From a virus: 50,010 nucleotides of DNA. The notes under the pieces are model-generated. The model was given only the letters and a program-made list of their open reading frames with translations, did no database searches and was not told where the DNA came from. This document shows positions 1-50,010 of this stretch, one piece after another (the first letter of the stretch is position 1; the number at the start of each line of letters is the position of its first letter). Location: the IMG/VR virus record IMGVR_UViG_3300048913_000097, one strand, 5' to 3'. Made by a program: the position numbers and the translations under genes.

Positions 1-127
1 GTGCACCATGAACGCTCAAACATTAGCAGTGGACTTCACCAACATCGCACGCAAAGCCAAAGGCGTGGAAAGCGCCGCAAACGGGATGTTCTCGACCTTG
101 AAGGCTGAGGACGTTGCCGACCTGGGT
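1..127. repeat. Exact terminal duplication, copy 1 (identical to 49884..50010)
   Basis: Hand alignment: bases 1-127 recur base-for-base as the last 127 nt of the window. The non-redundant unit is 49,883 bp. Confidence 0.95.
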
Positions 128-574
128 CACTTCAACGAGGTGGTTCGGGACGCCTTCAAAATCAACGGGTGGAGTCAGACAGCGGGTCGCCCCGTGGCAG
201 GCTCGAAAGAGAAGCCAGCACCCGACGCAGTGAAACTCTACGTGTCAACCTTCCGAGCCGCTTACCGCCTGGGTCTTGACGTACTCAGCTTTGAGACGGT
301 CGGGGCGATGCGTACGACCATCCGTGAGATACGCGCAGCCTCGCACCAGCGCAAGCTTGCCGAGCCGCCAGCGCCGTCGCGCCCTGAGATGGAAGGTGTG
401 GACGTCAAAGGTCCCGACAGCCTCATAGGCGCCTTGTGGCATGATGCGATGCTACTCGCTGAGAAGATCCCCACCGATCATCAGCAAGAGATGGAACGCG
501 AAGTACGCATGGTTATGCAGCGGTTCCTTCGATTCGCACCACCTGAGCTCACACTGGTCCCTGCGGCGGCGTGA
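8..574 (+). CDS. Hypothetical protein, 188 aa (largest gene of plus-strand island I)
   Basis: Long ORF. GAGG lies 9 nt upstream of the ATG, visible in the duplicated copy (49878-49881, ATG 49891). No motif I recognise. Confidence 0.75.
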   Translation: MNAQTLAVDFTNIARKAKGVESAANGMFSTLKAEDVADLGHFNEVVRDAFKINGWSQTAGRPVAGSKEKPAPDAVKLYVSTFRAAYRLGLDVLSFETVGAMRTTIREIRAASHQRKLAEPPAPSRPEMEGVDVKGPDSLIGALWHDAMLLAEKIPTDHQQEMEREVRMVMQRFLRFAPPELTLVPAAA

Positions 575-585
575 TAATAATTATA

Positions 586-614
586 TTGACAGGCTCGTCA
601 TTATGATCCACAGT
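586..614 (+). promoter_or_regulatory. Sigma70-like promoter with variant dyad (TTGACA-N17-CACAGT)
   Basis: TTGACA 586-591, 17-nt spacer, CACAGT 609-614. TGACA-ggct-CGTCA (587-600) is a one-base variant of the TGACG-N4-CGTCA family. Confidence 0.45.
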
Positions 615-645
615 GACTCCATCGAACCCCAACCGATGGAGTCAC
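613..645 (+). promoter_or_regulatory. Perfect 12-bp stem / 9-nt loop hairpin covering the RBS of 650..862
   Basis: GTGACTCCATCG (613-624), loop aaccccaac, CGATGGAGTCAC (634-645). The 3' arm contains GGAG 638-641, 8 nt before ATG 650. Confidence 0.6.
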
Positions 646-649
646 AACC

Positions 650-862
650 ATGAAATACTTCCTGTCTGACATCGCTGGCACTGTTTACGAGATCGTCACC
701 GGTCAAAGTTTCACGCAGCGTCTGATCCGTCGCAAAGTCGGCAACGTGTTCCGTCGGTTGAAGGGTGAAGCGCCACGCCGGAGCTGGGAAGACGGTCGCG
801 TCAACAAACCAAGCGTCGAAGAATGTCAGCGACTGAAAGACGAAGCGGGGCGGTCGGTATGA
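650..862 (+). CDS. Hypothetical protein, 70 aa
   Basis: GGAG 8 nt upstream. The stop overlaps the next ATG (ATGA at 859-862). Confidence 0.65.
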   Translation: MKYFLSDIAGTVYEIVTGQSFTQRLIRRKVGNVFRRLKGEAPRRSWEDGRVNKPSVEECQRLKDEAGRSV

Positions 863-993
863 TCGCGCTACTGGCACTAAGGTTCTTCGTCCTGCGCGAG
901 AACAAGTCGACCAAACCCAAGCCTGTGTATCACCAGACGTGGCCTGACGAAGTCCCAGGTTATCCAGCATCCGCATACGTGAGGGGTTTATGA
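859..993 (+). CDS. Hypothetical small protein, 44 aa, hydrophobic N-terminus (MIALLALRFFVL...)
   Basis: Below the ORF-track cutoff. ATG 859 overlaps the upstream stop, and its own TGA (991-993) overlaps the next ATG 990. ATGA coupling on both sides. Confidence 0.5.
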   Translation: MIALLALRFFVLRENKSTKPKPVYHQTWPDEVPGYPASAYVRGL

Positions 994-1181
994 CTAACGC
1001 GACCATAACGTTCAAGGGTGCCAGTCGTGCGACGCTGTCAAAGATCGCACGTGACGCGCTCCAGGCTGCCGGGTTCGTGTGCAGCGACATGTTCTACAAC
1101 GACGCACATCAGAACGAGAGTTTCGTTGTGCAGAACCCACGTCGTACGATTAAGGACGCAGCGGCTGTTAAACCGCAATAG
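990..1181 (+). CDS. Hypothetical protein, 63 aa
   Basis: ATGA coupling to the upstream ORF. GAGGGG lies 5 nt upstream. The gene ends 14 nt inside the convergent gene 1168..1590. Confidence 0.6.
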
Positions 1182-1590
1182 CGCCCATGCCAGCGCGACG
1201 ACGCAGGCGATAGAACTGCTGACCGTACACTGTGAAGGTCAACCAGTCGTCGCCCACGTCCATCATCTTAGGTACCCGATACGCGATAGCCTCATCACCT
1301 ACTGACTTGCTGGCGACGTTCAACCGCGCCTCAGAGTTGGGATCAGCGGTCACACCGGTTGTGCCGTAGTTCGTCGCGAGCCAGTGCGCAGCGAAGTAGA
1401 ACATTCCACGCCGCTTGAAGTTGTGGCACTCGTCCTCGTACGCACCCCAGCGACTCGAACCCGTCTCGGCGTCAGCCTCGCACAATGCACAACTGATCAG
1501 CGCGTCGGGCCATTTGGTAACGTCGGAGAACGCGAAGAATTCAGCCCGGAAGCTGTCGATCATTGCCTGGGTGATGACCACGGTGGCCAC
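1168..1590 (-). CDS. Head-tail connector/adaptor, DUF4054-like
   Basis: The segment ...[11 protein letters not shown]...[13 protein letters not shown] resembles DUF4054 phage proteins (from memory). It sits at the end of the head module. The start is GTG 1590. An alternative GTG at 1581 has AGGAG 8 nt upstream. Confidence 0.7.
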
Positions 1591-1631
1591 TCCTATGTGT
1601 CGTTGCGCTACAGAATAGCATGACAGACGGT

Positions 1632-1666
1632 AAAAACCCCAGTCGCACCGGTTAAAGTGGCTGGGG
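1632..1666 (-). terminator. Candidate intrinsic terminator (minus strand)
   Basis: Minus strand reads CCCCAG-18 nt-CTGGGG followed by TTTTT. The loop is large, so the call is weak. Confidence 0.4.
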
Positions 1667-1815
1667 TAGGGGTTACGGTTTACTCAAACATCTCAGGCGC
1701 TTTGATCCACGTTGGCGCGATGATCTGGTCGCGAAGAAGGACGACCGCTAAACCTGTGATGCATTCCGAGCCGTAACGGCATTGCTGGCGCTGGTTGATG
1801 CAATTGACATTACCG

Positions 1816-2127
1816 TCACACGTTGACTTTGTCAATCTCGGTGCGGATCTTGTCGGCGTTCCAGGTTTTCTTGACGTCGATACCGAGCAGCAGCGCTTCG
1901 TTACGCAGCGCTTCGAGATTATCGTCGCCGTCGGTATCAGCCGGGGTCATGCGGGTCAGGTCGCCAGTATTGAGCAGGTTTTTCACGAAGTCGGATTTGC
2001 ACAGCTCATCCGGTACTTCGACCGCTGGGTTTTCACCGGGCTTGATGTCGAAGAATGTGGTGTAACCACCGTCGGTCATCGGGGCGTTGATGGTGATCAG
2101 TCGGCTCGAATTGTTTCGCAGCAGCAT
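1816..2127 (-). CDS. Hypothetical protein, 103 aa, with C-terminal HeH/SAP-like motif
   Basis: GAGG 9 nt upstream. The C-terminus LEALRNEALLLGIDVKKTWNADKIRTEI looks like a Rho-N/HeH helix-extension-helix motif. Confidence 0.7.
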   Translation of the reverse strand: MLLRNNSSRLITINAPMTDGGYTTFFDIKPGENPAVEVPDELCKSDFVKNLLNTGDLTRMTPADTDGDDNLEALRNEALLLGIDVKKTWNADKIRTEIDKVNV

Positions 2128-2155
2128 GTGGTGTTACCTCGTTTCAGGTTGGGAA

Positions 2156-2737
2156 TTATTGTACATCAGTTTTGCGGTAACCGGCGTCGTAGAGTGCTTG
2201 GCAGCCATCCTTGACGTGGCCTTCATAGTTCGACTTGTAGACCGCTGCCATTTCGTCGATTGCTTTCAGGCGCTCTTCCGCCGCGATCTGCTCAGGCGTT
2301 CGGATTGGGCGGAAAGAACAGTTTCGCGGATGATGAACGTGTTCACATTTATCACCACCGATGATTACAGTGCAGTCGCTAACGTAGCGAATATCACCAA
2401 CCGCCCATTGTCCTTCCGGTGACGGCGGTGAACTGTGTTTCATAAACTCACACACCGTCCCAACCGGCGGCAGTTCTTCGCCGTTCCATTCGGTAACCTT
2501 CGGCTCATTCACCGCATCAACTGCGACCTGCCATTCGGCGCGGGTGACGACCGGGTACGGGTCACGCTCAGAGTGATGAGTTTCAAGGTCAACTTTTGGC
2601 GCAAGCGAATGCGCCCCCATCGGATGATCTTCAGGAAAGCTTTGGTACAGCTCGTTATCAACCTGCGATTGAGTCAGCTGCTCAACACCTTCCGGCCACT
2701 CCTTCAGCTCTCGCGCCAAAATATCAATCAGTTTCAT
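2156..2737 (-). CDS. Hypothetical protein, 193 aa
   Basis: GGGAGGG 8 nt upstream of the ATG. It is the first gene after promoter 2773..2801. Confidence 0.8.
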   Translation of the reverse strand: MKLIDILARELKEWPEGVEQLTQSQVDNELYQSFPEDHPMGAHSLAPKVDLETHHSERDPYPVVTRAEWQVAVDAVNEPKVTEWNGEELPPVGTVCEFMKHSSPPSPEGQWAVGDIRYVSDCTVIIGGDKCEHVHHPRNCSFRPIRTPEQIAAEERLKAIDEMAAVYKSNYEGHVKDGCQALYDAGYRKTDVQ

Positions 2738-2772
2738 ATCCGCAACCCTCCCAAACTGTTATGTGTCGGGTA

Positions 2773-2801
2773 ATCCTGCACCACTGTGACGAGTCCGTCA
2801 A
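2773..2801 (-). promoter_or_regulatory. Operator-promoter: TTGACG-N17-CAGGAT with TGACG-N4-CGTCA dyad (2787-2800)
   Basis: Minus strand reads TTGACGgactcgtcacagtggtgCAGGAT. It lies directly after the capsid-gene terminator. Confidence 0.5.
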
Positions 2802-2813
2802 TACCCGAGCATG

Positions 2814-2833
2814 AAAAACCCGCCGAAGCGGGT
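2814..2833 (-). terminator. Intrinsic terminator after the major capsid gene
   Basis: Minus strand reads ACCCGC-ttcg-GCGGGT followed by TTTTT, 14 nt after the capsid stop. Confidence 0.75.
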
Positions 2834-2846
2834 CAATCATTACACC

Positions 2847-3878
2847 TTAGATCGAGTCACGGTAAGCCGCGCTGAACGGGTAGCGGAACTCCACGCCGGA
2901 CAGCTTGTACTCGGCAGGGATGAACACGTTCAGGCCGCGCATTTGTGGAGCCAGTGCGCGCCATGGGATCGGGTTCACCATGCCCAGGTTTTCGTCGTTC
3001 AGTTCGTACGCCAGCATACGATCCTTCGAGCCGTTCGACACGCCACCGATGGCGAGTTGAGCGGCGGACAGTTGCAGGCGTGGAACCACGCGCAGCGCCT
3101 GACCGGTGAGGTTGGTGTACAGGTTGTTGCGCAGGAAGAACTCCAGCACGGTGGTGTCAGTACCGGTTTCCATACGTTTGGTGGAGATGAACGAGTAACG
3201 CGCCGAGTCCATGACCAGAACGTTCGGAACGTGCACGTTGGCCGAGTTGATCCATACCTTAGTCAGCAGGGTGTTCATGTCCTGAACGATCTGGTTACCA
3301 GTGGTGGCGGCGTTGTACCAGTCGACAGTCGACGAATCGAGTGCCAAGTTGGCGTTATTGAACAGACCGGTCATCTGGCGAGAGGCGTCACCGAAGTAAG
3401 CCACGCGCTGGGTGTGTTCCTGCGAACCACGGAATGCCGCCTGAGCCTTGGTGGTGTCCAGCGGGATACGCAGTTGCTGGGACTTACGCAGCTCGTCCAG
3501 GCTGTAATCGTAGCTGTTACCAGCGTAGCCGATTGGCACCGAGGACTTGTTTGCAGCGATGGCAACGTTCGGCAGGTCATCGGCGCTAGAACCGATGAAT
3601 TTACCAATGGTGACCGCGTCGTACGAGATGTAATCCCACGAATCGGCCCATTCAGGAACGTTCGTGTTGATTGGTACCAGTTCAGCAAAGCTGATCGCGG
3701 TGTATTTCGACTGATAAATCTTAGCTTCAAGATTCGCCAGTTGCGAAATGTAGAACGCCAGACCATCGTCCACGGTCGGGAGACCGTCAGTGAACGTAAT
3801 CTGGTGACCTTTTGGCAGACCGTTGCGCTCAGCGTATGCGTCAGCTACGGCTACAGAAATCTTAGTGCGCTGAGTCAT
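2847..3878 (-). CDS. Major capsid protein (DUF2184-type)
   Basis: 343 aa. LAFYISQLANLEAKIYQSKY...ELVPI...DDLPNV matches my recollection of the DUF2184 capsid family. It follows the scaffold and decoration genes and is followed by a strong terminator. Confidence 0.88.
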   Translation of the reverse strand: MTQRTKISVAVADAYAERNGLPKGHQITFTDGLPTVDDGLAFYISQLANLEAKIYQSKYTAISFAELVPINTNVPEWADSWDYISYDAVTIGKFIGSSADDLPNVAIAANKSSVPIGYAGNSYDYSLDELRKSQQLRIPLDTTKAQAAFRGSQEHTQRVAYFGDASRQMTGLFNNANLALDSSTVDWYNAATTGNQIVQDMNTLLTKVWINSANVHVPNVLVMDSARYSFISTKRMETGTDTTVLEFFLRNNLYTNLTGQALRVVPRLQLSAAQLAIGGVSNGSKDRMLAYELNDENLGMVNPIPWRALAPQMRGLNVFIPAEYKLSGVEFRYPFSAAYRDSI

Positions 3879-3880
3879 GA

Positions 3881-4378
3881 TCAGCCCCCAATGTTCAGAG
3901 TGATTTTAGCCAGCGCACCGGCACCTGCCGAACTGGTCCATTTGGCGTCCGGCACTTGAACGGCCAGGGTCGCAGCAGCGCCGACAACGTTCGAGAACTG
4001 ACCCTGGTTAGTACCAGTACCATCGCCGATGACCACCCATACCGGGTCGTCTTTGGTTACGGCCACACGGGCAGTTACCCATATCTCGCCGCTGGTAACA
4101 ACGGTCATGTCGCGCTTAGCGGTGGCGCCTACCACATCGGTAGCTGTGTAAGCGCGATTCAGTTCACGCTTGATCACGCCGATGAAGTTCGCAGCGGTCG
4201 AGGTCGATACGGGTAATTTCGCACCGTCATCACCATCGGTCACTACGCCTAGGCCGAACGCAAGGTTCACCGTACCCTTGTTGAGCTTCGATACGCTGTT
4301 CAGCAGTTGGAACCCGGTGGAGACCATGCCCGCATACGCGACGCCGTGGTTAATCGCATTGCCGCCTTGTACGCTCAT
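3881..4378 (-). CDS. Head decoration/cement-like protein
   Basis: 165 aa, Gly/Ala/Thr/Val-rich, lying between the scaffold and capsid genes. The stop of the upstream gene overlaps its start. The family assignment is tentative. Confidence 0.6.
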   Translation of the reverse strand: MSVQGGNAINHGVAYAGMVSTGFQLLNSVSKLNKGTVNLAFGLGVVTDGDDGAKLPVSTSTAANFIGVIKRELNRAYTATDVVGATAKRDMTVVTSGEIWVTARVAVTKDDPVWVVIGDGTGTNQGQFSNVVGAAATLAVQVPDAKWTSSAGAGALAKITLNIGG

Positions 4379-5517
4379 TGCTGCGCTCCTTTCCAGGCGT
4401 TGGCCTGAGATTCTTTGTAGGTGGTGTACGCGTCGGCGACCGGTACGCTGTCAGCGGTAGACTTGCCCGACGCGTCCTTGGCCAGAGCCAACAACTGACT
4501 CAGCACGGTCGCGGTGTCACCGGTAACAGTTGTCGTGACATCAGTTCCGGTCGGCTCGGCTTCAGCAGCCATGTCGAACGATGCCTGAATGTACGCCGGG
4601 GACTTCGCAGCCCAGTCAACGGATGGACGCTTGACCAGCAGAGCGGCGCGCATCACTTCGGTCGGGTCGACGCTGTCGCAGGTGAACGCATCGCCAGCCA
4701 CTTTACGAGCGGTGGTGTTCAGCGCACCCAGGGCGGCCACACGGGACTTGATCGCGTCGTCGCTGCCCAGCGCCAGAGCGGCGGACAATTTCTCGGCGTT
4801 ACCGTCGGCAGTCGCTTGAGCTTTCTCGGCGGCAGCTTCAGCAGTGGTTGCGCGCAGGGTGAGTCGGTCGAACGCGTCGGCGACTACCTGAGCATTTGCA
4901 GGATCAGCAACATCAACGCTGCGCCCGCTATCAGTGGTAATGAGTACAGGCATTGTGTTGCCTCCAGAGTGGGTATGGTCGAACACACGGGCTTGAGAGC
5001 CCGCTCTAGCATTATACACAGCCGCGACATGGTTGATCTTAATGTCGGTTTGAGTGTAATCGTAGGGCTCACCCTCGGGTGTGATACCCGGAGTGTCATC
5101 GTAAACGGCGGTATAGCCAGATGATAGTTCGCACTTGCCCGCGTTGATCGCGTTGATCGCGTCAGCATCCTGAAAAATCAGATCGCATTTAACGAAATCG
5201 CCATCCTGCACACCGACACCACGGACGACGCCGACGGCGACCTTCTTGTAATTGGTGCTATTAACAAGGCCCGCAGGGTGGTCAATGGTGATTACCGCAC
5301 CGTCAAACGACGATAGGGATTCGCTTTTAAACACCTCGGAAGGTGGGCGATACACACGGACAACCCGATTCGGGTCACCGGGCAAACCCAGTTCGCGTGC
5401 GAGATATTCTTGAATACCGGTGCGGGCGACACGGCCTGGAACGCGCAAGAAACCCTCGTCAGTATACTCACGATGGGTGATTTTATGGCTTGCGCGATCA
5501 TTGATGGTCAGTAGCAC
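4375..5517 (-). CDS. Scaffold / prohead core protein (DUF2213-type)
   Basis: The N-terminus YTDEGFLRVPGRVARTGIQEY...VRVYRPPSEVF...ITIDHP is characteristic of DUF2213. The Ala-rich C-terminal half is predicted helical. GTG start. Confidence 0.8.
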   Translation of the reverse strand: MLLTINDRASHKITHREYTDEGFLRVPGRVARTGIQEYLARELGLPGDPNRVVRVYRPPSEVFKSESLSSFDGAVITIDHPAGLVNSTNYKKVAVGVVRGVGVQDGDFVKCDLIFQDADAINAINAGKCELSSGYTAVYDDTPGITPEGEPYDYTQTDIKINHVAAVYNARAGSQARVFDHTHSGGNTMPVLITTDSGRSVDVADPANAQVVADAFDRLTLRATTAEAAAEKAQATADGNAEKLSAALALGSDDAIKSRVAALGALNTTARKVAGDAFTCDSVDPTEVMRAALLVKRPSVDWAAKSPAYIQASFDMAAEAEPTGTDVTTTVTGDTATVLSQLLALAKDASGKSTADSVPVADAYTTYKESQANAWKGAQQ

Positions 5518-5546
5518 GGTGTCAGCCTATGAATGTGACTGCACGC

Positions 5547-5574
5547 ATACTATCACGACGTTACGGATTATCAA
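5547..5574 (-). promoter_or_regulatory. Possible sigma70 promoter re-starting transcription into the scaffold gene
   Basis: Minus strand reads TTGATA-N16-TAGTAT, inside the last codons and 3' flank of the HNH gene. Confidence 0.3.
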
Positions 5575-6385
5575 ACTTGTTGCGTTTCGCAAAATTGTCT
5601 TCAGCCCATAACGGTTGAAGGTTGGATAATGCGTTCACGATGGCTGGATCGGTGACACCTTCAGCAACAAAAAGCGATACGGGTCGGATGTGGTCGATGT
5701 GCCAATCACCGTAGTTCGACCAACTCATCCCGCCGGTGAAAAGGGATGTCATGTAATCCATTAATTCGATACCGGTGTAGCCGAGTAGTGTGCTTGATCG
5801 ACCAACCTTCCGATTCTGACCCGCCGCCAGTACTCGTTTGAGCATATTGCGAGCTGCTGTCGCGGCTTTGTATCCCGGGTCAGTTGCGTAACGCCGACGT
5901 TGGTTTTCAACATTCTTCGCGATCATGTGAGAACGATTCGTCTGGTGGTAATCGGCCTTCATCGCTTTGTAATCTGGGCATAACCGCTTCAATGTCATGC
6001 AGTCGAGGCACTGGTTATTCGCCGTAGATCGCTCACCCCTATGACCCCGCTTGCACAGCACACCTTCGTTGTAACGGGTTAGACTCTGGGCGAGTGCATC
6101 AACTCGCGAGACGAATAACTCACCCACCGCGATACGATTTTGTTCGGCTTTATCTTTACGCCTGTCGGCTCGTGCCTGGGCTTGTCTTGCACGTCCGGCT
6201 TTGTAGACTTCGCCTTTGCGATACTCGACACCCATTTGTTTTGTTTCGTTGAGTGCATCGTACTCGCGCTTGATCTGGTTTTTACACGACTTACAGCGAT
6301 TATCAACCCCGCGTCCACACTTCTTGTTTCTGTGGAATTCCGTCAACGGTTTTTCGATACCGCATTTCACGCACGTCTTTGTCAT
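5561..6385 (-). CDS. HNH homing-endonuclease-like protein
   Basis: The C-terminus HIDHIRPVSLF...NLQPLWAEDNFAKRNK is an HNH motif. The N-terminal half carries CxxC...CxxC zinc-ribbon repeats. The start is set at ATG 6385, which has GAGGGCGGG upstream. The longer track ORF (to 6616) would cover the plus-strand promoter and gene. Confidence 0.85.
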   Translation of the reverse strand: MTKTCVKCGIEKPLTEFHRNKKCGRGVDNRCKSCKNQIKREYDALNETKQMGVEYRKGEVYKAGRARQAQARADRRKDKAEQNRIAVGELFVSRVDALAQSLTRYNEGVLCKRGHRGERSTANNQCLDCMTLKRLCPDYKAMKADYHQTNRSHMIAKNVENQRRRYATDPGYKAATAARNMLKRVLAAGQNRKVGRSSTLLGYTGIELMDYMTSLFTGGMSWSNYGDWHIDHIRPVSLFVAEGVTDPAIVNALSNLQPLWAEDNFAKRNKFDNP

Positions 6386-6432
6386 TGATCCCGCCCTCGC
6401 AATATTTACCAAACAATAACGTGTGCGAAGGG

Positions 6433-6461
6433 TTGACGCAACTTGTATCGACTGACAATAT
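6433..6461 (+). promoter_or_regulatory. Sigma70-like promoter TTGACG-N17-CAATAT
   Basis: TTGACG 6433-6438, CAATAT 6456-6461. It points into 6492..6791. Confidence 0.5.
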
Positions 6462-6474
6462 GACGAAAACGTCA
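6461..6474. promoter_or_regulatory. TGACG-aaaa-CGTCA dyad placed at the -10/+1 of promoter 6433
   Basis: Exact palindrome. This is the only copy not fused to its own -35. Confidence 0.55.
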
Positions 6475-6491
6475 ATGAGGTGACATCAACG

Positions 6492-6791
6492 ATGGAAGGT
6501 ATGAAATTTGATAGCGGGAAACCGCTGATGAGCCTCATCCCGGCGAGAGCAGAAACGGCAATGGCTGAGGTTTTGACGTTTGGTGCGACGAAGTATGGTC
6601 CCGACAACTGGCGCAAAGTTGCGAATGGTGACCAACGTTACTTGGACGCGCTCATGCGCCACGTGAACTCACATCGACGGGGCGAGCTTCTGGACAGTGA
6701 GACCGGTCTCCCTCACCTTGCGCACGCGATGTGCTGTGTGGCGTTCCTGTTGGAGCTGCAACTCAACCCTTACCCTCCTGAAACGCCTTAA
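6492..6791 (+). CDS. dATP/dGTP pyrophosphohydrolase-like protein (DUF5664-type)
   Basis: KFDSGKPLMSLIP...VLTFGATKYGPDNWRK...RHVNSHRRGELLDSETGLPHLAHA matches the DUF5664 phage family as I recall it. The start is ambiguous (GTG 6480, ATG 6492, ATG 6501). Confidence 0.7.
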   Translation: MEGMKFDSGKPLMSLIPARAETAMAEVLTFGATKYGPDNWRKVANGDQRYLDALMRHVNSHRRGELLDSETGLPHLAHAMCCVAFLLELQLNPYPPETP

Positions 6792-7542
6792 CCTTCGAGT
6801 CCGGGACAGCGATTGCGATGCACCTGCATTGATAATCGCTACCCGGCTGAATTGGTTCACCCTTGTCGCTGAGCGGCAAATCGCTCCAGGCGTATACGCC
6901 CTTGCCGAATTCCGTCACCTTGTCCGCGATTTCACGGTGGCGATGGCGCACGCGTTGGTCATGACTGTCGACCCAGCGGAAGTACGAAAATCCTGCAGCG
7001 GTCTGTTTACGCTTATTCAACTCGCCTTGCACTTTGGCATGTTGATCGCGTGCAATCATTTTCGCCCGACGCGCCGTAACGCCGAATTGCTCGCTCAACG
7101 CCTTCTCGATGAACGACGGTCGCATACCGGCGCGCATATTCGCCATGACGATGTTCGACACTTGTTCCAGGTACTGCGCAGGAATCGACGTGATGAGCGT
7201 GGCGTTCTGATAGGTCGCTGCGTCGAGATAGTTGCGCGCCTGTTGCGAGTTGCTAAACACGTCGATACCGAACGACTGTCGCCCACGTGAATTCACACGC
7301 ATCTGTGACTTTACGAACTCCGACGCGATTGATTCGGCTGCTTGACGTGCGGGAGGGGAGAGCCACTTACCGAGCAGGAATTGTAACGCCCTGGCGATGG
7401 TGTCGGCCCAGCCGTCCAGTGTCGGCGTCGAGTCCTGAACGTATTCAGGCGCGTACTGTTTCACGAGCGGAACGATCACCTCGTCGATGTCTTTCCTCAC
7501 CGCCCGGGCGATTCGCTGAAGTGCTGCGTTATATCGAACCAT
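6763..7542 (-). CDS. Head morphogenesis protein (SPP1 gp7 / Mu F-like)
   Basis: 259 aa lying between the portal and scaffold genes. ...YFRWVDSHDQRVRHRHREIADKV... is typical of this family. No SD is visible upstream. Confidence 0.82.
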   Translation of the reverse strand: MVRYNAALQRIARAVRKDIDEVIVPLVKQYAPEYVQDSTPTLDGWADTIARALQFLLGKWLSPPARQAAESIASEFVKSQMRVNSRGRQSFGIDVFSNSQQARNYLDAATYQNATLITSIPAQYLEQVSNIVMANMRAGMRPSFIEKALSEQFGVTARRAKMIARDQHAKVQGELNKRKQTAAGFSYFRWVDSHDQRVRHRHREIADKVTEFGKGVYAWSDLPLSDKGEPIQPGSDYQCRCIAIAVPDSKVKAFQEGKG

Positions 7543-7545
7543 GTG

Positions 7546-7574
7546 TTGACGAGTCCGTCAGAAGGGGTTACAGT
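7546..7574 (+). promoter_or_regulatory. Operator-promoter: TTGACG-N17-TACAGT, dyad 7547-7560
   Basis: TTGACGagtccgtcagaaggggtTACAGT. It points into 7607..8193. Confidence 0.55.
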
Positions 7575-7606
7575 TCGGTTCACATTAACACAACGGAGCG
7601 ACACCC

Positions 7607-7831
7607 ATGCATCACAACGAACTGGTAATCGGCGACAAAGTCAAAGTTGTTTGTGTAAACACGCGTCATCCCCATGAACTCGCATATCGCATCGGTGAGA
7701 TCGGCATTGTCGTAAAAATCGAGGATGACGATACGTGCCAGAACGTGAAATTGGCAATGGACGATGGTGAGGATCTGTACATCTCGACGTTCGAACTTGT
7801 CGCCCGGGCCAAATGGGAGCACGTGCAATGA
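7607..7831 (+). CDS. Hypothetical protein, 74 aa
   Basis: GGAG 8 nt upstream. The gene is antisense to the surrounding late genes. Confidence 0.7.
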   Translation: MHHNELVIGDKVKVVCVNTRHPHELAYRIGEIGIVVKIEDDDTCQNVKLAMDDGEDLYISTFELVARAKWEHVQ

Positions 7832-8193
7832 CCCCAACACTCGAAACGATGCTGGCTGAGTGGCGCGACCTTGAAGCACGTGCCAAGGCGGCACAGGCTG
7901 AAGCCGACGCACTGTTTGAACACGCCGGTCAATGTCACGGTGAGATCGTTGTGCGACTCGCTGAACTCGGTTGGGGTGCGCCACGTGGTGAGCCGGTTGT
8001 GACGCTGGATGACAGCGACGGGTGGATCGAGTGGAACGGTGGTAAACGACCTGTACACCCTCTTCAAATCGTCGATGTCCGTTTACGTGACGGTGACGAG
8101 AAATTCGGATATAGCGCCAATAACTGGGGGTGGGGTCACGAGCGGGACGATTATATCGTCGCCTACCGTCTCACCCCATCAACACAGCCATAG
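7828..8193 (+). CDS. Hypothetical protein, 121 aa
   Basis: ATG 7828 overlaps the upstream stop (ATGA). The gene ends 23 nt inside the convergent portal gene. Confidence 0.7.
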   Translation: MTPTLETMLAEWRDLEARAKAAQAEADALFEHAGQCHGEIVVRLAELGWGAPRGEPVVTLDDSDGWIEWNGGKRPVHPLQIVDVRLRDGDEKFGYSANNWGWGHERDDYIVAYRLTPSTQP

Positions 8194-9559
8194 CCGAATC
8201 GTGTGATACACCGTCGCGGGTCAGGGCGGTGTACGCACTCATGAACGCGTCAGTCGATAACGCTGGCGCTTTCTCTTCAACAACCGGTTCAGCAGGCATG
8301 TTCGGTTCCTCCAACCCTTCAAGTTCCTCGATGTCCTCGTCGTTGAACTGATACGCCTCTTCAGCCTGGAGACGGCGCTGAATCTGACTCACTTGAACCA
8401 CACTCGCGTCGAGATACGCGATATCCGTATCAGCACGCAGCTTCGCGGCTGTCGCCATCGCCACAGTGTCGGGCTGATCGAGTGGGTTCCAGACGTAGTT
8501 GTAATCCTCCGGCCAGTACCCCAGCGCTGAACGTACCAACACCTGATCGAGTGAGCGTAGGCCCGGGTCGAGCTGCGTCAGTTGTTTCGAGCGGATCGAA
8601 TTCTTGTAGTTGGTGTTGTCACCCTCACCGGTGGCGTTGAGCCCTTTGGCAGACGTACCGAACAGTCGAGTGACAGGAATGTCGGCGGCACCACTGATCC
8701 ACGTCATCAACGTTTCAAGCACCGGGGCAACCCCGGCGAGGTCCAGGGTCTTACGGTCGTACGTCTCTTCACCGTCGAGCAACGCCATCTGCACGAGCGA
8801 CTTCATCTGACTGAACAGGGTGTAACGGTCGATGATCGCCGAGTCCTGATCACTCGCCAATTCGTCGCTCAACCCCACACGGGTGATCACATCGACGTTC
8901 GCTTCCTGCATCAGCTCAGCGATACCGTCCTTACTCGCGACGATGTCCATAATGTCTTCGAGACACTTGCGCAGTTCCGAGTCGCCCCAACCTTGCGTCT
9001 GTGCACGTTGACGACGTGGCAGCTTAGCGCCCATGAACCGCGCAAAGTGTGACCAATGAACCTGTTGTCCACCACCGTTGATGGTGTAGAACTCCGGTTC
9101 GAGGTAATTCGCTGCCAGGACGTTCCAGGTGTTGAGCGTCATCGCTTGCATATCGAAGCGGTCGAACACGATCACACGTTGCAAGTCACCCTTGCGCACC
9201 GCGTTCAGGTTGAGCGGTTTGGTCAAATCTTGACCGGTAATCATGAGAATGCCGCCACCACCGTACAGACGTGCCCAGCTCAGCGCCTCGTTGCAGTCCA
9301 TCGGGATGTGGAGGCGATCCTCTTCGGCGCGGATCTCGTCAGCACCGTCACACTTGATCGTACGCCACTCACGCGTCATGTCCTCAGCGGGAATATCGAC
9401 GATCTGGCGGGCTAGCCAACTGGTAGTATAGGCCGCGTCCCAGCTCGCCCAGTTGTTAAGGACTGAGTAGCAGAACTGGTTGTGAGACCGCTTAGCCTTC
9501 GAGGTGCCGAGACCGGAAGCGACGTTAACAAGTCCGTCGGTAGTGGCTGGTAAAGTCAT
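8171..9559 (-). CDS. Portal protein (DUF1073-type)
   Basis: 462 aa, lying next to the terminase genes. The N-terminus ...DGLVNVASGLGTSKAKRSHNQF... and the overall size fit DUF1073 portals. Confidence 0.88.
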   Translation of the reverse strand: MTLPATTDGLVNVASGLGTSKAKRSHNQFCYSVLNNWASWDAAYTTSWLARQIVDIPAEDMTREWRTIKCDGADEIRAEEDRLHIPMDCNEALSWARLYGGGGILMITGQDLTKPLNLNAVRKGDLQRVIVFDRFDMQAMTLNTWNVLAANYLEPEFYTINGGGQQVHWSHFARFMGAKLPRRQRAQTQGWGDSELRKCLEDIMDIVASKDGIAELMQEANVDVITRVGLSDELASDQDSAIIDRYTLFSQMKSLVQMALLDGEETYDRKTLDLAGVAPVLETLMTWISGAADIPVTRLFGTSAKGLNATGEGDNTNYKNSIRSKQLTQLDPGLRSLDQVLVRSALGYWPEDYNYVWNPLDQPDTVAMATAAKLRADTDIAYLDASVVQVSQIQRRLQAEEAYQFNDEDIEELEGLEEPNMPAEPVVEEKAPALSTDAFMSAYTALTRDGVSHDSAMAVLMG

Positions 9560-9560
9560 G

Positions 9561-9589
9561 TTGACGAACCCGTCATAGTGTCATATGCT
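9561..9589 (+). promoter_or_regulatory. Operator-promoter: TTGACG-N17-TATGCT, dyad 9562-9575
   Basis: TTGACGaacccgtcatagtgtcaTATGCT. The -35 begins 2 nt from the portal ATG on the other strand. Confidence 0.6.
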
Positions 9590-9626
9590 CCAGTGTATCT
9601 TAAACGTGGCACAGAGGGGAAACATC

Positions 9627-9986
9627 ATGGGTGACAACAACGTAACACTTGACAAGCGTGATCTGTTCGATGCGGTGCGATCAGCTATCAAAGACGCAAT
9701 GCTTGAACAGGGTAGCCGTGAAGACGGTGTCGAACTGTTCGAGGATGCTACGGATCGGACCAACAAGTGTTTATCGGAACTCTACGCTTCGTTACCTGAC
9801 GGGTTCACCGTCGGTCAGGTGTTGAAATGTGTAGCGATTCCTGATCGTCACGACGGGTATTTCACTATTGGTCGGGAATACATCGTTGTGAGCGTAGATC
9901 TAGACGATGACGAATTACCGCTTAAAATGACCTGTGATACAGCCATCACGCTGTGGTGTGAGGCCGAAGCATTCGTAGCGTCATAA
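9627..9986 (+). CDS. Hypothetical acidic protein, 119 aa
   Basis: GAGGGG 7 nt upstream of ATG 9627. The track ORF starts earlier, at 9585, without an RBS. The gene ends 6 nt inside the convergent TerL gene. Confidence 0.7.
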   Translation: MGDNNVTLDKRDLFDAVRSAIKDAMLEQGSREDGVELFEDATDRTNKCLSELYASLPDGFTVGQVLKCVAIPDRHDGYFTIGREYIVVSVDLDDDELPLKMTCDTAITLWCEAEAFVAS

Positions 9987-11384
9987 CATCGACCCAATCG
10001 GCACTTTCGCCAACATCCCCCGGCACGCAGCGATGATGAACGAGTCTGCGATGTTGGGGGATACGATCTCGCGCTTAGCCAGATCCTTCTTGCTCTCCAC
10101 CTTGACCTTCCCCGCGTTGTCGAAGTCACGCATGGGCGTCGACAGCTCATCAATCAGCTTGTTCAACAACTTCGCGTCACACTCACTCGACAGGCTGATC
10201 ATCTGATCAGCGGGGAACTGTCGACCCTTTGTCACGGCCAGATACGTGTTACGGAAGCGATCCGCTGCGAGCCACCATGCTTGGGCTTTCAGATTTGCGA
10301 AAAAGTCCTCGTTGGTGATCTTGGTGTCGCCGTAGTGACGTTTCGGGTCGCTCACCTTGCCGCCAGCGTTGAAACGGTAGTGACGGCGCCACAGCAACGA
10401 GTTCAGGTGAGACCCTGTACCAGCGCCTACCCCGATGCTGTCGTAACCGATCTGCGACGCCTGGAGACGTTCGGCGGTCATTTTCACACGGGCTGCCGAC
10501 TCTCGTAACTCATCCTGTCCGCCTTTCCACTCGTCGAGGTCGATGCAGACCATCCCATCCATTGTAGTGGTGGCGTTCTTGTCGTCCCCATCGTCCGCCA
10601 CGTCGTAACCAACGGTCTTGCCCCCGGTCCATGTACCCGACAGCGGTTTAACGATCTTGTGCGCGTCTACAGCGGCTTGGAGCCACGCACGTTTGATAAC
10701 GACACTGTCGTCGCTGTCGAACGGAACGCCTTTGTACGTGTGGATCGCGAGGTCGTAGTCTTCCTCAAACGCCGACTCGATATCAGCCAAGGCGGAAGGG
10801 GAGAGGAACGGGTTTTCGTCGTAATTGATTTGACGGATCAGCGTACCGCGTGGCGGCGAGATAACGAGACGCTTCCAGGCGAAGTCGGTAGCGAATCGGG
10901 CGTTGAACGAGAACCACATCTCGGCGCCATCGTTACGCATGACCGTCGGGCGCACCGTGTTGAACGCTGATTCAGTCATCAGGTGGGCTTCCTCCCACCA
11001 TGACACCGTTGCACCTTCAAACGATTTGATCTCGTCGACGTTGCGCGCCACACCGTAGAACCGGAACAGCGACCCGTTGGTCTTGTGCTCAATGGCGTCG
11101 GCGTAAATCTTGAAATTCTTGTCCAGCTCGAAATAGCTGATCTTGTCCTTCAACAACGTGTACACCGAGTCGGCGATACGGTTCTGGAACATCCGCAGGC
11201 ACAGGAAGCGTTCGGTGCTGAAGTTTGCCCGGGCTATGGCCACACCGGCCATGTCGTGGGACTTGGAGGACATCCGGCCACCGTGTAACACCCTGAACCG
11301 CACCGGGTCGCCTTCAGGCGTCTCACGGGTTGTCCAGAAATCACGGAGTGCGGGATTAAGAGTTGGACCCATAGAAATCGTCAA
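9981..11384 (-). CDS. terL: Terminase large subunit (PBSX/Terminase_3-like)
   Basis: 467 aa. Walker-A-like HGGRMSSKSH. The C-terminal nuclease half carries conserved acidic residues. The start overlaps TerS. Confidence 0.9.
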   Translation of the reverse strand: MTISMGPTLNPALRDFWTTRETPEGDPVRFRVLHGGRMSSKSHDMAGVAIARANFSTERFLCLRMFQNRIADSVYTLLKDKISYFELDKNFKIYADAIEHKTNGSLFRFYGVARNVDEIKSFEGATVSWWEEAHLMTESAFNTVRPTVMRNDGAEMWFSFNARFATDFAWKRLVISPPRGTLIRQINYDENPFLSPSALADIESAFEEDYDLAIHTYKGVPFDSDDSVVIKRAWLQAAVDAHKIVKPLSGTWTGGKTVGYDVADDGDDKNATTTMDGMVCIDLDEWKGGQDELRESAARVKMTAERLQASQIGYDSIGVGAGTGSHLNSLLWRRHYRFNAGGKVSDPKRHYGDTKITNEDFFANLKAQAWWLAADRFRNTYLAVTKGRQFPADQMISLSSECDAKLLNKLIDELSTPMRDFDNAGKVKVESKKDLAKREIVSPNIADSFIIAACRGMLAKVPIGSML

Positions 11385-11928
11385 GCCTTGCGCGGGTAGT
11401 TACTTCACCGGAAAGTTTAATCTCGGTTGGTTTGTTATAACCCATAAGTTCGGCAAGTTGTTTCATCGCTGCTCGACGGTCTGCCGGACTTGTAAGTTTG
11501 TATCTAACGCCGCCTTCCGGATCAATAATAACTTCCGCAACATCGGCAAGTTTGTCGGGGTTATTTAAGTCTGCGACTGTAACTTTCGTTAACGCCATAT
11601 CATTTAACAACAGCGCCATATCGTCACGGGACATAATCGCGTCGGCAAGCCGATTAGTTTGATTGGACTTTAACGAACTGACGAACTCGGCAACCTTTTG
11701 ATTTCCCATGATCTGACTGGCGCTCATGTCGGCACCAGCATCCGTCTTCGCCTTACCACCGGCACGACGATACGCAGCACGTTGAGTCAACCCTTCGAGT
11801 GTCCCGATCACCACGCCTTGCTGCAAACGAGTCAGGGCGTGGAATGCCGAGACCTGTTCGTCGCTCAGTTCGATGGTGCGATTGTCGATGGTGATCAGCA
11901 TTGCGGAAAGCCTTGCGGTTGAGGTCAC
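11356..11928 (-). CDS. terS: Terminase small subunit
   Basis: 190 aa immediately upstream of TerL. An HTH-like N-terminal region ...GLTQRAAYRRAGGKAKTDAGADMSASQIMGNQKVAEFV is typical of Terminase_2-type small subunits. Start is GTG 11928 or ATG 11901. Confidence 0.78.
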   Translation of the reverse strand: MTSTARLSAMLITIDNRTIELSDEQVSAFHALTRLQQGVVIGTLEGLTQRAAYRRAGGKAKTDAGADMSASQIMGNQKVAEFVSSLKSNQTNRLADAIMSRDDMALLLNDMALTKVTVADLNNPDKLADVAEVIIDPEGGVRYKLTSPADRRAAMKQLAELMGYNKPTEIKLSGEVTTRARLDDFYGSNS

Positions 11929-11973
11929 ACGATTGTCGCCGTCGCTGACAGGCGAGTCAATCCCGACAGGTCC

Positions 11974-12000
11974 ATACCCCGTAAAACTGATTCGGGGTAT
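11974..12000 (-). promoter_or_regulatory. Leader inverted repeat ATACCCCG-11 nt-CGGGGTAT upstream of terS
   Basis: 8-bp arms and an 11-nt loop. It is the counterpart of 49160..49184. Confidence 0.55.
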
Positions 12001-12048
12001 TTATCGGGGTATGTCGTAAGTCCTTGTATTTACTACTAATATATATTT

Positions 12049-12260
12049 TATACCCCGATACCCCGAATAAATAATATTAGTAGTAGAGTAGTAATGTATA
12101 TGAGAATACATATCATTATATATTATATCGTATGGCTGGAGAGTGAGAGCGATACGGGGTATTCGGGTAAACCCGCTACAAGCCACGTAATCCGTGGCTT
12201 CCAGGCTACCCCGGATAGTTTGCGAGTTCCGGGGTACGGGGTATACCGGGGTACGGTTTT
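12049..12260. repeat. Dispersed repeat A (homologous to 49235..49432), ATACCCCG-box rich
   Basis: Three conserved blocks are shared with copy B. They are TATACCCCGATACCC..AATAAATAATATTAG, GAGAGTGAGA.CGAT.CGGGGTATTCGG.TAA and TACCCCGGATAGTTTGCGAGTT.CGGGGTACGGGGTAT. Confidence 0.9.
12122..12170 (-). promoter_or_regulatory. Candidate activator-dependent late promoter A (drives terS operon)
   Basis: Minus strand reads CCGAATACCCCGTATCGCTCTCAC-15 nt-TATAAT. There is no TTGACA-like -35. Copy B has identical geometry. Confidence 0.45.
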
Positions 12261-12261
12261 G

Positions 12262-12450
12262 AGCGAAAATAAATTATCTCGACACCAGTTAAATTAAAAA
12301 TGATTATTTTCTGGTCAAAAAGTAACCAAATTAAATTAAAAATAAATTACTGAAAATTAACTAACGTCGAGATAATTATAAATCGATCAATTTTTAACCA
12401 GATGTCAACCAAAAATGATCAAAAGTCGACAGCGATAAATTACTGAAATT
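12262..12450. other. AT-rich, repeat-dense non-coding island
   Basis: Hand count gives 48 G/C in 12261-12450 (about 25 percent). A 12-bp inverted repeat AATTATCTCGAC / GTCGAGATAATT lies at about 12272 and 12367. Direct repeats are TTAAATTAAAAAT (12289, 12330) and ATAAATTACTGAAA (12342, 12435). Confidence 0.8.
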
Positions 12451-12471
12451 AAAAAACCCGCCTAAGCGGGT
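12451..12471 (-). terminator. Intrinsic terminator ending the early minus-strand block
   Basis: Minus strand reads ACCCGC-ttag-GCGGGT followed by TTTTTT. The stem overlaps the stop codon of 12462..12953. Confidence 0.75.
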
Positions 12472-12953
12472 CGTTGCATCACGTAAACCTGTTCCCAGGT
12501 CGGCCATCCTTTGGTCACATTTGGACCCCTGTCGACCTTTTTGCGCTTCACCTTGACGGGTGGAACCCATTCGAATTTGATGTCGATTCCACGTACTTTC
12601 ATGGCGTATCGGATGCCCGAGTTCTGACTGGCGCCACAGAATCCAATCGCCCTGTTCACCTGATTCAAGCTATAGCCCTCTCGCTGCATTCTCAACAGAG
12701 CGTCTCTGAACGGCTCACCTGTATCGCGTACATAGTTGGCGACCACATTGGAACTACCCCACGGGTTGTTGTCTTGGTTAGCTCTCAGTAACGCTGTAAA
12801 GGCATTACGTTCCATACCGATAATTCGGGACGCATCAGCGCGTGTGAACCCCTGATGGTGTATATCGTGTACGAGTCGCCAGAATGGAATACCCCAGCGT
12901 TCAGCAACTCGTACACGTGTCCAACTTCGCTTGGTTTCAGTGGCGTTTAACAT
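12462..12953 (-). CDS. HTH DNA-binding protein, 163 aa (candidate late regulator)
   Basis: HTH-like segments (FTRADASRIIGMERNAFTALLR and YSLNQVNRAIG). It is the last gene before the terminator and late repeat A. Confidence 0.65.
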   Translation of the reverse strand: MLNATETKRSWTRVRVAERWGIPFWRLVHDIHHQGFTRADASRIIGMERNAFTALLRANQDNNPWGSSNVVANYVRDTGEPFRDALLRMQREGYSLNQVNRAIGFCGASQNSGIRYAMKVRGIDIKFEWVPPVKVKRKKVDRGPNVTKGWPTWEQVYVMQRPA

Positions 12954-13230
12954 AGCGTTCCAACTTCCTGAAGTCGATACCGGTTATACGACCCAACTCT
13001 TTCCAAGTTGCACCAGCGGCTTTAAGTCGTTTCATGCGTGCAAGTTCATACGACGTCAACAACCCCGTGGACTTACGCAATGGTGACTGATAACGCTTGT
13101 CGCGTTTGTAACCGGCTGCTGCAAGTGCGCGACGTACAAGATGCACCGTACTTCCGCAACGAGTCGCCACAGTGTGCCAGGGGAGCCCAGAGTTGCGTAA
13201 ATCGATAGCCCGGTCGGTGTCTATGCTCAT
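12937..13230 (-). CDS. Double-HTH DNA-binding protein, 97 aa
   Basis: Two HTH-like units: LPWHTVATRCGSTVHLVRRAL and ATWKELGRITGIDFRKLERYV. Confidence 0.65.
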   Translation of the reverse strand: MSIDTDRAIDLRNSGLPWHTVATRCGSTVHLVRRALAAAGYKRDKRYQSPLRKSTGLLTSYELARMKRLKAAGATWKELGRITGIDFRKLERYVKRH

Positions 13231-13892
13231 GGTGCCGCTCCAATCATCGCCGCGTAAACGTCACGGTAGTCCTGATGCTCGTCATCGCCACATAGCGTAT
13301 TGATTCCAGCCTCTACCATCGCTGGGGTCGGCCTGAGTGGTACAAGCTTGTAGCCCTCCGACACCGGCGCGGGCTGCGAGGTGTACAGCTTCGTGCCGAT
13401 ATGCAACGCTCCACTGTCGTGAATCACGATATCGAAAGCGGAGATTCTACGCTCGATAACTCCGCGCACTGTTGCCACCGGATCACCCTGCCCACCCCTC
13501 AGTCGCTCGATTTCCTTTCCGCGCTCTTCTGACGCATAGCTGACCTTGTTGTAGTTCGTGCAGACCTGCTCATGCGCCTCTTTCAGCCGCTCATTCTCCG
13601 CCGTCAGCCGTGCGATGGTGGCTTGCAGTTCGGCGAGTTCGGGCGGGGCGTCGAATACCGTTCTTGTGTGGTAGTCCTTGCGGGACTTGAGCGGGTCTAG
13701 CTCGTCTTTTTCAACATCCGACCAGCCTGCACCACCATCGCCCAAATAACGGACTTGATAAATCGGCATAGGCTGGCGCTCGACGACAGGGGCGGCGAGT
13801 AGGGTGCGCAGCTCTTCAGCCTCTTTGGGCCACATGCCAGCGCGCAGGATGCGCTCCAGCAACTCCCGCGATACTTCAATTTTACTGCTCAT
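13227..13892 (-). CDS. Hypothetical coiled-coil protein, 221 aa
   Basis: Long ORF with ATGA overlap to the next gene. The central segment ELAELQATIARLTAENERLKEAHE is a predicted coiled coil. Confidence 0.75.
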   Translation of the reverse strand: MSSKIEVSRELLERILRAGMWPKEAEELRTLLAAPVVERQPMPIYQVRYLGDGGAGWSDVEKDELDPLKSRKDYHTRTVFDAPPELAELQATIARLTAENERLKEAHEQVCTNYNKVSYASEERGKEIERLRGGQGDPVATVRGVIERRISAFDIVIHDSGALHIGTKLYTSQPAPVSEGYKLVPLRPTPAMVEAGINTLCGDDEHQDYRDVYAAMIGAAP

Positions 13893-14064
13893 TCTTAACC
13901 ACCCTCAAAGTTGGCTTCGTTTCTGCTGGCGGCATTTCCAAAGCCTCGTTAACCTGGCAGCCTTTGCCGAGTTTGTAAGCACAGACCAGGAACCATGCGG
14001 CGTTCTTTGGATCGTCTTCGATACGGTCTGCGAGCGCTTTGATGATCAACAGGTCATTGCTCAT
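13882..14064 (-). CDS. Hypothetical protein, 60 aa
   Basis: The start is set at ATG 14064, which overlaps the upstream stop (ATGA) and follows GGGAGCAACAAGCGA. Confidence 0.55.
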   Translation of the reverse strand: MSNDLLIIKALADRIEDDPKNAAWFLVCAYKLGKGCQVNEALEMPPAETKPTLRVVKNEQ

Positions 14065-14369
14065 TCGCTTGTTGCTCCCGCCAGCGGTACAAAATTTGGG
14101 CACGGTAGGCTTCCGCCACCTGCGTGGTAATCACCGCAGGCCAAGCACTTGAAGCGTGCCGGAGTGGTGCGCTGATTCTCCGTTTTCAGCGATTCCCGAG
14201 CCGCGTCTATTTTCTGTGATAGGCCAGTTATTGCAGACAGTGCAGCATCTAGGTTGGTAACAGCTTTGTGGCGCGTGAGGCATGTAACTTTGACGACCGT
14301 GATGCTTGACCTGCCGCTAGCGGTCCATGAGCCATCCGGATTTTGCTGAACTTCGATGATGTTGCTCAT
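14061..14369 (-). CDS. Hypothetical protein, 102 aa
   Basis: AAGGA 8 nt upstream. A C-terminal CxxC...C motif is present. Confidence 0.7.
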   Translation of the reverse strand: MSNIIEVQQNPDGSWTASGRSSITVVKVTCLTRHKAVTNLDAALSAITGLSQKIDAARESLKTENQRTTPARFKCLACGDYHAGGGSLPCPNFVPLAGATSE

Positions 14370-14380
14370 TCGCTTGATCC

Positions 14381-14542
14381 TTAATCCCAGTAGCTCATGT
14401 CTTCGTCAACGCCATTTTGTGGCGACATCTCCCACTCGATTGCGTAGGTTTCATACAGCGACTCGCACATATCCCAGCGGGCCCATCCGGCACGTTTATG
14501 CATGTAAAAATAGGCGCGGAGTATCCAGAAGAACTTTTTCAT
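14381..14542 (-). CDS. Hypothetical small protein, 53 aa
   Basis: Below the track cutoff. ATG 14542 overlaps the upstream stop (ATGA). It fills an otherwise empty 170-nt gap. Confidence 0.5.
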   Translation of the reverse strand: MKKFFWILRAYFYMHKRAGWARWDMCESLYETYAIEWEMSPQNGVDEDMSYWD

Positions 14543-14997
14543 TCGCTTGCTCCCAGTTCGGTGAGTTTGAGGGCGGCGCCACTGTTCTGGTACAGGTGAA
14601 CGATCAGATCGCTAAGGTATTTGCGCTTCATGCCAGGGCTTGCGTCCCTGACTTTTTCCGCCATCGTTAGCCCCTGGTTCAGGTGTTGTCGATAGACCGA
14701 GCAGTTGTCAGCACGGCTTTCTGCCAATTCCTTAAGCGACAACTTCGCTCGATTCAGTCGTTCGACTTCGGCCTCCAGCTCCGCATTCCGCTGCTCGGCG
14801 GCTGTCAGGCGCTGTTGCAGTTCGTAATTCTTTCCCTCGTTAAACCTCAAGGTAGCCTTATATCCATCCGACTCTTCCCGCAGCGCAGCCAGTTCGGATT
14901 TGGCGACGTCGAATTCGGAGGCAAGAATAAAATCAGCATTCCGGCCTTCTTGACCCAAGCCGCCAATAAAGAAGTTGAATCGCTTCACATCATCCAT
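14539..14997 (-). CDS. Hypothetical coiled-coil protein, 152 aa
   Basis: The start is set at ATG 14997 (GGAG 10 nt upstream). The track ORF extends to 15117 and would overlap the upstream gene. Confidence 0.65.
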   Translation of the reverse strand: MDDVKRFNFFIGGLGQEGRNADFILASEFDVAKSELAALREESDGYKATLRFNEGKNYELQQRLTAAEQRNAELEAEVERLNRAKLSLKELAESRADNCSVYRQHLNQGLTMAEKVRDASPGMKRKYLSDLIVHLYQNSGAALKLTELGASE

Positions 14998-15073
14998 CTG
15001 CAAATCTCCAAAATCATGTCGGGCAGGCCCGTGTTTAGTAGGATCGCCAGGAGGGCGATGTAATATTCGGGGT

Positions 15074-15295
15074 TCATGACCGACACCCGTCTTCCACTGC
15101 CACATAGCTGACCTCAAACGTCAGGAACGAACCATCCTCGAAGTAGTACACGTGGTGTTTCGACCCATGAGGGACGTCACGACGCGAGAACGATGTCACG
15201 GCTGCCCGGTGTGGGTCGCGTGACCGACGGATCGATTGTGCGATAGTCAGGTGAGCCGGGTCGTTGACTGAACAGGTATTCTGACGGCGGTCCAT
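15074..15295 (-). CDS. Hypothetical protein, 73 aa
   Basis: The track ATG at 15334 lies inside the spacer of promoter 15323..15351. The in-frame ATG at 15295 has GGAG 7 nt upstream and lies downstream of the predicted TSS. Confidence 0.6.
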   Translation of the reverse strand: MDRRQNTCSVNDPAHLTIAQSIRRSRDPHRAAVTSFSRRDVPHGSKHHVYYFEDGSFLTFEVSYVAVEDGCRS

Positions 15296-15322
15296 GGTGT
15301 CGCTCCAATGGTTGACGTGATA

Positions 15323-15351
15323 ATTATTATCCATAATGACGAGACCGTCAA
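15323..15351 (-). promoter_or_regulatory. Operator-promoter: TTGACG-N17-AATAAT, dyad 15337-15350
   Basis: Minus strand reads TTGACGgtctcgtcattatggatAATAAT, directly after terminator 15365..15392. Confidence 0.55.
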
Positions 15352-15364
15352 TACGCGGGCAAAT

Positions 15365-15392
15365 AAAAACCGCCGTTAGCGACGGGCGGTTT
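15365..15392 (-). terminator. Intrinsic terminator
   Basis: Minus strand reads ACCGCC...GGCGGT followed by TTTTTATTT. The stem overlaps the stop of 15376..15810. Confidence 0.65.
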
Positions 15393-15810
15393 CAAACTGT
15401 ATCGCCAGCTCACCCAGGCGACGAACGTCAGCCTTACTCGGGCCGTTGTAATAGGTCGTACACCCGGCACCAGCCATACGCTGCACCTCGGCGTTCTGGA
15501 GTAACGACGTGTCACGTGCCGCCTGACACTCGACAGTCTGTCCACCGACGTTCATACCGACCTGTTGCACCGTCACGAGACACACCTCAGCAATCGCCAC
15601 AGTTTGCCGTGTGAGTTCCCCGACGCGAGTACCGTCACAGTCCGTGGCACCAGCAGCACCTGTCACACAGAGAGCCAGTGCGAACACCACACCGCGTACT
15701 GCATTACCTGTCTTACACATTGGTCGATCCTCGTCGTCTACATCCCATTGATAGCCACACGCGTGGCAGTGGTACTGATCGCCATACCGGCGCGCCTTAC
15801 ACATGGTCAT
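15376..15810 (-). CDS. Hypothetical protein with N-terminal zinc ribbon and one TM-like segment
   Basis: CKARRYGDQYHCHACGYQW is followed by VVFALALCVTGAAGA. Start options are GTG 15813, ATG 15810 and ATG 15804. Confidence 0.68.
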   Translation of the reverse strand: MTMCKARRYGDQYHCHACGYQWDVDDEDRPMCKTGNAVRGVVFALALCVTGAAGATDCDGTRVGELTRQTVAIAEVCLVTVQQVGMNVGGQTVECQAARDTSLLQNAEVQRMAGAGCTTYYNGPSKADVRRLGELAIQFETARR

Positions 15811-15827
15811 CACCCTCGGTAGTTGGT

Positions 15828-15862
15828 ACTGACTCAGCCCCAGTTAAGGGGCTTGATGTGGG
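15828..15862 (-). promoter_or_regulatory. Conserved 35-nt hairpin element, copy 1 (sense on minus strand)
   Basis: The reverse complement cccacAtcaAGCCCCttaactGGGGCTGagtcagt matches 49781..49815 at 33/35 positions. It has a 6-bp stem, a 6-nt loop and no U-tract. Confidence 0.8.
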
Positions 15863-15871
15863 AGTGGTTGG

Positions 15872-16006
15872 TTAGGCTTCGCCTGCAATGATCCATGCTG
15901 CCCAGCGGCGCGCAGCCTTCAGGCAATACGCTTGTTCTTCAGTGTCGTTGCAGCCTTCGTTCAGGCACATAACAAAGTAGGCTAGGGTTCGGGCGTTATC
16001 ACTCAT
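15872..16006 (-). CDS. Hypothetical small protein, 44 aa
   Basis: Below the track cutoff. GGAG 9 nt upstream of ATG 16006. It is the first ORF after promoter 16041..16069. Confidence 0.45.
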   Translation of the reverse strand: MSDNARTLAYFVMCLNEGCNDTEEQAYCLKAARRWAAWIIAGEA

Positions 16007-16037
16007 CTCGTCTTACTCCGTTGTTCGTTTCGATGGG

Positions 16038-16235
16038 TTAATCATCTCGCGAAATGACGGACTCGTCAATATTTAATTTACGGTCCTGACGATTCGACCC
16101 GACCAACGGTAATTGCCCGTCCGATAAATGCCAGGGGATCTCGGTTTTACAGTCGGGACATTGCTTCATATTCAGCGAGCTATACCGTATCAGATCGGTA
16201 CACCCGCACTGCGGACACGACGTGTGAGCGTTCAC
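16038..16235 (-). CDS. Zinc-ribbon protein, 65 aa
   Basis: CPQCG...CPDC. GTG 16235 overlaps the upstream stop (GTGA), with GGAGG 5 nt upstream. Confidence 0.6.
   Translation of the reverse strand: MNAHTSCPQCGCTDLIRYSSLNMKQCPDCKTEIPWHLSDGQLPLVGSNRQDRKLNIDESVISRDD
16041..16069 (-). promoter_or_regulatory. Operator-promoter: TTGACG-N17-GATGAT, dyad 16055-16068
   Basis: Minus strand reads TTGACGagtccgtcatttcgcgaGATGAT. It lies within the last codons of 16038..16235. Confidence 0.5.
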
Positions 16236-16438
16236 TGACGCCTCCACATGCCGCCGATGAAATCGAGAGTCCCGGCGTAAACCTCGTCCTGTTCCTGCTC
16301 GGTCATTGTGCGACCCGGACACACAGTGGGTAACGAACCCTCACCACCTTTACATGTGGTACACGACGCAAGGCCACCCTCACAAAACTGACATCCGTTG
16401 CAGCCATCGGGGCATTTGTACAGAGTATGATTATTCAT
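16232..16438 (-). CDS. Cys-rich protein, 68 aa (CxxCxGxG-like)
   Basis: CPDGCNGCQFCEGG...CTTCKGGEG. ATG 16438 overlaps the upstream stop. Confidence 0.6.
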   Translation of the reverse strand: MNNHTLYKCPDGCNGCQFCEGGLASCTTCKGGEGSLPTVCPGRTMTEQEQDEVYAGTLDFIGGMWRRQ

Positions 16439-16649
16439 TATCGCGCCAATCCTTCCTGTTGGGGTTGTAGTTACATTGTCCCGAGCCCTGACGGTGGATG
16501 AACCAGTAACCATCACAGTGACAGGCCACACGTGAGTTCATCCATGCATCGAGTCGATACTCGCCGCCACATTTGCAACGACGAGACGTCGGCCACCGCG
16601 CCAGGGCTTTACGGGCGTCACACTTGCGACATCCGGTGTGGGTGCTCAT
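16431..16649 (-). CDS. Cys-rich protein, 72 aa
   Basis: CRKCD...CKCGG...CHCDG. ATGA overlap with the upstream gene. Confidence 0.62.
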   Translation of the reverse strand: MSTHTGCRKCDARKALARWPTSRRCKCGGEYRLDAWMNSRVACHCDGYWFIHRQGSGQCNYNPNRKDWRDNE

Positions 16650-16834
16650 GCCGGCGGTGGAATAATCGGCGGCGGTGACATTATTTCAAGTGCTTCGCTA
16701 ATCGCAACCAGAAAATCGTACTGACTCATCTCGTTAATCAGACGCTCGGCGTATCGATCAGGATCGCCCAATTCGTGCTTACGAGCCTGAAATTTCATCC
16801 AGTCGGTTACGGTTTCAAGCAGTGTGGTAGTCAT
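16646..16834 (-). CDS. Hypothetical protein, 62 aa
   Basis: Translationally coupled chain (ATGA overlaps on both sides). Confidence 0.6.
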   Translation of the reverse strand: MTTTLLETVTDWMKFQARKHELGDPDRYAERLINEMSQYDFLVAISEALEIMSPPPIIPPPA

Positions 16835-17106
16835 CGCCCCTGCCTCAAGTCAGCCAGTTTACGAGTGAGATCCATGCTCGCCCGGGTAGCAGCGGCGTGC
16901 TCACGTTGGGCGCCCGACATCTCGTACAGTGGGTCATTGCATTCAGAGCATTTACGCCGGTCATGCTCTACGCGGATAAACAGCATCGCACACGAGCCAC
17001 GCAGGCACTGTACCGGCCCTTTACGGGCCGCCCGCAACGCCTTGAGCGCTTTCATCGTGCGAGCCAGTTCGATAAGTGTTTGATCGATTGTATGGTCTTG
17101 GATCAT
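16831..17106 (-). CDS. Hypothetical protein, 91 aa
   Basis: Coupled chain. Contains C...CxxC. Confidence 0.62.
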   Translation of the reverse strand: MIQDHTIDQTLIELARTMKALKALRAARKGPVQCLRGSCAMLFIRVEHDRRKCSECNDPLYEMSGAQREHAAATRASMDLTRKLADLRQGR

Positions 17107-17357
17107 TTGAGTAGCTCCCGTATACGTGCAGTCATTTGTTTTCTGAGTTCTTGATTTGTCAAATATCCATCTTCACCGACCGTCTCAAATGCATGTCTCC
17201 ACACCTCTTCTGCCAACGCCTCGACCTCATCCTCTCGCACGAGTCCCACGCGCTTAACGTCGATCCAACCGTGACCGAATGGTGGCGGTTGGTGATTCCA
17301 CAGCAGCGCCACCTGACCCGGGTTGCAACACGTGTAAATAAACGCTACGGGTTTCAT
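17103..17357 (-). CDS. Hypothetical protein, 84 aa
   Basis: GGGAGTG upstream of the ATG. Coupled chain. Confidence 0.62.
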   Translation of the reverse strand: MKPVAFIYTCCNPGQVALLWNHQPPPFGHGWIDVKRVGLVREDEVEALAEEVWRHAFETVGEDGYLTNQELRKQMTARIRELLK

Positions 17358-17360
17358 CTG

Positions 17361-17504
17361 TCACACTCCCATCAGTACGAGAACGAACCCAACCCATCCG
17401 ACGAGCGCAACGCCGCGCATCACGTTGAGTCGAGCCTGGAGGATGTCCACGGTGGTCTCAGCCGCCCGTGCCCGGTTGTACCAAATCGCTGTGAGCTGTT
17501 TCAT
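17361..17504 (-). CDS. Hypothetical small membrane protein, 47 aa
   Basis: Below the track cutoff. ATG 17504 overlaps the upstream stop (ATGA). The C-terminus VALVGWVGFVLVLMGV is hydrophobic. Confidence 0.45.
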   Translation of the reverse strand: MKQLTAIWYNRARAAETTVDILQARLNVMRGVALVGWVGFVLVLMGV

Positions 17505-17695
17505 GGTGCAGATACCTCGTACGTGAACTGGCGAGCGGTGTCACCCATTACCCAACGTTCGGTCGCAACGTGTTTGCCGTCGGAGTAATAGCACGCGATC
17601 CCGTGGGTCCGACCAACGTCACGTCCCACAACCAAATCGTCTTCCGAGATTGCCCGGATAAACGCGTCGAACTCATCTTGTTTTACCTGTCGCAT
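17501..17695 (-). CDS. Hypothetical protein, 64 aa
   Basis: ATG 17695 has GGGAGCGGGG upstream. It is the first gene after promoter 17734..17762. Confidence 0.6.
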   Translation of the reverse strand: MRQVKQDEFDAFIRAISEDDLVVGRDVGRTHGIACYYSDGKHVATERWVMGDTARQFTYEVSAP

Positions 17696-17733
17696 CAGCC
17701 CCGCTCCCACGTGTGTTAATTGATGTCATGACC

Positions 17734-17762
17734 AGTATTAGCCATCCTGACGAGTCCGTCAA
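17734..17762 (-). promoter_or_regulatory. Operator-promoter: TTGACG-N17-AATACT, dyad 17748-17761
   Basis: Minus strand reads TTGACGgactcgtcaggatggctAATACT, directly after terminator 17775..17830. Confidence 0.55.
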
Positions 17763-17774
17763 TACCTCAGGAAT

Positions 17775-17830
17775 AAAAAGCCCCGTATCTGTCGCTCGGC
17801 CTCTGAGGCTGCCTGACATCAATGGGGCTT
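17775..17830 (-). terminator. Candidate terminator after the primase-helicase gene
   Basis: Minus strand reads AGCCCC...(39 nt with an internal GCCTC/GAGGC stem)...GGGGCT followed by TTTTTATT. Confidence 0.45.
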
Positions 17831-17952
17831 TGGTGTGTGACCGGTGCTGATCTCCGGTTTATTCAACTCTAGCCGCTCGGTCATTTCGATTGCTCGATTG
17901 CCGACCACTTTGAACTATGGCGTCGCGTATCAACCTACGCATTCACACCGCG

Positions 17953-20274
17953 CTATCCTACCACCGCCTGACTCAACGCCGCAATCGCCACGGGGTCACC
18001 CTGCGCCGCCTCGTAATGGCGTACCACCTCAGCACCCCCGACCAGATTGGCGTGGATATGACCCTGGCGGATGTACAGGCGCGGTTTACCGTTATCCATG
18101 AGGATGTGGTTATTTACGCGACCATCCTTCAACGCCGGATGCCAGTCGTAGCCGATGGATTTCATCAGGTCGCGACGTTTGCGTGGGGCTATGGCGCGAC
18201 CCATACGCAGCCGTTCAATCAGTGCATCAAGTGCCATGCTCGAGACCCAACCGCCCGCGAACCCTTGACGACCTTCCTCGATGCACTCGAGCACCTCTTG
18301 TTCCACCGCGCCCAGGCTCGCCTCGACTGCTTCACCGGTGGTACTGGTGTACGGGGCACGCTGACAACCTAACGTGGGGTTGAACTCTACGGGGATCGCG
18401 TAGGTGCTGAGAAAATGCGCCACGTGGGCATAACCGTCGCCACGCAGCCAGTCGTACAGGTCCGGGAAGTAGTTACCACTCATTCCGTCTCGGGCGATGT
18501 CCTCGACCTGCTGTTGTGCGGTGAAGAACACGCAAAACCGTCGGTCGTTGAGAGTCTTCTTGATGGCGTTGCGATGGTTACTGTTAAATATGAAGTTTGC
18601 GCAGTTCGCCATCATGACCTGATCTTGCTGCATGGCGCGCTTCGCCAACCGGTCCCCCGTGATCATGGGCTTCAGGATTTCCAACACTTCAGCTTTACTA
18701 TCCGGTACGTGAATATCCTCAACCCCCACGAATATCGTATTAAACAGCCACGAGTTGAATTTTTCACTGATTTCACTTGCTGGCGGCATATGGGTATAAC
18801 GCTGACCGACAGCGTATGCCACACAGCGGGTAATGAGAGTTTTACCATTGCCCTCACAACCCTGAAACAGTGGTGCCCATTGAAACTTATGCCCTGGATA
18901 CTGAACGATGGCAGCAGCGTAACTCAGAGCGATTTGTCGATCACGCTCGTTCGGTAGTAATTTAGCAAGGTGAGTCATAAACCGCGTCACGTCCCCCGGA
19001 ACCTTGCGCACATTCACCGGTACATACGTGTTTACCATCCTGCGACCTTCTTCTTCGATGATTGCTCCGGACGGATGTCGCGGGTCAAACACAGAGCCGT
19101 CAACTTTCGGGAATGTTACACCCTGGTTCTCAGTGAATGCCTCGAATGCCTTCTTTGTCGTTTTCTCCCCTGTATCATCCAGACTAAAAGTGAACCCCCC
19201 CATCAAGGCGTTGAATTGCTCCGATTTCAGCATTGTACCGTTTGGCATGAATACACGGTGCGCATCCGCCACGTACACGCACCCACGAAAGTGATCAACG
19301 ACTTGGGTGATTGGTAAGAATTGGAACCCGGCGCGAATGACCGGATCGACCACCGACGCCACGGGGGTCATTTCGATAGGTTTACCGACGCTATACCACG
19401 ATGTTTGGCGTGCAACGGCACCGCAGATAGTGCGATGCATGTAAGACTTATGCTTGTCCCACTTCGGGCGAACCATCGCGCTCATACGCATTAGACGATC
19501 AATGCGGTCACATTGGCCGCCCGTCCAGAATGCCAAACGCTGTGCCAAGCTGGCATCGGCTGACGATCCATCGTACCCACCGTCTTCGGCAGGCCATGAT
19601 TCGGTCAGTGCTTCGACGTTCTTTTCCCACAAATCCCGAAATGACGCTTTACCGCCTCCGAAGATGGACGCGATTGATTCACTTGCCAGGGCCTTTTCAA
19701 TGAGTCGCGCATCGTCCTGGATTGGACAGCTGTCGGGATGGGGTACAGTCGTCCATGTGGTCGGATTGACAGCGATTTCAGCGGGGAAGTATTGCGCCAC
19801 GGTCTGGTTAAAGGGGGTGTCACTCGGGTGCATCATATCGCCAGATGCACCCGTTCCCAGGCAGATGAAACGATCGTCGGTATAACACTCGATGTTGAGC
19901 GGGATATTTTTGCACCCGTGGTCAGGCATGTCACCAACCACCACGCCGAAGATGTGGAGACCTGTGCCACTGTTGGACGTTTCGGTCATGCATCCGGCGA
20001 ATCGAGTACATAACTCAATCGCAAGAGGGGACCAAGTTTGATCAGGTAGAAGGCACGCATCCAAGTCAATGCAGAACCTACCGTCACCATTGAGAATCGT
20101 GGCGGGGCGATATTCGGCGCCCAGTAGTGCGGCGCGATCAATCGCGTCAGCGTGCGACATACGGTCGGCGACGTGAAGGCTGACAACTTTACCTGATAGG
20201 TCGCACGGCATTTTTTCAGTTTTACCCGGACGATTGGTCGACGGGATAGTTTTGCAGATGATGAAATTATTCAT
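17953..20274 (-). CDS. Primase-polymerase / D5-P4-type helicase fusion
   Basis: The N-terminal region is prim-pol-like (...CIDLDAC...GTGLHIFG). The C-terminal part has Walker A GCEGNGKT and Walker B FVGVEDIH. The start is set at ATG 20274, which overlaps the upstream stop. Confidence 0.88.
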   Translation of the reverse strand: MNNFIICKTIPSTNRPGKTEKMPCDLSGKVVSLHVADRMSHADAIDRAALLGAEYRPATILNGDGRFCIDLDACLLPDQTWSPLAIELCTRFAGCMTETSNSGTGLHIFGVVVGDMPDHGCKNIPLNIECYTDDRFICLGTGASGDMMHPSDTPFNQTVAQYFPAEIAVNPTTWTTVPHPDSCPIQDDARLIEKALASESIASIFGGGKASFRDLWEKNVEALTESWPAEDGGYDGSSADASLAQRLAFWTGGQCDRIDRLMRMSAMVRPKWDKHKSYMHRTICGAVARQTSWYSVGKPIEMTPVASVVDPVIRAGFQFLPITQVVDHFRGCVYVADAHRVFMPNGTMLKSEQFNALMGGFTFSLDDTGEKTTKKAFEAFTENQGVTFPKVDGSVFDPRHPSGAIIEEEGRRMVNTYVPVNVRKVPGDVTRFMTHLAKLLPNERDRQIALSYAAAIVQYPGHKFQWAPLFQGCEGNGKTLITRCVAYAVGQRYTHMPPASEISEKFNSWLFNTIFVGVEDIHVPDSKAEVLEILKPMITGDRLAKRAMQQDQVMMANCANFIFNSNHRNAIKKTLNDRRFCVFFTAQQQVEDIARDGMSGNYFPDLYDWLRGDGYAHVAHFLSTYAIPVEFNPTLGCQRAPYTSTTGEAVEASLGAVEQEVLECIEEGRQGFAGGWVSSMALDALIERLRMGRAIAPRKRRDLMKSIGYDWHPALKDGRVNNHILMDNGKPRLYIRQGHIHANLVGGAEVVRHYEAAQGDPVAIAALSQAVVG

Positions 20275-21188
20275 GCCAGAAGTTCCAACCATGTGGTGAT
20301 ATCAGGATTCATTTGCCGCCACTCCGTTGCACCGTCGAAACCCTTCAGCCCGGCGGATGGGAATTGCGAATGAAATAGTTTTTCTAATGACGGAGGGATC
20401 GACCCATCATCACAGTGAATTTCACGGTGGACTGAGAATTTAAATGGGGTATTTCGCCTAAGTGTCATTTGGCGTTTGGTGGGGCTATTGCTGATCCCAA
20501 TCTTAATCATTTTCTCGTCATGGGAAATCAACGCATACAATGTCCCCGGATTCGATGGGTTATATCCGCTGGTTGCGCAACTTGGACACCTGTTACTTTC
20601 ACGAACGAAACCGCATATACCTACTTGCCACTCACCATGTATGTCGCAGCTCATGATCGCTCGACTGCGGGAATCAACATATTCACCGATCCACCCGATA
20701 AATTTGTAACCGTCGAGTAACGCAATGGTAGTTAATTGTGCCTCCCGTTCGTCACGGGATAATTTTTTATCACCGCAGTCTGGGCACCGTCGACCCTTAT
20801 TGATGAAGTTGTTCGGCGTGGTTAGCCAGTCACCATGTCTCGAACACCTGATAGTCATTTTACTGAACATGCCAGAATATTCGCCGCCCCAACCTATAAA
20901 AATAAGGTTGGTTTGCGACATCAATGCTGTAATTTTTGATTCGCAAACATCACGAGGCATCCGAGTCTGAACACCCCTCACCTCGCAGGCGCACGAACGG
21001 CAACGAGCTCCCTTGTGGTAGAAGCCGCCGACCGACGACGTCCAGTCACCATGTTTCACGCAGTTAAATATTGCGCGACTTTTACTATTCTTGTATTCGT
21101 CGACAAAACCTACAAACTTGTACCCATCAGCTAAAGCAGCGGCAGACAACTGCACCGCCCGATCCGATGTCGAGATTTTCTTAACCAT
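20271..21188 (-). CDS. T5orf172 / GIY-YIG-like homing-endonuclease-type protein with three zinc-ribbon repeats
   Basis: It has three tandem modules of about 55 aa with the pattern GYKF(V/I)G..EY..S.S....C..HG.W......F.....RC..C. The C-terminus GTLYALISHDEKMIKIGISNSPTKRQMTL...GATEW resembles the T5orf172 domain. Confidence 0.78.
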   Translation of the reverse strand: MVKKISTSDRAVQLSAAALADGYKFVGFVDEYKNSKSRAIFNCVKHGDWTSSVGGFYHKGARCRSCACEVRGVQTRMPRDVCESKITALMSQTNLIFIGWGGEYSGMFSKMTIRCSRHGDWLTTPNNFINKGRRCPDCGDKKLSRDEREAQLTTIALLDGYKFIGWIGEYVDSRSRAIMSCDIHGEWQVGICGFVRESNRCPSCATSGYNPSNPGTLYALISHDEKMIKIGISNSPTKRQMTLRRNTPFKFSVHREIHCDDGSIPPSLEKLFHSQFPSAGLKGFDGATEWRQMNPDITTWLELLA

Positions 21189-21220
21189 GCTATTTAGCCC
21201 CTGCTAAGCGTGGCGATACA

Positions 21221-21505
21221 TCAAAGCAAGGTTTGCAATGCTCGAACCCTGAGAGCTTTCGGGGCTTTCATCGCCGTCGAATCACCTTCGGCCATTCCCG
21301 CCGCCAAGATGTCAAGCTGTTCCGATTCAATGGCGCGTTTCATGATTGCGGTCTTGAGATCATCCATCTTTCCATAGTGGAGGTTCACAGTACCACCCGC
21401 CACACCCGCACGCTCTGCAATCGCATCCCGTCTGATACCGCGATACCCACACTCGCACGCCAGGGTGAACGCTGCGTCGAGGATCTTGTCTTTCAAATGA
21501 CTCAT
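21221..21505 (-). CDS. Mini TetR-family HTH protein (94 aa, DNA-binding domain only)
   Basis: ILDAAFTLACECGYRGIRRDAIAERAGVAGGTVNLHYGKMDDLKTAIM matches the TetR N-terminal HTH pattern. There is no room for a ligand-binding domain. Confidence 0.7.
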   Translation of the reverse strand: MSHLKDKILDAAFTLACECGYRGIRRDAIAERAGVAGGTVNLHYGKMDDLKTAIMKRAIESEQLDILAAGMAEGDSTAMKAPKALRVRALQTLL

Positions 21506-21522
21506 ATGTGTGTCCCACTCTT

Positions 21523-21552
21523 AATATATTGGCATTGGTGCCAGTGTGTCAC
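21523..21552 (-). promoter_or_regulatory. Candidate promoter with TGGCA-N4-TGCCA dyad in the spacer, upstream of the TetR-like gene
   Basis: Minus strand reads GTGACA-N18-TATATT. A perfect dyad TGGCAttggTGCCA lies at 21530-21543. Confidence 0.4.
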
Positions 21553-22298
21553 CCGCTGACAGGCGCGTCAATGTACGCCGCTATAAACTCTTTTGCCGCC
21601 GGGGCACAGATGGCATTCCCGTAGGCGCGGATTGCCCCCACTCGCCCGGGAGACCCATCAGCCAACGGGAGTGTTCCGGGTTCAATTGGCCTCCGGCTGC
21701 CGTCCCGTCCCCGTATAACCACACAGTCCGACCAAGCAGTGAGTTTATCGGTACGTTTGCCGACGCTGATTTCCCATCCTTCCAGTCTCTCGTCGTCGGC
21801 GTCGGCCACCCAGAACAATCGGTCTCGGATGTGCGGCGCACCGACGCCCGCAGACGGGAACGCGACTGCCCCGAAGGCGTAACCCATAGCTTCCACGTCA
21901 GCGTGTACAAGGTCGATCCAAGGTCCGACAGCCTTACTCGCAACCTGCTCTCCAAAGATGACTGGAGGGCGGCGCTGGAGGATGAGCCATTCGAAGGAGG
22001 GCCAGAGGTGCCGCTCGTCAGCAAACCCCACTCCCTCGCCTGCCTGGCTGAAAGGTTGGCAGGGGCAAGAGCCTGTCCATACTGGTCTATCGTCAGGCCA
22101 CCCAGCTTGTCGTAGTGCGTATGACCACACGCCAATTCCGGCGAAGAAATGGCACTGAGTGAATTCTCGCAAGTCGTCGGGTCTGACATCTTCGATACTA
22201 CGTTCATCTACTTCCCCTGGTGTGATGTGTCCGGCGGCGATCAGATTCCGTAACCATTGGGCCGAGAACGGATCGATTTCATTGTAATAAGCAGCCAT
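21549..22298 (-). CDS. DNA (cytosine-5) methyltransferase
   Basis: Motifs: FFAGIGVWS (I), PCQPFSQAG (IV), GEQV (VI), HIRDRLFWV (VIII-like), GNAICAPAA (X). Start is ATG 22298 or GTG 22307. Confidence 0.88.
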
Positions 22299-22328
22299 GA
22301 ATGTCACTCGTGATTGGTGCGTGACGCC

Positions 22329-22357
22329 ATTGTGACGACGTATGACGACATCGTCAA
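22329..22357 (-). promoter_or_regulatory. Operator-promoter: TTGACG-N17-CACAAT, dyad 22343-22356
   Basis: Minus strand reads TTGACGatgtcgtcatacgtcgtCACAAT. The TGA stop of the VRR-NUC gene lies inside TTGACG. Confidence 0.5.
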
Positions 22358-22839
22358 TCGAATGACCCCGGTCCGGTTACAAATTTAAAGTCGCCACCGA
22401 GCATCGTGACGATCTGCCCGAACCGAAGCTGTGCAACTTCCCGTTCCGTTCCCGAGTAAACCCACCCCTCGGGCTTGCACTCACGGGCGGCGAATTGTGC
22501 AATGGTAGTACCAACCATCTCAGGCGTGATGAGGCGCGGCAGTGGTCCGATGAGATCGCTCGACTTGACCTTCTTGTTCATCGCCGCCGAGTCGTTACAC
22601 AGCCCCCAGCGCGTACCGGGCGACGGTGGATGTTTGGCATCGTAAGCCCCGTTGTTATTGCGCCACCCACGCCCGCCGAGTTCCGACCATTCCTGTCGCA
22701 CGGCATTCTGTACCGCCGCCTCAGACTTCGGTTTAGCCGATGTGGATTCATGCGACTCACCGACCCCCCACATATCGTACAGCTCGGCGAGCGCTGCATG
22801 AGAGACACCGTTACGGATGGCCCATTGGATAAGTGTCAT
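22354..22839 (-). CDS. VRR-NUC domain nuclease
   Basis: EAAVQNAVRQEW...GWRNNNG...SSDLIG...ARECKPEGW...AQLRFG follows the D...E.K pattern of VRR-NUC. Confidence 0.78.
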   Translation of the reverse strand: MTLIQWAIRNGVSHAALAELYDMWGVGESHESTSAKPKSEAAVQNAVRQEWSELGGRGWRNNNGAYDAKHPPSPGTRWGLCNDSAAMNKKVKSSDLIGPLPRLITPEMVGTTIAQFAARECKPEGWVYSGTEREVAQLRFGQIVTMLGGDFKFVTGPGSFD

Positions 22840-23123
22840 GAGCGAACCGCCGTTGCGCCAGCCGATTCTACTGCATCACTGCACTCGCGTAGTGTTTCAC
22901 CACGTGTTGGGGCAGCTCGCGGGAATGCGCGCAACGGGAATTCCGGAGGTAATGTGACTACCACACCTCGTAATTGATTCCACGCTGACAAGTCCCCGTC
23001 ATCCCCCGGAGTCGGCCCAAATGCTCCACAACCGTTACATTCGATCCATTGCGTTACATCGAGATCCTTACTGCCGCAGAAAGGACAAGGATTCAGTTCG
23101 TGCTTGTTCTTGTGGTTGATCAT
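22836..23123 (-). CDS. Lar-like zinc-finger protein (possible restriction alleviation)
   Basis: LNPCPFCGSKDL...ECNGCGAFGP...WNQLR resembles Lar-family proteins from memory. Confidence 0.55.
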   Translation of the reverse strand: MINHKNKHELNPCPFCGSKDLDVTQWIECNGCGAFGPTPGDDGDLSAWNQLRGVVVTLPPEFPLRAFPRAAPTRGETLRECSDAVESAGATAVRS

Positions 23124-24865
23124 CGTCTAATACTCCCGTTGATTCGTTCGATTAATGCTTCCATCTCGCTCACCTTTAAAGTTTGCGCCGACCAAAGGTC
23201 TACGGAAAACATCCCAAAAAACTTGCGCATGATCTCCCGGTCACTGAGTCCGGCTGCGCGCTCGTAACCCGCCCACACCGCCTCAGCCTCACGCAACTGC
23301 GCCACGACTTCCTGTGTCGCCACGAGGCGTTTCACGTTACCCAGTACCCCCAGTTGTGGACACCCTTGCGCGACCAACTGGTTACGGTAATCCTCGGGTG
23401 CCGTATCCACACGGGCGATTGCTGCGCGCATCGTCGCGAGTGTGGCTGCGTCCAGTTCGTACAGGTCACCGTCGACCCACTCGACAGACGACCGTTGCGC
23501 AGGTGCCGGGATCGGCTCACCACAGTAAGGACACGCGTCGAGGAAGCGGGGGAACGTACCGGTGCAAGTGTTACACGTTCGGGTGTCGCTCACTTCCGAC
23601 TTGCCCGCGCTGCGACGTTCCCGACGGTCGAGCGATGGTTCGCCATGAGCGATCTCGACCCGCGAACCGTCCGGGTAATGCACGACGGTGGCGTGGCGGG
23701 CGATGTTCCCCACGTGATCGACGTAAATACCCCACTTCTTACCGGGGAGCGGGCGCAGCATCCGACCGGCGCGCTGCACGAACGCCTGCGACGACTCCGT
23801 GGCAGCCGCGTCCTGTACGGCCTCAATGGCGGGCAAGTCGAAGCCTTCCCCGAAAAGTCCCACGTTTACCAGTACGAGATAACCCCGGGCACGAAACTTG
23901 CGCAACGCCTGATAACGTTCCTCGTCACCCGACCCACCATGTACCATTTTCGCCGGGATGCCAGCCGCGTTGTATTCGGTCTCGAACTGGGTCGCCGTTA
24001 CGATGTCCGGGGCGAAAGTGATCGTCAGCAGACCATCTAGCAATTTCCGATAGGTGCGTACGAGGTCACCAGTTAGTTGACCCTTCTCGACGTGGGCGAC
24101 CAACGACGACGTGGCGACTGCTTGGGCCGATGCGTGCGCCGAGATTTCACCCGTGGTCTTACTGACAGCTTTCGTGAGGCTAGACCGGTCGAAGTCTGAC
24201 TTTGGCGCGAACAGTTTGTAATCGGTCAGGTGACCCATGTTGATGAGTTCACGCTGAGTCGGACCAACCGCCAGTGCATCCATCACCCCATCAGCGTGAC
24301 GCCCGAGACCCATACCGTCGGCGCGGTGTGTCCAGGCAGTCACGCCCAGGCCGCGAGCGTTCGGGAACATCGACGTACCCTTACCCCATTTATTGTCCTT
24401 CAGGACATGGTGAGCCTCGTCCATCACCCACAGCTTGACAGTCGGCAGCCACGACGCAAGCTGATCACCACGACGCACCAACGTATCGATCCCTGCGACT
24501 GCGCATTTGCTAGACGGGTCGTAATAGGACGCGCCGACCTCTTCCATGTGCAGGCGTACGATCATCTTGACGACTGACTGTGGTCCGATGATCCGGTGAC
24601 GCACACGGTTGCGGGCGAGCGCTAAACTGATCTGACTGACCAGTTCCTGACGGTGAGCGACGGCACAGGATGCGTGGGTTTCGTCCGCCATGATCGTGGA
24701 GAACAGAGCAGTCTTACCGCCACCCGTAGGCAACACAGCGAGAACGTTTTGGGCACCCATCGCCCACGCTGATTCCACATCGTCGCGTAGTTTCTGCTGA
24801 TACGGGCGCAGCGTGATCCGTGCAACCGCATCAGCCAGTAACGTTCGGTGGAGGGCGACGGTCAT
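23120..24865 (-). CDS. SF2 (DEAH-type) DNA helicase with C-terminal zinc ribbon
   Basis: LPTGGGKT (I), DEAH (II), QRAGRMLRP (VI), and CNTC...CPYCG. Confidence 0.88.
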   Translation of the reverse strand: MTVALHRTLLADAVARITLRPYQQKLRDDVESAWAMGAQNVLAVLPTGGGKTALFSTIMADETHASCAVAHRQELVSQISLALARNRVRHRIIGPQSVVKMIVRLHMEEVGASYYDPSSKCAVAGIDTLVRRGDQLASWLPTVKLWVMDEAHHVLKDNKWGKGTSMFPNARGLGVTAWTHRADGMGLGRHADGVMDALAVGPTQRELINMGHLTDYKLFAPKSDFDRSSLTKAVSKTTGEISAHASAQAVATSSLVAHVEKGQLTGDLVRTYRKLLDGLLTITFAPDIVTATQFETEYNAAGIPAKMVHGGSGDEERYQALRKFRARGYLVLVNVGLFGEGFDLPAIEAVQDAAATESSQAFVQRAGRMLRPLPGKKWGIYVDHVGNIARHATVVHYPDGSRVEIAHGEPSLDRRERRSAGKSEVSDTRTCNTCTGTFPRFLDACPYCGEPIPAPAQRSSVEWVDGDLYELDAATLATMRAAIARVDTAPEDYRNQLVAQGCPQLGVLGNVKRLVATQEVVAQLREAEAVWAGYERAAGLSDREIMRKFFGMFSVDLWSAQTLKVSEMEALIERINGSIRR

Positions 24866-24996
24866 TTAGCCACCCGGATCGTGTTGAATCGCTCGATAGC
24901 TACGATGTCGAATAGCACGGGGAGGACAAGCAACCAACCAGACCAATCGTCACTGAATGCGAATCGCAGAATGAAATACGCCGCCAATGTGATCAT
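24862..24996 (-). CDS. Hypothetical small membrane protein, 44 aa
   Basis: Below the track cutoff. ATGA overlaps at both ends (24993-24996 and 24862-24865). Confidence 0.45.
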   Translation of the reverse strand: MITLAAYFILRFAFSDDWSGWLLVLPVLFDIVAIERFNTIRVAK

Positions 24997-25160
24997 GACT
25001 CACCCCGCTTAACCGCATCGACTGTGACCGTAATCGACTCATCCGAGCGAGAAACGACACGTGGCGTCCCGAAGTTATACCCGCCAGACAGTTCACCCAT
25101 CAGGCGTTCCAGTACGGTCGTCCAGGGTGTGGCGCGTGGGCCGGTGTATTGGATGATCAC
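24993..25160 (-). CDS. Hypothetical small protein, 55 aa
   Basis: Below the track cutoff. GTG 25160 overlaps the upstream stop (GTGA), with GGGAG 10 nt upstream. Confidence 0.42.
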   Translation of the reverse strand: MIIQYTGPRATPWTTVLERLMGELSGGYNFGTPRVVSRSDESITVTVDAVKRGES

Positions 25161-25456
25161 GATGGGTCGCTCCCGTTAATGGTGGTCGTGTTAATAGTTT
25201 TGAGGGTGACACCACCATCAGTCAGCTCGGCGGTTATATAGTCGAGCAAATCCCTTGGGTCGTCCGACTCGGTGTAGTAGTCGCGAGGTGGTAGTTCAAT
25301 CACCAGTGCAGCGCGGGACGCTTGCCATGCTAGCCAACGGTCGTTGATTCGATAATCAGAGTATGTACCGTCGCTATTTTGATTCAACCCAGCGCCGTGA
25401 CGTGTCACAACCTTGCGACTCACCACCCACGCTTCAAACTCTTCACGCATTCCCAT
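25157..25456 (-). CDS. Hypothetical protein, 99 aa (first gene of the leftward early block)
   Basis: AGGGGAA 7 nt upstream of the ATG. Confidence 0.7.
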   Translation of the reverse strand: MGMREEFEAWVVSRKVVTRHGAGLNQNSDGTYSDYRINDRWLAWQASRAALVIELPPRDYYTESDDPRDLLDYITAELTDGGVTLKTINTTTINGSDPS

Positions 25457-25474
25457 TTTTATTCCCCTGATGTG

Positions 25475-25503
25475 TTGACGACGTCGTCATGTTCGCATAG
25501 GAT
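25475..25503 (+). promoter_or_regulatory. Operator-promoter: TTGACG-N17-TAGGAT, dyad 25476-25489 (replication operon)
   Basis: TTGACGacgtcgtcatgttcgcaTAGGAT in the 80-bp divergent region. Confidence 0.6.
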
Positions 25504-25536
25504 TGCCCCACATTCAACCAACGCAGAGAAATAAAC

Positions 25537-26496
25537 ATGCACATCAGTATCGACAACGAAACCAACCCGATGGAAATGCACCACATCGCCGTAGCGCTTC
25601 AACGTATCGCCGCCGAGCGTGGTTATGAAGCCCCAGCCGAAGCCTGTCGTAGCACGGCATCTCGCACAGAGACCGTCGGTGAACTGTCGGTAAAGCTTGA
25701 CATCGACACGACCGACGCCACGTCGGCTGTTGAAGCGCTCGCCGATCTGATCGACCGTACCGGCGTGAAGGTTGAAGACGTACCTCCGATGACTGTAACG
25801 GTGGACGAACCCGTACGTGCCCCGGCTGATATGACCGATGCGGAACATTTCCAATCGTGCATCGATGCGGGAACCGTAATCATCACCCCATCACCATCCG
25901 CCGACACGAACCTCGACGTCAACGGTCTACCATGGGACGCACGTATCCACGCTGGCAGCCGTGAGCGCAACACCGACGGGTCGTGGCGTGTGCGTCGTCG
26001 CCCTAAAGGTGTCGAGGAAGCCGACTGGGACGCCACACTGGCCCGTGTGACCGCTGAGCTGACCGATTTGATGGCGATTCCTGTAGCTGACGCGGCGGCT
26101 GAGGAAGCGCAGGTGTTGACTGACGCTGAAGTCGATGCGTTTGTGGATATAGTCCATGGCGTTACGGGTGAGATCGATCAACACGGTGAACTGGTAAGCG
26201 CCGAGACGGTGTTTGTAGCACCCCCAGTAACCATCGCACCACCTGTAGTCGTCCCACCGGTTACCGCTGTGGCGCCGCCGATCACTGTCGACAAACCAGC
26301 AATCGAGACCTTCGCCCAACTCATGTCCTGGCTCACCAGTCGCACCCCGAAAGACGAAGCGGCGAAACCAGCGATGGTGGTCAAGGTTAACGAGATCCTG
26401 GCGGCGAACGGCCTGACCACTCTGCAACAACTGGGTCAACGTGTGGATCTGATCCCACAGGTTCTGGTGCAATTCCAAGCCGCGTTTGGGGAGTAA
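25537..26496 (+). CDS. Hypothetical protein, 319 aa, with PWDARIH motif and Pro/Val-rich linker
   Basis: First gene of the replication operon. It contains DVNGLPWDARIHAGSRERNTDGSWRVRRR and APPVTIAPPVVVPPVTAVAPP. Confidence 0.78.
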   Translation: MHISIDNETNPMEMHHIAVALQRIAAERGYEAPAEACRSTASRTETVGELSVKLDIDTTDATSAVEALADLIDRTGVKVEDVPPMTVTVDEPVRAPADMTDAEHFQSCIDAGTVIITPSPSADTNLDVNGLPWDARIHAGSRERNTDGSWRVRRRPKGVEEADWDATLARVTAELTDLMAIPVADAAAEEAQVLTDAEVDAFVDIVHGVTGEIDQHGELVSAETVFVAPPVTIAPPVVVPPVTAVAPPITVDKPAIETFAQLMSWLTSRTPKDEAAKPAMVVKVNEILAANGLTTLQQLGQRVDLIPQVLVQFQAAFGE

Positions 26497-26501
26497 GGGT
26501 T

Positions 26502-26777
26502 ATGGGTCAGTACACACCGGGGCCGTGGGACAATTCCAAACGCGTCGTGATATGTAATCAAGATGACGCAGGTATTCAGATTAGTTACCTCAGAACTTCA
26601 GATCCGAATCGTCGTGCTGAGGGTCGTGCAAATGCTTTTTTGATTGCTGCCGCACCTGACTTGCTTGAGGCTTTATCAGAGTTTCTTGAGCTTTACGAGA
26701 GCGACGAAGGATGTATTGAGTTACCTCAGTATTGTGCGGCAGCTGCTGCAATCGCTAAAGCCCGAGGTGACCAATGA
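26502..26777 (+). CDS. Hypothetical protein, 91 aa
   Basis: GPW...ANAFLIAAAPDLLEAL is a recurrent small phage protein signature of unknown function. Confidence 0.72.
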   Translation: MGQYTPGPWDNSKRVVICNQDDAGIQISYLRTSDPNRRAEGRANAFLIAAAPDLLEALSEFLELYESDEGCIELPQYCAAAAAIAKARGDQ

Positions 26778-27940
26778 TCCTCCCACTCGTACACGACAGT
26801 AACGACTGGATGCGCTGCCTGGGGGCGGCGCAAGCCCGAGCCGCCTACCCGGGCGTACCGTCTGAACCATCCGAGTCGAAGCTTGAGGGTCGCGCCTGTC
26901 ACGAGGCCAGTCAGCAACTGCTCGAACGCTGGCGCAAGGGTGGCGTGCTGGACTTTTCCGGCATCGTCGGGAGCCTCAGCAAAGACGGCATCGTGATCAC
27001 GCAAGAATTGTTCGACGCGGCGTATGAGTACGTCAACGACGTAGCGAAATTTTGCGACTTCAACTTCCTCACCAAAGAGGTGCGCGTTGAACAACGTGTC
27101 GACCTGAGCCGCTGGCTTCCAGGCTGGTACTGCATCCCCGACGCCTACGTGTACGACGTGTCGAGTAACGTACTCACCGTGTGGGATGCGAAGTTCGGTC
27201 ACAGCATCGTTGATGTTTTCGAAAACTGGCAATTGCTCATCGGTGCGTTCGGGATCATTCAGGCGCTCGACATCACCGAACCGGTGCGTCAGGCGGTCAA
27301 GCTGGACTTACGCGTTGTGCAACCTCGCGGGTTCACCAGTCAGGGTACGATTCGCAAATGGTTTGTTACCGCCGGTGGCGACGGGGTTGGTAAATACTGG
27401 GCGCAGTTACACGCAGCGTTACCAGTCGTAACCGGTGAATCACCGCCGACCAAGTTCGGGACGCAGTGTAAAAACTGTTCCGCCCGTGCCAACTGCGACA
27501 CGCTGAGTCGGGTTGCTTACGAGGGTATAGACTTCGCCGGATCGCTCCAAACCCACACGTTGACGGGCCACAACCTCGGTGTGGACTTGAAGCTGTTACG
27601 TCGTGCACAGAAAGCTATCGAGTACCGTCTCAGCGGCCTGGAGGAACAGGCGATTCATGAGCTAAGCAATGGAGGGCTGGTGTCGTATTTCAGCACCGAG
27701 CGCGGTAAGGGTCGTGAGCGTTGGAAGAAAGACGTACCACACGCCGAAGTGATCATGATGGGTGACTTGCTGGGTGTGGATATTCGCAAACCTGTCGAGA
27801 TGGATACACCTGCACAAGTTCGTAAAAAAGGCATTGACGAATCCGTCATAGCTGAATACAGTGAGACACCAATGACCGCACTGAAGCTGGTCGAGGTTGA
27901 CGGTGCCAAGATCCGTCAGATATTCAACACACAAGGGTAA
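26774..27940 (+). CDS. PD-(D/E)XK (Cas4/RecB-like, DUF2800-type) nuclease
   Basis: VWDAKFGHSIVDVFENWQL has the DxK core. A Cys cluster CKNCSARANC is also present. Confidence 0.82.
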   Translation: MILPLVHDSNDWMRCLGAAQARAAYPGVPSEPSESKLEGRACHEASQQLLERWRKGGVLDFSGIVGSLSKDGIVITQELFDAAYEYVNDVAKFCDFNFLTKEVRVEQRVDLSRWLPGWYCIPDAYVYDVSSNVLTVWDAKFGHSIVDVFENWQLLIGAFGIIQALDITEPVRQAVKLDLRVVQPRGFTSQGTIRKWFVTAGGDGVGKYWAQLHAALPVVTGESPPTKFGTQCKNCSARANCDTLSRVAYEGIDFAGSLQTHTLTGHNLGVDLKLLRRAQKAIEYRLSGLEEQAIHELSNGGLVSYFSTERGKGRERWKKDVPHAEVIMMGDLLGVDIRKPVEMDTPAQVRKKGIDESVIAEYSETPMTALKLVEVDGAKIRQIFNTQG

Positions 27941-28782
27941 TGAGCATGGCTACCAAGTACACCCCGTTTAAAGCACGTCTGGTTATGGGCTCCCCGTTCG
28001 AACTGAAGACCACCGACCACGAGGGTAAGCCTCAACCTGACGAATCGAAACACAACTGGTTTATGGCGTTTGCCGTACCGAAAGGTCCTGAGTGGGACAA
28101 GCTGTGGGCGACCATGTACAACGACGCTGCTGCTGATCCAGCGTGCACCGCTGCACTGTGCGGCCAACCCGGTTTCAACTGGAAAACTGAAGACTGTGAC
28201 GCACCTGAAAACCCAAAGAACCTGGGTACCGATTCGCGTCCAGCCGGTCACATGCTCATCAAGTTCACTCGTTACAAGAACATGGGTCCGGTCACGTTGA
28301 TCGACGGTAACAAACAACCGATCACGAACAAAAACGCCATCAGAAAGGGCGATTACTTCTGGATCGGTGCGTCGACCAAATTCAACGGTGCGGCCACCGT
28401 CAAGACCAACGCCGGGATGTATCAGAACATCGAAGGTATGATGTTCGCTGAGCGTGGTCCCGAGATCGTCAGCGAGGGCGCGTTCAACGCCGACGTCGAG
28501 TTTGCCGGTATCCAAGGTGGGTTGGTCGAAAACGGTGGTACCAGCCAGGAAGGTGCACCGGTCGCAGCGAAGCCACCAGTGGTGCACACCCCGCCACCTG
28601 TAGTCGCCGCCGCTGTTACACCGCCGCCACCGGCTCACGATCTGGTAACCCCACCACCTGTAGTGGTCCCGGTCGTCGAGAAGTACGAGTACAACGGCAA
28701 CGTGTTGACCAAAGCTGAATGGCTCGCAATGCCGGGTTGGGACGAAGCGCTGGTCGCCTCACACTGCAAACTCGTCGCGTAA
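27940..28782 (+). CDS. ssDNA-binding protein, gp2.5/DUF2815-like
   Basis: It lies directly after the DUF2800-type gene. KGDYFWIGASTKF...NAGMYQNIEGMMFAERG resembles the gp2.5-family OB fold. The tail is Pro-rich. Confidence 0.68.
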   Translation: MSMATKYTPFKARLVMGSPFELKTTDHEGKPQPDESKHNWFMAFAVPKGPEWDKLWATMYNDAAADPACTAALCGQPGFNWKTEDCDAPENPKNLGTDSRPAGHMLIKFTRYKNMGPVTLIDGNKQPITNKNAIRKGDYFWIGASTKFNGAATVKTNAGMYQNIEGMMFAERGPEIVSEGAFNADVEFAGIQGGLVENGGTSQEGAPVAAKPPVVHTPPPVVAAAVTPPPPAHDLVTPPPVVVPVVEKYEYNGNVLTKAEWLAMPGWDEALVASHCKLVA

Positions 28783-28792
28783 CCATCCGATT

Positions 28793-28813
28793 GGCCCGGT
28801 GACACGGGCCTTT
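28793..28813 (+). terminator. Weak terminator/attenuator-like hairpin
   Basis: GGCCCG-gtgaca-CGGGCC followed by only TTT. Confidence 0.3.
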
Positions 28814-28835
28814 CAACCACGATCAGGGAATTCAC

Positions 28836-29360
28836 ATGCAGGTCATGCTCGACATCGAGACAATGGGTAACGGTTCGCAAGCGGCAATCATCGCCATCGG
28901 CGCCGTGGCTTTCGATCTTAATGGCGTACACGCCAAGTTTTACGCGCAATGCAGTCTCGAATCATCCGTGAAAGCCGGGCTCGTGATGGACACCTCGACC
29001 ATCCTGTGGTGGTTGCAACAGTCCGAACAAGCCCGTGCAGCGTTCAAGGGTAACGAGTCAGCCGACCCGCTGGAGGAAGCATTGCGACTGTTCTCGTGGT
29101 TCTGCATGGAAAACCAAGTGTCCGGCATGTGGGGCAATGGCGCGACCTTCGACAACGTGATCATGTCGAACGCCTATCGCCTCACCGGCATTGATCAACC
29201 CTGGAAGTTCTGGCACGACCGCTGCTATCGCACGATCAAATCGATGTACCCGTCGGTCAAGCTCGTCCGGACCGGTACACACCACAACGCGGTCGATGAC
29301 GCCGAGAGTCAGGCGGTGCATCTGATCGACATCTGTAAAACTTACGGGGTGACACTGTAA
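28836..29360 (+). CDS. DnaQ-like 3'-5' exonuclease
   Basis: MLDIETMG (Exo I), ...WGNGATFDN (Exo II), [10 protein letters not shown] (Exo III). Confidence 0.82.
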
Positions 29361-29698
29361 TGGATAATCAGCATCGTCAAATTGTTGGATACCGCGAACT
29401 GACTCAGGAAGATATCGACCTGATGAATCGTATCAAAATGGCAGGAAACGCCTTACTTGAACTACAACGAGAGGTTGCCGCCAAACTTGGCGAGACTGAC
29501 GGATCAACTCATGCCCGACGTGCGGCAGCGCATAACGCGATGGGTGGTTCGTATATGATACCTCGCGACCCGGTCGACCCTGAAATCACCGCTCGTTTCG
29601 CGATTGCAGAACCACATCGTTGGGCAGCTATCGCGAAAACCGATATCCAGACTGGCGTCATGGCGCTTGTTCGAGCCGTCGCTCAACCTGTAGACTGA
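29360..29698 (+). CDS. Hypothetical protein, 112 aa
   Basis: The ATG overlaps the upstream stop (TAATG). No assignable motif. Confidence 0.72.
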
Positions 29699-29718
29699 CC
29701 AATCTGTCACACTACGCG

Positions 29719-29744
29719 AAGCCCGGCACAGACCGGGCTTTTTC
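29719..29744 (+). terminator. Intrinsic terminator immediately upstream of the polymerase gene
   Basis: AAGCCCGG-cacaga-CCGGGCTT followed by TTT(C). Confidence 0.7.
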
Positions 29745-29760
29745 ACACAGGGAGAACGAT

Positions 29761-31905
29761 ATGCGCCTTTTATCCCGCTGCGAACCTATCAACGGTTGCG
29801 GCAAGACATACCCCGCCGACCTCGACAAATGCCCCCACTGTGGCACCCCTGAAGCGTTCAGCGTTGCTGCGCCGCTCGACCCACGGGATTGGGGGTGGGA
29901 TTTGGAAACTTACCCCAATGTGATCACAGCGTCGTTTATTCACGCAGCGACCGGGCTTGAGGTTGTGTTCGAGATTTCCGACCGTCGCAATCAAGTTGTC
30001 GAGCTGATCGAGTTCGTACTGGGCCTGGGTCGCAGCAAAGCACGTGGTATCGGTTACAACAACCTGGGATTCGACTATCCGATCATTCATTGGCTCGTCG
30101 CGAACCCTAACGCCACGGCGGCGCAGATCTACGTCCATGCGATGAAAATCCTCAAGGCGAGTGACGCCGACCGGTTCGGTATGACTATCTGGGAGAGCGA
30201 CCACGTATTCGAACAACTCGACCCAATGAAAATCTGTCACTTCGATAACAACAACAAGCGCACCAGCCTCAAGGCGCTTGAGATCGTCATGCGCTCGCGT
30301 AACGTGATCGACCTCCCATTCCCCGTCGGTATCCCGCTGCGCGATGATCAGATCGACGAATTGATCGCGTACAACAAACACGACGTCCGAGAAACTCTGA
30401 AGTTCTACGTTCGGATTCTCCCCGAGGTGCATCTGCGCGAGGCGCTGTCGAAGCGTTACGAAACTCGCATGATGAACATGAGTAACACCAAAATCGGCGC
30501 AACGATTCTCGTCAAAGAGATGGAAGCGTCCGGCATTGTGTGTTTTGACCGAGGACCAGGGGGTAAGCATCCCCGCCAAACGTACCGCGATAGTATCAAC
30601 CTCGGGGACGTGATCTTTCCATATGTCAAGTTCGAACGTCCCGAATTCATTCAAGTCGTTGAGCAGTTCAAAGCGAAAACGCTACGTCGAACCGACATGG
30701 GTGAAGAGGTCAAGACGAAAGGTGCATTCGCCAACATCGAGGCGACCATCGACGGGTTTGACTATGTGTTCGGTCTTGGGGGAATCCACGGGTCTGTCGT
30801 TTCGCAGATCGTGAGGTCCGATGACGAATACATGATCATCGATGCCGATGTGACGTCGTTCTATCCGAAAATGGCTATCGTCAATCGACTGTACCCAGCG
30901 CACCTGGGGGAAGCGTATTGCGACAGTTACAACGGCGTATTCCTTCAGCGTGCAACCTTCGCGAAGGGAACACCCGAAAACGCTGCACTCAAGGAATCGC
31001 TAAACGCGTCATACGGCAACTCAAACAACAAATTCAGCTGTCTGTTCGATCCGTATTACACGATGGCGACCACTATCAATGGTCAACTGTCGCTGTGCAT
31101 GCTCGCTGAACAACTCGTCAAAATCCCCGACATGACGATGATTCAGTGCAACACCGACGGCCTCACAGTGCGTATTCCACGGTCGTTTGAGGCGCATTTC
31201 TACAGCGTGTGCAAGTGGTGGGAGAGTGTGACGCAACTGAACCTCGAATACGCGCTCTATTCGCGAATGATTATCAGAGACGTCAATTCGTACATCGCGG
31301 AGTACGAGGGTGGTAAGCTCAAGCGCAAAGGCGCGTACGAATACAACACCCTGTGGCATCAAGACCCGTCGGCACAGGTGGTCGCCCGGGCGGCTGAAGC
31401 GGCGTTGGTGCGCGGCGAATCGGTACGTGCGTTCATCACCAATCACCGTGACCCGTTCGACTTCATGTGCCGCGCCAAGGTGCCAAGATCGAACTCGCTA
31501 CACTTGCGTTTCAAGGATTGGGGCATCGATCAACAGTTGCAGGGGACAACCCGTTACTTCGTCAGTCGCAACGGTGGAACGCTCGTGAAGGTCGCACCGC
31601 CGACGGGCGAGCCTGGGACGTGGAAGCGTAAAGCGAAGCTGACCGACTCGAACTTCAACGCCGTGATGCGTGAGATCGCGGGTCAACCCGGTGACCTCGA
31701 CAGCGCTGGTACGCCGTGGGACGCACGAATCCACACGGGCAATCGCAGCAAGCATGACACCCGCGAAACTGGTATATGCAGCGGCTGGCGCGTCACAGAG
31801 TGCGCCGATGCGCGTCACTTCGACTGGAGCGATGTCGACTATCGTTGGTATATACAAGAAACAGAGAAACTGGTGAATCCGTTGTTGACGAGTTCGTCAT
31901 GCTAG
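29761..31905 (+). CDS. Family-B-type DNA polymerase with N-terminal zinc ribbon
   Basis: Exo motifs: WDLET, GYNNLGFDYPI, YNKHDV. Pol motifs: DADVTSFYP (A, DxxSLYP-like), KESLNASYG (B, KxxxNSxYG-like), NTDG (C). CGKTYPADLDKCPHCG lies at the N-terminus. GGGAGA 6 nt upstream of ATG 29761. Confidence 0.88.
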   Translation: MRLLSRCEPINGCGKTYPADLDKCPHCGTPEAFSVAAPLDPRDWGWDLETYPNVITASFIHAATGLEVVFEISDRRNQVVELIEFVLGLGRSKARGIGYNNLGFDYPIIHWLVANPNATAAQIYVHAMKILKASDADRFGMTIWESDHVFEQLDPMKICHFDNNNKRTSLKALEIVMRSRNVIDLPFPVGIPLRDDQIDELIAYNKHDVRETLKFYVRILPEVHLREALSKRYETRMMNMSNTKIGATILVKEMEASGIVCFDRGPGGKHPRQTYRDSINLGDVIFPYVKFERPEFIQVVEQFKAKTLRRTDMGEEVKTKGAFANIEATIDGFDYVFGLGGIHGSVVSQIVRSDDEYMIIDADVTSFYPKMAIVNRLYPAHLGEAYCDSYNGVFLQRATFAKGTPENAALKESLNASYGNSNNKFSCLFDPYYTMATTINGQLSLCMLAEQLVKIPDMTMIQCNTDGLTVRIPRSFEAHFYSVCKWWESVTQLNLEYALYSRMIIRDVNSYIAEYEGGKLKRKGAYEYNTLWHQDPSAQVVARAAEAALVRGESVRAFITNHRDPFDFMCRAKVPRSNSLHLRFKDWGIDQQLQGTTRYFVSRNGGTLVKVAPPTGEPGTWKRKAKLTDSNFNAVMREIAGQPGDLDSAGTPWDARIHTGNRSKHDTRETGICSGWRVTECADARHFDWSDVDYRWYIQETEKLVNPLLTSSSC

Positions 31906-31913
31906 GTGATACT
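31885..31913 (+). promoter_or_regulatory. Operator-promoter: TTGACG-N17-GATACT, dyad 31886-31899
   Basis: It lies in the last codons of the polymerase gene and points into 31932..32273. Confidence 0.5.
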
Positions 31914-31931
31914 GGTCGCACACAACAGGGG

Positions 31932-32273
31932 ATGAATCAAATGACCGAAATACTGATAACTGGTCGTGATGAGATATGCGGTGACCACGGGTTTGTAATC
32001 GAGTGGGAGGCAATGGATTATCGTTTGTCTTTCAAAGTTCATCAAATCGAAGGTCGATACGTTGACAGTAACGAGATCGTCGGACTGGAAGAGGTGATTC
32101 ACGGAGATATCAAATGGGACGGGTGTGCAAATATCCTGTACGACAGTGGAAACTATGCACACTACTGTTCACCTCAAGGCCTGATCGATCAGGCGACCGC
32201 TCTGCGCTGGGTATACGAAAAAGCCCGTGAAGTTATTCCAAACAATATTATCGACGCTTGGCCTGACGCTTAA
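31932..32273 (+). CDS. Hypothetical protein, 113 aa
   Basis: CAGGGG upstream of ATG 31932. The track ORF begins inside the polymerase gene. Confidence 0.68.
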   Translation: MNQMTEILITGRDEICGDHGFVIEWEAMDYRLSFKVHQIEGRYVDSNEIVGLEEVIHGDIKWDGCANILYDSGNYAHYCSPQGLIDQATALRWVYEKAREVIPNNIIDAWPDA

Positions 32274-32545
32274 CCCACGCTGCGCAACGTAGCCTCGGCA
32301 CTGTTCGAGGCTTTTTCACGTCTGAGTTGTTCACGCAGAATCTCTTCACGTAATGCAGACTCTCGCGCTTCCTGGCGCATTTTGCGTACATGCATGACGA
32401 TGAGGGTGATCGACAGGATGATACCGACGACGGTGGCGAGTTTACCGATCTCACTCGGGATCAGATTTAACCACGTCGATAGACCTGTCACTGTCGTGCT
32501 TGCCGATACCACGTAGCTTGGGCCGTGAGAGTCGAGAATATTCAT
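32270..32545 (-). CDS. Membrane protein, 91 aa (one TM plus charged C-terminal helix)
   Basis: LATVVGIILSITLIVMHV is followed by RKMRQEARESALREEILREQLRREK. Confidence 0.62.
   Translation of the reverse strand: MNILDSHGPSYVVSASTTVTGLSTWLNLIPSEIGKLATVVGIILSITLIVMHVRKMRQEARESALREEILREQLRREKASNSAEATLRSVG
32291..32316 (+). terminator. Intrinsic terminator ending the replication operon
   Basis: AGCCTCG-8 nt-CGAGGCT followed by TTTT. It lies inside the 3' end of the convergent gene 32270..32545. Confidence 0.65.
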
Positions 32546-32639
32546 ACTTTCGGATCGCTCTGATGACTAATACGAAGGCTTGCACCAGCATCGCGAACAT
32601 GCCCAGGACGTAACCTGCCAGCTCTACGTATTCCCACAT
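32451..32639 (-). CDS. Membrane protein, 62 aa
   Basis: ATG 32639 with AGGAA 8 nt upstream. MWEYVELAGYVLGMFAMLVQAFVLVI. It overlaps about 97 nt of 32542..33012 in another frame. Confidence 0.45.
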   Translation of the reverse strand: MWEYVELAGYVLGMFAMLVQAFVLVIRAIRKYEYSRLSRPKLRGIGKHDSDRSIDVVKSDPE

Positions 32640-33012
32640 TTGAGCATTCCTGATCCGCAAGTGCGATGACTACCCCGATGTACAGGGCGATGAACAGCGC
32701 GTCGTAAATTGTCGAGGGTTGATGCATCTCGTACATCGCCAACCCGACAACATTGAGGGACAGAGATACAGCGCTGAGGATCATCAACCGTACTGCCAGT
32801 TTATCGATAGTAACGAAAAATGATAGCAGTATGATGGTAAGCGAATCAGTTAGTGCGGCACCTATGTAATACCATTGGTCGCTGAGCAACCCGGATACAA
32901 GGGTGAACAAAATGGTGGGTGTGGCAAACATGAACGCGGTTCTACGCCGTGCTGCCGACGGTTGACACCATGCAAAGATGCCGATCACGCACAGCAGCAC
33001 GGATATAATCAT
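32542..33012 (-). CDS. Polytopic membrane protein, 156 aa
   Basis: It has four or more hydrophobic segments. The last ~35 aa look non-membrane and overlap the next ORF. Confidence 0.6.
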   Translation of the reverse strand: MIISVLLCVIGIFAWCQPSAARRRTAFMFATPTILFTLVSGLLSDQWYYIGAALTDSLTIILLSFFVTIDKLAVRLMILSAVSLSLNVVGLAMYEMHQPSTIYDALFIALYIGVVIALADQECSNVGIRRAGRLRPGHVRDAGASLRISHQSDPKV

Positions 33013-33113
33013 TTCTTGACCGGTTTCTTGTCGCCGGTTGACGCTGCTGGTTTGCTGCGTCCCATACCGCCTGCGTCTTTGGATGGCTTCTTGTCGGCTA
33101 CTTTAGGTTTCAT
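33009..33113 (-). CDS. Possible Lys-rich peptide, 34 aa
   Basis: GGAAG 7 nt upstream. The stop overlaps the next ATG (ATGA). The ORF is very short. Confidence 0.3.
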   Translation of the reverse strand: MKPKVADKKPSKDAGGMGRSKPAASTGDKKPVKK

Positions 33114-33166
33114 GAATAACTTCCAGTATGATGAGGGTGTTGACATTCTACACGAGGTAACAGCAC

Positions 33167-33388
33167 ATGCAATTAATCCCACAGTGGCGCGCTTGCTGGC
33201 GCCGATACAGTACCTGGCTTCTGGCTGCCGTCGGCACGCTGAGCTTGAACGACTTGATCGGATTCATGCCGTCGATTCAGGAATATATCGATCCGCAGAC
33301 TTACAAACTCGTGATGCTCGGCCTATCCGTGGCAACGTTTGTTGCGCTTCAAATTCATCAACCATCTGTATCAGGGCCGAAGGTATGA
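33167..33388 (+). CDS. Holin candidate, 73 aa, two TM segments
   Basis: GAGG 9 nt upstream. WLLAAVGTLSL and LVMLGLSVATFVALQI. The stop overlaps the endolysin ATG. Confidence 0.62.
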   Translation: MQLIPQWRACWRRYSTWLLAAVGTLSLNDLIGFMPSIQEYIDPQTYKLVMLGLSVATFVALQIHQPSVSGPKV

Positions 33389-33804
33389 ACCGCACGCGGC
33401 TGGCCGCACAGCTCGCAGTCGATGAGGGTCGTAAACGTCGACTATACCGCGACACAGTGGGGAAGCTCACGATTGGCGTGGGTCGCAATATCGATGACCG
33501 TGGGTTACGTGATGATGAGATTGACCTGATGCTATCCAACGACATCAATGAGGCTGTCGGTATCGCTCGTGCACTGGTATCGAATTTCGATAAACTCGAC
33601 GATGTACGTCAGGAAGTTGTCGTCAACATGGCGTTCAACATGGGTATCGTGCGACTCGGCGGTTTCAAACGTTTCATCGCGGCGCTGGCGCGCCTGGACT
33701 TTCAGAATGCCGCCGATGAGATGAAGAATTCATCATGGTATACGCAAACAGGTGACCGTGCTGTACGACTTGTCTACGCGATGCGGGAGGGGCGACTCCA
33801 ATGA
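33385..33804 (+). CDS. Endolysin, T4-lysozyme-like (GH24)
   Basis: DEGRKRRLYRDTVGKLTIGVGRN carries the E-D-T catalytic pattern. Only the last 139 codons of track ORF 32875..33804 are used. Confidence 0.88.
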   Translation: MNRTRLAAQLAVDEGRKRRLYRDTVGKLTIGVGRNIDDRGLRDDEIDLMLSNDINEAVGIARALVSNFDKLDDVRQEVVVNMAFNMGIVRLGGFKRFIAALARLDFQNAADEMKNSSWYTQTGDRAVRLVYAMREGRLQ

Positions 33805-34055
33805 GTCTGACAGCGATTATCGGTATTATCATCGGCGTCGTGGGCGCAATTCTCGGGGCACTTGCCGGTCACCGCATCGGTAAATCGAGTGGTATCACCC
33901 AGGGCGTCGAACAGGCGTCACAAACCCAACAAGTCGAACAGGCTAAAGCGACGGTACAGGCCGTCAAGGAACGTGCACATGTTGAAGTCACAGTGGTTGC
34001 TGATTCTGATGCTGAGCTTGACGCAAGGCTGTCAAAGCACGACCGTCCCGATTGA
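33801..34055 (+). CDS. i-spanin candidate
   Basis: N-terminal TM IIGIIIGVVGAILGALAG, then a charged helical region. ATGA overlap with the endolysin gene. Confidence 0.7.
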   Translation: MSLTAIIGIIIGVVGAILGALAGHRIGKSSGITQGVEQASQTQQVEQAKATVQAVKERAHVEVTVVADSDAELDARLSKHDRPD

Positions 34056-34179
34056 TACGGCATGTAGCTGGGTGAAGCCGATCACCACGTCGGCGGGGGA
34101 TCGAAAAGTTATGAGCCGCCAGCTCAAGGAACAAGTGGCGGCTCATAACGATTTATACGATCTCAGGTGCAGCGGCTGA
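33979..34179 (+). CDS. o-spanin candidate (overlapping the i-spanin in another frame)
   Basis: MLKSQWLLILMLSLTQGC signal-like N-terminus with Cys. AAGGAA 10 nt upstream. The lipobox is non-canonical (TQGC). Confidence 0.55.
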   Translation: MLKSQWLLILMLSLTQGCQSTTVPIDTACSWVKPITTSAGDRKVMSRQLKEQVAAHNDLYDLRCSG

Positions 34180-34671
34180 CACCGTCAAATCCATCCCGGT
34201 TGACGGTTGTACTGGCCATTCCACCTCGGGTGGCCATCCGCTTTGACTGGTGATACGTCCCAGCAAAACCGCGTAAGTCTTCCAAGCTTTGAGCTGAAGT
34301 GTGCGAACCGGTAATTCCGCTTCCTCAGCAGGGGTTACCATTTCAAGTTCGATAGCATCGTTAATCGTGCCGATTCGATTCGTCAGTGCAACCTTCTGCG
34401 CCGCTGCAAGCTGCGTAAATCCCTGGAGCTTGATGCTCTGACTTGTCAAAATCTCAGCAGGTGTTGGTGGAATCACAATTGGTGGTCCAAAAACACCGTC
34501 CACATATGAATCACCCTGGTTGACAGTGATACCTTCCGGTATAACCGCGCACATGGTCACGAATTCGGGTGTGTATCTGTCCTCTATTGGGACATCGACA
34601 CCATCCGGATTTATATATGGGGGTATGATCTCAAAAACTTTATCATCTACAATCAGTGCGTAAGTTTTCAT
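34153..34671 (-). CDS. Tail fibre assembly chaperone
   Basis: It follows the fibre gene. The C-terminal part ...LKAWKTYAVLLGRITSQSGWPPEVEWPVQP is typical of Tfa/gpG-like chaperones. Confidence 0.72.
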   Translation of the reverse strand: MKTYALIVDDKVFEIIPPYINPDGVDVPIEDRYTPEFVTMCAVIPEGITVNQGDSYVDGVFGPPIVIPPTPAEILTSQSIKLQGFTQLAAAQKVALTNRIGTINDAIELEMVTPAEEAELPVRTLQLKAWKTYAVLLGRITSQSGWPPEVEWPVQPSTGMDLTVSAAAPEIV

Positions 34672-35565
34672 TTATGCATATTCCCAAATGATTACGACAC
34701 CAGGCGCGCCTGCGCCACCTGTGAGAGCGGACGAGCTTGGAATATTGCCGGTAGCCCCACCACCAGCACCAAAAGATGTAGATGCTGTGCCATTCGATCC
34801 GGAGCTAAGGTACTGACCGCCCGGACCAAATATTGTACTGCCCGCATTACCTGCCACAATAGTTATCGAGGTGAGTGAGATTATTCTAGTGCTACCACTG
34901 CCTACGTTGGATGATATATTGCCGCCTGTTGGGGCTGAGCTATTTAGCGTTCCAATCTCAAATGCTGCTCCAGAGCCTGCAGTTGTAACCGCTCCTCCTC
35001 GACCACCAGGGCAACTAATGACTGCGCCAAATGATGATGTGCCTCCGTTGTTACCTGCTGCGCCAGATACGCCAGCGCCACCAAGGCCAACCACAACAGA
35101 CGCACCTGAGAAGCCTGATGTCAGAAGGCTCTTTGCGTACGAGCCGCCACCACCGGGCGCACCAAGCGAACTCTGACCCGCGCCTGTTGCTACTGCACCG
35201 CCACCAGCACCGCCAGGCGCCTGAACCTCAACGATTACGAATTTCGTACCTGCTGTTGGCGCATACGTGAAAGTCCCCGGAGTACTGAATATCCGAGGTG
35301 CACCGAGTAACCGTCCAGGCACGGCAGCCTGCAACGCCGTGAAATATTGAGACGATGTCGCTGTGTCCACGATACCGTTTGGGGTAATGCTTGCTGCGCC
35401 CAGCAACGCAGCGAAAAATCCATCCCAGTCGTTCGCCCAATCCTGTTCAATATATGAACCGTCAAGCGCACCGGGGGCGGAGCGGTTTTTAAACGCACCT
35501 TGGGGGTGCGCCGAGTTACCGGTCGTCCAGCGACCCGGATACCGCGTGTCACGTTGTAAAGCCAT
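34672..35565 (-). CDS. Tail fibre protein, glycine-rich
   Basis: The N-terminus is ...DGSYIEQDWANDWDGFF. The C-terminal two-thirds is Gly-rich (GGAGGG, GGGGS, GGRGG). Confidence 0.78.
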   Translation of the reverse strand: MALQRDTRYPGRWTTGNSAHPQGAFKNRSAPGALDGSYIEQDWANDWDGFFAALLGAASITPNGIVDTATSSQYFTALQAAVPGRLLGAPRIFSTPGTFTYAPTAGTKFVIVEVQAPGGAGGGAVATGAGQSSLGAPGGGGSYAKSLLTSGFSGASVVVGLGGAGVSGAAGNNGGTSSFGAVISCPGGRGGAVTTAGSGAAFEIGTLNSSAPTGGNISSNVGSGSTRIISLTSITIVAGNAGSTIFGPGGQYLSSGSNGTASTSFGAGGGATGNIPSSSALTGGAGAPGVVIIWEYA

Positions 35566-35568
35566 GCG

Positions 35569-36210
35569 TCAAACTCCTACATAACCGTGGAATTGTGCGT
35601 CGAGGTCACCAAATTCAGCGTCAGTGTCACCAAATTCCGAAGGGATGTAACTATCAAGGAACCCATTGAAATGGACACCTTGCGGTTTTGGTATTAATTT
35701 TGCGTTCAGTAACGCCCATCGCTGGAGGTCAGTAAGATTACCATTGAACTCGATACCGAACGACATATCCTCACCGTCGATAACACGGATGACATTCGCA
35801 CCGGGGATGAGGAACGTAACCCCGTCAAGGATCGATTCGATTGTGGCGTCACTGTTGTTCTTGATGATTTTTGCACGAATGACCAGTCGAAAGAACTCAT
35901 CCGACATTTCCGAATCCGTGCTGATACTCAGAGCGCTGAACACCGCGTCAAGATCGCCGAATTCGGCATCGACATCGCCGAACTGGGTCACGACCAACGG
36001 GGTATTGGCAAGAAAGTTACGATCAGCAACGACGATTCGACCGATAACGTCAAGCTGTGCGCCGACGTTGTTATCGATGTCATACGATCCTCGCACCGCC
36101 TGCGCAGCCGTGTCGATCTCAGCGGCAAGTTCACGCGTGATCGCGTACCACGCTACGGCCTTGGGTTTGTTCCGGTACTGGGCGTAGATCCGGTCAGGGA
36201 TATTCATCAC
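35569..36210 (-). CDS. Baseplate/tail protein, DUF2612-like
   Basis: IYAQYRNKPKAVAWY...QLDVIGRIV. It follows the baseplate-J gene. Start is GTG 36210 or ATG 36207. Confidence 0.65.
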   Translation of the reverse strand: MMNIPDRIYAQYRNKPKAVAWYAITRELAAEIDTAAQAVRGSYDIDNNVGAQLDVIGRIVVADRNFLANTPLVVTQFGDVDAEFGDLDAVFSALSISTDSEMSDEFFRLVIRAKIIKNNSDATIESILDGVTFLIPGANVIRVIDGEDMSFGIEFNGNLTDLQRWALLNAKLIPKPQGVHFNGFLDSYIPSEFGDTDAEFGDLDAQFHGYVGV

Positions 36211-37421
36211 ACCACCGTCGTACTGATGTTGACAGCCGTCCAGCGTGAGAGCTGGTTAAACGCTATCGCCACATTGGATGTACCGCCATTGACGGTGAAC
36301 GATTGGATATAACTGTTACCGAATTCACCGAGTACCTTGTTGATGGGTGTGGTCAGTGTCAGATATGGAACGCTCTCACCGATGTCAAAACCTGTCTGCT
36401 TGAACCCATCACCCGCAGGTACGAGCGTACCCACTGTGAACTCGAGGAACGCCTCGTCGATGAGATCCGCAATGTTCGTCGGCAGCGTCCCGTCATTCTT
36501 CACGGTGACCGCAACGATCATGTCCAGATACAATGGTGTGGCCCATCGCACCAACTTGGAATTAGTTGGGTACTTTGGCGATATGACCGTGGTACTGACA
36601 GGGGTGCCCGACTGGTTCAGCAGTACGCCAGGGTTTTTCTTGACGTAGATCGCCATACCTACATCTGCAATTGCACCGCCGTCGACGATGATCGAGATCG
36701 AATGCGCTGGGAGACTGTACGGGTTATTCACTGCGTCAAATGCTGCGCTATTCGTATCGTTCTCGTAAATCTTGACATGACGTACACCACTCACCGCGTA
36801 CAGTTCGCCATACATCGAATCGATCTGGTTATTGCCTGGGCGTCCGACCGCCGTTGCCCGCTCGATTCGCAGTGATGAATCGAGTTGTTCATCGGTGCCG
36901 GGGGTGGCCACGCTGGGGTTGTTGACGCCCGTCCAGCCGCCTACCACGTCGACGATATTGGTGAGCGTGGCGATGTCCGCCTGAGTGGGGCCGGTAACGG
37001 TGCAGGTTGCCGTAGTGGTTGCCGTACCGGCTGTGAGCGTCACCGTCTCGTCGATTGTCCAGCGCGAACCGTTGGTGGACGACTCGATACGCTTACCGGC
37101 TGGCACGATTGTTCCGTCAGTACCCATGAGCGTCACGGCGACGTTCGACGGCGTACCCTCGGAGCGGGTGGTGCCAGTCAGCGCGCAGATCACATTAAGA
37201 TCGACACCCACGGCTTTGTTCGGGTCTTTGGAGTTGTACGCCTGTTGCAGCGTCTCATCCAACACACCGAATACTTCTGCATCGTGAGCGAGTTTCAGTC
37301 CGTCTGGTGTCGAGGGGTCCAGGTTCCACGCGGGGTCAATGTCGAGATAGAGCTGACGTTCCTCGTCGAACCAATCGTTTTGGGTCTTGAGGGCGTACCC
37401 CTGCGCCGTGACTTCAGCCAT
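36207..37421 (-). CDS. Baseplate J-like protein
   Basis: 404 aa in the position and size expected for the baseplate wedge J family. It overlaps both neighbouring genes. Confidence 0.78.
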   Translation of the reverse strand: MAEVTAQGYALKTQNDWFDEERQLYLDIDPAWNLDPSTPDGLKLAHDAEVFGVLDETLQQAYNSKDPNKAVGVDLNVICALTGTTRSEGTPSNVAVTLMGTDGTIVPAGKRIESSTNGSRWTIDETVTLTAGTATTTATCTVTGPTQADIATLTNIVDVVGGWTGVNNPSVATPGTDEQLDSSLRIERATAVGRPGNNQIDSMYGELYAVSGVRHVKIYENDTNSAAFDAVNNPYSLPAHSISIIVDGGAIADVGMAIYVKKNPGVLLNQSGTPVSTTVISPKYPTNSKLVRWATPLYLDMIVAVTVKNDGTLPTNIADLIDEAFLEFTVGTLVPAGDGFKQTGFDIGESVPYLTLTTPINKVLGEFGNSYIQSFTVNGGTSNVAIAFNQLSRWTAVNISTTVV

Positions 37422-37764
37422 TAAAAGTTACCTCGTCGACGCCGTAAATGGTAAGTATCCCGGCAGTCACGCTGTACTTGCGGGAATCAATATCGAAATC
37501 TGTGTCAAAACTGGTCAACCGGACAACGCCGGGGGTCGTGGCGATCCGCACACGCAGCACCGACTCGGCGACGTCCAAGCTCGTGAACTTGCCGAGGATC
37601 TGTTCGTACCACGGCGTACCGTCGGTAATGTTCCGGAAGTACTCACCCAGGAACAGCGCGAGACGAGTTTTCACCGTCTGCGCGATCTCTTCCCGGCCCG
37701 TCAGGAACTGTTGACCGCTGGTCACGATGTCGCCGGTTTCGTCGTCGAGGCGTCGAACTGTCAT
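37414..37764 (-). CDS. Small baseplate wedge protein (gp25/W- or XkdS-like)
   Basis: 116 aa directly upstream of the J-like gene. EIAQTVKTRLALFLGEYF. Confidence 0.6.
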   Translation of the reverse strand: MTVRRLDDETGDIVTSGQQFLTGREEIAQTVKTRLALFLGEYFRNITDGTPWYEQILGKFTSLDVAESVLRVRIATTPGVVRLTSFDTDFDIDSRKYSVTAGILTIYGVDEVTFNG

Positions 37765-38477
37765 GGTGTAGGCGTCCCGGATGTTGCCGTACCAGCGGTG
37801 ACACCAGTATGACGGTGAGTCTTAAGGAATATCGTACCAGCTTTCACGTCGTTCGGTGTGGTTACAAGGGACGCCGGATTGATAGTGACACCGTTGATGT
37901 TAACGATGCCGTCGGCACCGATACGAATGAACCCCGAGCCGTTTTGCATCGATGCGGAACCATCGGGCATCAGGTTGAAGTTCGCCACACCGTTGTCCAT
38001 GGTGATCGTATTGTCGTTCTTTAACCACGCGAACTGTGTACCGGCTTTGTTGCTGATCCTGATACCGTTGTTCTGGAACGCGGGTAGTTTATTCGGTAGC
38101 GAACGGAAGCCCGGGAGAAAGAATGCATCTTGTGGATCGTGGAAACGACCGATGGGGTTTGCAGCCACACCGCCCGTCTGTATCCACCCGTCAACGCAAC
38201 GCTGACTGAACAGGATGTCACCTTCACAGCCTGGGTCGATCTGGTATTCGATATGATAATCGCCGCCCGGGAAATACACGGGAGTTTCGATAATCGTCGG
38301 CGGCTCAAATGTCGCGCCGTTCAAGTCCACACGGGTTATACCGATCTGGACTTGGGCGAGCTGGGTCACGGGGTCGAACGCGAGGATGTGCCCGGGTGAC
38401 GATGTGGCAACACCTTTCATCATCTCCCGGAACGCTTCCCGTAGCATCTGTGGCTGTTGTGCCCGCGTATGCGCCAT
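37761..38477 (-). CDS. Baseplate central spike / gpV-like protein
   Basis: 238 aa upstream of the wedge genes. The C-terminus is ...FLKTHRHTGVTAGTATSGTPTP. Confidence 0.6.
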   Translation of the reverse strand: MAHTRAQQPQMLREAFREMMKGVATSSPGHILAFDPVTQLAQVQIGITRVDLNGATFEPPTIIETPVYFPGGDYHIEYQIDPGCEGDILFSQRCVDGWIQTGGVAANPIGRFHDPQDAFFLPGFRSLPNKLPAFQNNGIRISNKAGTQFAWLKNDNTITMDNGVANFNLMPDGSASMQNGSGFIRIGADGIVNINGVTINPASLVTTPNDVKAGTIFLKTHRHTGVTAGTATSGTPTP

Positions 38478-38512
38478 GTGTCAACCCCATTAAATATGGA
38501 CATGATAATACA

Positions 38513-38600
38513 TTGACGACGCTTGACAGTCACGTCATTAAATGCGACTGTACAACCTCCCTGCTTGTGTTGATGTGTTGCCCGGTTCGCCGGGCTTTTT
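38513..38600 (+). ncRNA. Candidate small RNA unit (orphan promoter-like sequence plus terminator, no ORF)
   Basis: Two promoter-like arrangements are present: TTGACG 38513-N17-CATTAA and TTGACA 38523-N17-GACTGT. They are followed by ...aaCCTCCCtgcttgtgttgatgtgtt and terminator 38580..38600. Confidence 0.25.
38580..38600 (+). terminator. Intrinsic terminator on the plus strand with no upstream plus-strand gene
   Basis: GCCCGG-ttcg-CCGGGC followed by TTTTT. Confidence 0.7.
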
Positions 38601-38612
38601 AACGGGTAGGGA

Positions 38613-38640
38613 TTGACGGATTCGTCACGGGTGATACAGT
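38613..38640 (+). promoter_or_regulatory. Operator-promoter: TTGACG-N16-TACAGT, dyad 38614-38627
   Basis: TTGACGgattcgtcacgggtgaTACAGT. It points into the 38672..39373 cassette. Confidence 0.55.
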
Positions 38641-38671
38641 GTCGGTACATCAGCACGGGAGTGATACGAGA

Positions 38672-38869
38672 ATGATCAGTAAGGGTAAGCGCAAACACAT
38701 CCAACGGTTAATATCACTCCGCCTATGGAATCAACTCCCGAAAGAAGAACAAACGCGTCGTATGGAAATCCATGTCCAGCGACTCATGCGTTCGGTTGCA
38801 TGTACCTATAATGTCCCAGTTCGTATGCTCTGCGGATTACCGATGTCAGAAGTGGAGGTGGTGCAATGA
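38672..38869 (+). CDS. Hypothetical basic protein, 65 aa
   Basis: GGGAG 10 nt upstream of ATG 38672. Confidence 0.55.
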   Translation: MISKGKRKHIQRLISLRLWNQLPKEEQTRRMEIHVQRLMRSVACTYNVPVRMLCGLPMSEVEVVQ

Positions 38870-39003
38870 CACCATTCGAGCAAGGTTACGCAGCATTCCT
38901 GGCTGGCAAGCCGAAGGACGCTAATCCATTCGGTGATGCAACCCCGTGGTCGGCGAACAATTGGATCAACGGATGGACTCGGGCACGGAGAGATCGCAAA
39001 TGA
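38866..39003 (+). CDS. Rmf/CrpP-like small protein, 45 aa
   Basis: Below the track cutoff. GGAGG 6 nt upstream, with ATGA overlaps at both ends. QGYAAFLAGKPKDANPF...WINGWTRA parallels the E. coli RMF segment RGYQAGIAGRSKEMCPY...WLGGWREA. Confidence 0.5.
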   Translation: MTPFEQGYAAFLAGKPKDANPFGDATPWSANNWINGWTRARRDRK

Positions 39004-39137
39004 AACGCACGTACGCTACGCGGATCTACACGTTTCAGGAACTGATGAACCGTCTCGACAGTGACTACTGGTACGTTCATCACCACGGCATGGGCTACTA
39101 TACGTTCGTGCCGGTGAATCAAGCGGGGAGGGGTTAG
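39000..39137 (+). CDS. Hypothetical small protein, 45 aa
   Basis: ATG 39000 overlaps the upstream stop. GGAGAG upstream. Confidence 0.48.
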   Translation: MKRTYATRIYTFQELMNRLDSDYWYVHHHGMGYYTFVPVNQAGRG

Positions 39138-39139
39138 GT

Positions 39140-39373
39140 GTGGACGCGGAAGAGATCAAACAAAAGTTACGCACCCGAGTTCGTACTACCTTTGACGGTG
39201 TTGGACTCCCACCGGTCGACTGCATTTGTATTTTGGATTCGCGGGAATATTGTTGCGACGTCCGAATTGTCGCTCACACGTTTGTCGCCGGTCGAGTCGC
39301 TGCCGTCTGGCAATTCGGTGATGAATTCGGTTACGGTCGTCCGGGCGATTTTAGTATCGACCCGGATCAGTAA
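39140..39373 (+). CDS. Hypothetical protein, 77 aa
   Basis: GTG start with GGGGAGGGG 6 nt upstream. The stop abuts the stop of the convergent gene 39374..40807. Confidence 0.58.
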   Translation: MDAEEIKQKLRTRVRTTFDGVGLPPVDCICILDSREYCCDVRIVAHTFVAGRVAAVWQFGDEFGYGRPGDFSIDPDQ

Positions 39374-40807
39374 TCACCGTGCAAACTGTTGCCCGCGCAT
39401 CAGCGATGTATTCACGCGGGCAACTGCTTCACCCCGTGTAATCTGGTCATCCCGGTTCACGTCCAATCCTGCGTTCGCAGCGTACTGAGCAGCATACGTA
39501 CCAACCTTCGTCCACATCACGTATGAGTCCGGACGACCCATCGCCACTGGCCACAGTACCGCCATATAGCAATCCCCTAGGTTCGTGATCCGACTCGCAT
39601 ACTGCGCAAAATACTTCTCGACGTAGTCCAACTGCTGAACGGCAGTCATGCGGCGCAGTGCAGTCGTCGTCGTCCCAAGCCCGCGCGCTGTGGTTTCGAG
39701 GAACTGGATCAGACCAGTCGCTGAACTGCCCGGATTACTGGTGGTCGGGTCGAACGTGTAACCCGTTTCGAACCCCATCACCGCCATCAACCAGTCGGGG
39801 TTAATATTCAGGTTATCACCCATCTGACGCACGCGTACACGGAAGTCCTGAGCTACCCGGGCACCCCATACCAGCACACCCGTGGCGTCGACAGAGTTCG
39901 GTATAGACCCCGGTGCAGGCGCTACCGCACCGGCACGAATCCCGTCGATCTCAGTCGTCCACAGGTTACCGTGACTGTCGCCACGTTGGCGCAGAGCGAA
40001 AATATTCCAGTCTCCGTTTGCTGTCGCGTCACCTGCGAGCTCAACAACATATAAGTTACCGGTGTTGTACGTCGCAAACTCACTTTGTAGAGTGATCCTA
40101 CCGTTAACCCTAAAATACGGATTCATCCTGACGCTTACGAACACACCCAGTCCGTTGGGACCTCCCGTAACTTCGGGAATACCTTGCATACCGGTGAATT
40201 GATTGACCAGTGTCGGGGTCACAGTGCGGGGGAAGTTACGGCGAGTGACGACCAGTCGACCACGTTCCTGCACCCAGTCGAAACCGTACGCGTACCCGAG
40301 GTCGAACAGGATCGTCGGGATGTCACCATTCGTGTTGTAACCGCTCACCAGCAGCGGTGAGTCGGCAAACTGCCCCTCGTCCACGTCGAGCTGGATGGGC
40401 CACGAGCGCGCCAGATCGCGCAGGACGTCGACGATCTTCGTACCCTTACCGTATGAACCCTGCGCAGACCCGCGATCCTTGACGGGGTCACCTGATTTGC
40501 ATATCAGGCGCGTCACGATCTCGGCAGATCCGGGGTCTCGCTCGCGCAGGACGTTGGTCACGTATCCGATGAATAGCGTATCGCTCGCGTCCTCAAACCC
40601 ACCACGGAACACAATCGACGAACCCTGTTGAATCGCCGTCGTCTTGAGCAGGTTATAAATTCGGATGTCGGCGAGTGATAACGCATCGCCCGGGCTGATC
40701 TGGATATCGAACACCACGCGGAACATCCGTAATCCGAACTGTGGTTCGATGTACGGTTCGCCGTTGATATCCATCGACCATGTACGACCGTTCATTCGGT
40801 CACCCAT
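39374..40807 (-). CDS. Tail hub protein with C-terminal lytic transglycosylase domain
   Basis: The C-terminus LMAVMGFETGYTFDP...SSATGLIQFLETTARGLG is SLT-like. The N-terminal ~300 aa are gpD/XkdQ-like in position. Confidence 0.8.
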   Translation of the reverse strand: MGDRMNGRTWSMDINGEPYIEPQFGLRMFRVVFDIQISPGDALSLADIRIYNLLKTTAIQQGSSIVFRGGFEDASDTLFIGYVTNVLRERDPGSAEIVTRLICKSGDPVKDRGSAQGSYGKGTKIVDVLRDLARSWPIQLDVDEGQFADSPLLVSGYNTNGDIPTILFDLGYAYGFDWVQERGRLVVTRRNFPRTVTPTLVNQFTGMQGIPEVTGGPNGLGVFVSVRMNPYFRVNGRITLQSEFATYNTGNLYVVELAGDATANGDWNIFALRQRGDSHGNLWTTEIDGIRAGAVAPAPGSIPNSVDATGVLVWGARVAQDFRVRVRQMGDNLNINPDWLMAVMGFETGYTFDPTTSNPGSSATGLIQFLETTARGLGTTTTALRRMTAVQQLDYVEKYFAQYASRITNLGDCYMAVLWPVAMGRPDSYVMWTKVGTYAAQYAANAGLDVNRDDQITRGEAVARVNTSLMRGQQFAR

Positions 40808-41088
40808 ACCAGATGGTTGGCGATACCGAGGTTATCTAGCGTCACTGGGTCACCAACGAAGACGAGTAGGCCGATCTTGGCGCGGTAATTCGCGATTACA
40901 TCGCACCCTGGCTCGAGCATCGCACCACGCACGAGCGGCGAGCCATCGCGAAACAGGTTCATCGACCATGCCGGGTTGTCGAGATACGATATGTAGTCGA
41001 TTTCGAAGTTGATCAAGTTCGAACCGAGTTGGACTGAGAAGCGCTGATGGGCATTCGTCGACCCGCTGAGAAGTGGAATTTCAACCAT
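40792..41088 (-). CDS. Small tail/baseplate assembly protein, 98 aa
   Basis: It lies in the tail module and overlaps both neighbours. Confidence 0.6.
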   Translation of the reverse strand: MVEIPLLSGSTNAHQRFSVQLGSNLINFEIDYISYLDNPAWSMNLFRDGSPLVRGAMLEPGCDVIANYRAKIGLLVFVGDPVTLDNLGIANHLVWVTE

Positions 41089-41744
41089 TAGAAAATACTC
41101 TCAAGGACCGAATCGACCTGTTTCGTAACAGCAGCCTTCGCATCAGCGACCATTTTCTGACCGCGATTGATCGCCCGGGTGGTCGCCGACTTCGATTGAT
41201 CGCCGTCACGCAGTTGATCGGGTGCAGGCGGACCGACGAACGAAATACGTTCCAGGGTGATCAGCTCTTGAAGATCCGCAACGAATATCAAACCGTTCTC
41301 GTTGCTTGGGTCTTTCGTGCGCGACAGACGAGTGATCACCATATTATTCAACGTGATGTCACCAGCATCAATGGTGAAGGGATCGCCCGATTGCATGAGA
41401 ACGATCAGAAACTGTAACGTGGTGCTGGCACGTGTCTCATCACTGCCCGCCAGGAAACCCGCTGACAAACCCGCAACAGTCGACACAAGTGGGTTATTCG
41501 TCAGGTTCGATAACGCACCGCCGAGGAAGTCGGTCAGTTGTACCTTGAGAGGATTATTGCTCACCGCTCCGACGAGCGACCATTTAAACGGTTGCAGGAT
41601 CCGATGATCCGCCACACGCACACCCGACTCAATCGGATAAGTCGTCACTTCCACCGTGGCTTCGAACGTGTCTTCCAGCACCGCGTCGAATGAGTAACCC
41701 GCGATGGTCGGCGCCTGTTTGGTGAAGAGTTGAACAATGCTCAC
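41088..41744 (-). CDS. Tail/baseplate protein, 218 aa
   Basis: It lies directly after the tape measure gene. No specific motif. Confidence 0.65.
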   Translation of the reverse strand: MSIVQLFTKQAPTIAGYSFDAVLEDTFEATVEVTTYPIESGVRVADHRILQPFKWSLVGAVSNNPLKVQLTDFLGGALSNLTNNPLVSTVAGLSAGFLAGSDETRASTTLQFLIVLMQSGDPFTIDAGDITLNNMVITRLSRTKDPSNENGLIFVADLQELITLERISFVGPPAPDQLRDGDQSKSATTRAINRGQKMVADAKAAVTKQVDSVLESIF

Positions 41745-41747
41745 GGG

Positions 41748-43091
41748 TTACCTCGACGTCGAAGAGCGGACGTCGTCGATTGTACTGTAATTGGCACGCT
41801 CTGTAACTTCGGTGATTTTGGCGTCGATGGCCTGACCATCAAGTGTGACGTTCAAGTTCACATTGTTGGAGACGTTCACCTTCGCCGCCTGGATCGCTTT
41901 CACCAATGCATCATTCGCTTCGTCAGACGCGGGTGTGACGTCTTTATACGGTGTCGGCATTGCATCGGGTGTGTAGTTCGACTGGTCGGGTAATTGCTGC
42001 TTGTCGTACCACGATGGGGTATTCGATGGTGACGTTTCGGTATTGAACAACCAATCGGAAAAATCGACGAGTTTACCGAGACCCATGTTACGGGCGCCTT
42101 GGTCCATATTTTGTTCAAATGATTTCAGACCTGGGAAATGTGTTTCGAGGGTATCGAATGTCACATCGGTAGCCAGTGTTGCACCTCCGACGATCATACC
42201 TGCTGTACCGACCTTGGACGCTGCACCCCCGAGGCTGGTCAGACCGAGCTTCGAGGTCAACGCGCCGAGCGCCGTCGCCAATGCACCACCGCCGAGCGCG
42301 ACTGTCGAACCTGGGTTCTCAGCGACTGTATCGATCACGCCCGAGATATCATCGCGATGTTTCTCAACAAACTGGTTCGCCCAAGTCGATAGGCTCACGA
42401 GTCCGGGGAGGGTTTTCTCAGTCAGCTCATTTGTAATACCGATCATGCGTAGGCCGAACTCGGCCATCTGGTCACTCAATTTTCGCGAATTATCGGTGAG
42501 CTGTGTGATCGTCCCTGTCAAGTCCTGAGAGCGCTGTACCAACGCTTCGAACTGCTGACTACCGTTGCTAATCGCCTTCATCGTGGCGTCGGACAGACCG
42601 AGTGACTTCTGAACGATTTGCCGCTGGTTATTATTCAGCTTGGGGAGTTGATCGGAAAGTTCTGACAGAAATCCTTCGGCGGTCGACTTGTTCGTCAAAT
42701 GGGTGATGTCCACCCCCGCATACGCAAGATCCGTAAACGGTCCCATTTCTTTTTTCAATTGCAGGTTTGTGAGTGCTTCCTCGATTCCACGTACTTCGGT
42801 CAGGGCAGCAGCCGCATCGCCGCCCATGAGCTTCATAGCGCCGCCCAGGTTCGATACGAACTGCTTATTTGTGTTCAGGTTCTGCGTGGCGAGGGAGAGC
42901 TGATCGACGCGTTGGGCGGTGTTGACAGCAGCACCCGCTACCCCAGCGAAAACCCCGAGGATAGCAGCGCTGATGCCGAGAGCGGACGTTTTAACCGATT
43001 GGAGACCTCGGTCAATATTTCTAGAACCTTTATCGAAGTCAGTGGTATCCCAGCCGATACCCACGAGGAAGCTGGTAAGAACGTTCGCCAT
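41748..43091 (-). CDS. Tape measure protein
   Basis: 447 aa, Ala/Gly/Leu-rich with hydrophobic patches, between the chaperone genes and the hub genes. Confidence 0.82.
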   Translation of the reverse strand: MANVLTSFLVGIGWDTTDFDKGSRNIDRGLQSVKTSALGISAAILGVFAGVAGAAVNTAQRVDQLSLATQNLNTNKQFVSNLGGAMKLMGGDAAAALTEVRGIEEALTNLQLKKEMGPFTDLAYAGVDITHLTNKSTAEGFLSELSDQLPKLNNNQRQIVQKSLGLSDATMKAISNGSQQFEALVQRSQDLTGTITQLTDNSRKLSDQMAEFGLRMIGITNELTEKTLPGLVSLSTWANQFVEKHRDDISGVIDTVAENPGSTVALGGGALATALGALTSKLGLTSLGGAASKVGTAGMIVGGATLATDVTFDTLETHFPGLKSFEQNMDQGARNMGLGKLVDFSDWLFNTETSPSNTPSWYDKQQLPDQSNYTPDAMPTPYKDVTPASDEANDALVKAIQAAKVNVSNNVNLNVTLDGQAIDAKITEVTERANYSTIDDVRSSTSR

Positions 43092-43328
43092 CTATTTCAC
43101 CGTGGTCATCTGCGCCACCCTGACGGCGACAAGTTCCTGAATTGTGACGTTGAAGCGTTCCACGTCAGCGAGGCTGTAAGTTCCGTCGTTCAACTGCGCC
43201 CAGGTGCACAGGGGAGGGCATACACCGTCCACCCCCGTGCATGGTCGCATCAGATACCAGTTGACTATGCTGTCGCGTTTACCGAGGCTGGGGGCTGCAT
43301 TGCGTCGTCGATGGCGCTTTGCAGCCAT
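43092..43328 (-). CDS. Tail assembly chaperone, possible -1 frameshift extension ORF
   Basis: It overlaps 43265..43672 by 64 nt and lies in the -1 frame relative to it, directly upstream of the tape measure gene. Confidence 0.4.
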   Translation of the reverse strand: MAAKRHRRRNAAPSLGKRDSIVNWYLMRPCTGVDGVCPPLCTWAQLNDGTYSLADVERFNVTIQELVAVRVAQMTTVK

Positions 43329-43672
43329 GAGGAAAAATCCCCGAGGTTGAACACCAACAGTTTCGCGAGTAGCTGATTGTATTCGACCATACGACCTGAG
43401 AAATCATCAACCGTCACGGGAATCGTGGTCCCGGCGATGAATACTTGGTTCATGATTATTTCGGCAATTTTCGTCTTGGTTGCATACTGCATGCCCATCA
43501 TCATGGTCGTGACAATGTGATCATCAATGGTCTTGCCGATTTTCGCGGCAACCATTGCACGACCGATCAGATCAGCGGTAAGCATGCTCAACAGTTCGTC
43601 CTGCTTCACCGCTGAGGCCATTGCCGCGTTGTACGTCTTGGCGCCGACGGTGAATGCTTTAACTTGGCTCAT
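43265..43672 (-). CDS. Tail assembly chaperone
   Basis: 135 aa between the tube and tape measure genes. Confidence 0.68.
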   Translation of the reverse strand: MSQVKAFTVGAKTYNAAMASAVKQDELLSMLTADLIGRAMVAAKIGKTIDDHIVTTMMMGMQYATKTKIAEIIMNQVFIAGTTIPVTVDDFSGRMVEYNQLLAKLLVFNLGDFSSWLQSAIDDAMQPPASVNATA

Positions 43673-43675
43673 CGA

Positions 43676-44083
43676 TTAACCCCGGGTCGCCGTCCAATTG
43701 TTGAACTCGAACATGAACTGATCGTCGTTGATGGTCATACCACCGCGACCACGCTCGCCGTCGTTCACCATCACACCTTCGACGCCGAGAGCAGTCTCGA
43801 GCGTTCCAATCTGAGTGTAAGTCAGCGTGATGTTGGCGTTCGACGTGTGGAGACCTTGCAAGTACGCCGAGTCGGGCGAACCTGGATTCAGGTACAGGCT
43901 CACCGCACGCCCCGGGTTGATCCGGTTGAGGCGAATGGCGTTACCGCCCTGGCCGCGCCGAAGCGCCGCCTTCGGATCGATTGGGGCGTCGGTGTACGGT
44001 GTGGCAGTCTCGCCCCAGTCTTTGATCTGACGACCGTTGACAGTGACGACACAGAGGTCCGTAGAGAAGTTCGATAGGCTCAC
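43676..44083 (-). CDS. Tail tube protein (DUF3277-like)
   Basis: 135 aa directly after the sheath gene. ...VVTVNGRQIKDWGE... Confidence 0.75.
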   Translation of the reverse strand: MSLSNFSTDLCVVTVNGRQIKDWGETATPYTDAPIDPKAALRRGQGGNAIRLNRINPGRAVSLYLNPGSPDSAYLQGLHTSNANITLTYTQIGTLETALGVEGVMVNDGERGRGGMTINDDQFMFEFNNWTATRG

Positions 44084-44094
44084 AGATGTTCCCC

Positions 44095-45234
44095 TTAGTA
44101 GACGTCGAGGTCGACGATGGCCGAATGGATTGCCCCGGCGCGGAACAGACGCATACGGATCGGCGCAGATTTACGGGCGTTACGATCAGCTTCCGACAGG
44201 TCGAGAATGTCCTCGGGTACGGTCAGGATTTCAAAGCCGAGGGTGTACGCTTCGAGACCATCGTCTGGGTTGATGTAGTTGCGCGGACCCAGGTAACCGT
44301 TCGAAATGAACTGTTGACCGATCTGACGAGCCGTACCCAGCAACACAGCTTGACCGACTGGCGTTTGTTGCAATTTGGTTGGTACGTTCGCCAGCGAGTT
44401 GTACAGTGCGGTGGTCAAGAAGTTGATGAACGCGTCGAGATTCACGACGTCATCGATAAACTCACCGTATGCACTGTGGGTTCTGGTATTGATCCAGCGT
44501 CCCGCATCGGTCGAACCCTGATTGTCCACGACCGTGTAGAACACAGCCTTGACGGTGTCGAGCATCATGTTCGAGTAAGCGGTATCAGTCAGATCCTCGG
44601 CGGTCACACTTGGGGATTTCTTGAACTCTCCAGTGATGGTCGACAGGTCCGCTGAATAGTTCACAGCGGCGAAGTGTTTCGCCAACGCGTTACCAGCGTA
44701 TGCATCGGTCGCATGCACAGGGGTGAACACGTGGCGGAACCCGGCAGTCGTGAAATCAATCGCGATGTTGCCCGCCGTGTTCGCACGGATCAGCCCAGCC
44801 GACGTACCGGTCTGGTTGTTGATGAACATCGAACCGTTATCTTCACACCATTGGGCGATCAGTGTAGCGGTCGCTTCAACTGCCAGAATCGGGGCGGTGA
44901 TGAGCGTCCAGTACCACCAGACGACGTTACGCGCTTTGTTCAGTGTAGCGGTGAAGGTCGCATCGGCAACGGCGGTTGCCCACACTTTGAGTTCACGTGT
45001 TGCCGGGGTACCACCAAGCCAACGCTGGGCAGCCTTGTACGTCTCGGTGGTGTCCGGGAAGTCAACCGCTAGAGCGGTCAGCGTGAAATAGGTACGGTAA
45101 GTGTCAGCGGTGAACCCGACAGGAAGCTCGCCATTCGGGGCGAACAACATCGCGCTTGCGAAGTTAGCTGTCCCGAGGCCCGCAGGTCGAATTCTCGTGT
45201 TGATCTGAATGACATTCGTTGCTGGGTAGCTCAT
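44095..45234 (-). CDS. Tail sheath protein (DUF3383-like)
   Basis: 379 aa upstream of the tube gene. GGAG 9 nt upstream. Confidence 0.8.
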   Translation of the reverse strand: MSYPATNVIQINTRIRPAGLGTANFASAMLFAPNGELPVGFTADTYRTYFTLTALAVDFPDTTETYKAAQRWLGGTPATRELKVWATAVADATFTATLNKARNVVWWYWTLITAPILAVEATATLIAQWCEDNGSMFINNQTGTSAGLIRANTAGNIAIDFTTAGFRHVFTPVHATDAYAGNALAKHFAAVNYSADLSTITGEFKKSPSVTAEDLTDTAYSNMMLDTVKAVFYTVVDNQGSTDAGRWINTRTHSAYGEFIDDVVNLDAFINFLTTALYNSLANVPTKLQQTPVGQAVLLGTARQIGQQFISNGYLGPRNYINPDDGLEAYTLGFEILTVPEDILDLSEADRNARKSAPIRMRLFRAGAIHSAIVDLDVY

Positions 45235-45257
45235 TTGCTAACTCCGAGAAGGTGTGT

Positions 45258-45284
45258 AATCCCGCGAGAGTCTATCACGGGATT
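45258..45284 (-). promoter_or_regulatory. Intergenic stem-loop between the tailspike and sheath genes
   Basis: AATCCCG-13 nt-CGGGATT, with no U-tract. Confidence 0.3.
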
Positions 45285-45298
45285 CGATGGTGTGACTA

Positions 45299-47518
45299 TC
45301 AACCCTGCATCAACCCATCTTTCTGCGATTCGATGAGGGTGGCAAGCACATTCGAAACATCCGTCAGGGTGGCTGTACCGGTAGCCGGTAGAGCGGTCAA
45401 TGTGGTATGCGTACCGGTCGTGATGCGTGCGGCGCTGGAAATGCCGAACTTAGTACTGCCGCTGTTCGTCATGACGTTACCGGTGGCTTGGTTTGATTTA
45501 TTTGCAAACTGGTAGACGTTCGTTACATCGTTGCCGATTACATAGGCGTTAGTGGTCCAACCGTTACCCACCACATCCATAAAGTTGGTGTTGAGAAACA
45601 GATTGGCGATGGCACCAAACCCAAACCCGGTACCCCCGCTTGAGCCTCGCATGTCGTTACTATTGACGCAGTTATTACCTGCTATCCGGACCGTTCGAAC
45701 GTTCCCTATGTTGATATCCCTGCCGCCATTGCTGTCGAACTCAAGACCTACGGCAATGAACTCCCCTGCCGCATTGTTATATGTAGAGTTCGATACGTTG
45801 AGCGCCGTCAGGTTTTGCCCACCGATCAACGTGCGACCGTTGCGGAACAGTTTGGTACCGGGTGCAACCCCGCCACGATATATACCTTGGATATTGATGC
45901 CGCTACCCGCGTTGTCGCCATATTCTCCCGCGCAGTTCCACGTGGGTTGCAGTCCTGACGCACCGAGGAAGGAAACACCGTGTCGAGCGTTGAACTGATG
46001 TTTCCCAAGCACCGTTACTTGATCCGCGCCAGAAACGCAGACTCCGCACATCTGCAATCCGCTTACATCGTTTGCAAGTCCAAGAACACCGTTTCCGAAA
46101 GAGGTGCATGCAGCATTAACCAGAACTCCTGGCGTGTTGATATAGTATCCATTGATACCGTTGTTGTTGGCGTGGCAGTCGTCAAATAGCCCGTCTGCGT
46201 ATTTGATCGAGAACGCCCCGGATGGCATCTCATAGCTGAATCCACTCCCGGAGCCGCCAGAGCCATTGTTTAATCCGTTGTTGTGCGCAATGCACCGCCG
46301 GAACGTGCCGCCGCAGCAATGGTAGTAGGTCATCCCCATGGACGAGTTGTTATAGGCCAAACAGTCTTCGACAACACCGTGACTATAGGTGCTGTAATCG
46401 CCGCGCACGTACGTAGCCCAGTTGGTCGTAATATTCAGGCCGTTGGCCAGATACTGCGTGGCGTCGCGAAAGATGCAGTTGGTGATTTTGTGGTTTCGGC
46501 ACTGACGCAGATTCAGACTGTCATAAACGCCATTGGCAAAATCAGTCTCGTGGATATTCAGATTATCGATGTAGTTGAACATCGGCGCTGGGAAAGTTGA
46601 AGGTAACACACCGGGACCAAGTCCCATACCTGCCAAGATGGCAGCACCGTTACCATCCCACTTATGACCGTTGCCGATGATCGTTACGTTGAGCAGTGCT
46701 GCGGTTGGCTGGGCATTCAGATCGTGAGCGAAAATTAATGGGGTTGCATAGGTCGTCGAGGTATTCACCACATCTGCCTGGAACTCATAGACAATCTGGC
46801 TGCAATTGAACAGAACCTGACTGGCAACCGTGTATTGACCACCAGTCACCGCTGAGAATATCACACGTGAGATTGCGCCATTACTGGCCACAACGGCGGC
46901 CACAACGGCGGCGAATACCGCAGAACAATCAATTCCAGCCGCCGCACCGGCCTGCTTAACGTCAATCGTTCCGTTATGGATCAGTGACCAGTAACCAGTC
47001 CCATCAGTAGATCGAAAAATAGTGACGCTGTTATTGGCTGGTGGGCTACCGGACACAGTAAACAAGTACGTACCACCACCCCCTGATCCGGCGGAATACT
47101 CGAAGGTACTAACACGTTGCCCGGTAGTCATCCCGGTCAGACCAATCATATTTGCAACGGTACTCACGGCTATGGCGCCATTACCTACCGATCCGGCACC
47201 CTTGCTCAAATCAGATATATTCGCTAAATCCGCAACATTAACCTTAGTCGCCAACGCATTATCGACCGTCGTGTGGTACGCCGGGTCGTTGTTGATCGCC
47301 GCTGCAATCTCAACCAGTCGATTCAAGTCGGTAGGCGCGCCACCATTCAATGCATCAACACGTGCCTGGGCGTCCAGCGCTGAAGCCGTTGTGGCGATGG
47401 TAGCGACCTGCTGGGCTGTGATCGTGACACTCGCACCGCCCACAACTGTCTCAAGCACCTCAGAACCTGCAAGGACGCCTGGGGATGGCGCTAAATCCAG
47501 TAGTGTTGCGGTTTCCAT
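45299..47518 (-). CDS. Tailspike / depolymerase with right-handed beta-helix (pectate-lyase-like)
   Basis: About 740 aa. Asn/Gly-rich periodic segments (NNSSMG, HNNGLNNGSGGSG, ANNNGINGYY, CVNSNDMRG) are typical of parallel beta-helix spikes. ATG 47518 has GAGGA 8 nt upstream; the track start is GTG 47524. Confidence 0.8.
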   Translation of the reverse strand: METATLLDLAPSPGVLAGSEVLETVVGGASVTITAQQVATIATTASALDAQARVDALNGGAPTDLNRLVEIAAAINNDPAYHTTVDNALATKVNVADLANISDLSKGAGSVGNGAIAVSTVANMIGLTGMTTGQRVSTFEYSAGSGGGGTYLFTVSGSPPANNSVTIFRSTDGTGYWSLIHNGTIDVKQAGAAAGIDCSAVFAAVVAAVVASNGAISRVIFSAVTGGQYTVASQVLFNCSQIVYEFQADVVNTSTTYATPLIFAHDLNAQPTAALLNVTIIGNGHKWDGNGAAILAGMGLGPGVLPSTFPAPMFNYIDNLNIHETDFANGVYDSLNLRQCRNHKITNCIFRDATQYLANGLNITTNWATYVRGDYSTYSHGVVEDCLAYNNSSMGMTYYHCCGGTFRRCIAHNNGLNNGSGGSGSGFSYEMPSGAFSIKYADGLFDDCHANNNGINGYYINTPGVLVNAACTSFGNGVLGLANDVSGLQMCGVCVSGADQVTVLGKHQFNARHGVSFLGASGLQPTWNCAGEYGDNAGSGINIQGIYRGGVAPGTKLFRNGRTLIGGQNLTALNVSNSTYNNAAGEFIAVGLEFDSNGGRDINIGNVRTVRIAGNNCVNSNDMRGSSGGTGFGFGAIANLFLNTNFMDVVGNGWTTNAYVIGNDVTNVYQFANKSNQATGNVMTNSGSTKFGISSAARITTGTHTTLTALPATGTATLTDVSNVLATLIESQKDGLMQG

Positions 47519-47528
47519 AGTCACATCC

Positions 47529-47684
47529 TCATTTGATTGAACGGGACGCGCCGCTCATAGTGGTACGAATCTTATCACCCATCGTTGACCGAATCACGGG
47601 GTCAGGTTCTTCCGGGATCGGCGCGACCCTCGACCCCCGTGTGAAAGTATTAATTCGTATGAAATTGGTCACCGGATAACTCAT
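47529..47684 (-). CDS. Small ORF, 51 aa, duplicating the C-terminal peptide of 47681..48286
   Basis: Below the track cutoff. ATG 47684 overlaps the upstream stop (ATGA). ...VAPIPEEPDPVIRSTMGDKIRTTMSGASRSIK. Confidence 0.45.
   Translation of the reverse strand: MSYPVTNFIRINTFTRGSRVAPIPEEPDPVIRSTMGDKIRTTMSGASRSIK
47546..47600. repeat. Direct repeat copy 1 (about 80 percent identical to 47704..47758)
   Basis: acgcgccgctcatagtggtacgaatcttatcacccatcgttgaccgaa... versus acgcgccacccatagtggtgcgaatactctcgctcatcgtcgaccgaa... Confidence 0.8.
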
Positions 47685-48286
47685 ACCATCACCCCGATTC
47701 GAAACGCGCCACCCATAGTGGTGCGAATACTCTCGCTCATCGTCGACCGAAATACCGGCTGAATCGGGGCCACATCGATCGTCTGCAACACATCACCGTC
47801 TTCGTTCTCGACGATCACGCTGGCGCTGAGGATATTGTTCACGTCGTTGATATTCGACACCTCGTAACCGAGACGAATCGAGATCTGCGCACGCTGCTCC
47901 CAATTGACCGACTGTAACGCTGTGAGGTTGTTGGCGGCTGACGTACCCAACCACCGTACCTTGGCGCGAAATAGATCCATCGACACGTCTGGGCGCTTGT
48001 TGCACTCCTTGAGGCGTTCAACCCGTGCCATTGCGTCACCCCGGTAGAAATTCACACTTGCTGTGGCGATAACCTGGGCGCGCACGTCAACGGTTACGAG
48101 GTCGCCGATCTTGTCGAGCGAGTAGATGTGAGCTTGTCCACGCTGGTCGATGCTCTGACGTGGTCGAATCGATGCGTATTCACCTGTGGGCGACTTGGCG
48201 TTCTGGTCTGCAAGGATGCACTCAGGAACGCCCGTCACGCGCATGATGATCGGTCGTAGGATGGCGAAAAGCTGTTCGTTGGTCAC
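47681..48286 (-). CDS. Neck / tail terminator-like protein
   Basis: About 200 aa. GTG 48286 overlaps the upstream stop (GTGA), with GAGGA upstream; the track start is GTG 48313. The position fits a neck protein. Confidence 0.65.
   Translation of the reverse strand: MTNEQLFAILRPIIMRVTGVPECILADQNAKSPTGEYASIRPRQSIDQRGQAHIYSLDKIGDLVTVDVRAQVIATASVNFYRGDAMARVERLKECNKRPDVSMDLFRAKVRWLGTSAANNLTALQSVNWEQRAQISIRLGYEVSNINDVNNILSASVIVENEDGDVLQTIDVAPIQPVFRSTMSESIRTTMGGAFRIGVMV
47704..47758. repeat. Direct repeat copy 2
   Basis: See copy 1. This copy encodes the C-terminus of the neck protein. Confidence 0.8.
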
Positions 48287-48639
48287 TGGTCGTCGATCCT
48301 CGATACGATGCACTTGCAGTAGTCACGCCAGTATCGATTATCGCACCGATGCGCCTTCCATGTCTGACCGAGGAACGTCCACGTACCGGTCTGGTCGATC
48401 AGTTGCATGTTGCCGTCGTTGATGTAGATCCGGCGTGGGTCGACGATACGCTCCCCGCCTTGTGACAAGAAGTCGAGTTCGCGCTCACTCACCGGCTGGA
48501 TATTCACGATGTAATCGGATGTGGTCGTCGAGCCGGGTACGAATATCCCGTCGACGTAGCCGCCGCCAGTCATCGCGGTACGGGTTGCAGGGACCGAGAC
48601 GAATACCGCGTCGATATGTCCGGTCATCAGCAAACTCAT
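48283..48639 (-). CDS. Head closure / head-tail joining protein
   Basis: 118 aa between the gp10-like and neck genes. ATGA overlap with the upstream gene. Confidence 0.62.
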   Translation of the reverse strand: MSLLMTGHIDAVFVSVPATRTAMTGGGYVDGIFVPGSTTTSDYIVNIQPVSERELDFLSQGGERIVDPRRIYINDGNMQLIDQTGTWTFLGQTWKAHRCDNRYWRDYCKCIVSRIDDQ

Positions 48640-49121
48640 ACAAGGCCCTCTGTCGGTTTTTCGTCGGTGACTGTGGATGTGACAGAGGCGCGCATGCGCC
48701 CCGTGTCGATAAGGGGGTTATCCGATCCCTTCTTGGCGATTGTATACGGTGCGTTGGGTGGTGTCTTCAGGTCCGTGATGTACTGCTGAGTCGCCCCAGC
48801 CGCCAAGATGCCGACACCCTCGATGACCGTGTCAAGGTTTGCACCTTTGCCGATCTGGTCGCGAACGTAATCGATCACATCAACCGTACCTGACTGCACG
48901 CCGACGTCGAGCCAGGGGCGTGCTGGAATCTTAGGGGGTCCATCAGTACCGAAGTGCTGAAGCGCGCCGAGTTCAGCCTCGGTCATCTGCTCACCTTCGA
49001 CTTTTCCGGCATCCTCATGAATTCCGACGAGCGCGTACTTGCCCCCGCGAAACGTTTTCAGTTCCGTTTTCAGTTTGTCGACGGCCCGTTGGAAGTCAAC
49101 GGTTTTCAGGGAGATAGCCAT
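48636..49121 (-). CDS. HK97 gp10-like head-tail attachment protein
   Basis: ...PNAPYTIAKKGSDNPLIDTGRMRASV is typical of the gp10 family. No SD upstream of the ATG. Confidence 0.72.
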   Translation of the reverse strand: MAISLKTVDFQRAVDKLKTELKTFRGGKYALVGIHEDAGKVEGEQMTEAELGALQHFGTDGPPKIPARPWLDVGVQSGTVDVIDYVRDQIGKGANLDTVIEGVGILAAGATQQYITDLKTPPNAPYTIAKKGSDNPLIDTGRMRASVTSTVTDEKPTEGLV

Positions 49122-49159
49122 GGGTCGAATAATACCACAATGGTTGTCGTGACAATCCT

Positions 49160-49184
49160 TACCCCGGTAATTCTATACGGGGTA
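49160..49184 (-). promoter_or_regulatory. Leader inverted repeat TACCCCG-11 nt-CGGGGTA upstream of 48636..49121
   Basis: 7-bp arms and an 11-nt loop. It is the counterpart of 11974..12000. Confidence 0.55.
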
Positions 49185-49234
49185 GACATTCGGGGTATCG
49201 CTGAGAGTACCGGGATAGACACCTCCTTTTATTC

Positions 49235-49432
49235 TATACCCCGATACCCTTAATAAATAATATTAGAATAGGGATGGTATGTATGTAATACAGTAACGTA
49301 TATAGCCAGCGGCGTGAGAGTGAGATCGATGCGGGGTATTCGGTTAACACCCCTCAAACCCGCGTGCTAGAGCGCTAGAATCGTACCCCGGATAGTTTGC
49401 GAGTTTCGGGGTACGGGGTATGGTTTCAGCAC
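49235..49432. repeat. Dispersed repeat B (homologous to 12049..12260)
   Basis: It has the same three conserved blocks in the same order and orientation as copy A. Confidence 0.9.
49299..49347 (-). promoter_or_regulatory. Candidate activator-dependent late promoter B (drives neck/tail operon)
   Basis: Minus strand reads CCGAATACCCCGCATCGATCTCAC-15 nt-TATATA. The geometry is the same as in copy A. Confidence 0.45.
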
Positions 49433-49434
49433 CG

Positions 49435-49565
49435 GTGACCCTAGAAAAGACATTTCATGACTAGATAGTCGTTACTGGTCACTCTGTGACTACTGGGTCG
49501 TCTTCATTTCCGTGACTGGAAAATTACAGTGGACGTTCTGTGACTATTTGACATGATCTGGTCAC
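49435..49565. promoter_or_regulatory. Cluster of GTGAC/GTCAC boxes upstream of promoter 49586
   Basis: GTGAC at 49435, 49486, 49512 and 49540. GTCAC at 49478 and 49561. The extended context is YGTGACTR. Confidence 0.45.
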
Positions 49566-49585
49566 TGAGTACCTGACCAACGGTA

Positions 49586-49614
49586 TTGACGAACCCGTCA
49601 TTCTGGATAATACT
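49586..49614 (+). promoter_or_regulatory. Operator-promoter: TTGACG-N17-AATACT, dyad 49587-49600 (island I)
   Basis: TTGACGaacccgtcattctggatAATACT. The dyad is identical to the one at 9562. Confidence 0.55.
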
Positions 49615-49648
49615 GACCCTACTGAAACGAACAACGGAGCAAGATGAG

Positions 49649-49771
49649 ATGAAATACGTAATCGGTGTAAACGACCCAAGACCTTCTAAACGCCCAGCAA
49701 GAGGTATGCAGTGGGTTCGAATGAAGGGTGGGCCCCTGGACGGTCAATGGGTACAGCGCCCCCGGACCTGA
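49649..49771 (+). CDS. Hypothetical small basic protein, 40 aa
   Basis: GGAG 8 nt upstream of the in-frame ATG 49649. The track ORF start at 49586 lies inside the promoter. Confidence 0.42.
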   Translation: MKYVIGVNDPRPSKRPARGMQWVRMKGGPLDGQWVQRPRT

Positions 49772-49780
49772 TCAGCCCTA

Positions 49781-49815
49781 CCCACCTCAAGCCCCTTAAC
49801 TGGGGCTAAGTCAGT
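49781..49815 (+). promoter_or_regulatory. Conserved 35-nt hairpin element, copy 2 (sense on plus strand)
   Basis: cccacCtcaAGCCCCttaactGGGGCTAagtcagt matches the reverse complement of 15828..15862 at 33/35 positions. Confidence 0.8.
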
Positions 49816-49883
49816 GCCGCACAGACATGACAACGACGGTGCTACACATGCACGGACGCTACCCAACCTAAACACTTGAGGTA

Positions 49884-50010
49884 GTGCACCATGAACGCTC
49901 AAACATTAGCAGTGGACTTCACCAACATCGCACGCAAAGCCAAAGGCGTGGAAAGCGCCGCAAACGGGATGTTCTCGACCTTGAAGGCTGAGGACGTTGC
50001 CGACCTGGGT
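49884..50010. repeat. Exact terminal duplication, copy 2 (identical to 1..127)
   Basis: See copy 1. Confidence 0.95.

Follow-up and report, generated by a model that had tools for sequence, protein, structure and literature searches.

Among the described phage systems closest to the locus reported here are the following three groups. In phage T4, transcripts of gene e (lysozyme), I-TevI and soc that start at upstream promoters include the complete stem of a hairpin in which the Shine-Dalgarno sequence is buried, while transcripts from an inner promoter, located within the DNA of the 5′ arm, lack that arm and are translated (PMC3014915). The T4 proteins gp32, gp43 and RegA exemplify phage early proteins with autogenous translational operators (PMC3014915). 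In PeSLs (promoter-early stem-loops) of T4-type phages and in morons, a conserved sigma-70 promoter and stem-loop bracket small genes, most of which are ORFans, within hyperplastic regions, and indels between close relatives have their boundaries there (PMC2839356, PMC4122927).

The locus lies in a 50,010-nt stretch of viral DNA (IMG/VR record IMGVR_UViG_3300048913_000097; hereafter the window). Positions 1-127 repeat positions 49884-50010, and this 127-bp end overlap closes a genome of ~49.9 kb. Consequently, a plus-strand unit extending from 49586 to 1181 is unbroken across the junction, as a sequence-only reading of the same DNA had proposed. Nearly all of the sequence features that it listed occur at the positions given and are non-random. 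That reading had also described a separately promoted, unusually heavily regulated plus-strand island in the gap between head and neck genes, which our analysis bears out, and had taken this island for one self-contained accessory unit, which it does not. In fact, at least three layers with different histories can be told apart: (I) a cassette, (II) an anchor gene, and (III) a variable distal sub-operon. We therefore think it probable, with some margin for doubt, that the island is a composite early/middle unit, consisting of a promoter (P1) with its anchor gene, distal genes gated by a second promoter (P2), and an inserted cassette. The unit would be transcribed by the host sigma-70 RNA polymerase. 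The annotated ORFs of the window include no recognized RNA polymerase gene, and ARAGORN found no tRNA. The phage is virulent, with Pseudomonas as its probable host. The flanks and the upstream part of the locus are as follows.

48636..49121, minus strand: Neck1/tail-completion gene, late structural flank.
49160..49421, no strand assigned: GGGGTA/TACCCC-rich repeat (late-repeat B), a copy of 11975-12248.
49435..49565, plus strand: GTGAC-box region, a presumed operator array, upstream of P1.
49586..49614, plus strand: promoter P1, with -35 TTGACG (49586-49591), 17-nt spacer and -10 AATACT (49609-49614).
1168..1590, strand opposite to the island: DUF4054 head-tail adaptor gene, late structural flank.

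The gap that holds the island, where the head operon ends and the neck/tail operon begins, is recombination-prone. In Klebsiella phage KpV52 the same slot holds two unrelated opposite-strand genes, and in Edwardsiella phage PEi21 it is empty. The syntenic KpV52 gp24 was considered as a homologue of the 188-aa anchor protein and is not homologous (hhalign probability 0.2). Position only, between the DUF4054 adaptor and Neck1 genes, would favor reading the five genes of the island as structural or morphogenetic, e.g., as head-completion or neck accessory proteins. We regard this as highly improbable, since the genes run on the opposite strand behind sigma-70 promoters of the early/replication class, the 188-aa family elsewhere adjoins primase/helicase genes or lies in a podovirus early region, and the slot can be empty, as in PEi21.

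The 527-bp gap between 49122 and 49648 contains no credible ORF. The earlier description of ~530 bp of non-coding DNA thus stands, while its assignment to the regulatory region of a single operon fails for the left ~300 bp, which is late-operon repeat. The presence of late-repeat B had been recognized correctly: the segment 49160-49421 is a direct repeat of 11975-12248 with 78-97% identity, and these copies account for 8 and 10 of the 40 GGGGTA/TACCCC motifs found genome-wide. Both immediately precede minus-strand late operons, one copy lying ahead of the small terminase gene (11928) and the other ahead of the Neck1 gene (49121). For the neck/tail late operon on the minus strand, the segment 49160-49421 forms the upstream region; the plus-strand unit does not include it. 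The operon's own share of the gap is ~49422-49648, and about half of the gap serves the neighboring late operon.

Within this share, the GTGAC cluster noticed earlier proves to be the densest of the genome, with six boxes in 170 nt (49410-49579) versus 0.62 expected. The region contains two palindromes, ATGACTA-N12-TGGTCAC (49457-49482) and GTGACTA-N12-TGGTCAC (49540-49565), and further boxes lie at 49486 and 49512. Eight relatives carry GTGACyA-N12-TGGTCAC palindromes in which the half-sites are kept and the spacers vary. The region is presumed to be an operator array for a dimeric regulator. The operator-promoter at 49586 was likewise a sound call. P1 is close to the promoter consensus, is one of 11 genomic sites of the motif TTGACNNNNNCGTCATTNTG, versus 0.58 expected, and is overlapped by the palindrome TGACG-N4-CGTCA, an operator that recurs across the genome. 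The same motif also precedes early small genes and the replication operon encoding exonuclease, SSB and DNA polymerase (25475). We infer the start sites and the temporal class of these promoters from their sequence and from the genes that they precede.

Directly downstream of P1 lies the cassette, a second copy of whose frame occurs elsewhere in the window.

49618..49811, plus strand: 194-bp cassette (leader, 40-aa ORF and 3′ hairpin element), an insertion.
49624..49648, plus strand: cassette leader GAAACGAACAACGGAGCAAGATGAG, which includes GGAG as its Shine-Dalgarno sequence and is continuous with the start codon.
49649..49771, plus strand: 40-aa ORF, variable cargo, with GGAG upstream.
49772..49818, plus strand: cassette 3′ element, comprising the C-rich flank CCCACCTCAA (49781-49790), the hairpin, then TAAGTCAGTGCC.
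49791..49806, plus strand: hairpin GCCCCTTAACTGGGGC (GCCCC-TTAACT-GGGGC), repeated on the minus strand at 15852-15837.
15837..16069, minus strand: second cassette-frame copy, with promoter 16069-16041, leader 16031-16004, 44-aa ORF 16006..15872 and hairpin 15852-15837.

The boundaries of the insertion are directly visible in related loci. For window positions 49617 and 49812, the alignments to L004, L032, L037 and L041 give one and the same subject coordinate, i.e., the junctions are flush. The insertion 49618-49811 is shared only by L022, the same phage, which is also the only place where the 40-aa ORF was found (100% identical DNA). This ORF is probably translated. An identical 16-mer of the cassette leader recurs at 16031-16016 on the minus strand, and the leader-hairpin frame as a whole is present in just two copies in the window. 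About a dozen Pseudomonas phages in culture, belonging to size classes that are unrelated, also carry it, in one or two copies each, and bacterial genomes gave 0 matches. An independent search with the leader only retrieved 52 distinct viral loci whose ORFs fall into 42 clusters, and the conserved ATG of the frame begins, in every family member, an ORF of 39-130 aa. In 26 of the 52 loci, the canonical hairpin lies 20-25 nt past the stop codon, and ~15 further loci carry a variant hairpin, several of them with compensated stems or U-tracts (~41 loci with a hairpin in total). In the set fetched first, all 15 leader-bearing loci had the hairpin 21-25 nt past the stop. Sigma-70-like promoters lie upstream of cassette frames. 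In another contig, the ORF of one cassette has a match to ribosome modulation factor. By sequence, the cassette is probably a moron-like or PeSL-like expression unit that is exchanged by recombination at its conserved ends; here it would have been acquired recently, between the P1 start site and the anchor leader, with its GC hairpin ~22 nt past the stop codon.

The 3′ element folds with a free energy of -16.7 kcal/mol (z -2.1). Neither hairpin copy of the window is followed by a U-tract (GGGGCTAAGT and GGGGCTGAGT), and a terminator scan of 48500-50010 returned nothing, including at the hairpin at 49791; across the family the hairpins differ, many having a U-run straight after the stem and others none. 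Inspection of both window copies ruled out a sigma-54 promoter or a canonical intrinsic terminator, and a host repeat or prophage element was rejected with 0 matches in 185,579 bacterial and archaeal genomes. Rfam gave no matches in the whole window at the gathering threshold, and only chance-level matches (E >= 0.69) in 49100-50010 at a permissive E-value. Literature searches on the hairpin sequence and on PPpW-3 regulation yielded nothing relevant.

An alternative role for this hairpin has to be weighed at this point. Lambda nutR and nutL (boxA plus boxB) and HK022 put comprise a short GC hairpin that is located downstream of an early promoter, just past the first small gene, and the boxA consensus reads CGCTCTTA or TGCTCTTTA. 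The window hairpin resembles these familiar elements in its 5-bp GC stem, its conserved flanks and its one or two copies per genome, and could be a nut-like or put-like processive antitermination site that allows read-through of downstream terminators. Both window copies lie ~200 nt past early promoters, directly after a small first ORF, and phage PfAn1 has the element behind a first ORF of 52 aa that is read divergently from a cro/CI-type HTH gene, where lambda has nutR. Moreover, unpaired flanks and stem are both conserved, which suggests recognition by a factor. However, boxA is absent upstream of the hairpin, where the flank reads CCAACCCCGCCCACCTCAA, a GNRA-like loop is also missing, no N-like gene was identified, Rfam has no match, and many family members carry a U-run after the hairpin in the manner of intrinsic terminators. 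A cognate N-like antiterminator encoded nearby would have an arginine-rich motif, and an arginine-rich helix is present in the 70-aa ORF described below, which nothing else ties to the hairpin. We consider an antitermination site quite unlikely.

The second layer begins where the cassette ends.

49812..49890, plus strand: leader of the 188-aa gene, ~80 nt, with a 5′ stem-loop (49816-49842) and the invariant core GCACGGACGCTACCCAA (49850-49866).
8..574 (= 49891.. across the junction), plus strand: 188-aa anchor gene, a phage-only all-alpha family.

The sequence-only reading had placed this ORF, the 40-aa ORF, the conserved hairpin and the ATGA overlaps at 859 and 990 correctly, and its remark that none of the five proteins shows a recognizable motif is upheld by the lack of any Pfam, PHROG, NCBIfam or PADLOC match. 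Its treatment of the 188-aa gene as accessory cargo is contradicted by the family to which the gene belongs. This family comprises 46 clusters at 90% identity and 123 at 50%, is absent from the 185,579 bacterial and archaeal genomes, and elsewhere occurs in early/replication modules, adjoining primase, helicase or PD-(D/E)XK nuclease/exonuclease genes, or in a podovirus early region. An early role in DNA replication or host takeover is suggested by these neighbors. No consistent Pfam, PHROG or NCBIfam match emerged for the 188-aa protein even across 31 family members; a DnaG-HBD match (E = 0.039 in 2 of the 31) was rejected, as Foldseek against the PDB gave nothing better than E = 2.6. The structural check proposed with the earlier reading, AlphaFold2 followed by Foldseek, gave a model of pLDDT 84 without a PDB fold match, and the sole structural match in PDB and BFVD is the uncharacterized gp59 of phage PPpW-3 (BFVD). 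A PDB sequence-profile search found no relative, and no RNA-binding or DNA-binding fold is recognizable in the protein.

The leader contains a predicted hairpin in which GCUACCCAA (49858-49866) pairs with UUGAGGUAG (49876-49884), sequestering the Shine-Dalgarno sequence. The leader is 79% identical to that of phage PPpW-3, while the proteins are only 42% identical, and it is conserved, with an abutting promoter, in 22 distinct loci; since these loci were retrieved through the leader's own 16-nt core, the invariance of the core is ascertained rather than observed. Among 18 aligned leaders, six of the nine Shine-Dalgarno hairpin pairs are present in 18/18 and the other three are each broken in at most two. 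The pairs are thus nearly invariant, with almost no covariation, and the leader is not a thermodynamically exceptional fold (z -0.94 for the 90-nt leader, no better than shuffled). Consequently, the conservation could reflect a DNA-level or protein-binding site rather than RNA structure. A conserved upstream ORF in the leader was also discarded, because its ATG is not conserved and the frame differs between variants. We propose that P1 drives the anchor gene and that in its mRNA the leader hairpin would pair the Shine-Dalgarno sequence with GCUACCC; control of the 188-aa gene would then most likely be post-transcriptional and autogenous.

The third layer follows the 188-aa stop codon.

586..614, plus strand: promoter P2, with -35 TTGACA (586-591), 17-nt spacer and -10 CACAGT (609-614).
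613..645, plus strand: perfect 12-bp hairpin, with 5′ arm 613-624 and a 3′ arm that holds the GGAG of the 70-aa ORF.
650..862, plus strand: 70-aa ORF with an arginine-rich helical segment.
859..993, plus strand: 44-aa ORF, in ATGA overlap with the 70-aa ORF at 859.
990..1181, plus strand: 63-aa ORF, with an ATGA overlap at 990 and an end that convergently overlaps the end of the DUF4054 gene.

The promoter at 586 and the perfect hairpin at 613-645 had both been recognized beforehand, and the hairpin is stable (-21.3 kcal/mol, z -7.0). In its alignment, pairing is kept in 94.8% of cells, and at two pairs A-U is replaced by G-C through compensatory changes, all in a single sub-lineage (L037/L041). 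The last 2 nt of the P2 -10 box are the first 2 nt of the hairpin 5′ arm, and the -11A, the -7T and this overlap geometry are kept in L004, L037 and L041. By geometry, a start 6-8 nt past the weak -10 box (CACAGT) would fall at ~620-622, and an RNA beginning at 621 folds with only -2.9 kcal/mol. The stretch from the 188-aa stop codon (574) to the hairpin is free of terminator-like sites. From the overlap of -10 box and 5′ arm, we infer a translational gate: read-through mRNA from P1 would fold the hairpin and hide the distal ribosome site, leaving the coupled 70-, 44- and 63-aa genes untranslated, whereas mRNA begun at P2 (~621) would lack the 5′ arm, expose the site and be translated. Expression of the distal genes would thereby be uncoupled from P1. 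We note that, given its weak -10 box, P2 may need an activator or be inactive.

The content of the distal sub-operon varies between relatives, and its genes differ in their reach. The 70-aa ORF has tblastn matches in 12 loci (including L026, L047, L028 and L156) and has eight protein clusters, and it partners the 188-aa gene in several lineages; its AlphaFold2 model (pLDDT 65) is too weak for a fold search. Full-length matches of the 44-aa ORF occur only in L022 and L046. The 63-aa ORF has matches in 13 loci and has 12 protein clusters, and its relatives keep a Walker-A motif, GxxGxGKST, that the window copy has lost by a 3-aa deletion; by sequence, it looks like the remnant of a P-loop protein. 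PDB profile searches with the 70-aa and 63-aa ORFs gave nothing significant, and no plus-strand terminator follows the 63-aa ORF. We computed dN/dS for four ORFs, the sole homologue of the 40-aa ORF being 100% identical DNA. The values range from 0.00 to 0.23: 0.07-0.13 for the 188-aa gene, 0.05-0.18 for the 70-aa ORF, 0-0.19 for the 63-aa ORF, and 0.23 for the 44-aa ORF, the least conserved of the four. All four ORFs are under purifying selection.

These results bear on whether the five genes form one self-contained module for counter-defense, host takeover or superinfection exclusion. The early-type promoters, the small proteins without homologues, the variable content of the slot (2 to 7 small ORFs downstream of the 188-aa gene in relatives) and the cassette match to ribosome modulation factor are all consistent with such a module, and arms-race genes would be expected to show up as hypervariable cargo within a frame that is conserved and strongly expressed. 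However, the unit is mosaic, no PADLOC, Pfam, PHROG, NCBIfam or fold match points to such a function, and the 188-aa gene, which strong purifying selection maintains in phage lineages that are unrelated, behaves like a core early gene of replication modules. We consider a single module unlikely, and the arms-race reading would appear to fit the hypervariable mini-ORF cassette only, not the whole island.

Two further, separate readings go beyond this, both tentative and at less than even likelihood: that the cassette is a mobile element of phages of the Pseudomonas fluorescens/putida/syringae group, and that the 188-aa protein is autoregulated through a new RNA operator. Were the first true, the conserved ends would serve as recombination handles as well as ready-made translation and 3′-end signals, and the cargo of 39-130 aa would be first-expressed host-takeover or counter-defense proteins, making the cassette a phage analogue of anti-CRISPR or 'leading-region' loci that can be mined by its flanks. 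If the frame is indeed exchangeable, its two conserved ends retrieve dozens of unrelated small early proteins from Pseudomonas phages and metagenomes, a gene class that has yielded anti-defense and host-shutoff factors in other systems. As for the second, the 188-aa family is widespread, strongly constrained, phage-only and without a known fold relative, it is co-inherited with its leader, and it is experimentally tractable.

Set against the described systems, the cassette resembles PeSLs in its conserved promoter and stem-loop around small variable ORFs and in a precise 194-bp indel whose ends coincide with the cassette; the terminator-plus-promoter repeats of the window (family D2) match the PeSL pattern as well. 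It differs from them in several respects. The frame adds a 5′ leader in which the Shine-Dalgarno sequence and the start codon are fixed, as well as a fixed stop-to-hairpin distance, it occurs once or twice per genome versus dozens of copies clustered in hyperplastic regions, and it spans Pseudomonas phages of unrelated genome types rather than one phage family. In addition, the stem-loops of the window lack a U-tract and are not terminator-like, although other family members have U-runs.

The leader of the 188-aa gene shares with the operators of T4 gp32, gp43 and RegA a cis element in the 5′ leader that overlaps the ribosome site and is co-inherited with the gene; in contrast to these operators, binding of the leader by the 188-aa protein itself is purely conjectural. 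The distal hairpin, in turn, resembles the arrangement of T4 gene e, in that it buries a GGAG and its 5′ arm (613-624) is overlapped by the -10 box of a predicted inner promoter (609-614). The inner promoter of T4 is late and gp55-dependent, whereas both promoters here are of the sigma-70 class with the same operator. Consequently, the role of the switch may be to shield the distal genes from a strong promoter upstream of them, not to separate early from late expression. By this analogy, our analysis suggests that phages other than the T4-like ones also use the lysozyme-gene trick of T4, here with two promoters of one class.

The first 127 bases of the window are repeated at its end, and we therefore treat it as a closed genome of ~49,883 bp, in which the plus-strand unit runs unbroken from 49122 through 50010 (equivalent to 127) to 1181. 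The phage has no close relative in culture; its structural genes are most like those of Vibrio phage CP-T1, the Edwardsiella phages PEi21 and MSW-3, and the Klebsiella Jedunavirus myoviruses. No RNA polymerase gene was seen among the annotated ORFs of the window.

Genome map (PHROG and Pfam scans), flanks and ORFs of the plus-strand unit
1168-11928, minus: head and packaging operon
12462-17800, minus: small early genes
17953-24865, minus: primase to helicase
25537-32273, plus: exonuclease, SSB, DNA polymerase
32270-49121, minus: tail and neck operon
48636..49121, minus: Neck1, left flank of the unit
1168..1590, minus: DUF4054 adaptor, right flank of the unit
49649..49771, plus: 40-aa ORF
8..574, plus: 188-aa (anchor) gene
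650..862, 859..993 and 990..1181, plus: 70-, 44- and 63-aa ORFs

In close relatives, the 188-aa gene occupies the same Neck1/DUF4054 gap, with 2 to 7 small ORFs downstream of it. The slot is empty in Edwardsiella phage PEi21, and the syntenic genes of Klebsiella phage KpV52 are not homologous. Elsewhere, family members lie downstream of primase (PPpW-3, L008, DDSR119), helicase (viral contigs L009, L010) or a PD-(D/E)XK nuclease (L011), and in the early region of Krylovirinae podoviruses. From these neighbourhoods and the KpV52 and PEi21 slot contents, we conclude that the slot is a hot spot in which this lineage has parked a conserved early gene. The sequence-only reading, that of a single accessory island with speculative roles such as anti-defence, holds only in part: the locus is an early operon built in layers within a hyperplastic slot.

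Relatives of the 188-aa protein form 46 clusters at 90% identity and 123 at 50%, all stand-alone proteins of ~180 aa with the invariant motifs NGWSQ..GRP..KPAP.AVK and GALWHD. That the protein carries no recognisable motif, as had been noted, agrees with our profile and structure searches: Pfam, PHROG, NCBIfam, PADLOC and PDB sequences yielded no match, even for 31 family members, and the AlphaFold2 model, which is confident (pLDDT 84) and all helical, has no structural neighbour in the PDB. Against predicted viral structures (BFVD library), its sole clear match is PPpW-3 gp59. None of 185,579 species-representative genomes of bacteria and archaea has a family member, and the cultured phages that carry it are Pseudomonas phages only. 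One member, gp35 of Pseudomonas phage DDSR119 (L013), is annotated "guanosine nucleotide pyrophosphohydrolase", a name backed by none of our searches.

At the DNA level, the region matches a cultured phage in only one place: a 76-nt non-coding segment (49791-49865) is 79% identical to sequence just upstream of PPpW-3 gp59, while the proteins are only 42% identical. Scanning viral contigs with the 16-nt leader core returned 42 loci, 22 distinct ones with a 188-aa family member downstream; the core, being the query itself, is invariant by ascertainment, a bias from which the leader flanks are free. The consensus reads promoter -10, ~8 nt, GCCGCACAGACATGATAACGACGGCGC, ~8 nt, GCACGGACGCTACCCAA, ~10 nt, TTGAGGTAG, ~7 nt, ATG. 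In the RNAalifold prediction, a single helix (GCUACCCAA with UUGAGGUAG) pairs the Shine-Dalgarno sequence; across 18 aligned sequences, six of its nine pairs are intact in all 18 and the other three are each broken in at most two, and this near-invariance makes covariation uninformative. The leader fold overall is unexceptional (z -0.94). We infer that the leader is a cis-acting site co-inherited with the 188-aa gene, most simply an autoregulatory operator.

The promoter at 49586 (P1) is TTGACG-17-AATACT and belongs, with that at 586 (P2), to 11 genome-wide sites of the motif TTGAC-N5-CGTCATT (0.58 expected): 586+, 2801-, 6475-, 9561+, 15351-, 16069-, 17762-, 25475+, 31885+, 38523+ and 49586+. 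Since the early genes and the replication operon are headed by promoters of this type, we infer that the host sigma-70 polymerase uses P1 and P2 as early or middle promoters. A palindrome, TGACG-N4-CGTCA, spans the -35 box and spacer in all 11, suggesting a single regulator for the whole class. Several of the 11 sit within late operons, ahead of extra or opposite-strand ORFs that may be further "islands". In repeat family D2 (2757-2821, 15307-15371, 17718-17782), an intrinsic terminator is directly followed by a class promoter, a composite terminator/promoter unit like the PeSLs of T4. The reverse side of the P2 palindrome yields a minus-strand promoter-like site (601->574, ATGACG-16-TATTAT) that would give antisense transcription into the 3' end of the 188-aa gene.

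ORF, repeat, motif, promoter and fold checks recovered every sequence element listed by the sequence-only reading, including the ATGA overlaps of the distal ORF chain. The ~530-bp gap before the operon is indeed non-coding (527 bp, 49122-49648, no credible ORF), but not all of it is the operon's own. Late-repeat B (49160-49421) recurs in direct orientation at 11975-12248, at ~270 bp per copy, and both copies lie directly upstream of minus-strand late operons; this half of the gap therefore serves the neck/tail operon. Of the 40 GGGGTA/TACCCC motifs in the genome, 18 fall within the two repeats, which are probably arrays to which a late activator binds; they may also serve as an origin or pac site. 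The GTGAC cluster, the genome's densest (6 boxes in 170 nt, 0.62 expected), aligns in eight relatives as palindromes whose half-sites (GTGACyA ... TGGTCAC) are conserved and whose spacers vary, a pattern characteristic of the target sites of a dimeric DNA-binding protein.

Compared with relatives, dN/dS is 0.07-0.13 for the 188-aa ORF, 0.05-0.18 for the 70-aa, 0.23 for the 44-aa and 0-0.19 for the 63-aa ORF; all four are under purifying selection. The 63-aa ORF (990-1181) is 96-98% identical in DNA to L037, L041 and L042 (related contigs), its flanks just 80-88%. It resembles a P-loop protein in miniature or in decay: the Walker-A motif GxxGxGKST, intact in the related proteins P0183 and P0184, is lost from the window copy via a 3-aa deletion. 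Its 3' end overlaps that of the minus-strand DUF4054 gene by 14 bp (1168-1181) and no plus-strand terminator follows, so early transcripts may run antisense into the head operon.

The RBS hairpin at 613-645 is, as first described, a perfect 12-bp stem with GGAG inside, and is far stabler than shuffled sequences (-21.3 kcal/mol, z -7.0). The P2 -10 hexamer (609-614) shares two bases with the start of the 5' arm (613-624), which consequently contains the predicted start site, 6-8 nt downstream of the -10; an RNA begun at 621 folds at only -2.9 kcal/mol. No terminator lies between the 188-aa stop codon and the hairpin. Geometry and hairpin are conserved in three related contigs (L004, L037, L041), with 94.8% of cells paired and two pairs changed on both sides from A-U to G-C. 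T4 gene e and I-TevI have a promoter-in-hairpin arrangement (PMC3014915) that the predicted one of this locus matches. Overlap geometry, folding energies, lack of a terminator, conservation and the T4 likeness lead us to propose that the 70-, 44- and 63-aa genes would stay untranslated on mRNA reading through from P1, and that only P2 mRNA would express them.

Positions 49617 and 49812 of the window fall on one shared coordinate in four relatives, so that 49618-49811 is a 194-bp insertion; it begins 4 nt past the P1 -10 box. This cassette comprises a conserved leader, the 40-aa ORF and a 3' hairpin (49791-49806). Contig L022, 100% identical over 49561-49893, is the only other sequence with this ORF. 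The cassette ends match a second genome site (16031-15837, minus), and the enclosed ORFs differ: the second cassette (16069..15837, minus) holds an unrelated 44-aa ORF (16006..15872). A 144-aa cysteine-rich ORF begins 16 nt past the conserved element 3' of that cassette's hairpin.

Among loci first fetched by hairpin, all 15 with the leader have the hairpin 21-25 nt past the ORF stop codon, and sigma-70-like promoters upstream. An independent scan with the leader alone as query gave 52 distinct loci, with ORFs of 39-130 aa in 42 sequence clusters. The canonical hairpin stands 20-25 nt (mostly 22 nt) past the stop codon in 26 of the 52; ~15 more carry variants, several with fully compensated stems (e.g., AGCCCGC/GCGGGCT and GCCCTC/GAGGGC) and several followed by U-runs. 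The two window copies have no U-tract; candidate roles for the hairpin are termination, stabilisation, processing and antitermination. The first stop in frame with the conserved ATG lies at a constant distance from the hairpin, which means that the variable segment is held open; this argues for translation of that segment. Of 45 cassette ORFs, 11 match different PHROGs of unknown function and two have Pfam matches, one being ribosome modulation factor.

The frame occurs in cultured Pseudomonas phages of 26 to 97 kb and had no match in bacterial genomes. Leader and hairpin, otherwise seen in Pseudomonas phages, are both present in "Streptomyces phage SF3" (KT221034 / NC_028952, 57674-58116), the host assignment of which may be wrong. 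The leader's first 22-26 nt (CATCGAAACGAACAACGGAGCA) also occur in ~90 Klebsiella siphoviruses (T1-like Webervirus; e.g., KP36 1830-1851), where they are annotated as a ribosome-binding region.

In sum, the interest of the locus lies in its cis elements (cassette frame, family-specific leader, proposed promoter-in-hairpin switch) more than in any identifiable protein. Among concepts already described, the PeSL of T4-type phages, or the "moron", comes closest to the cassette, which differs from it in its copy number, its inclusion of a frame for a translated region and its spread over unrelated phages.
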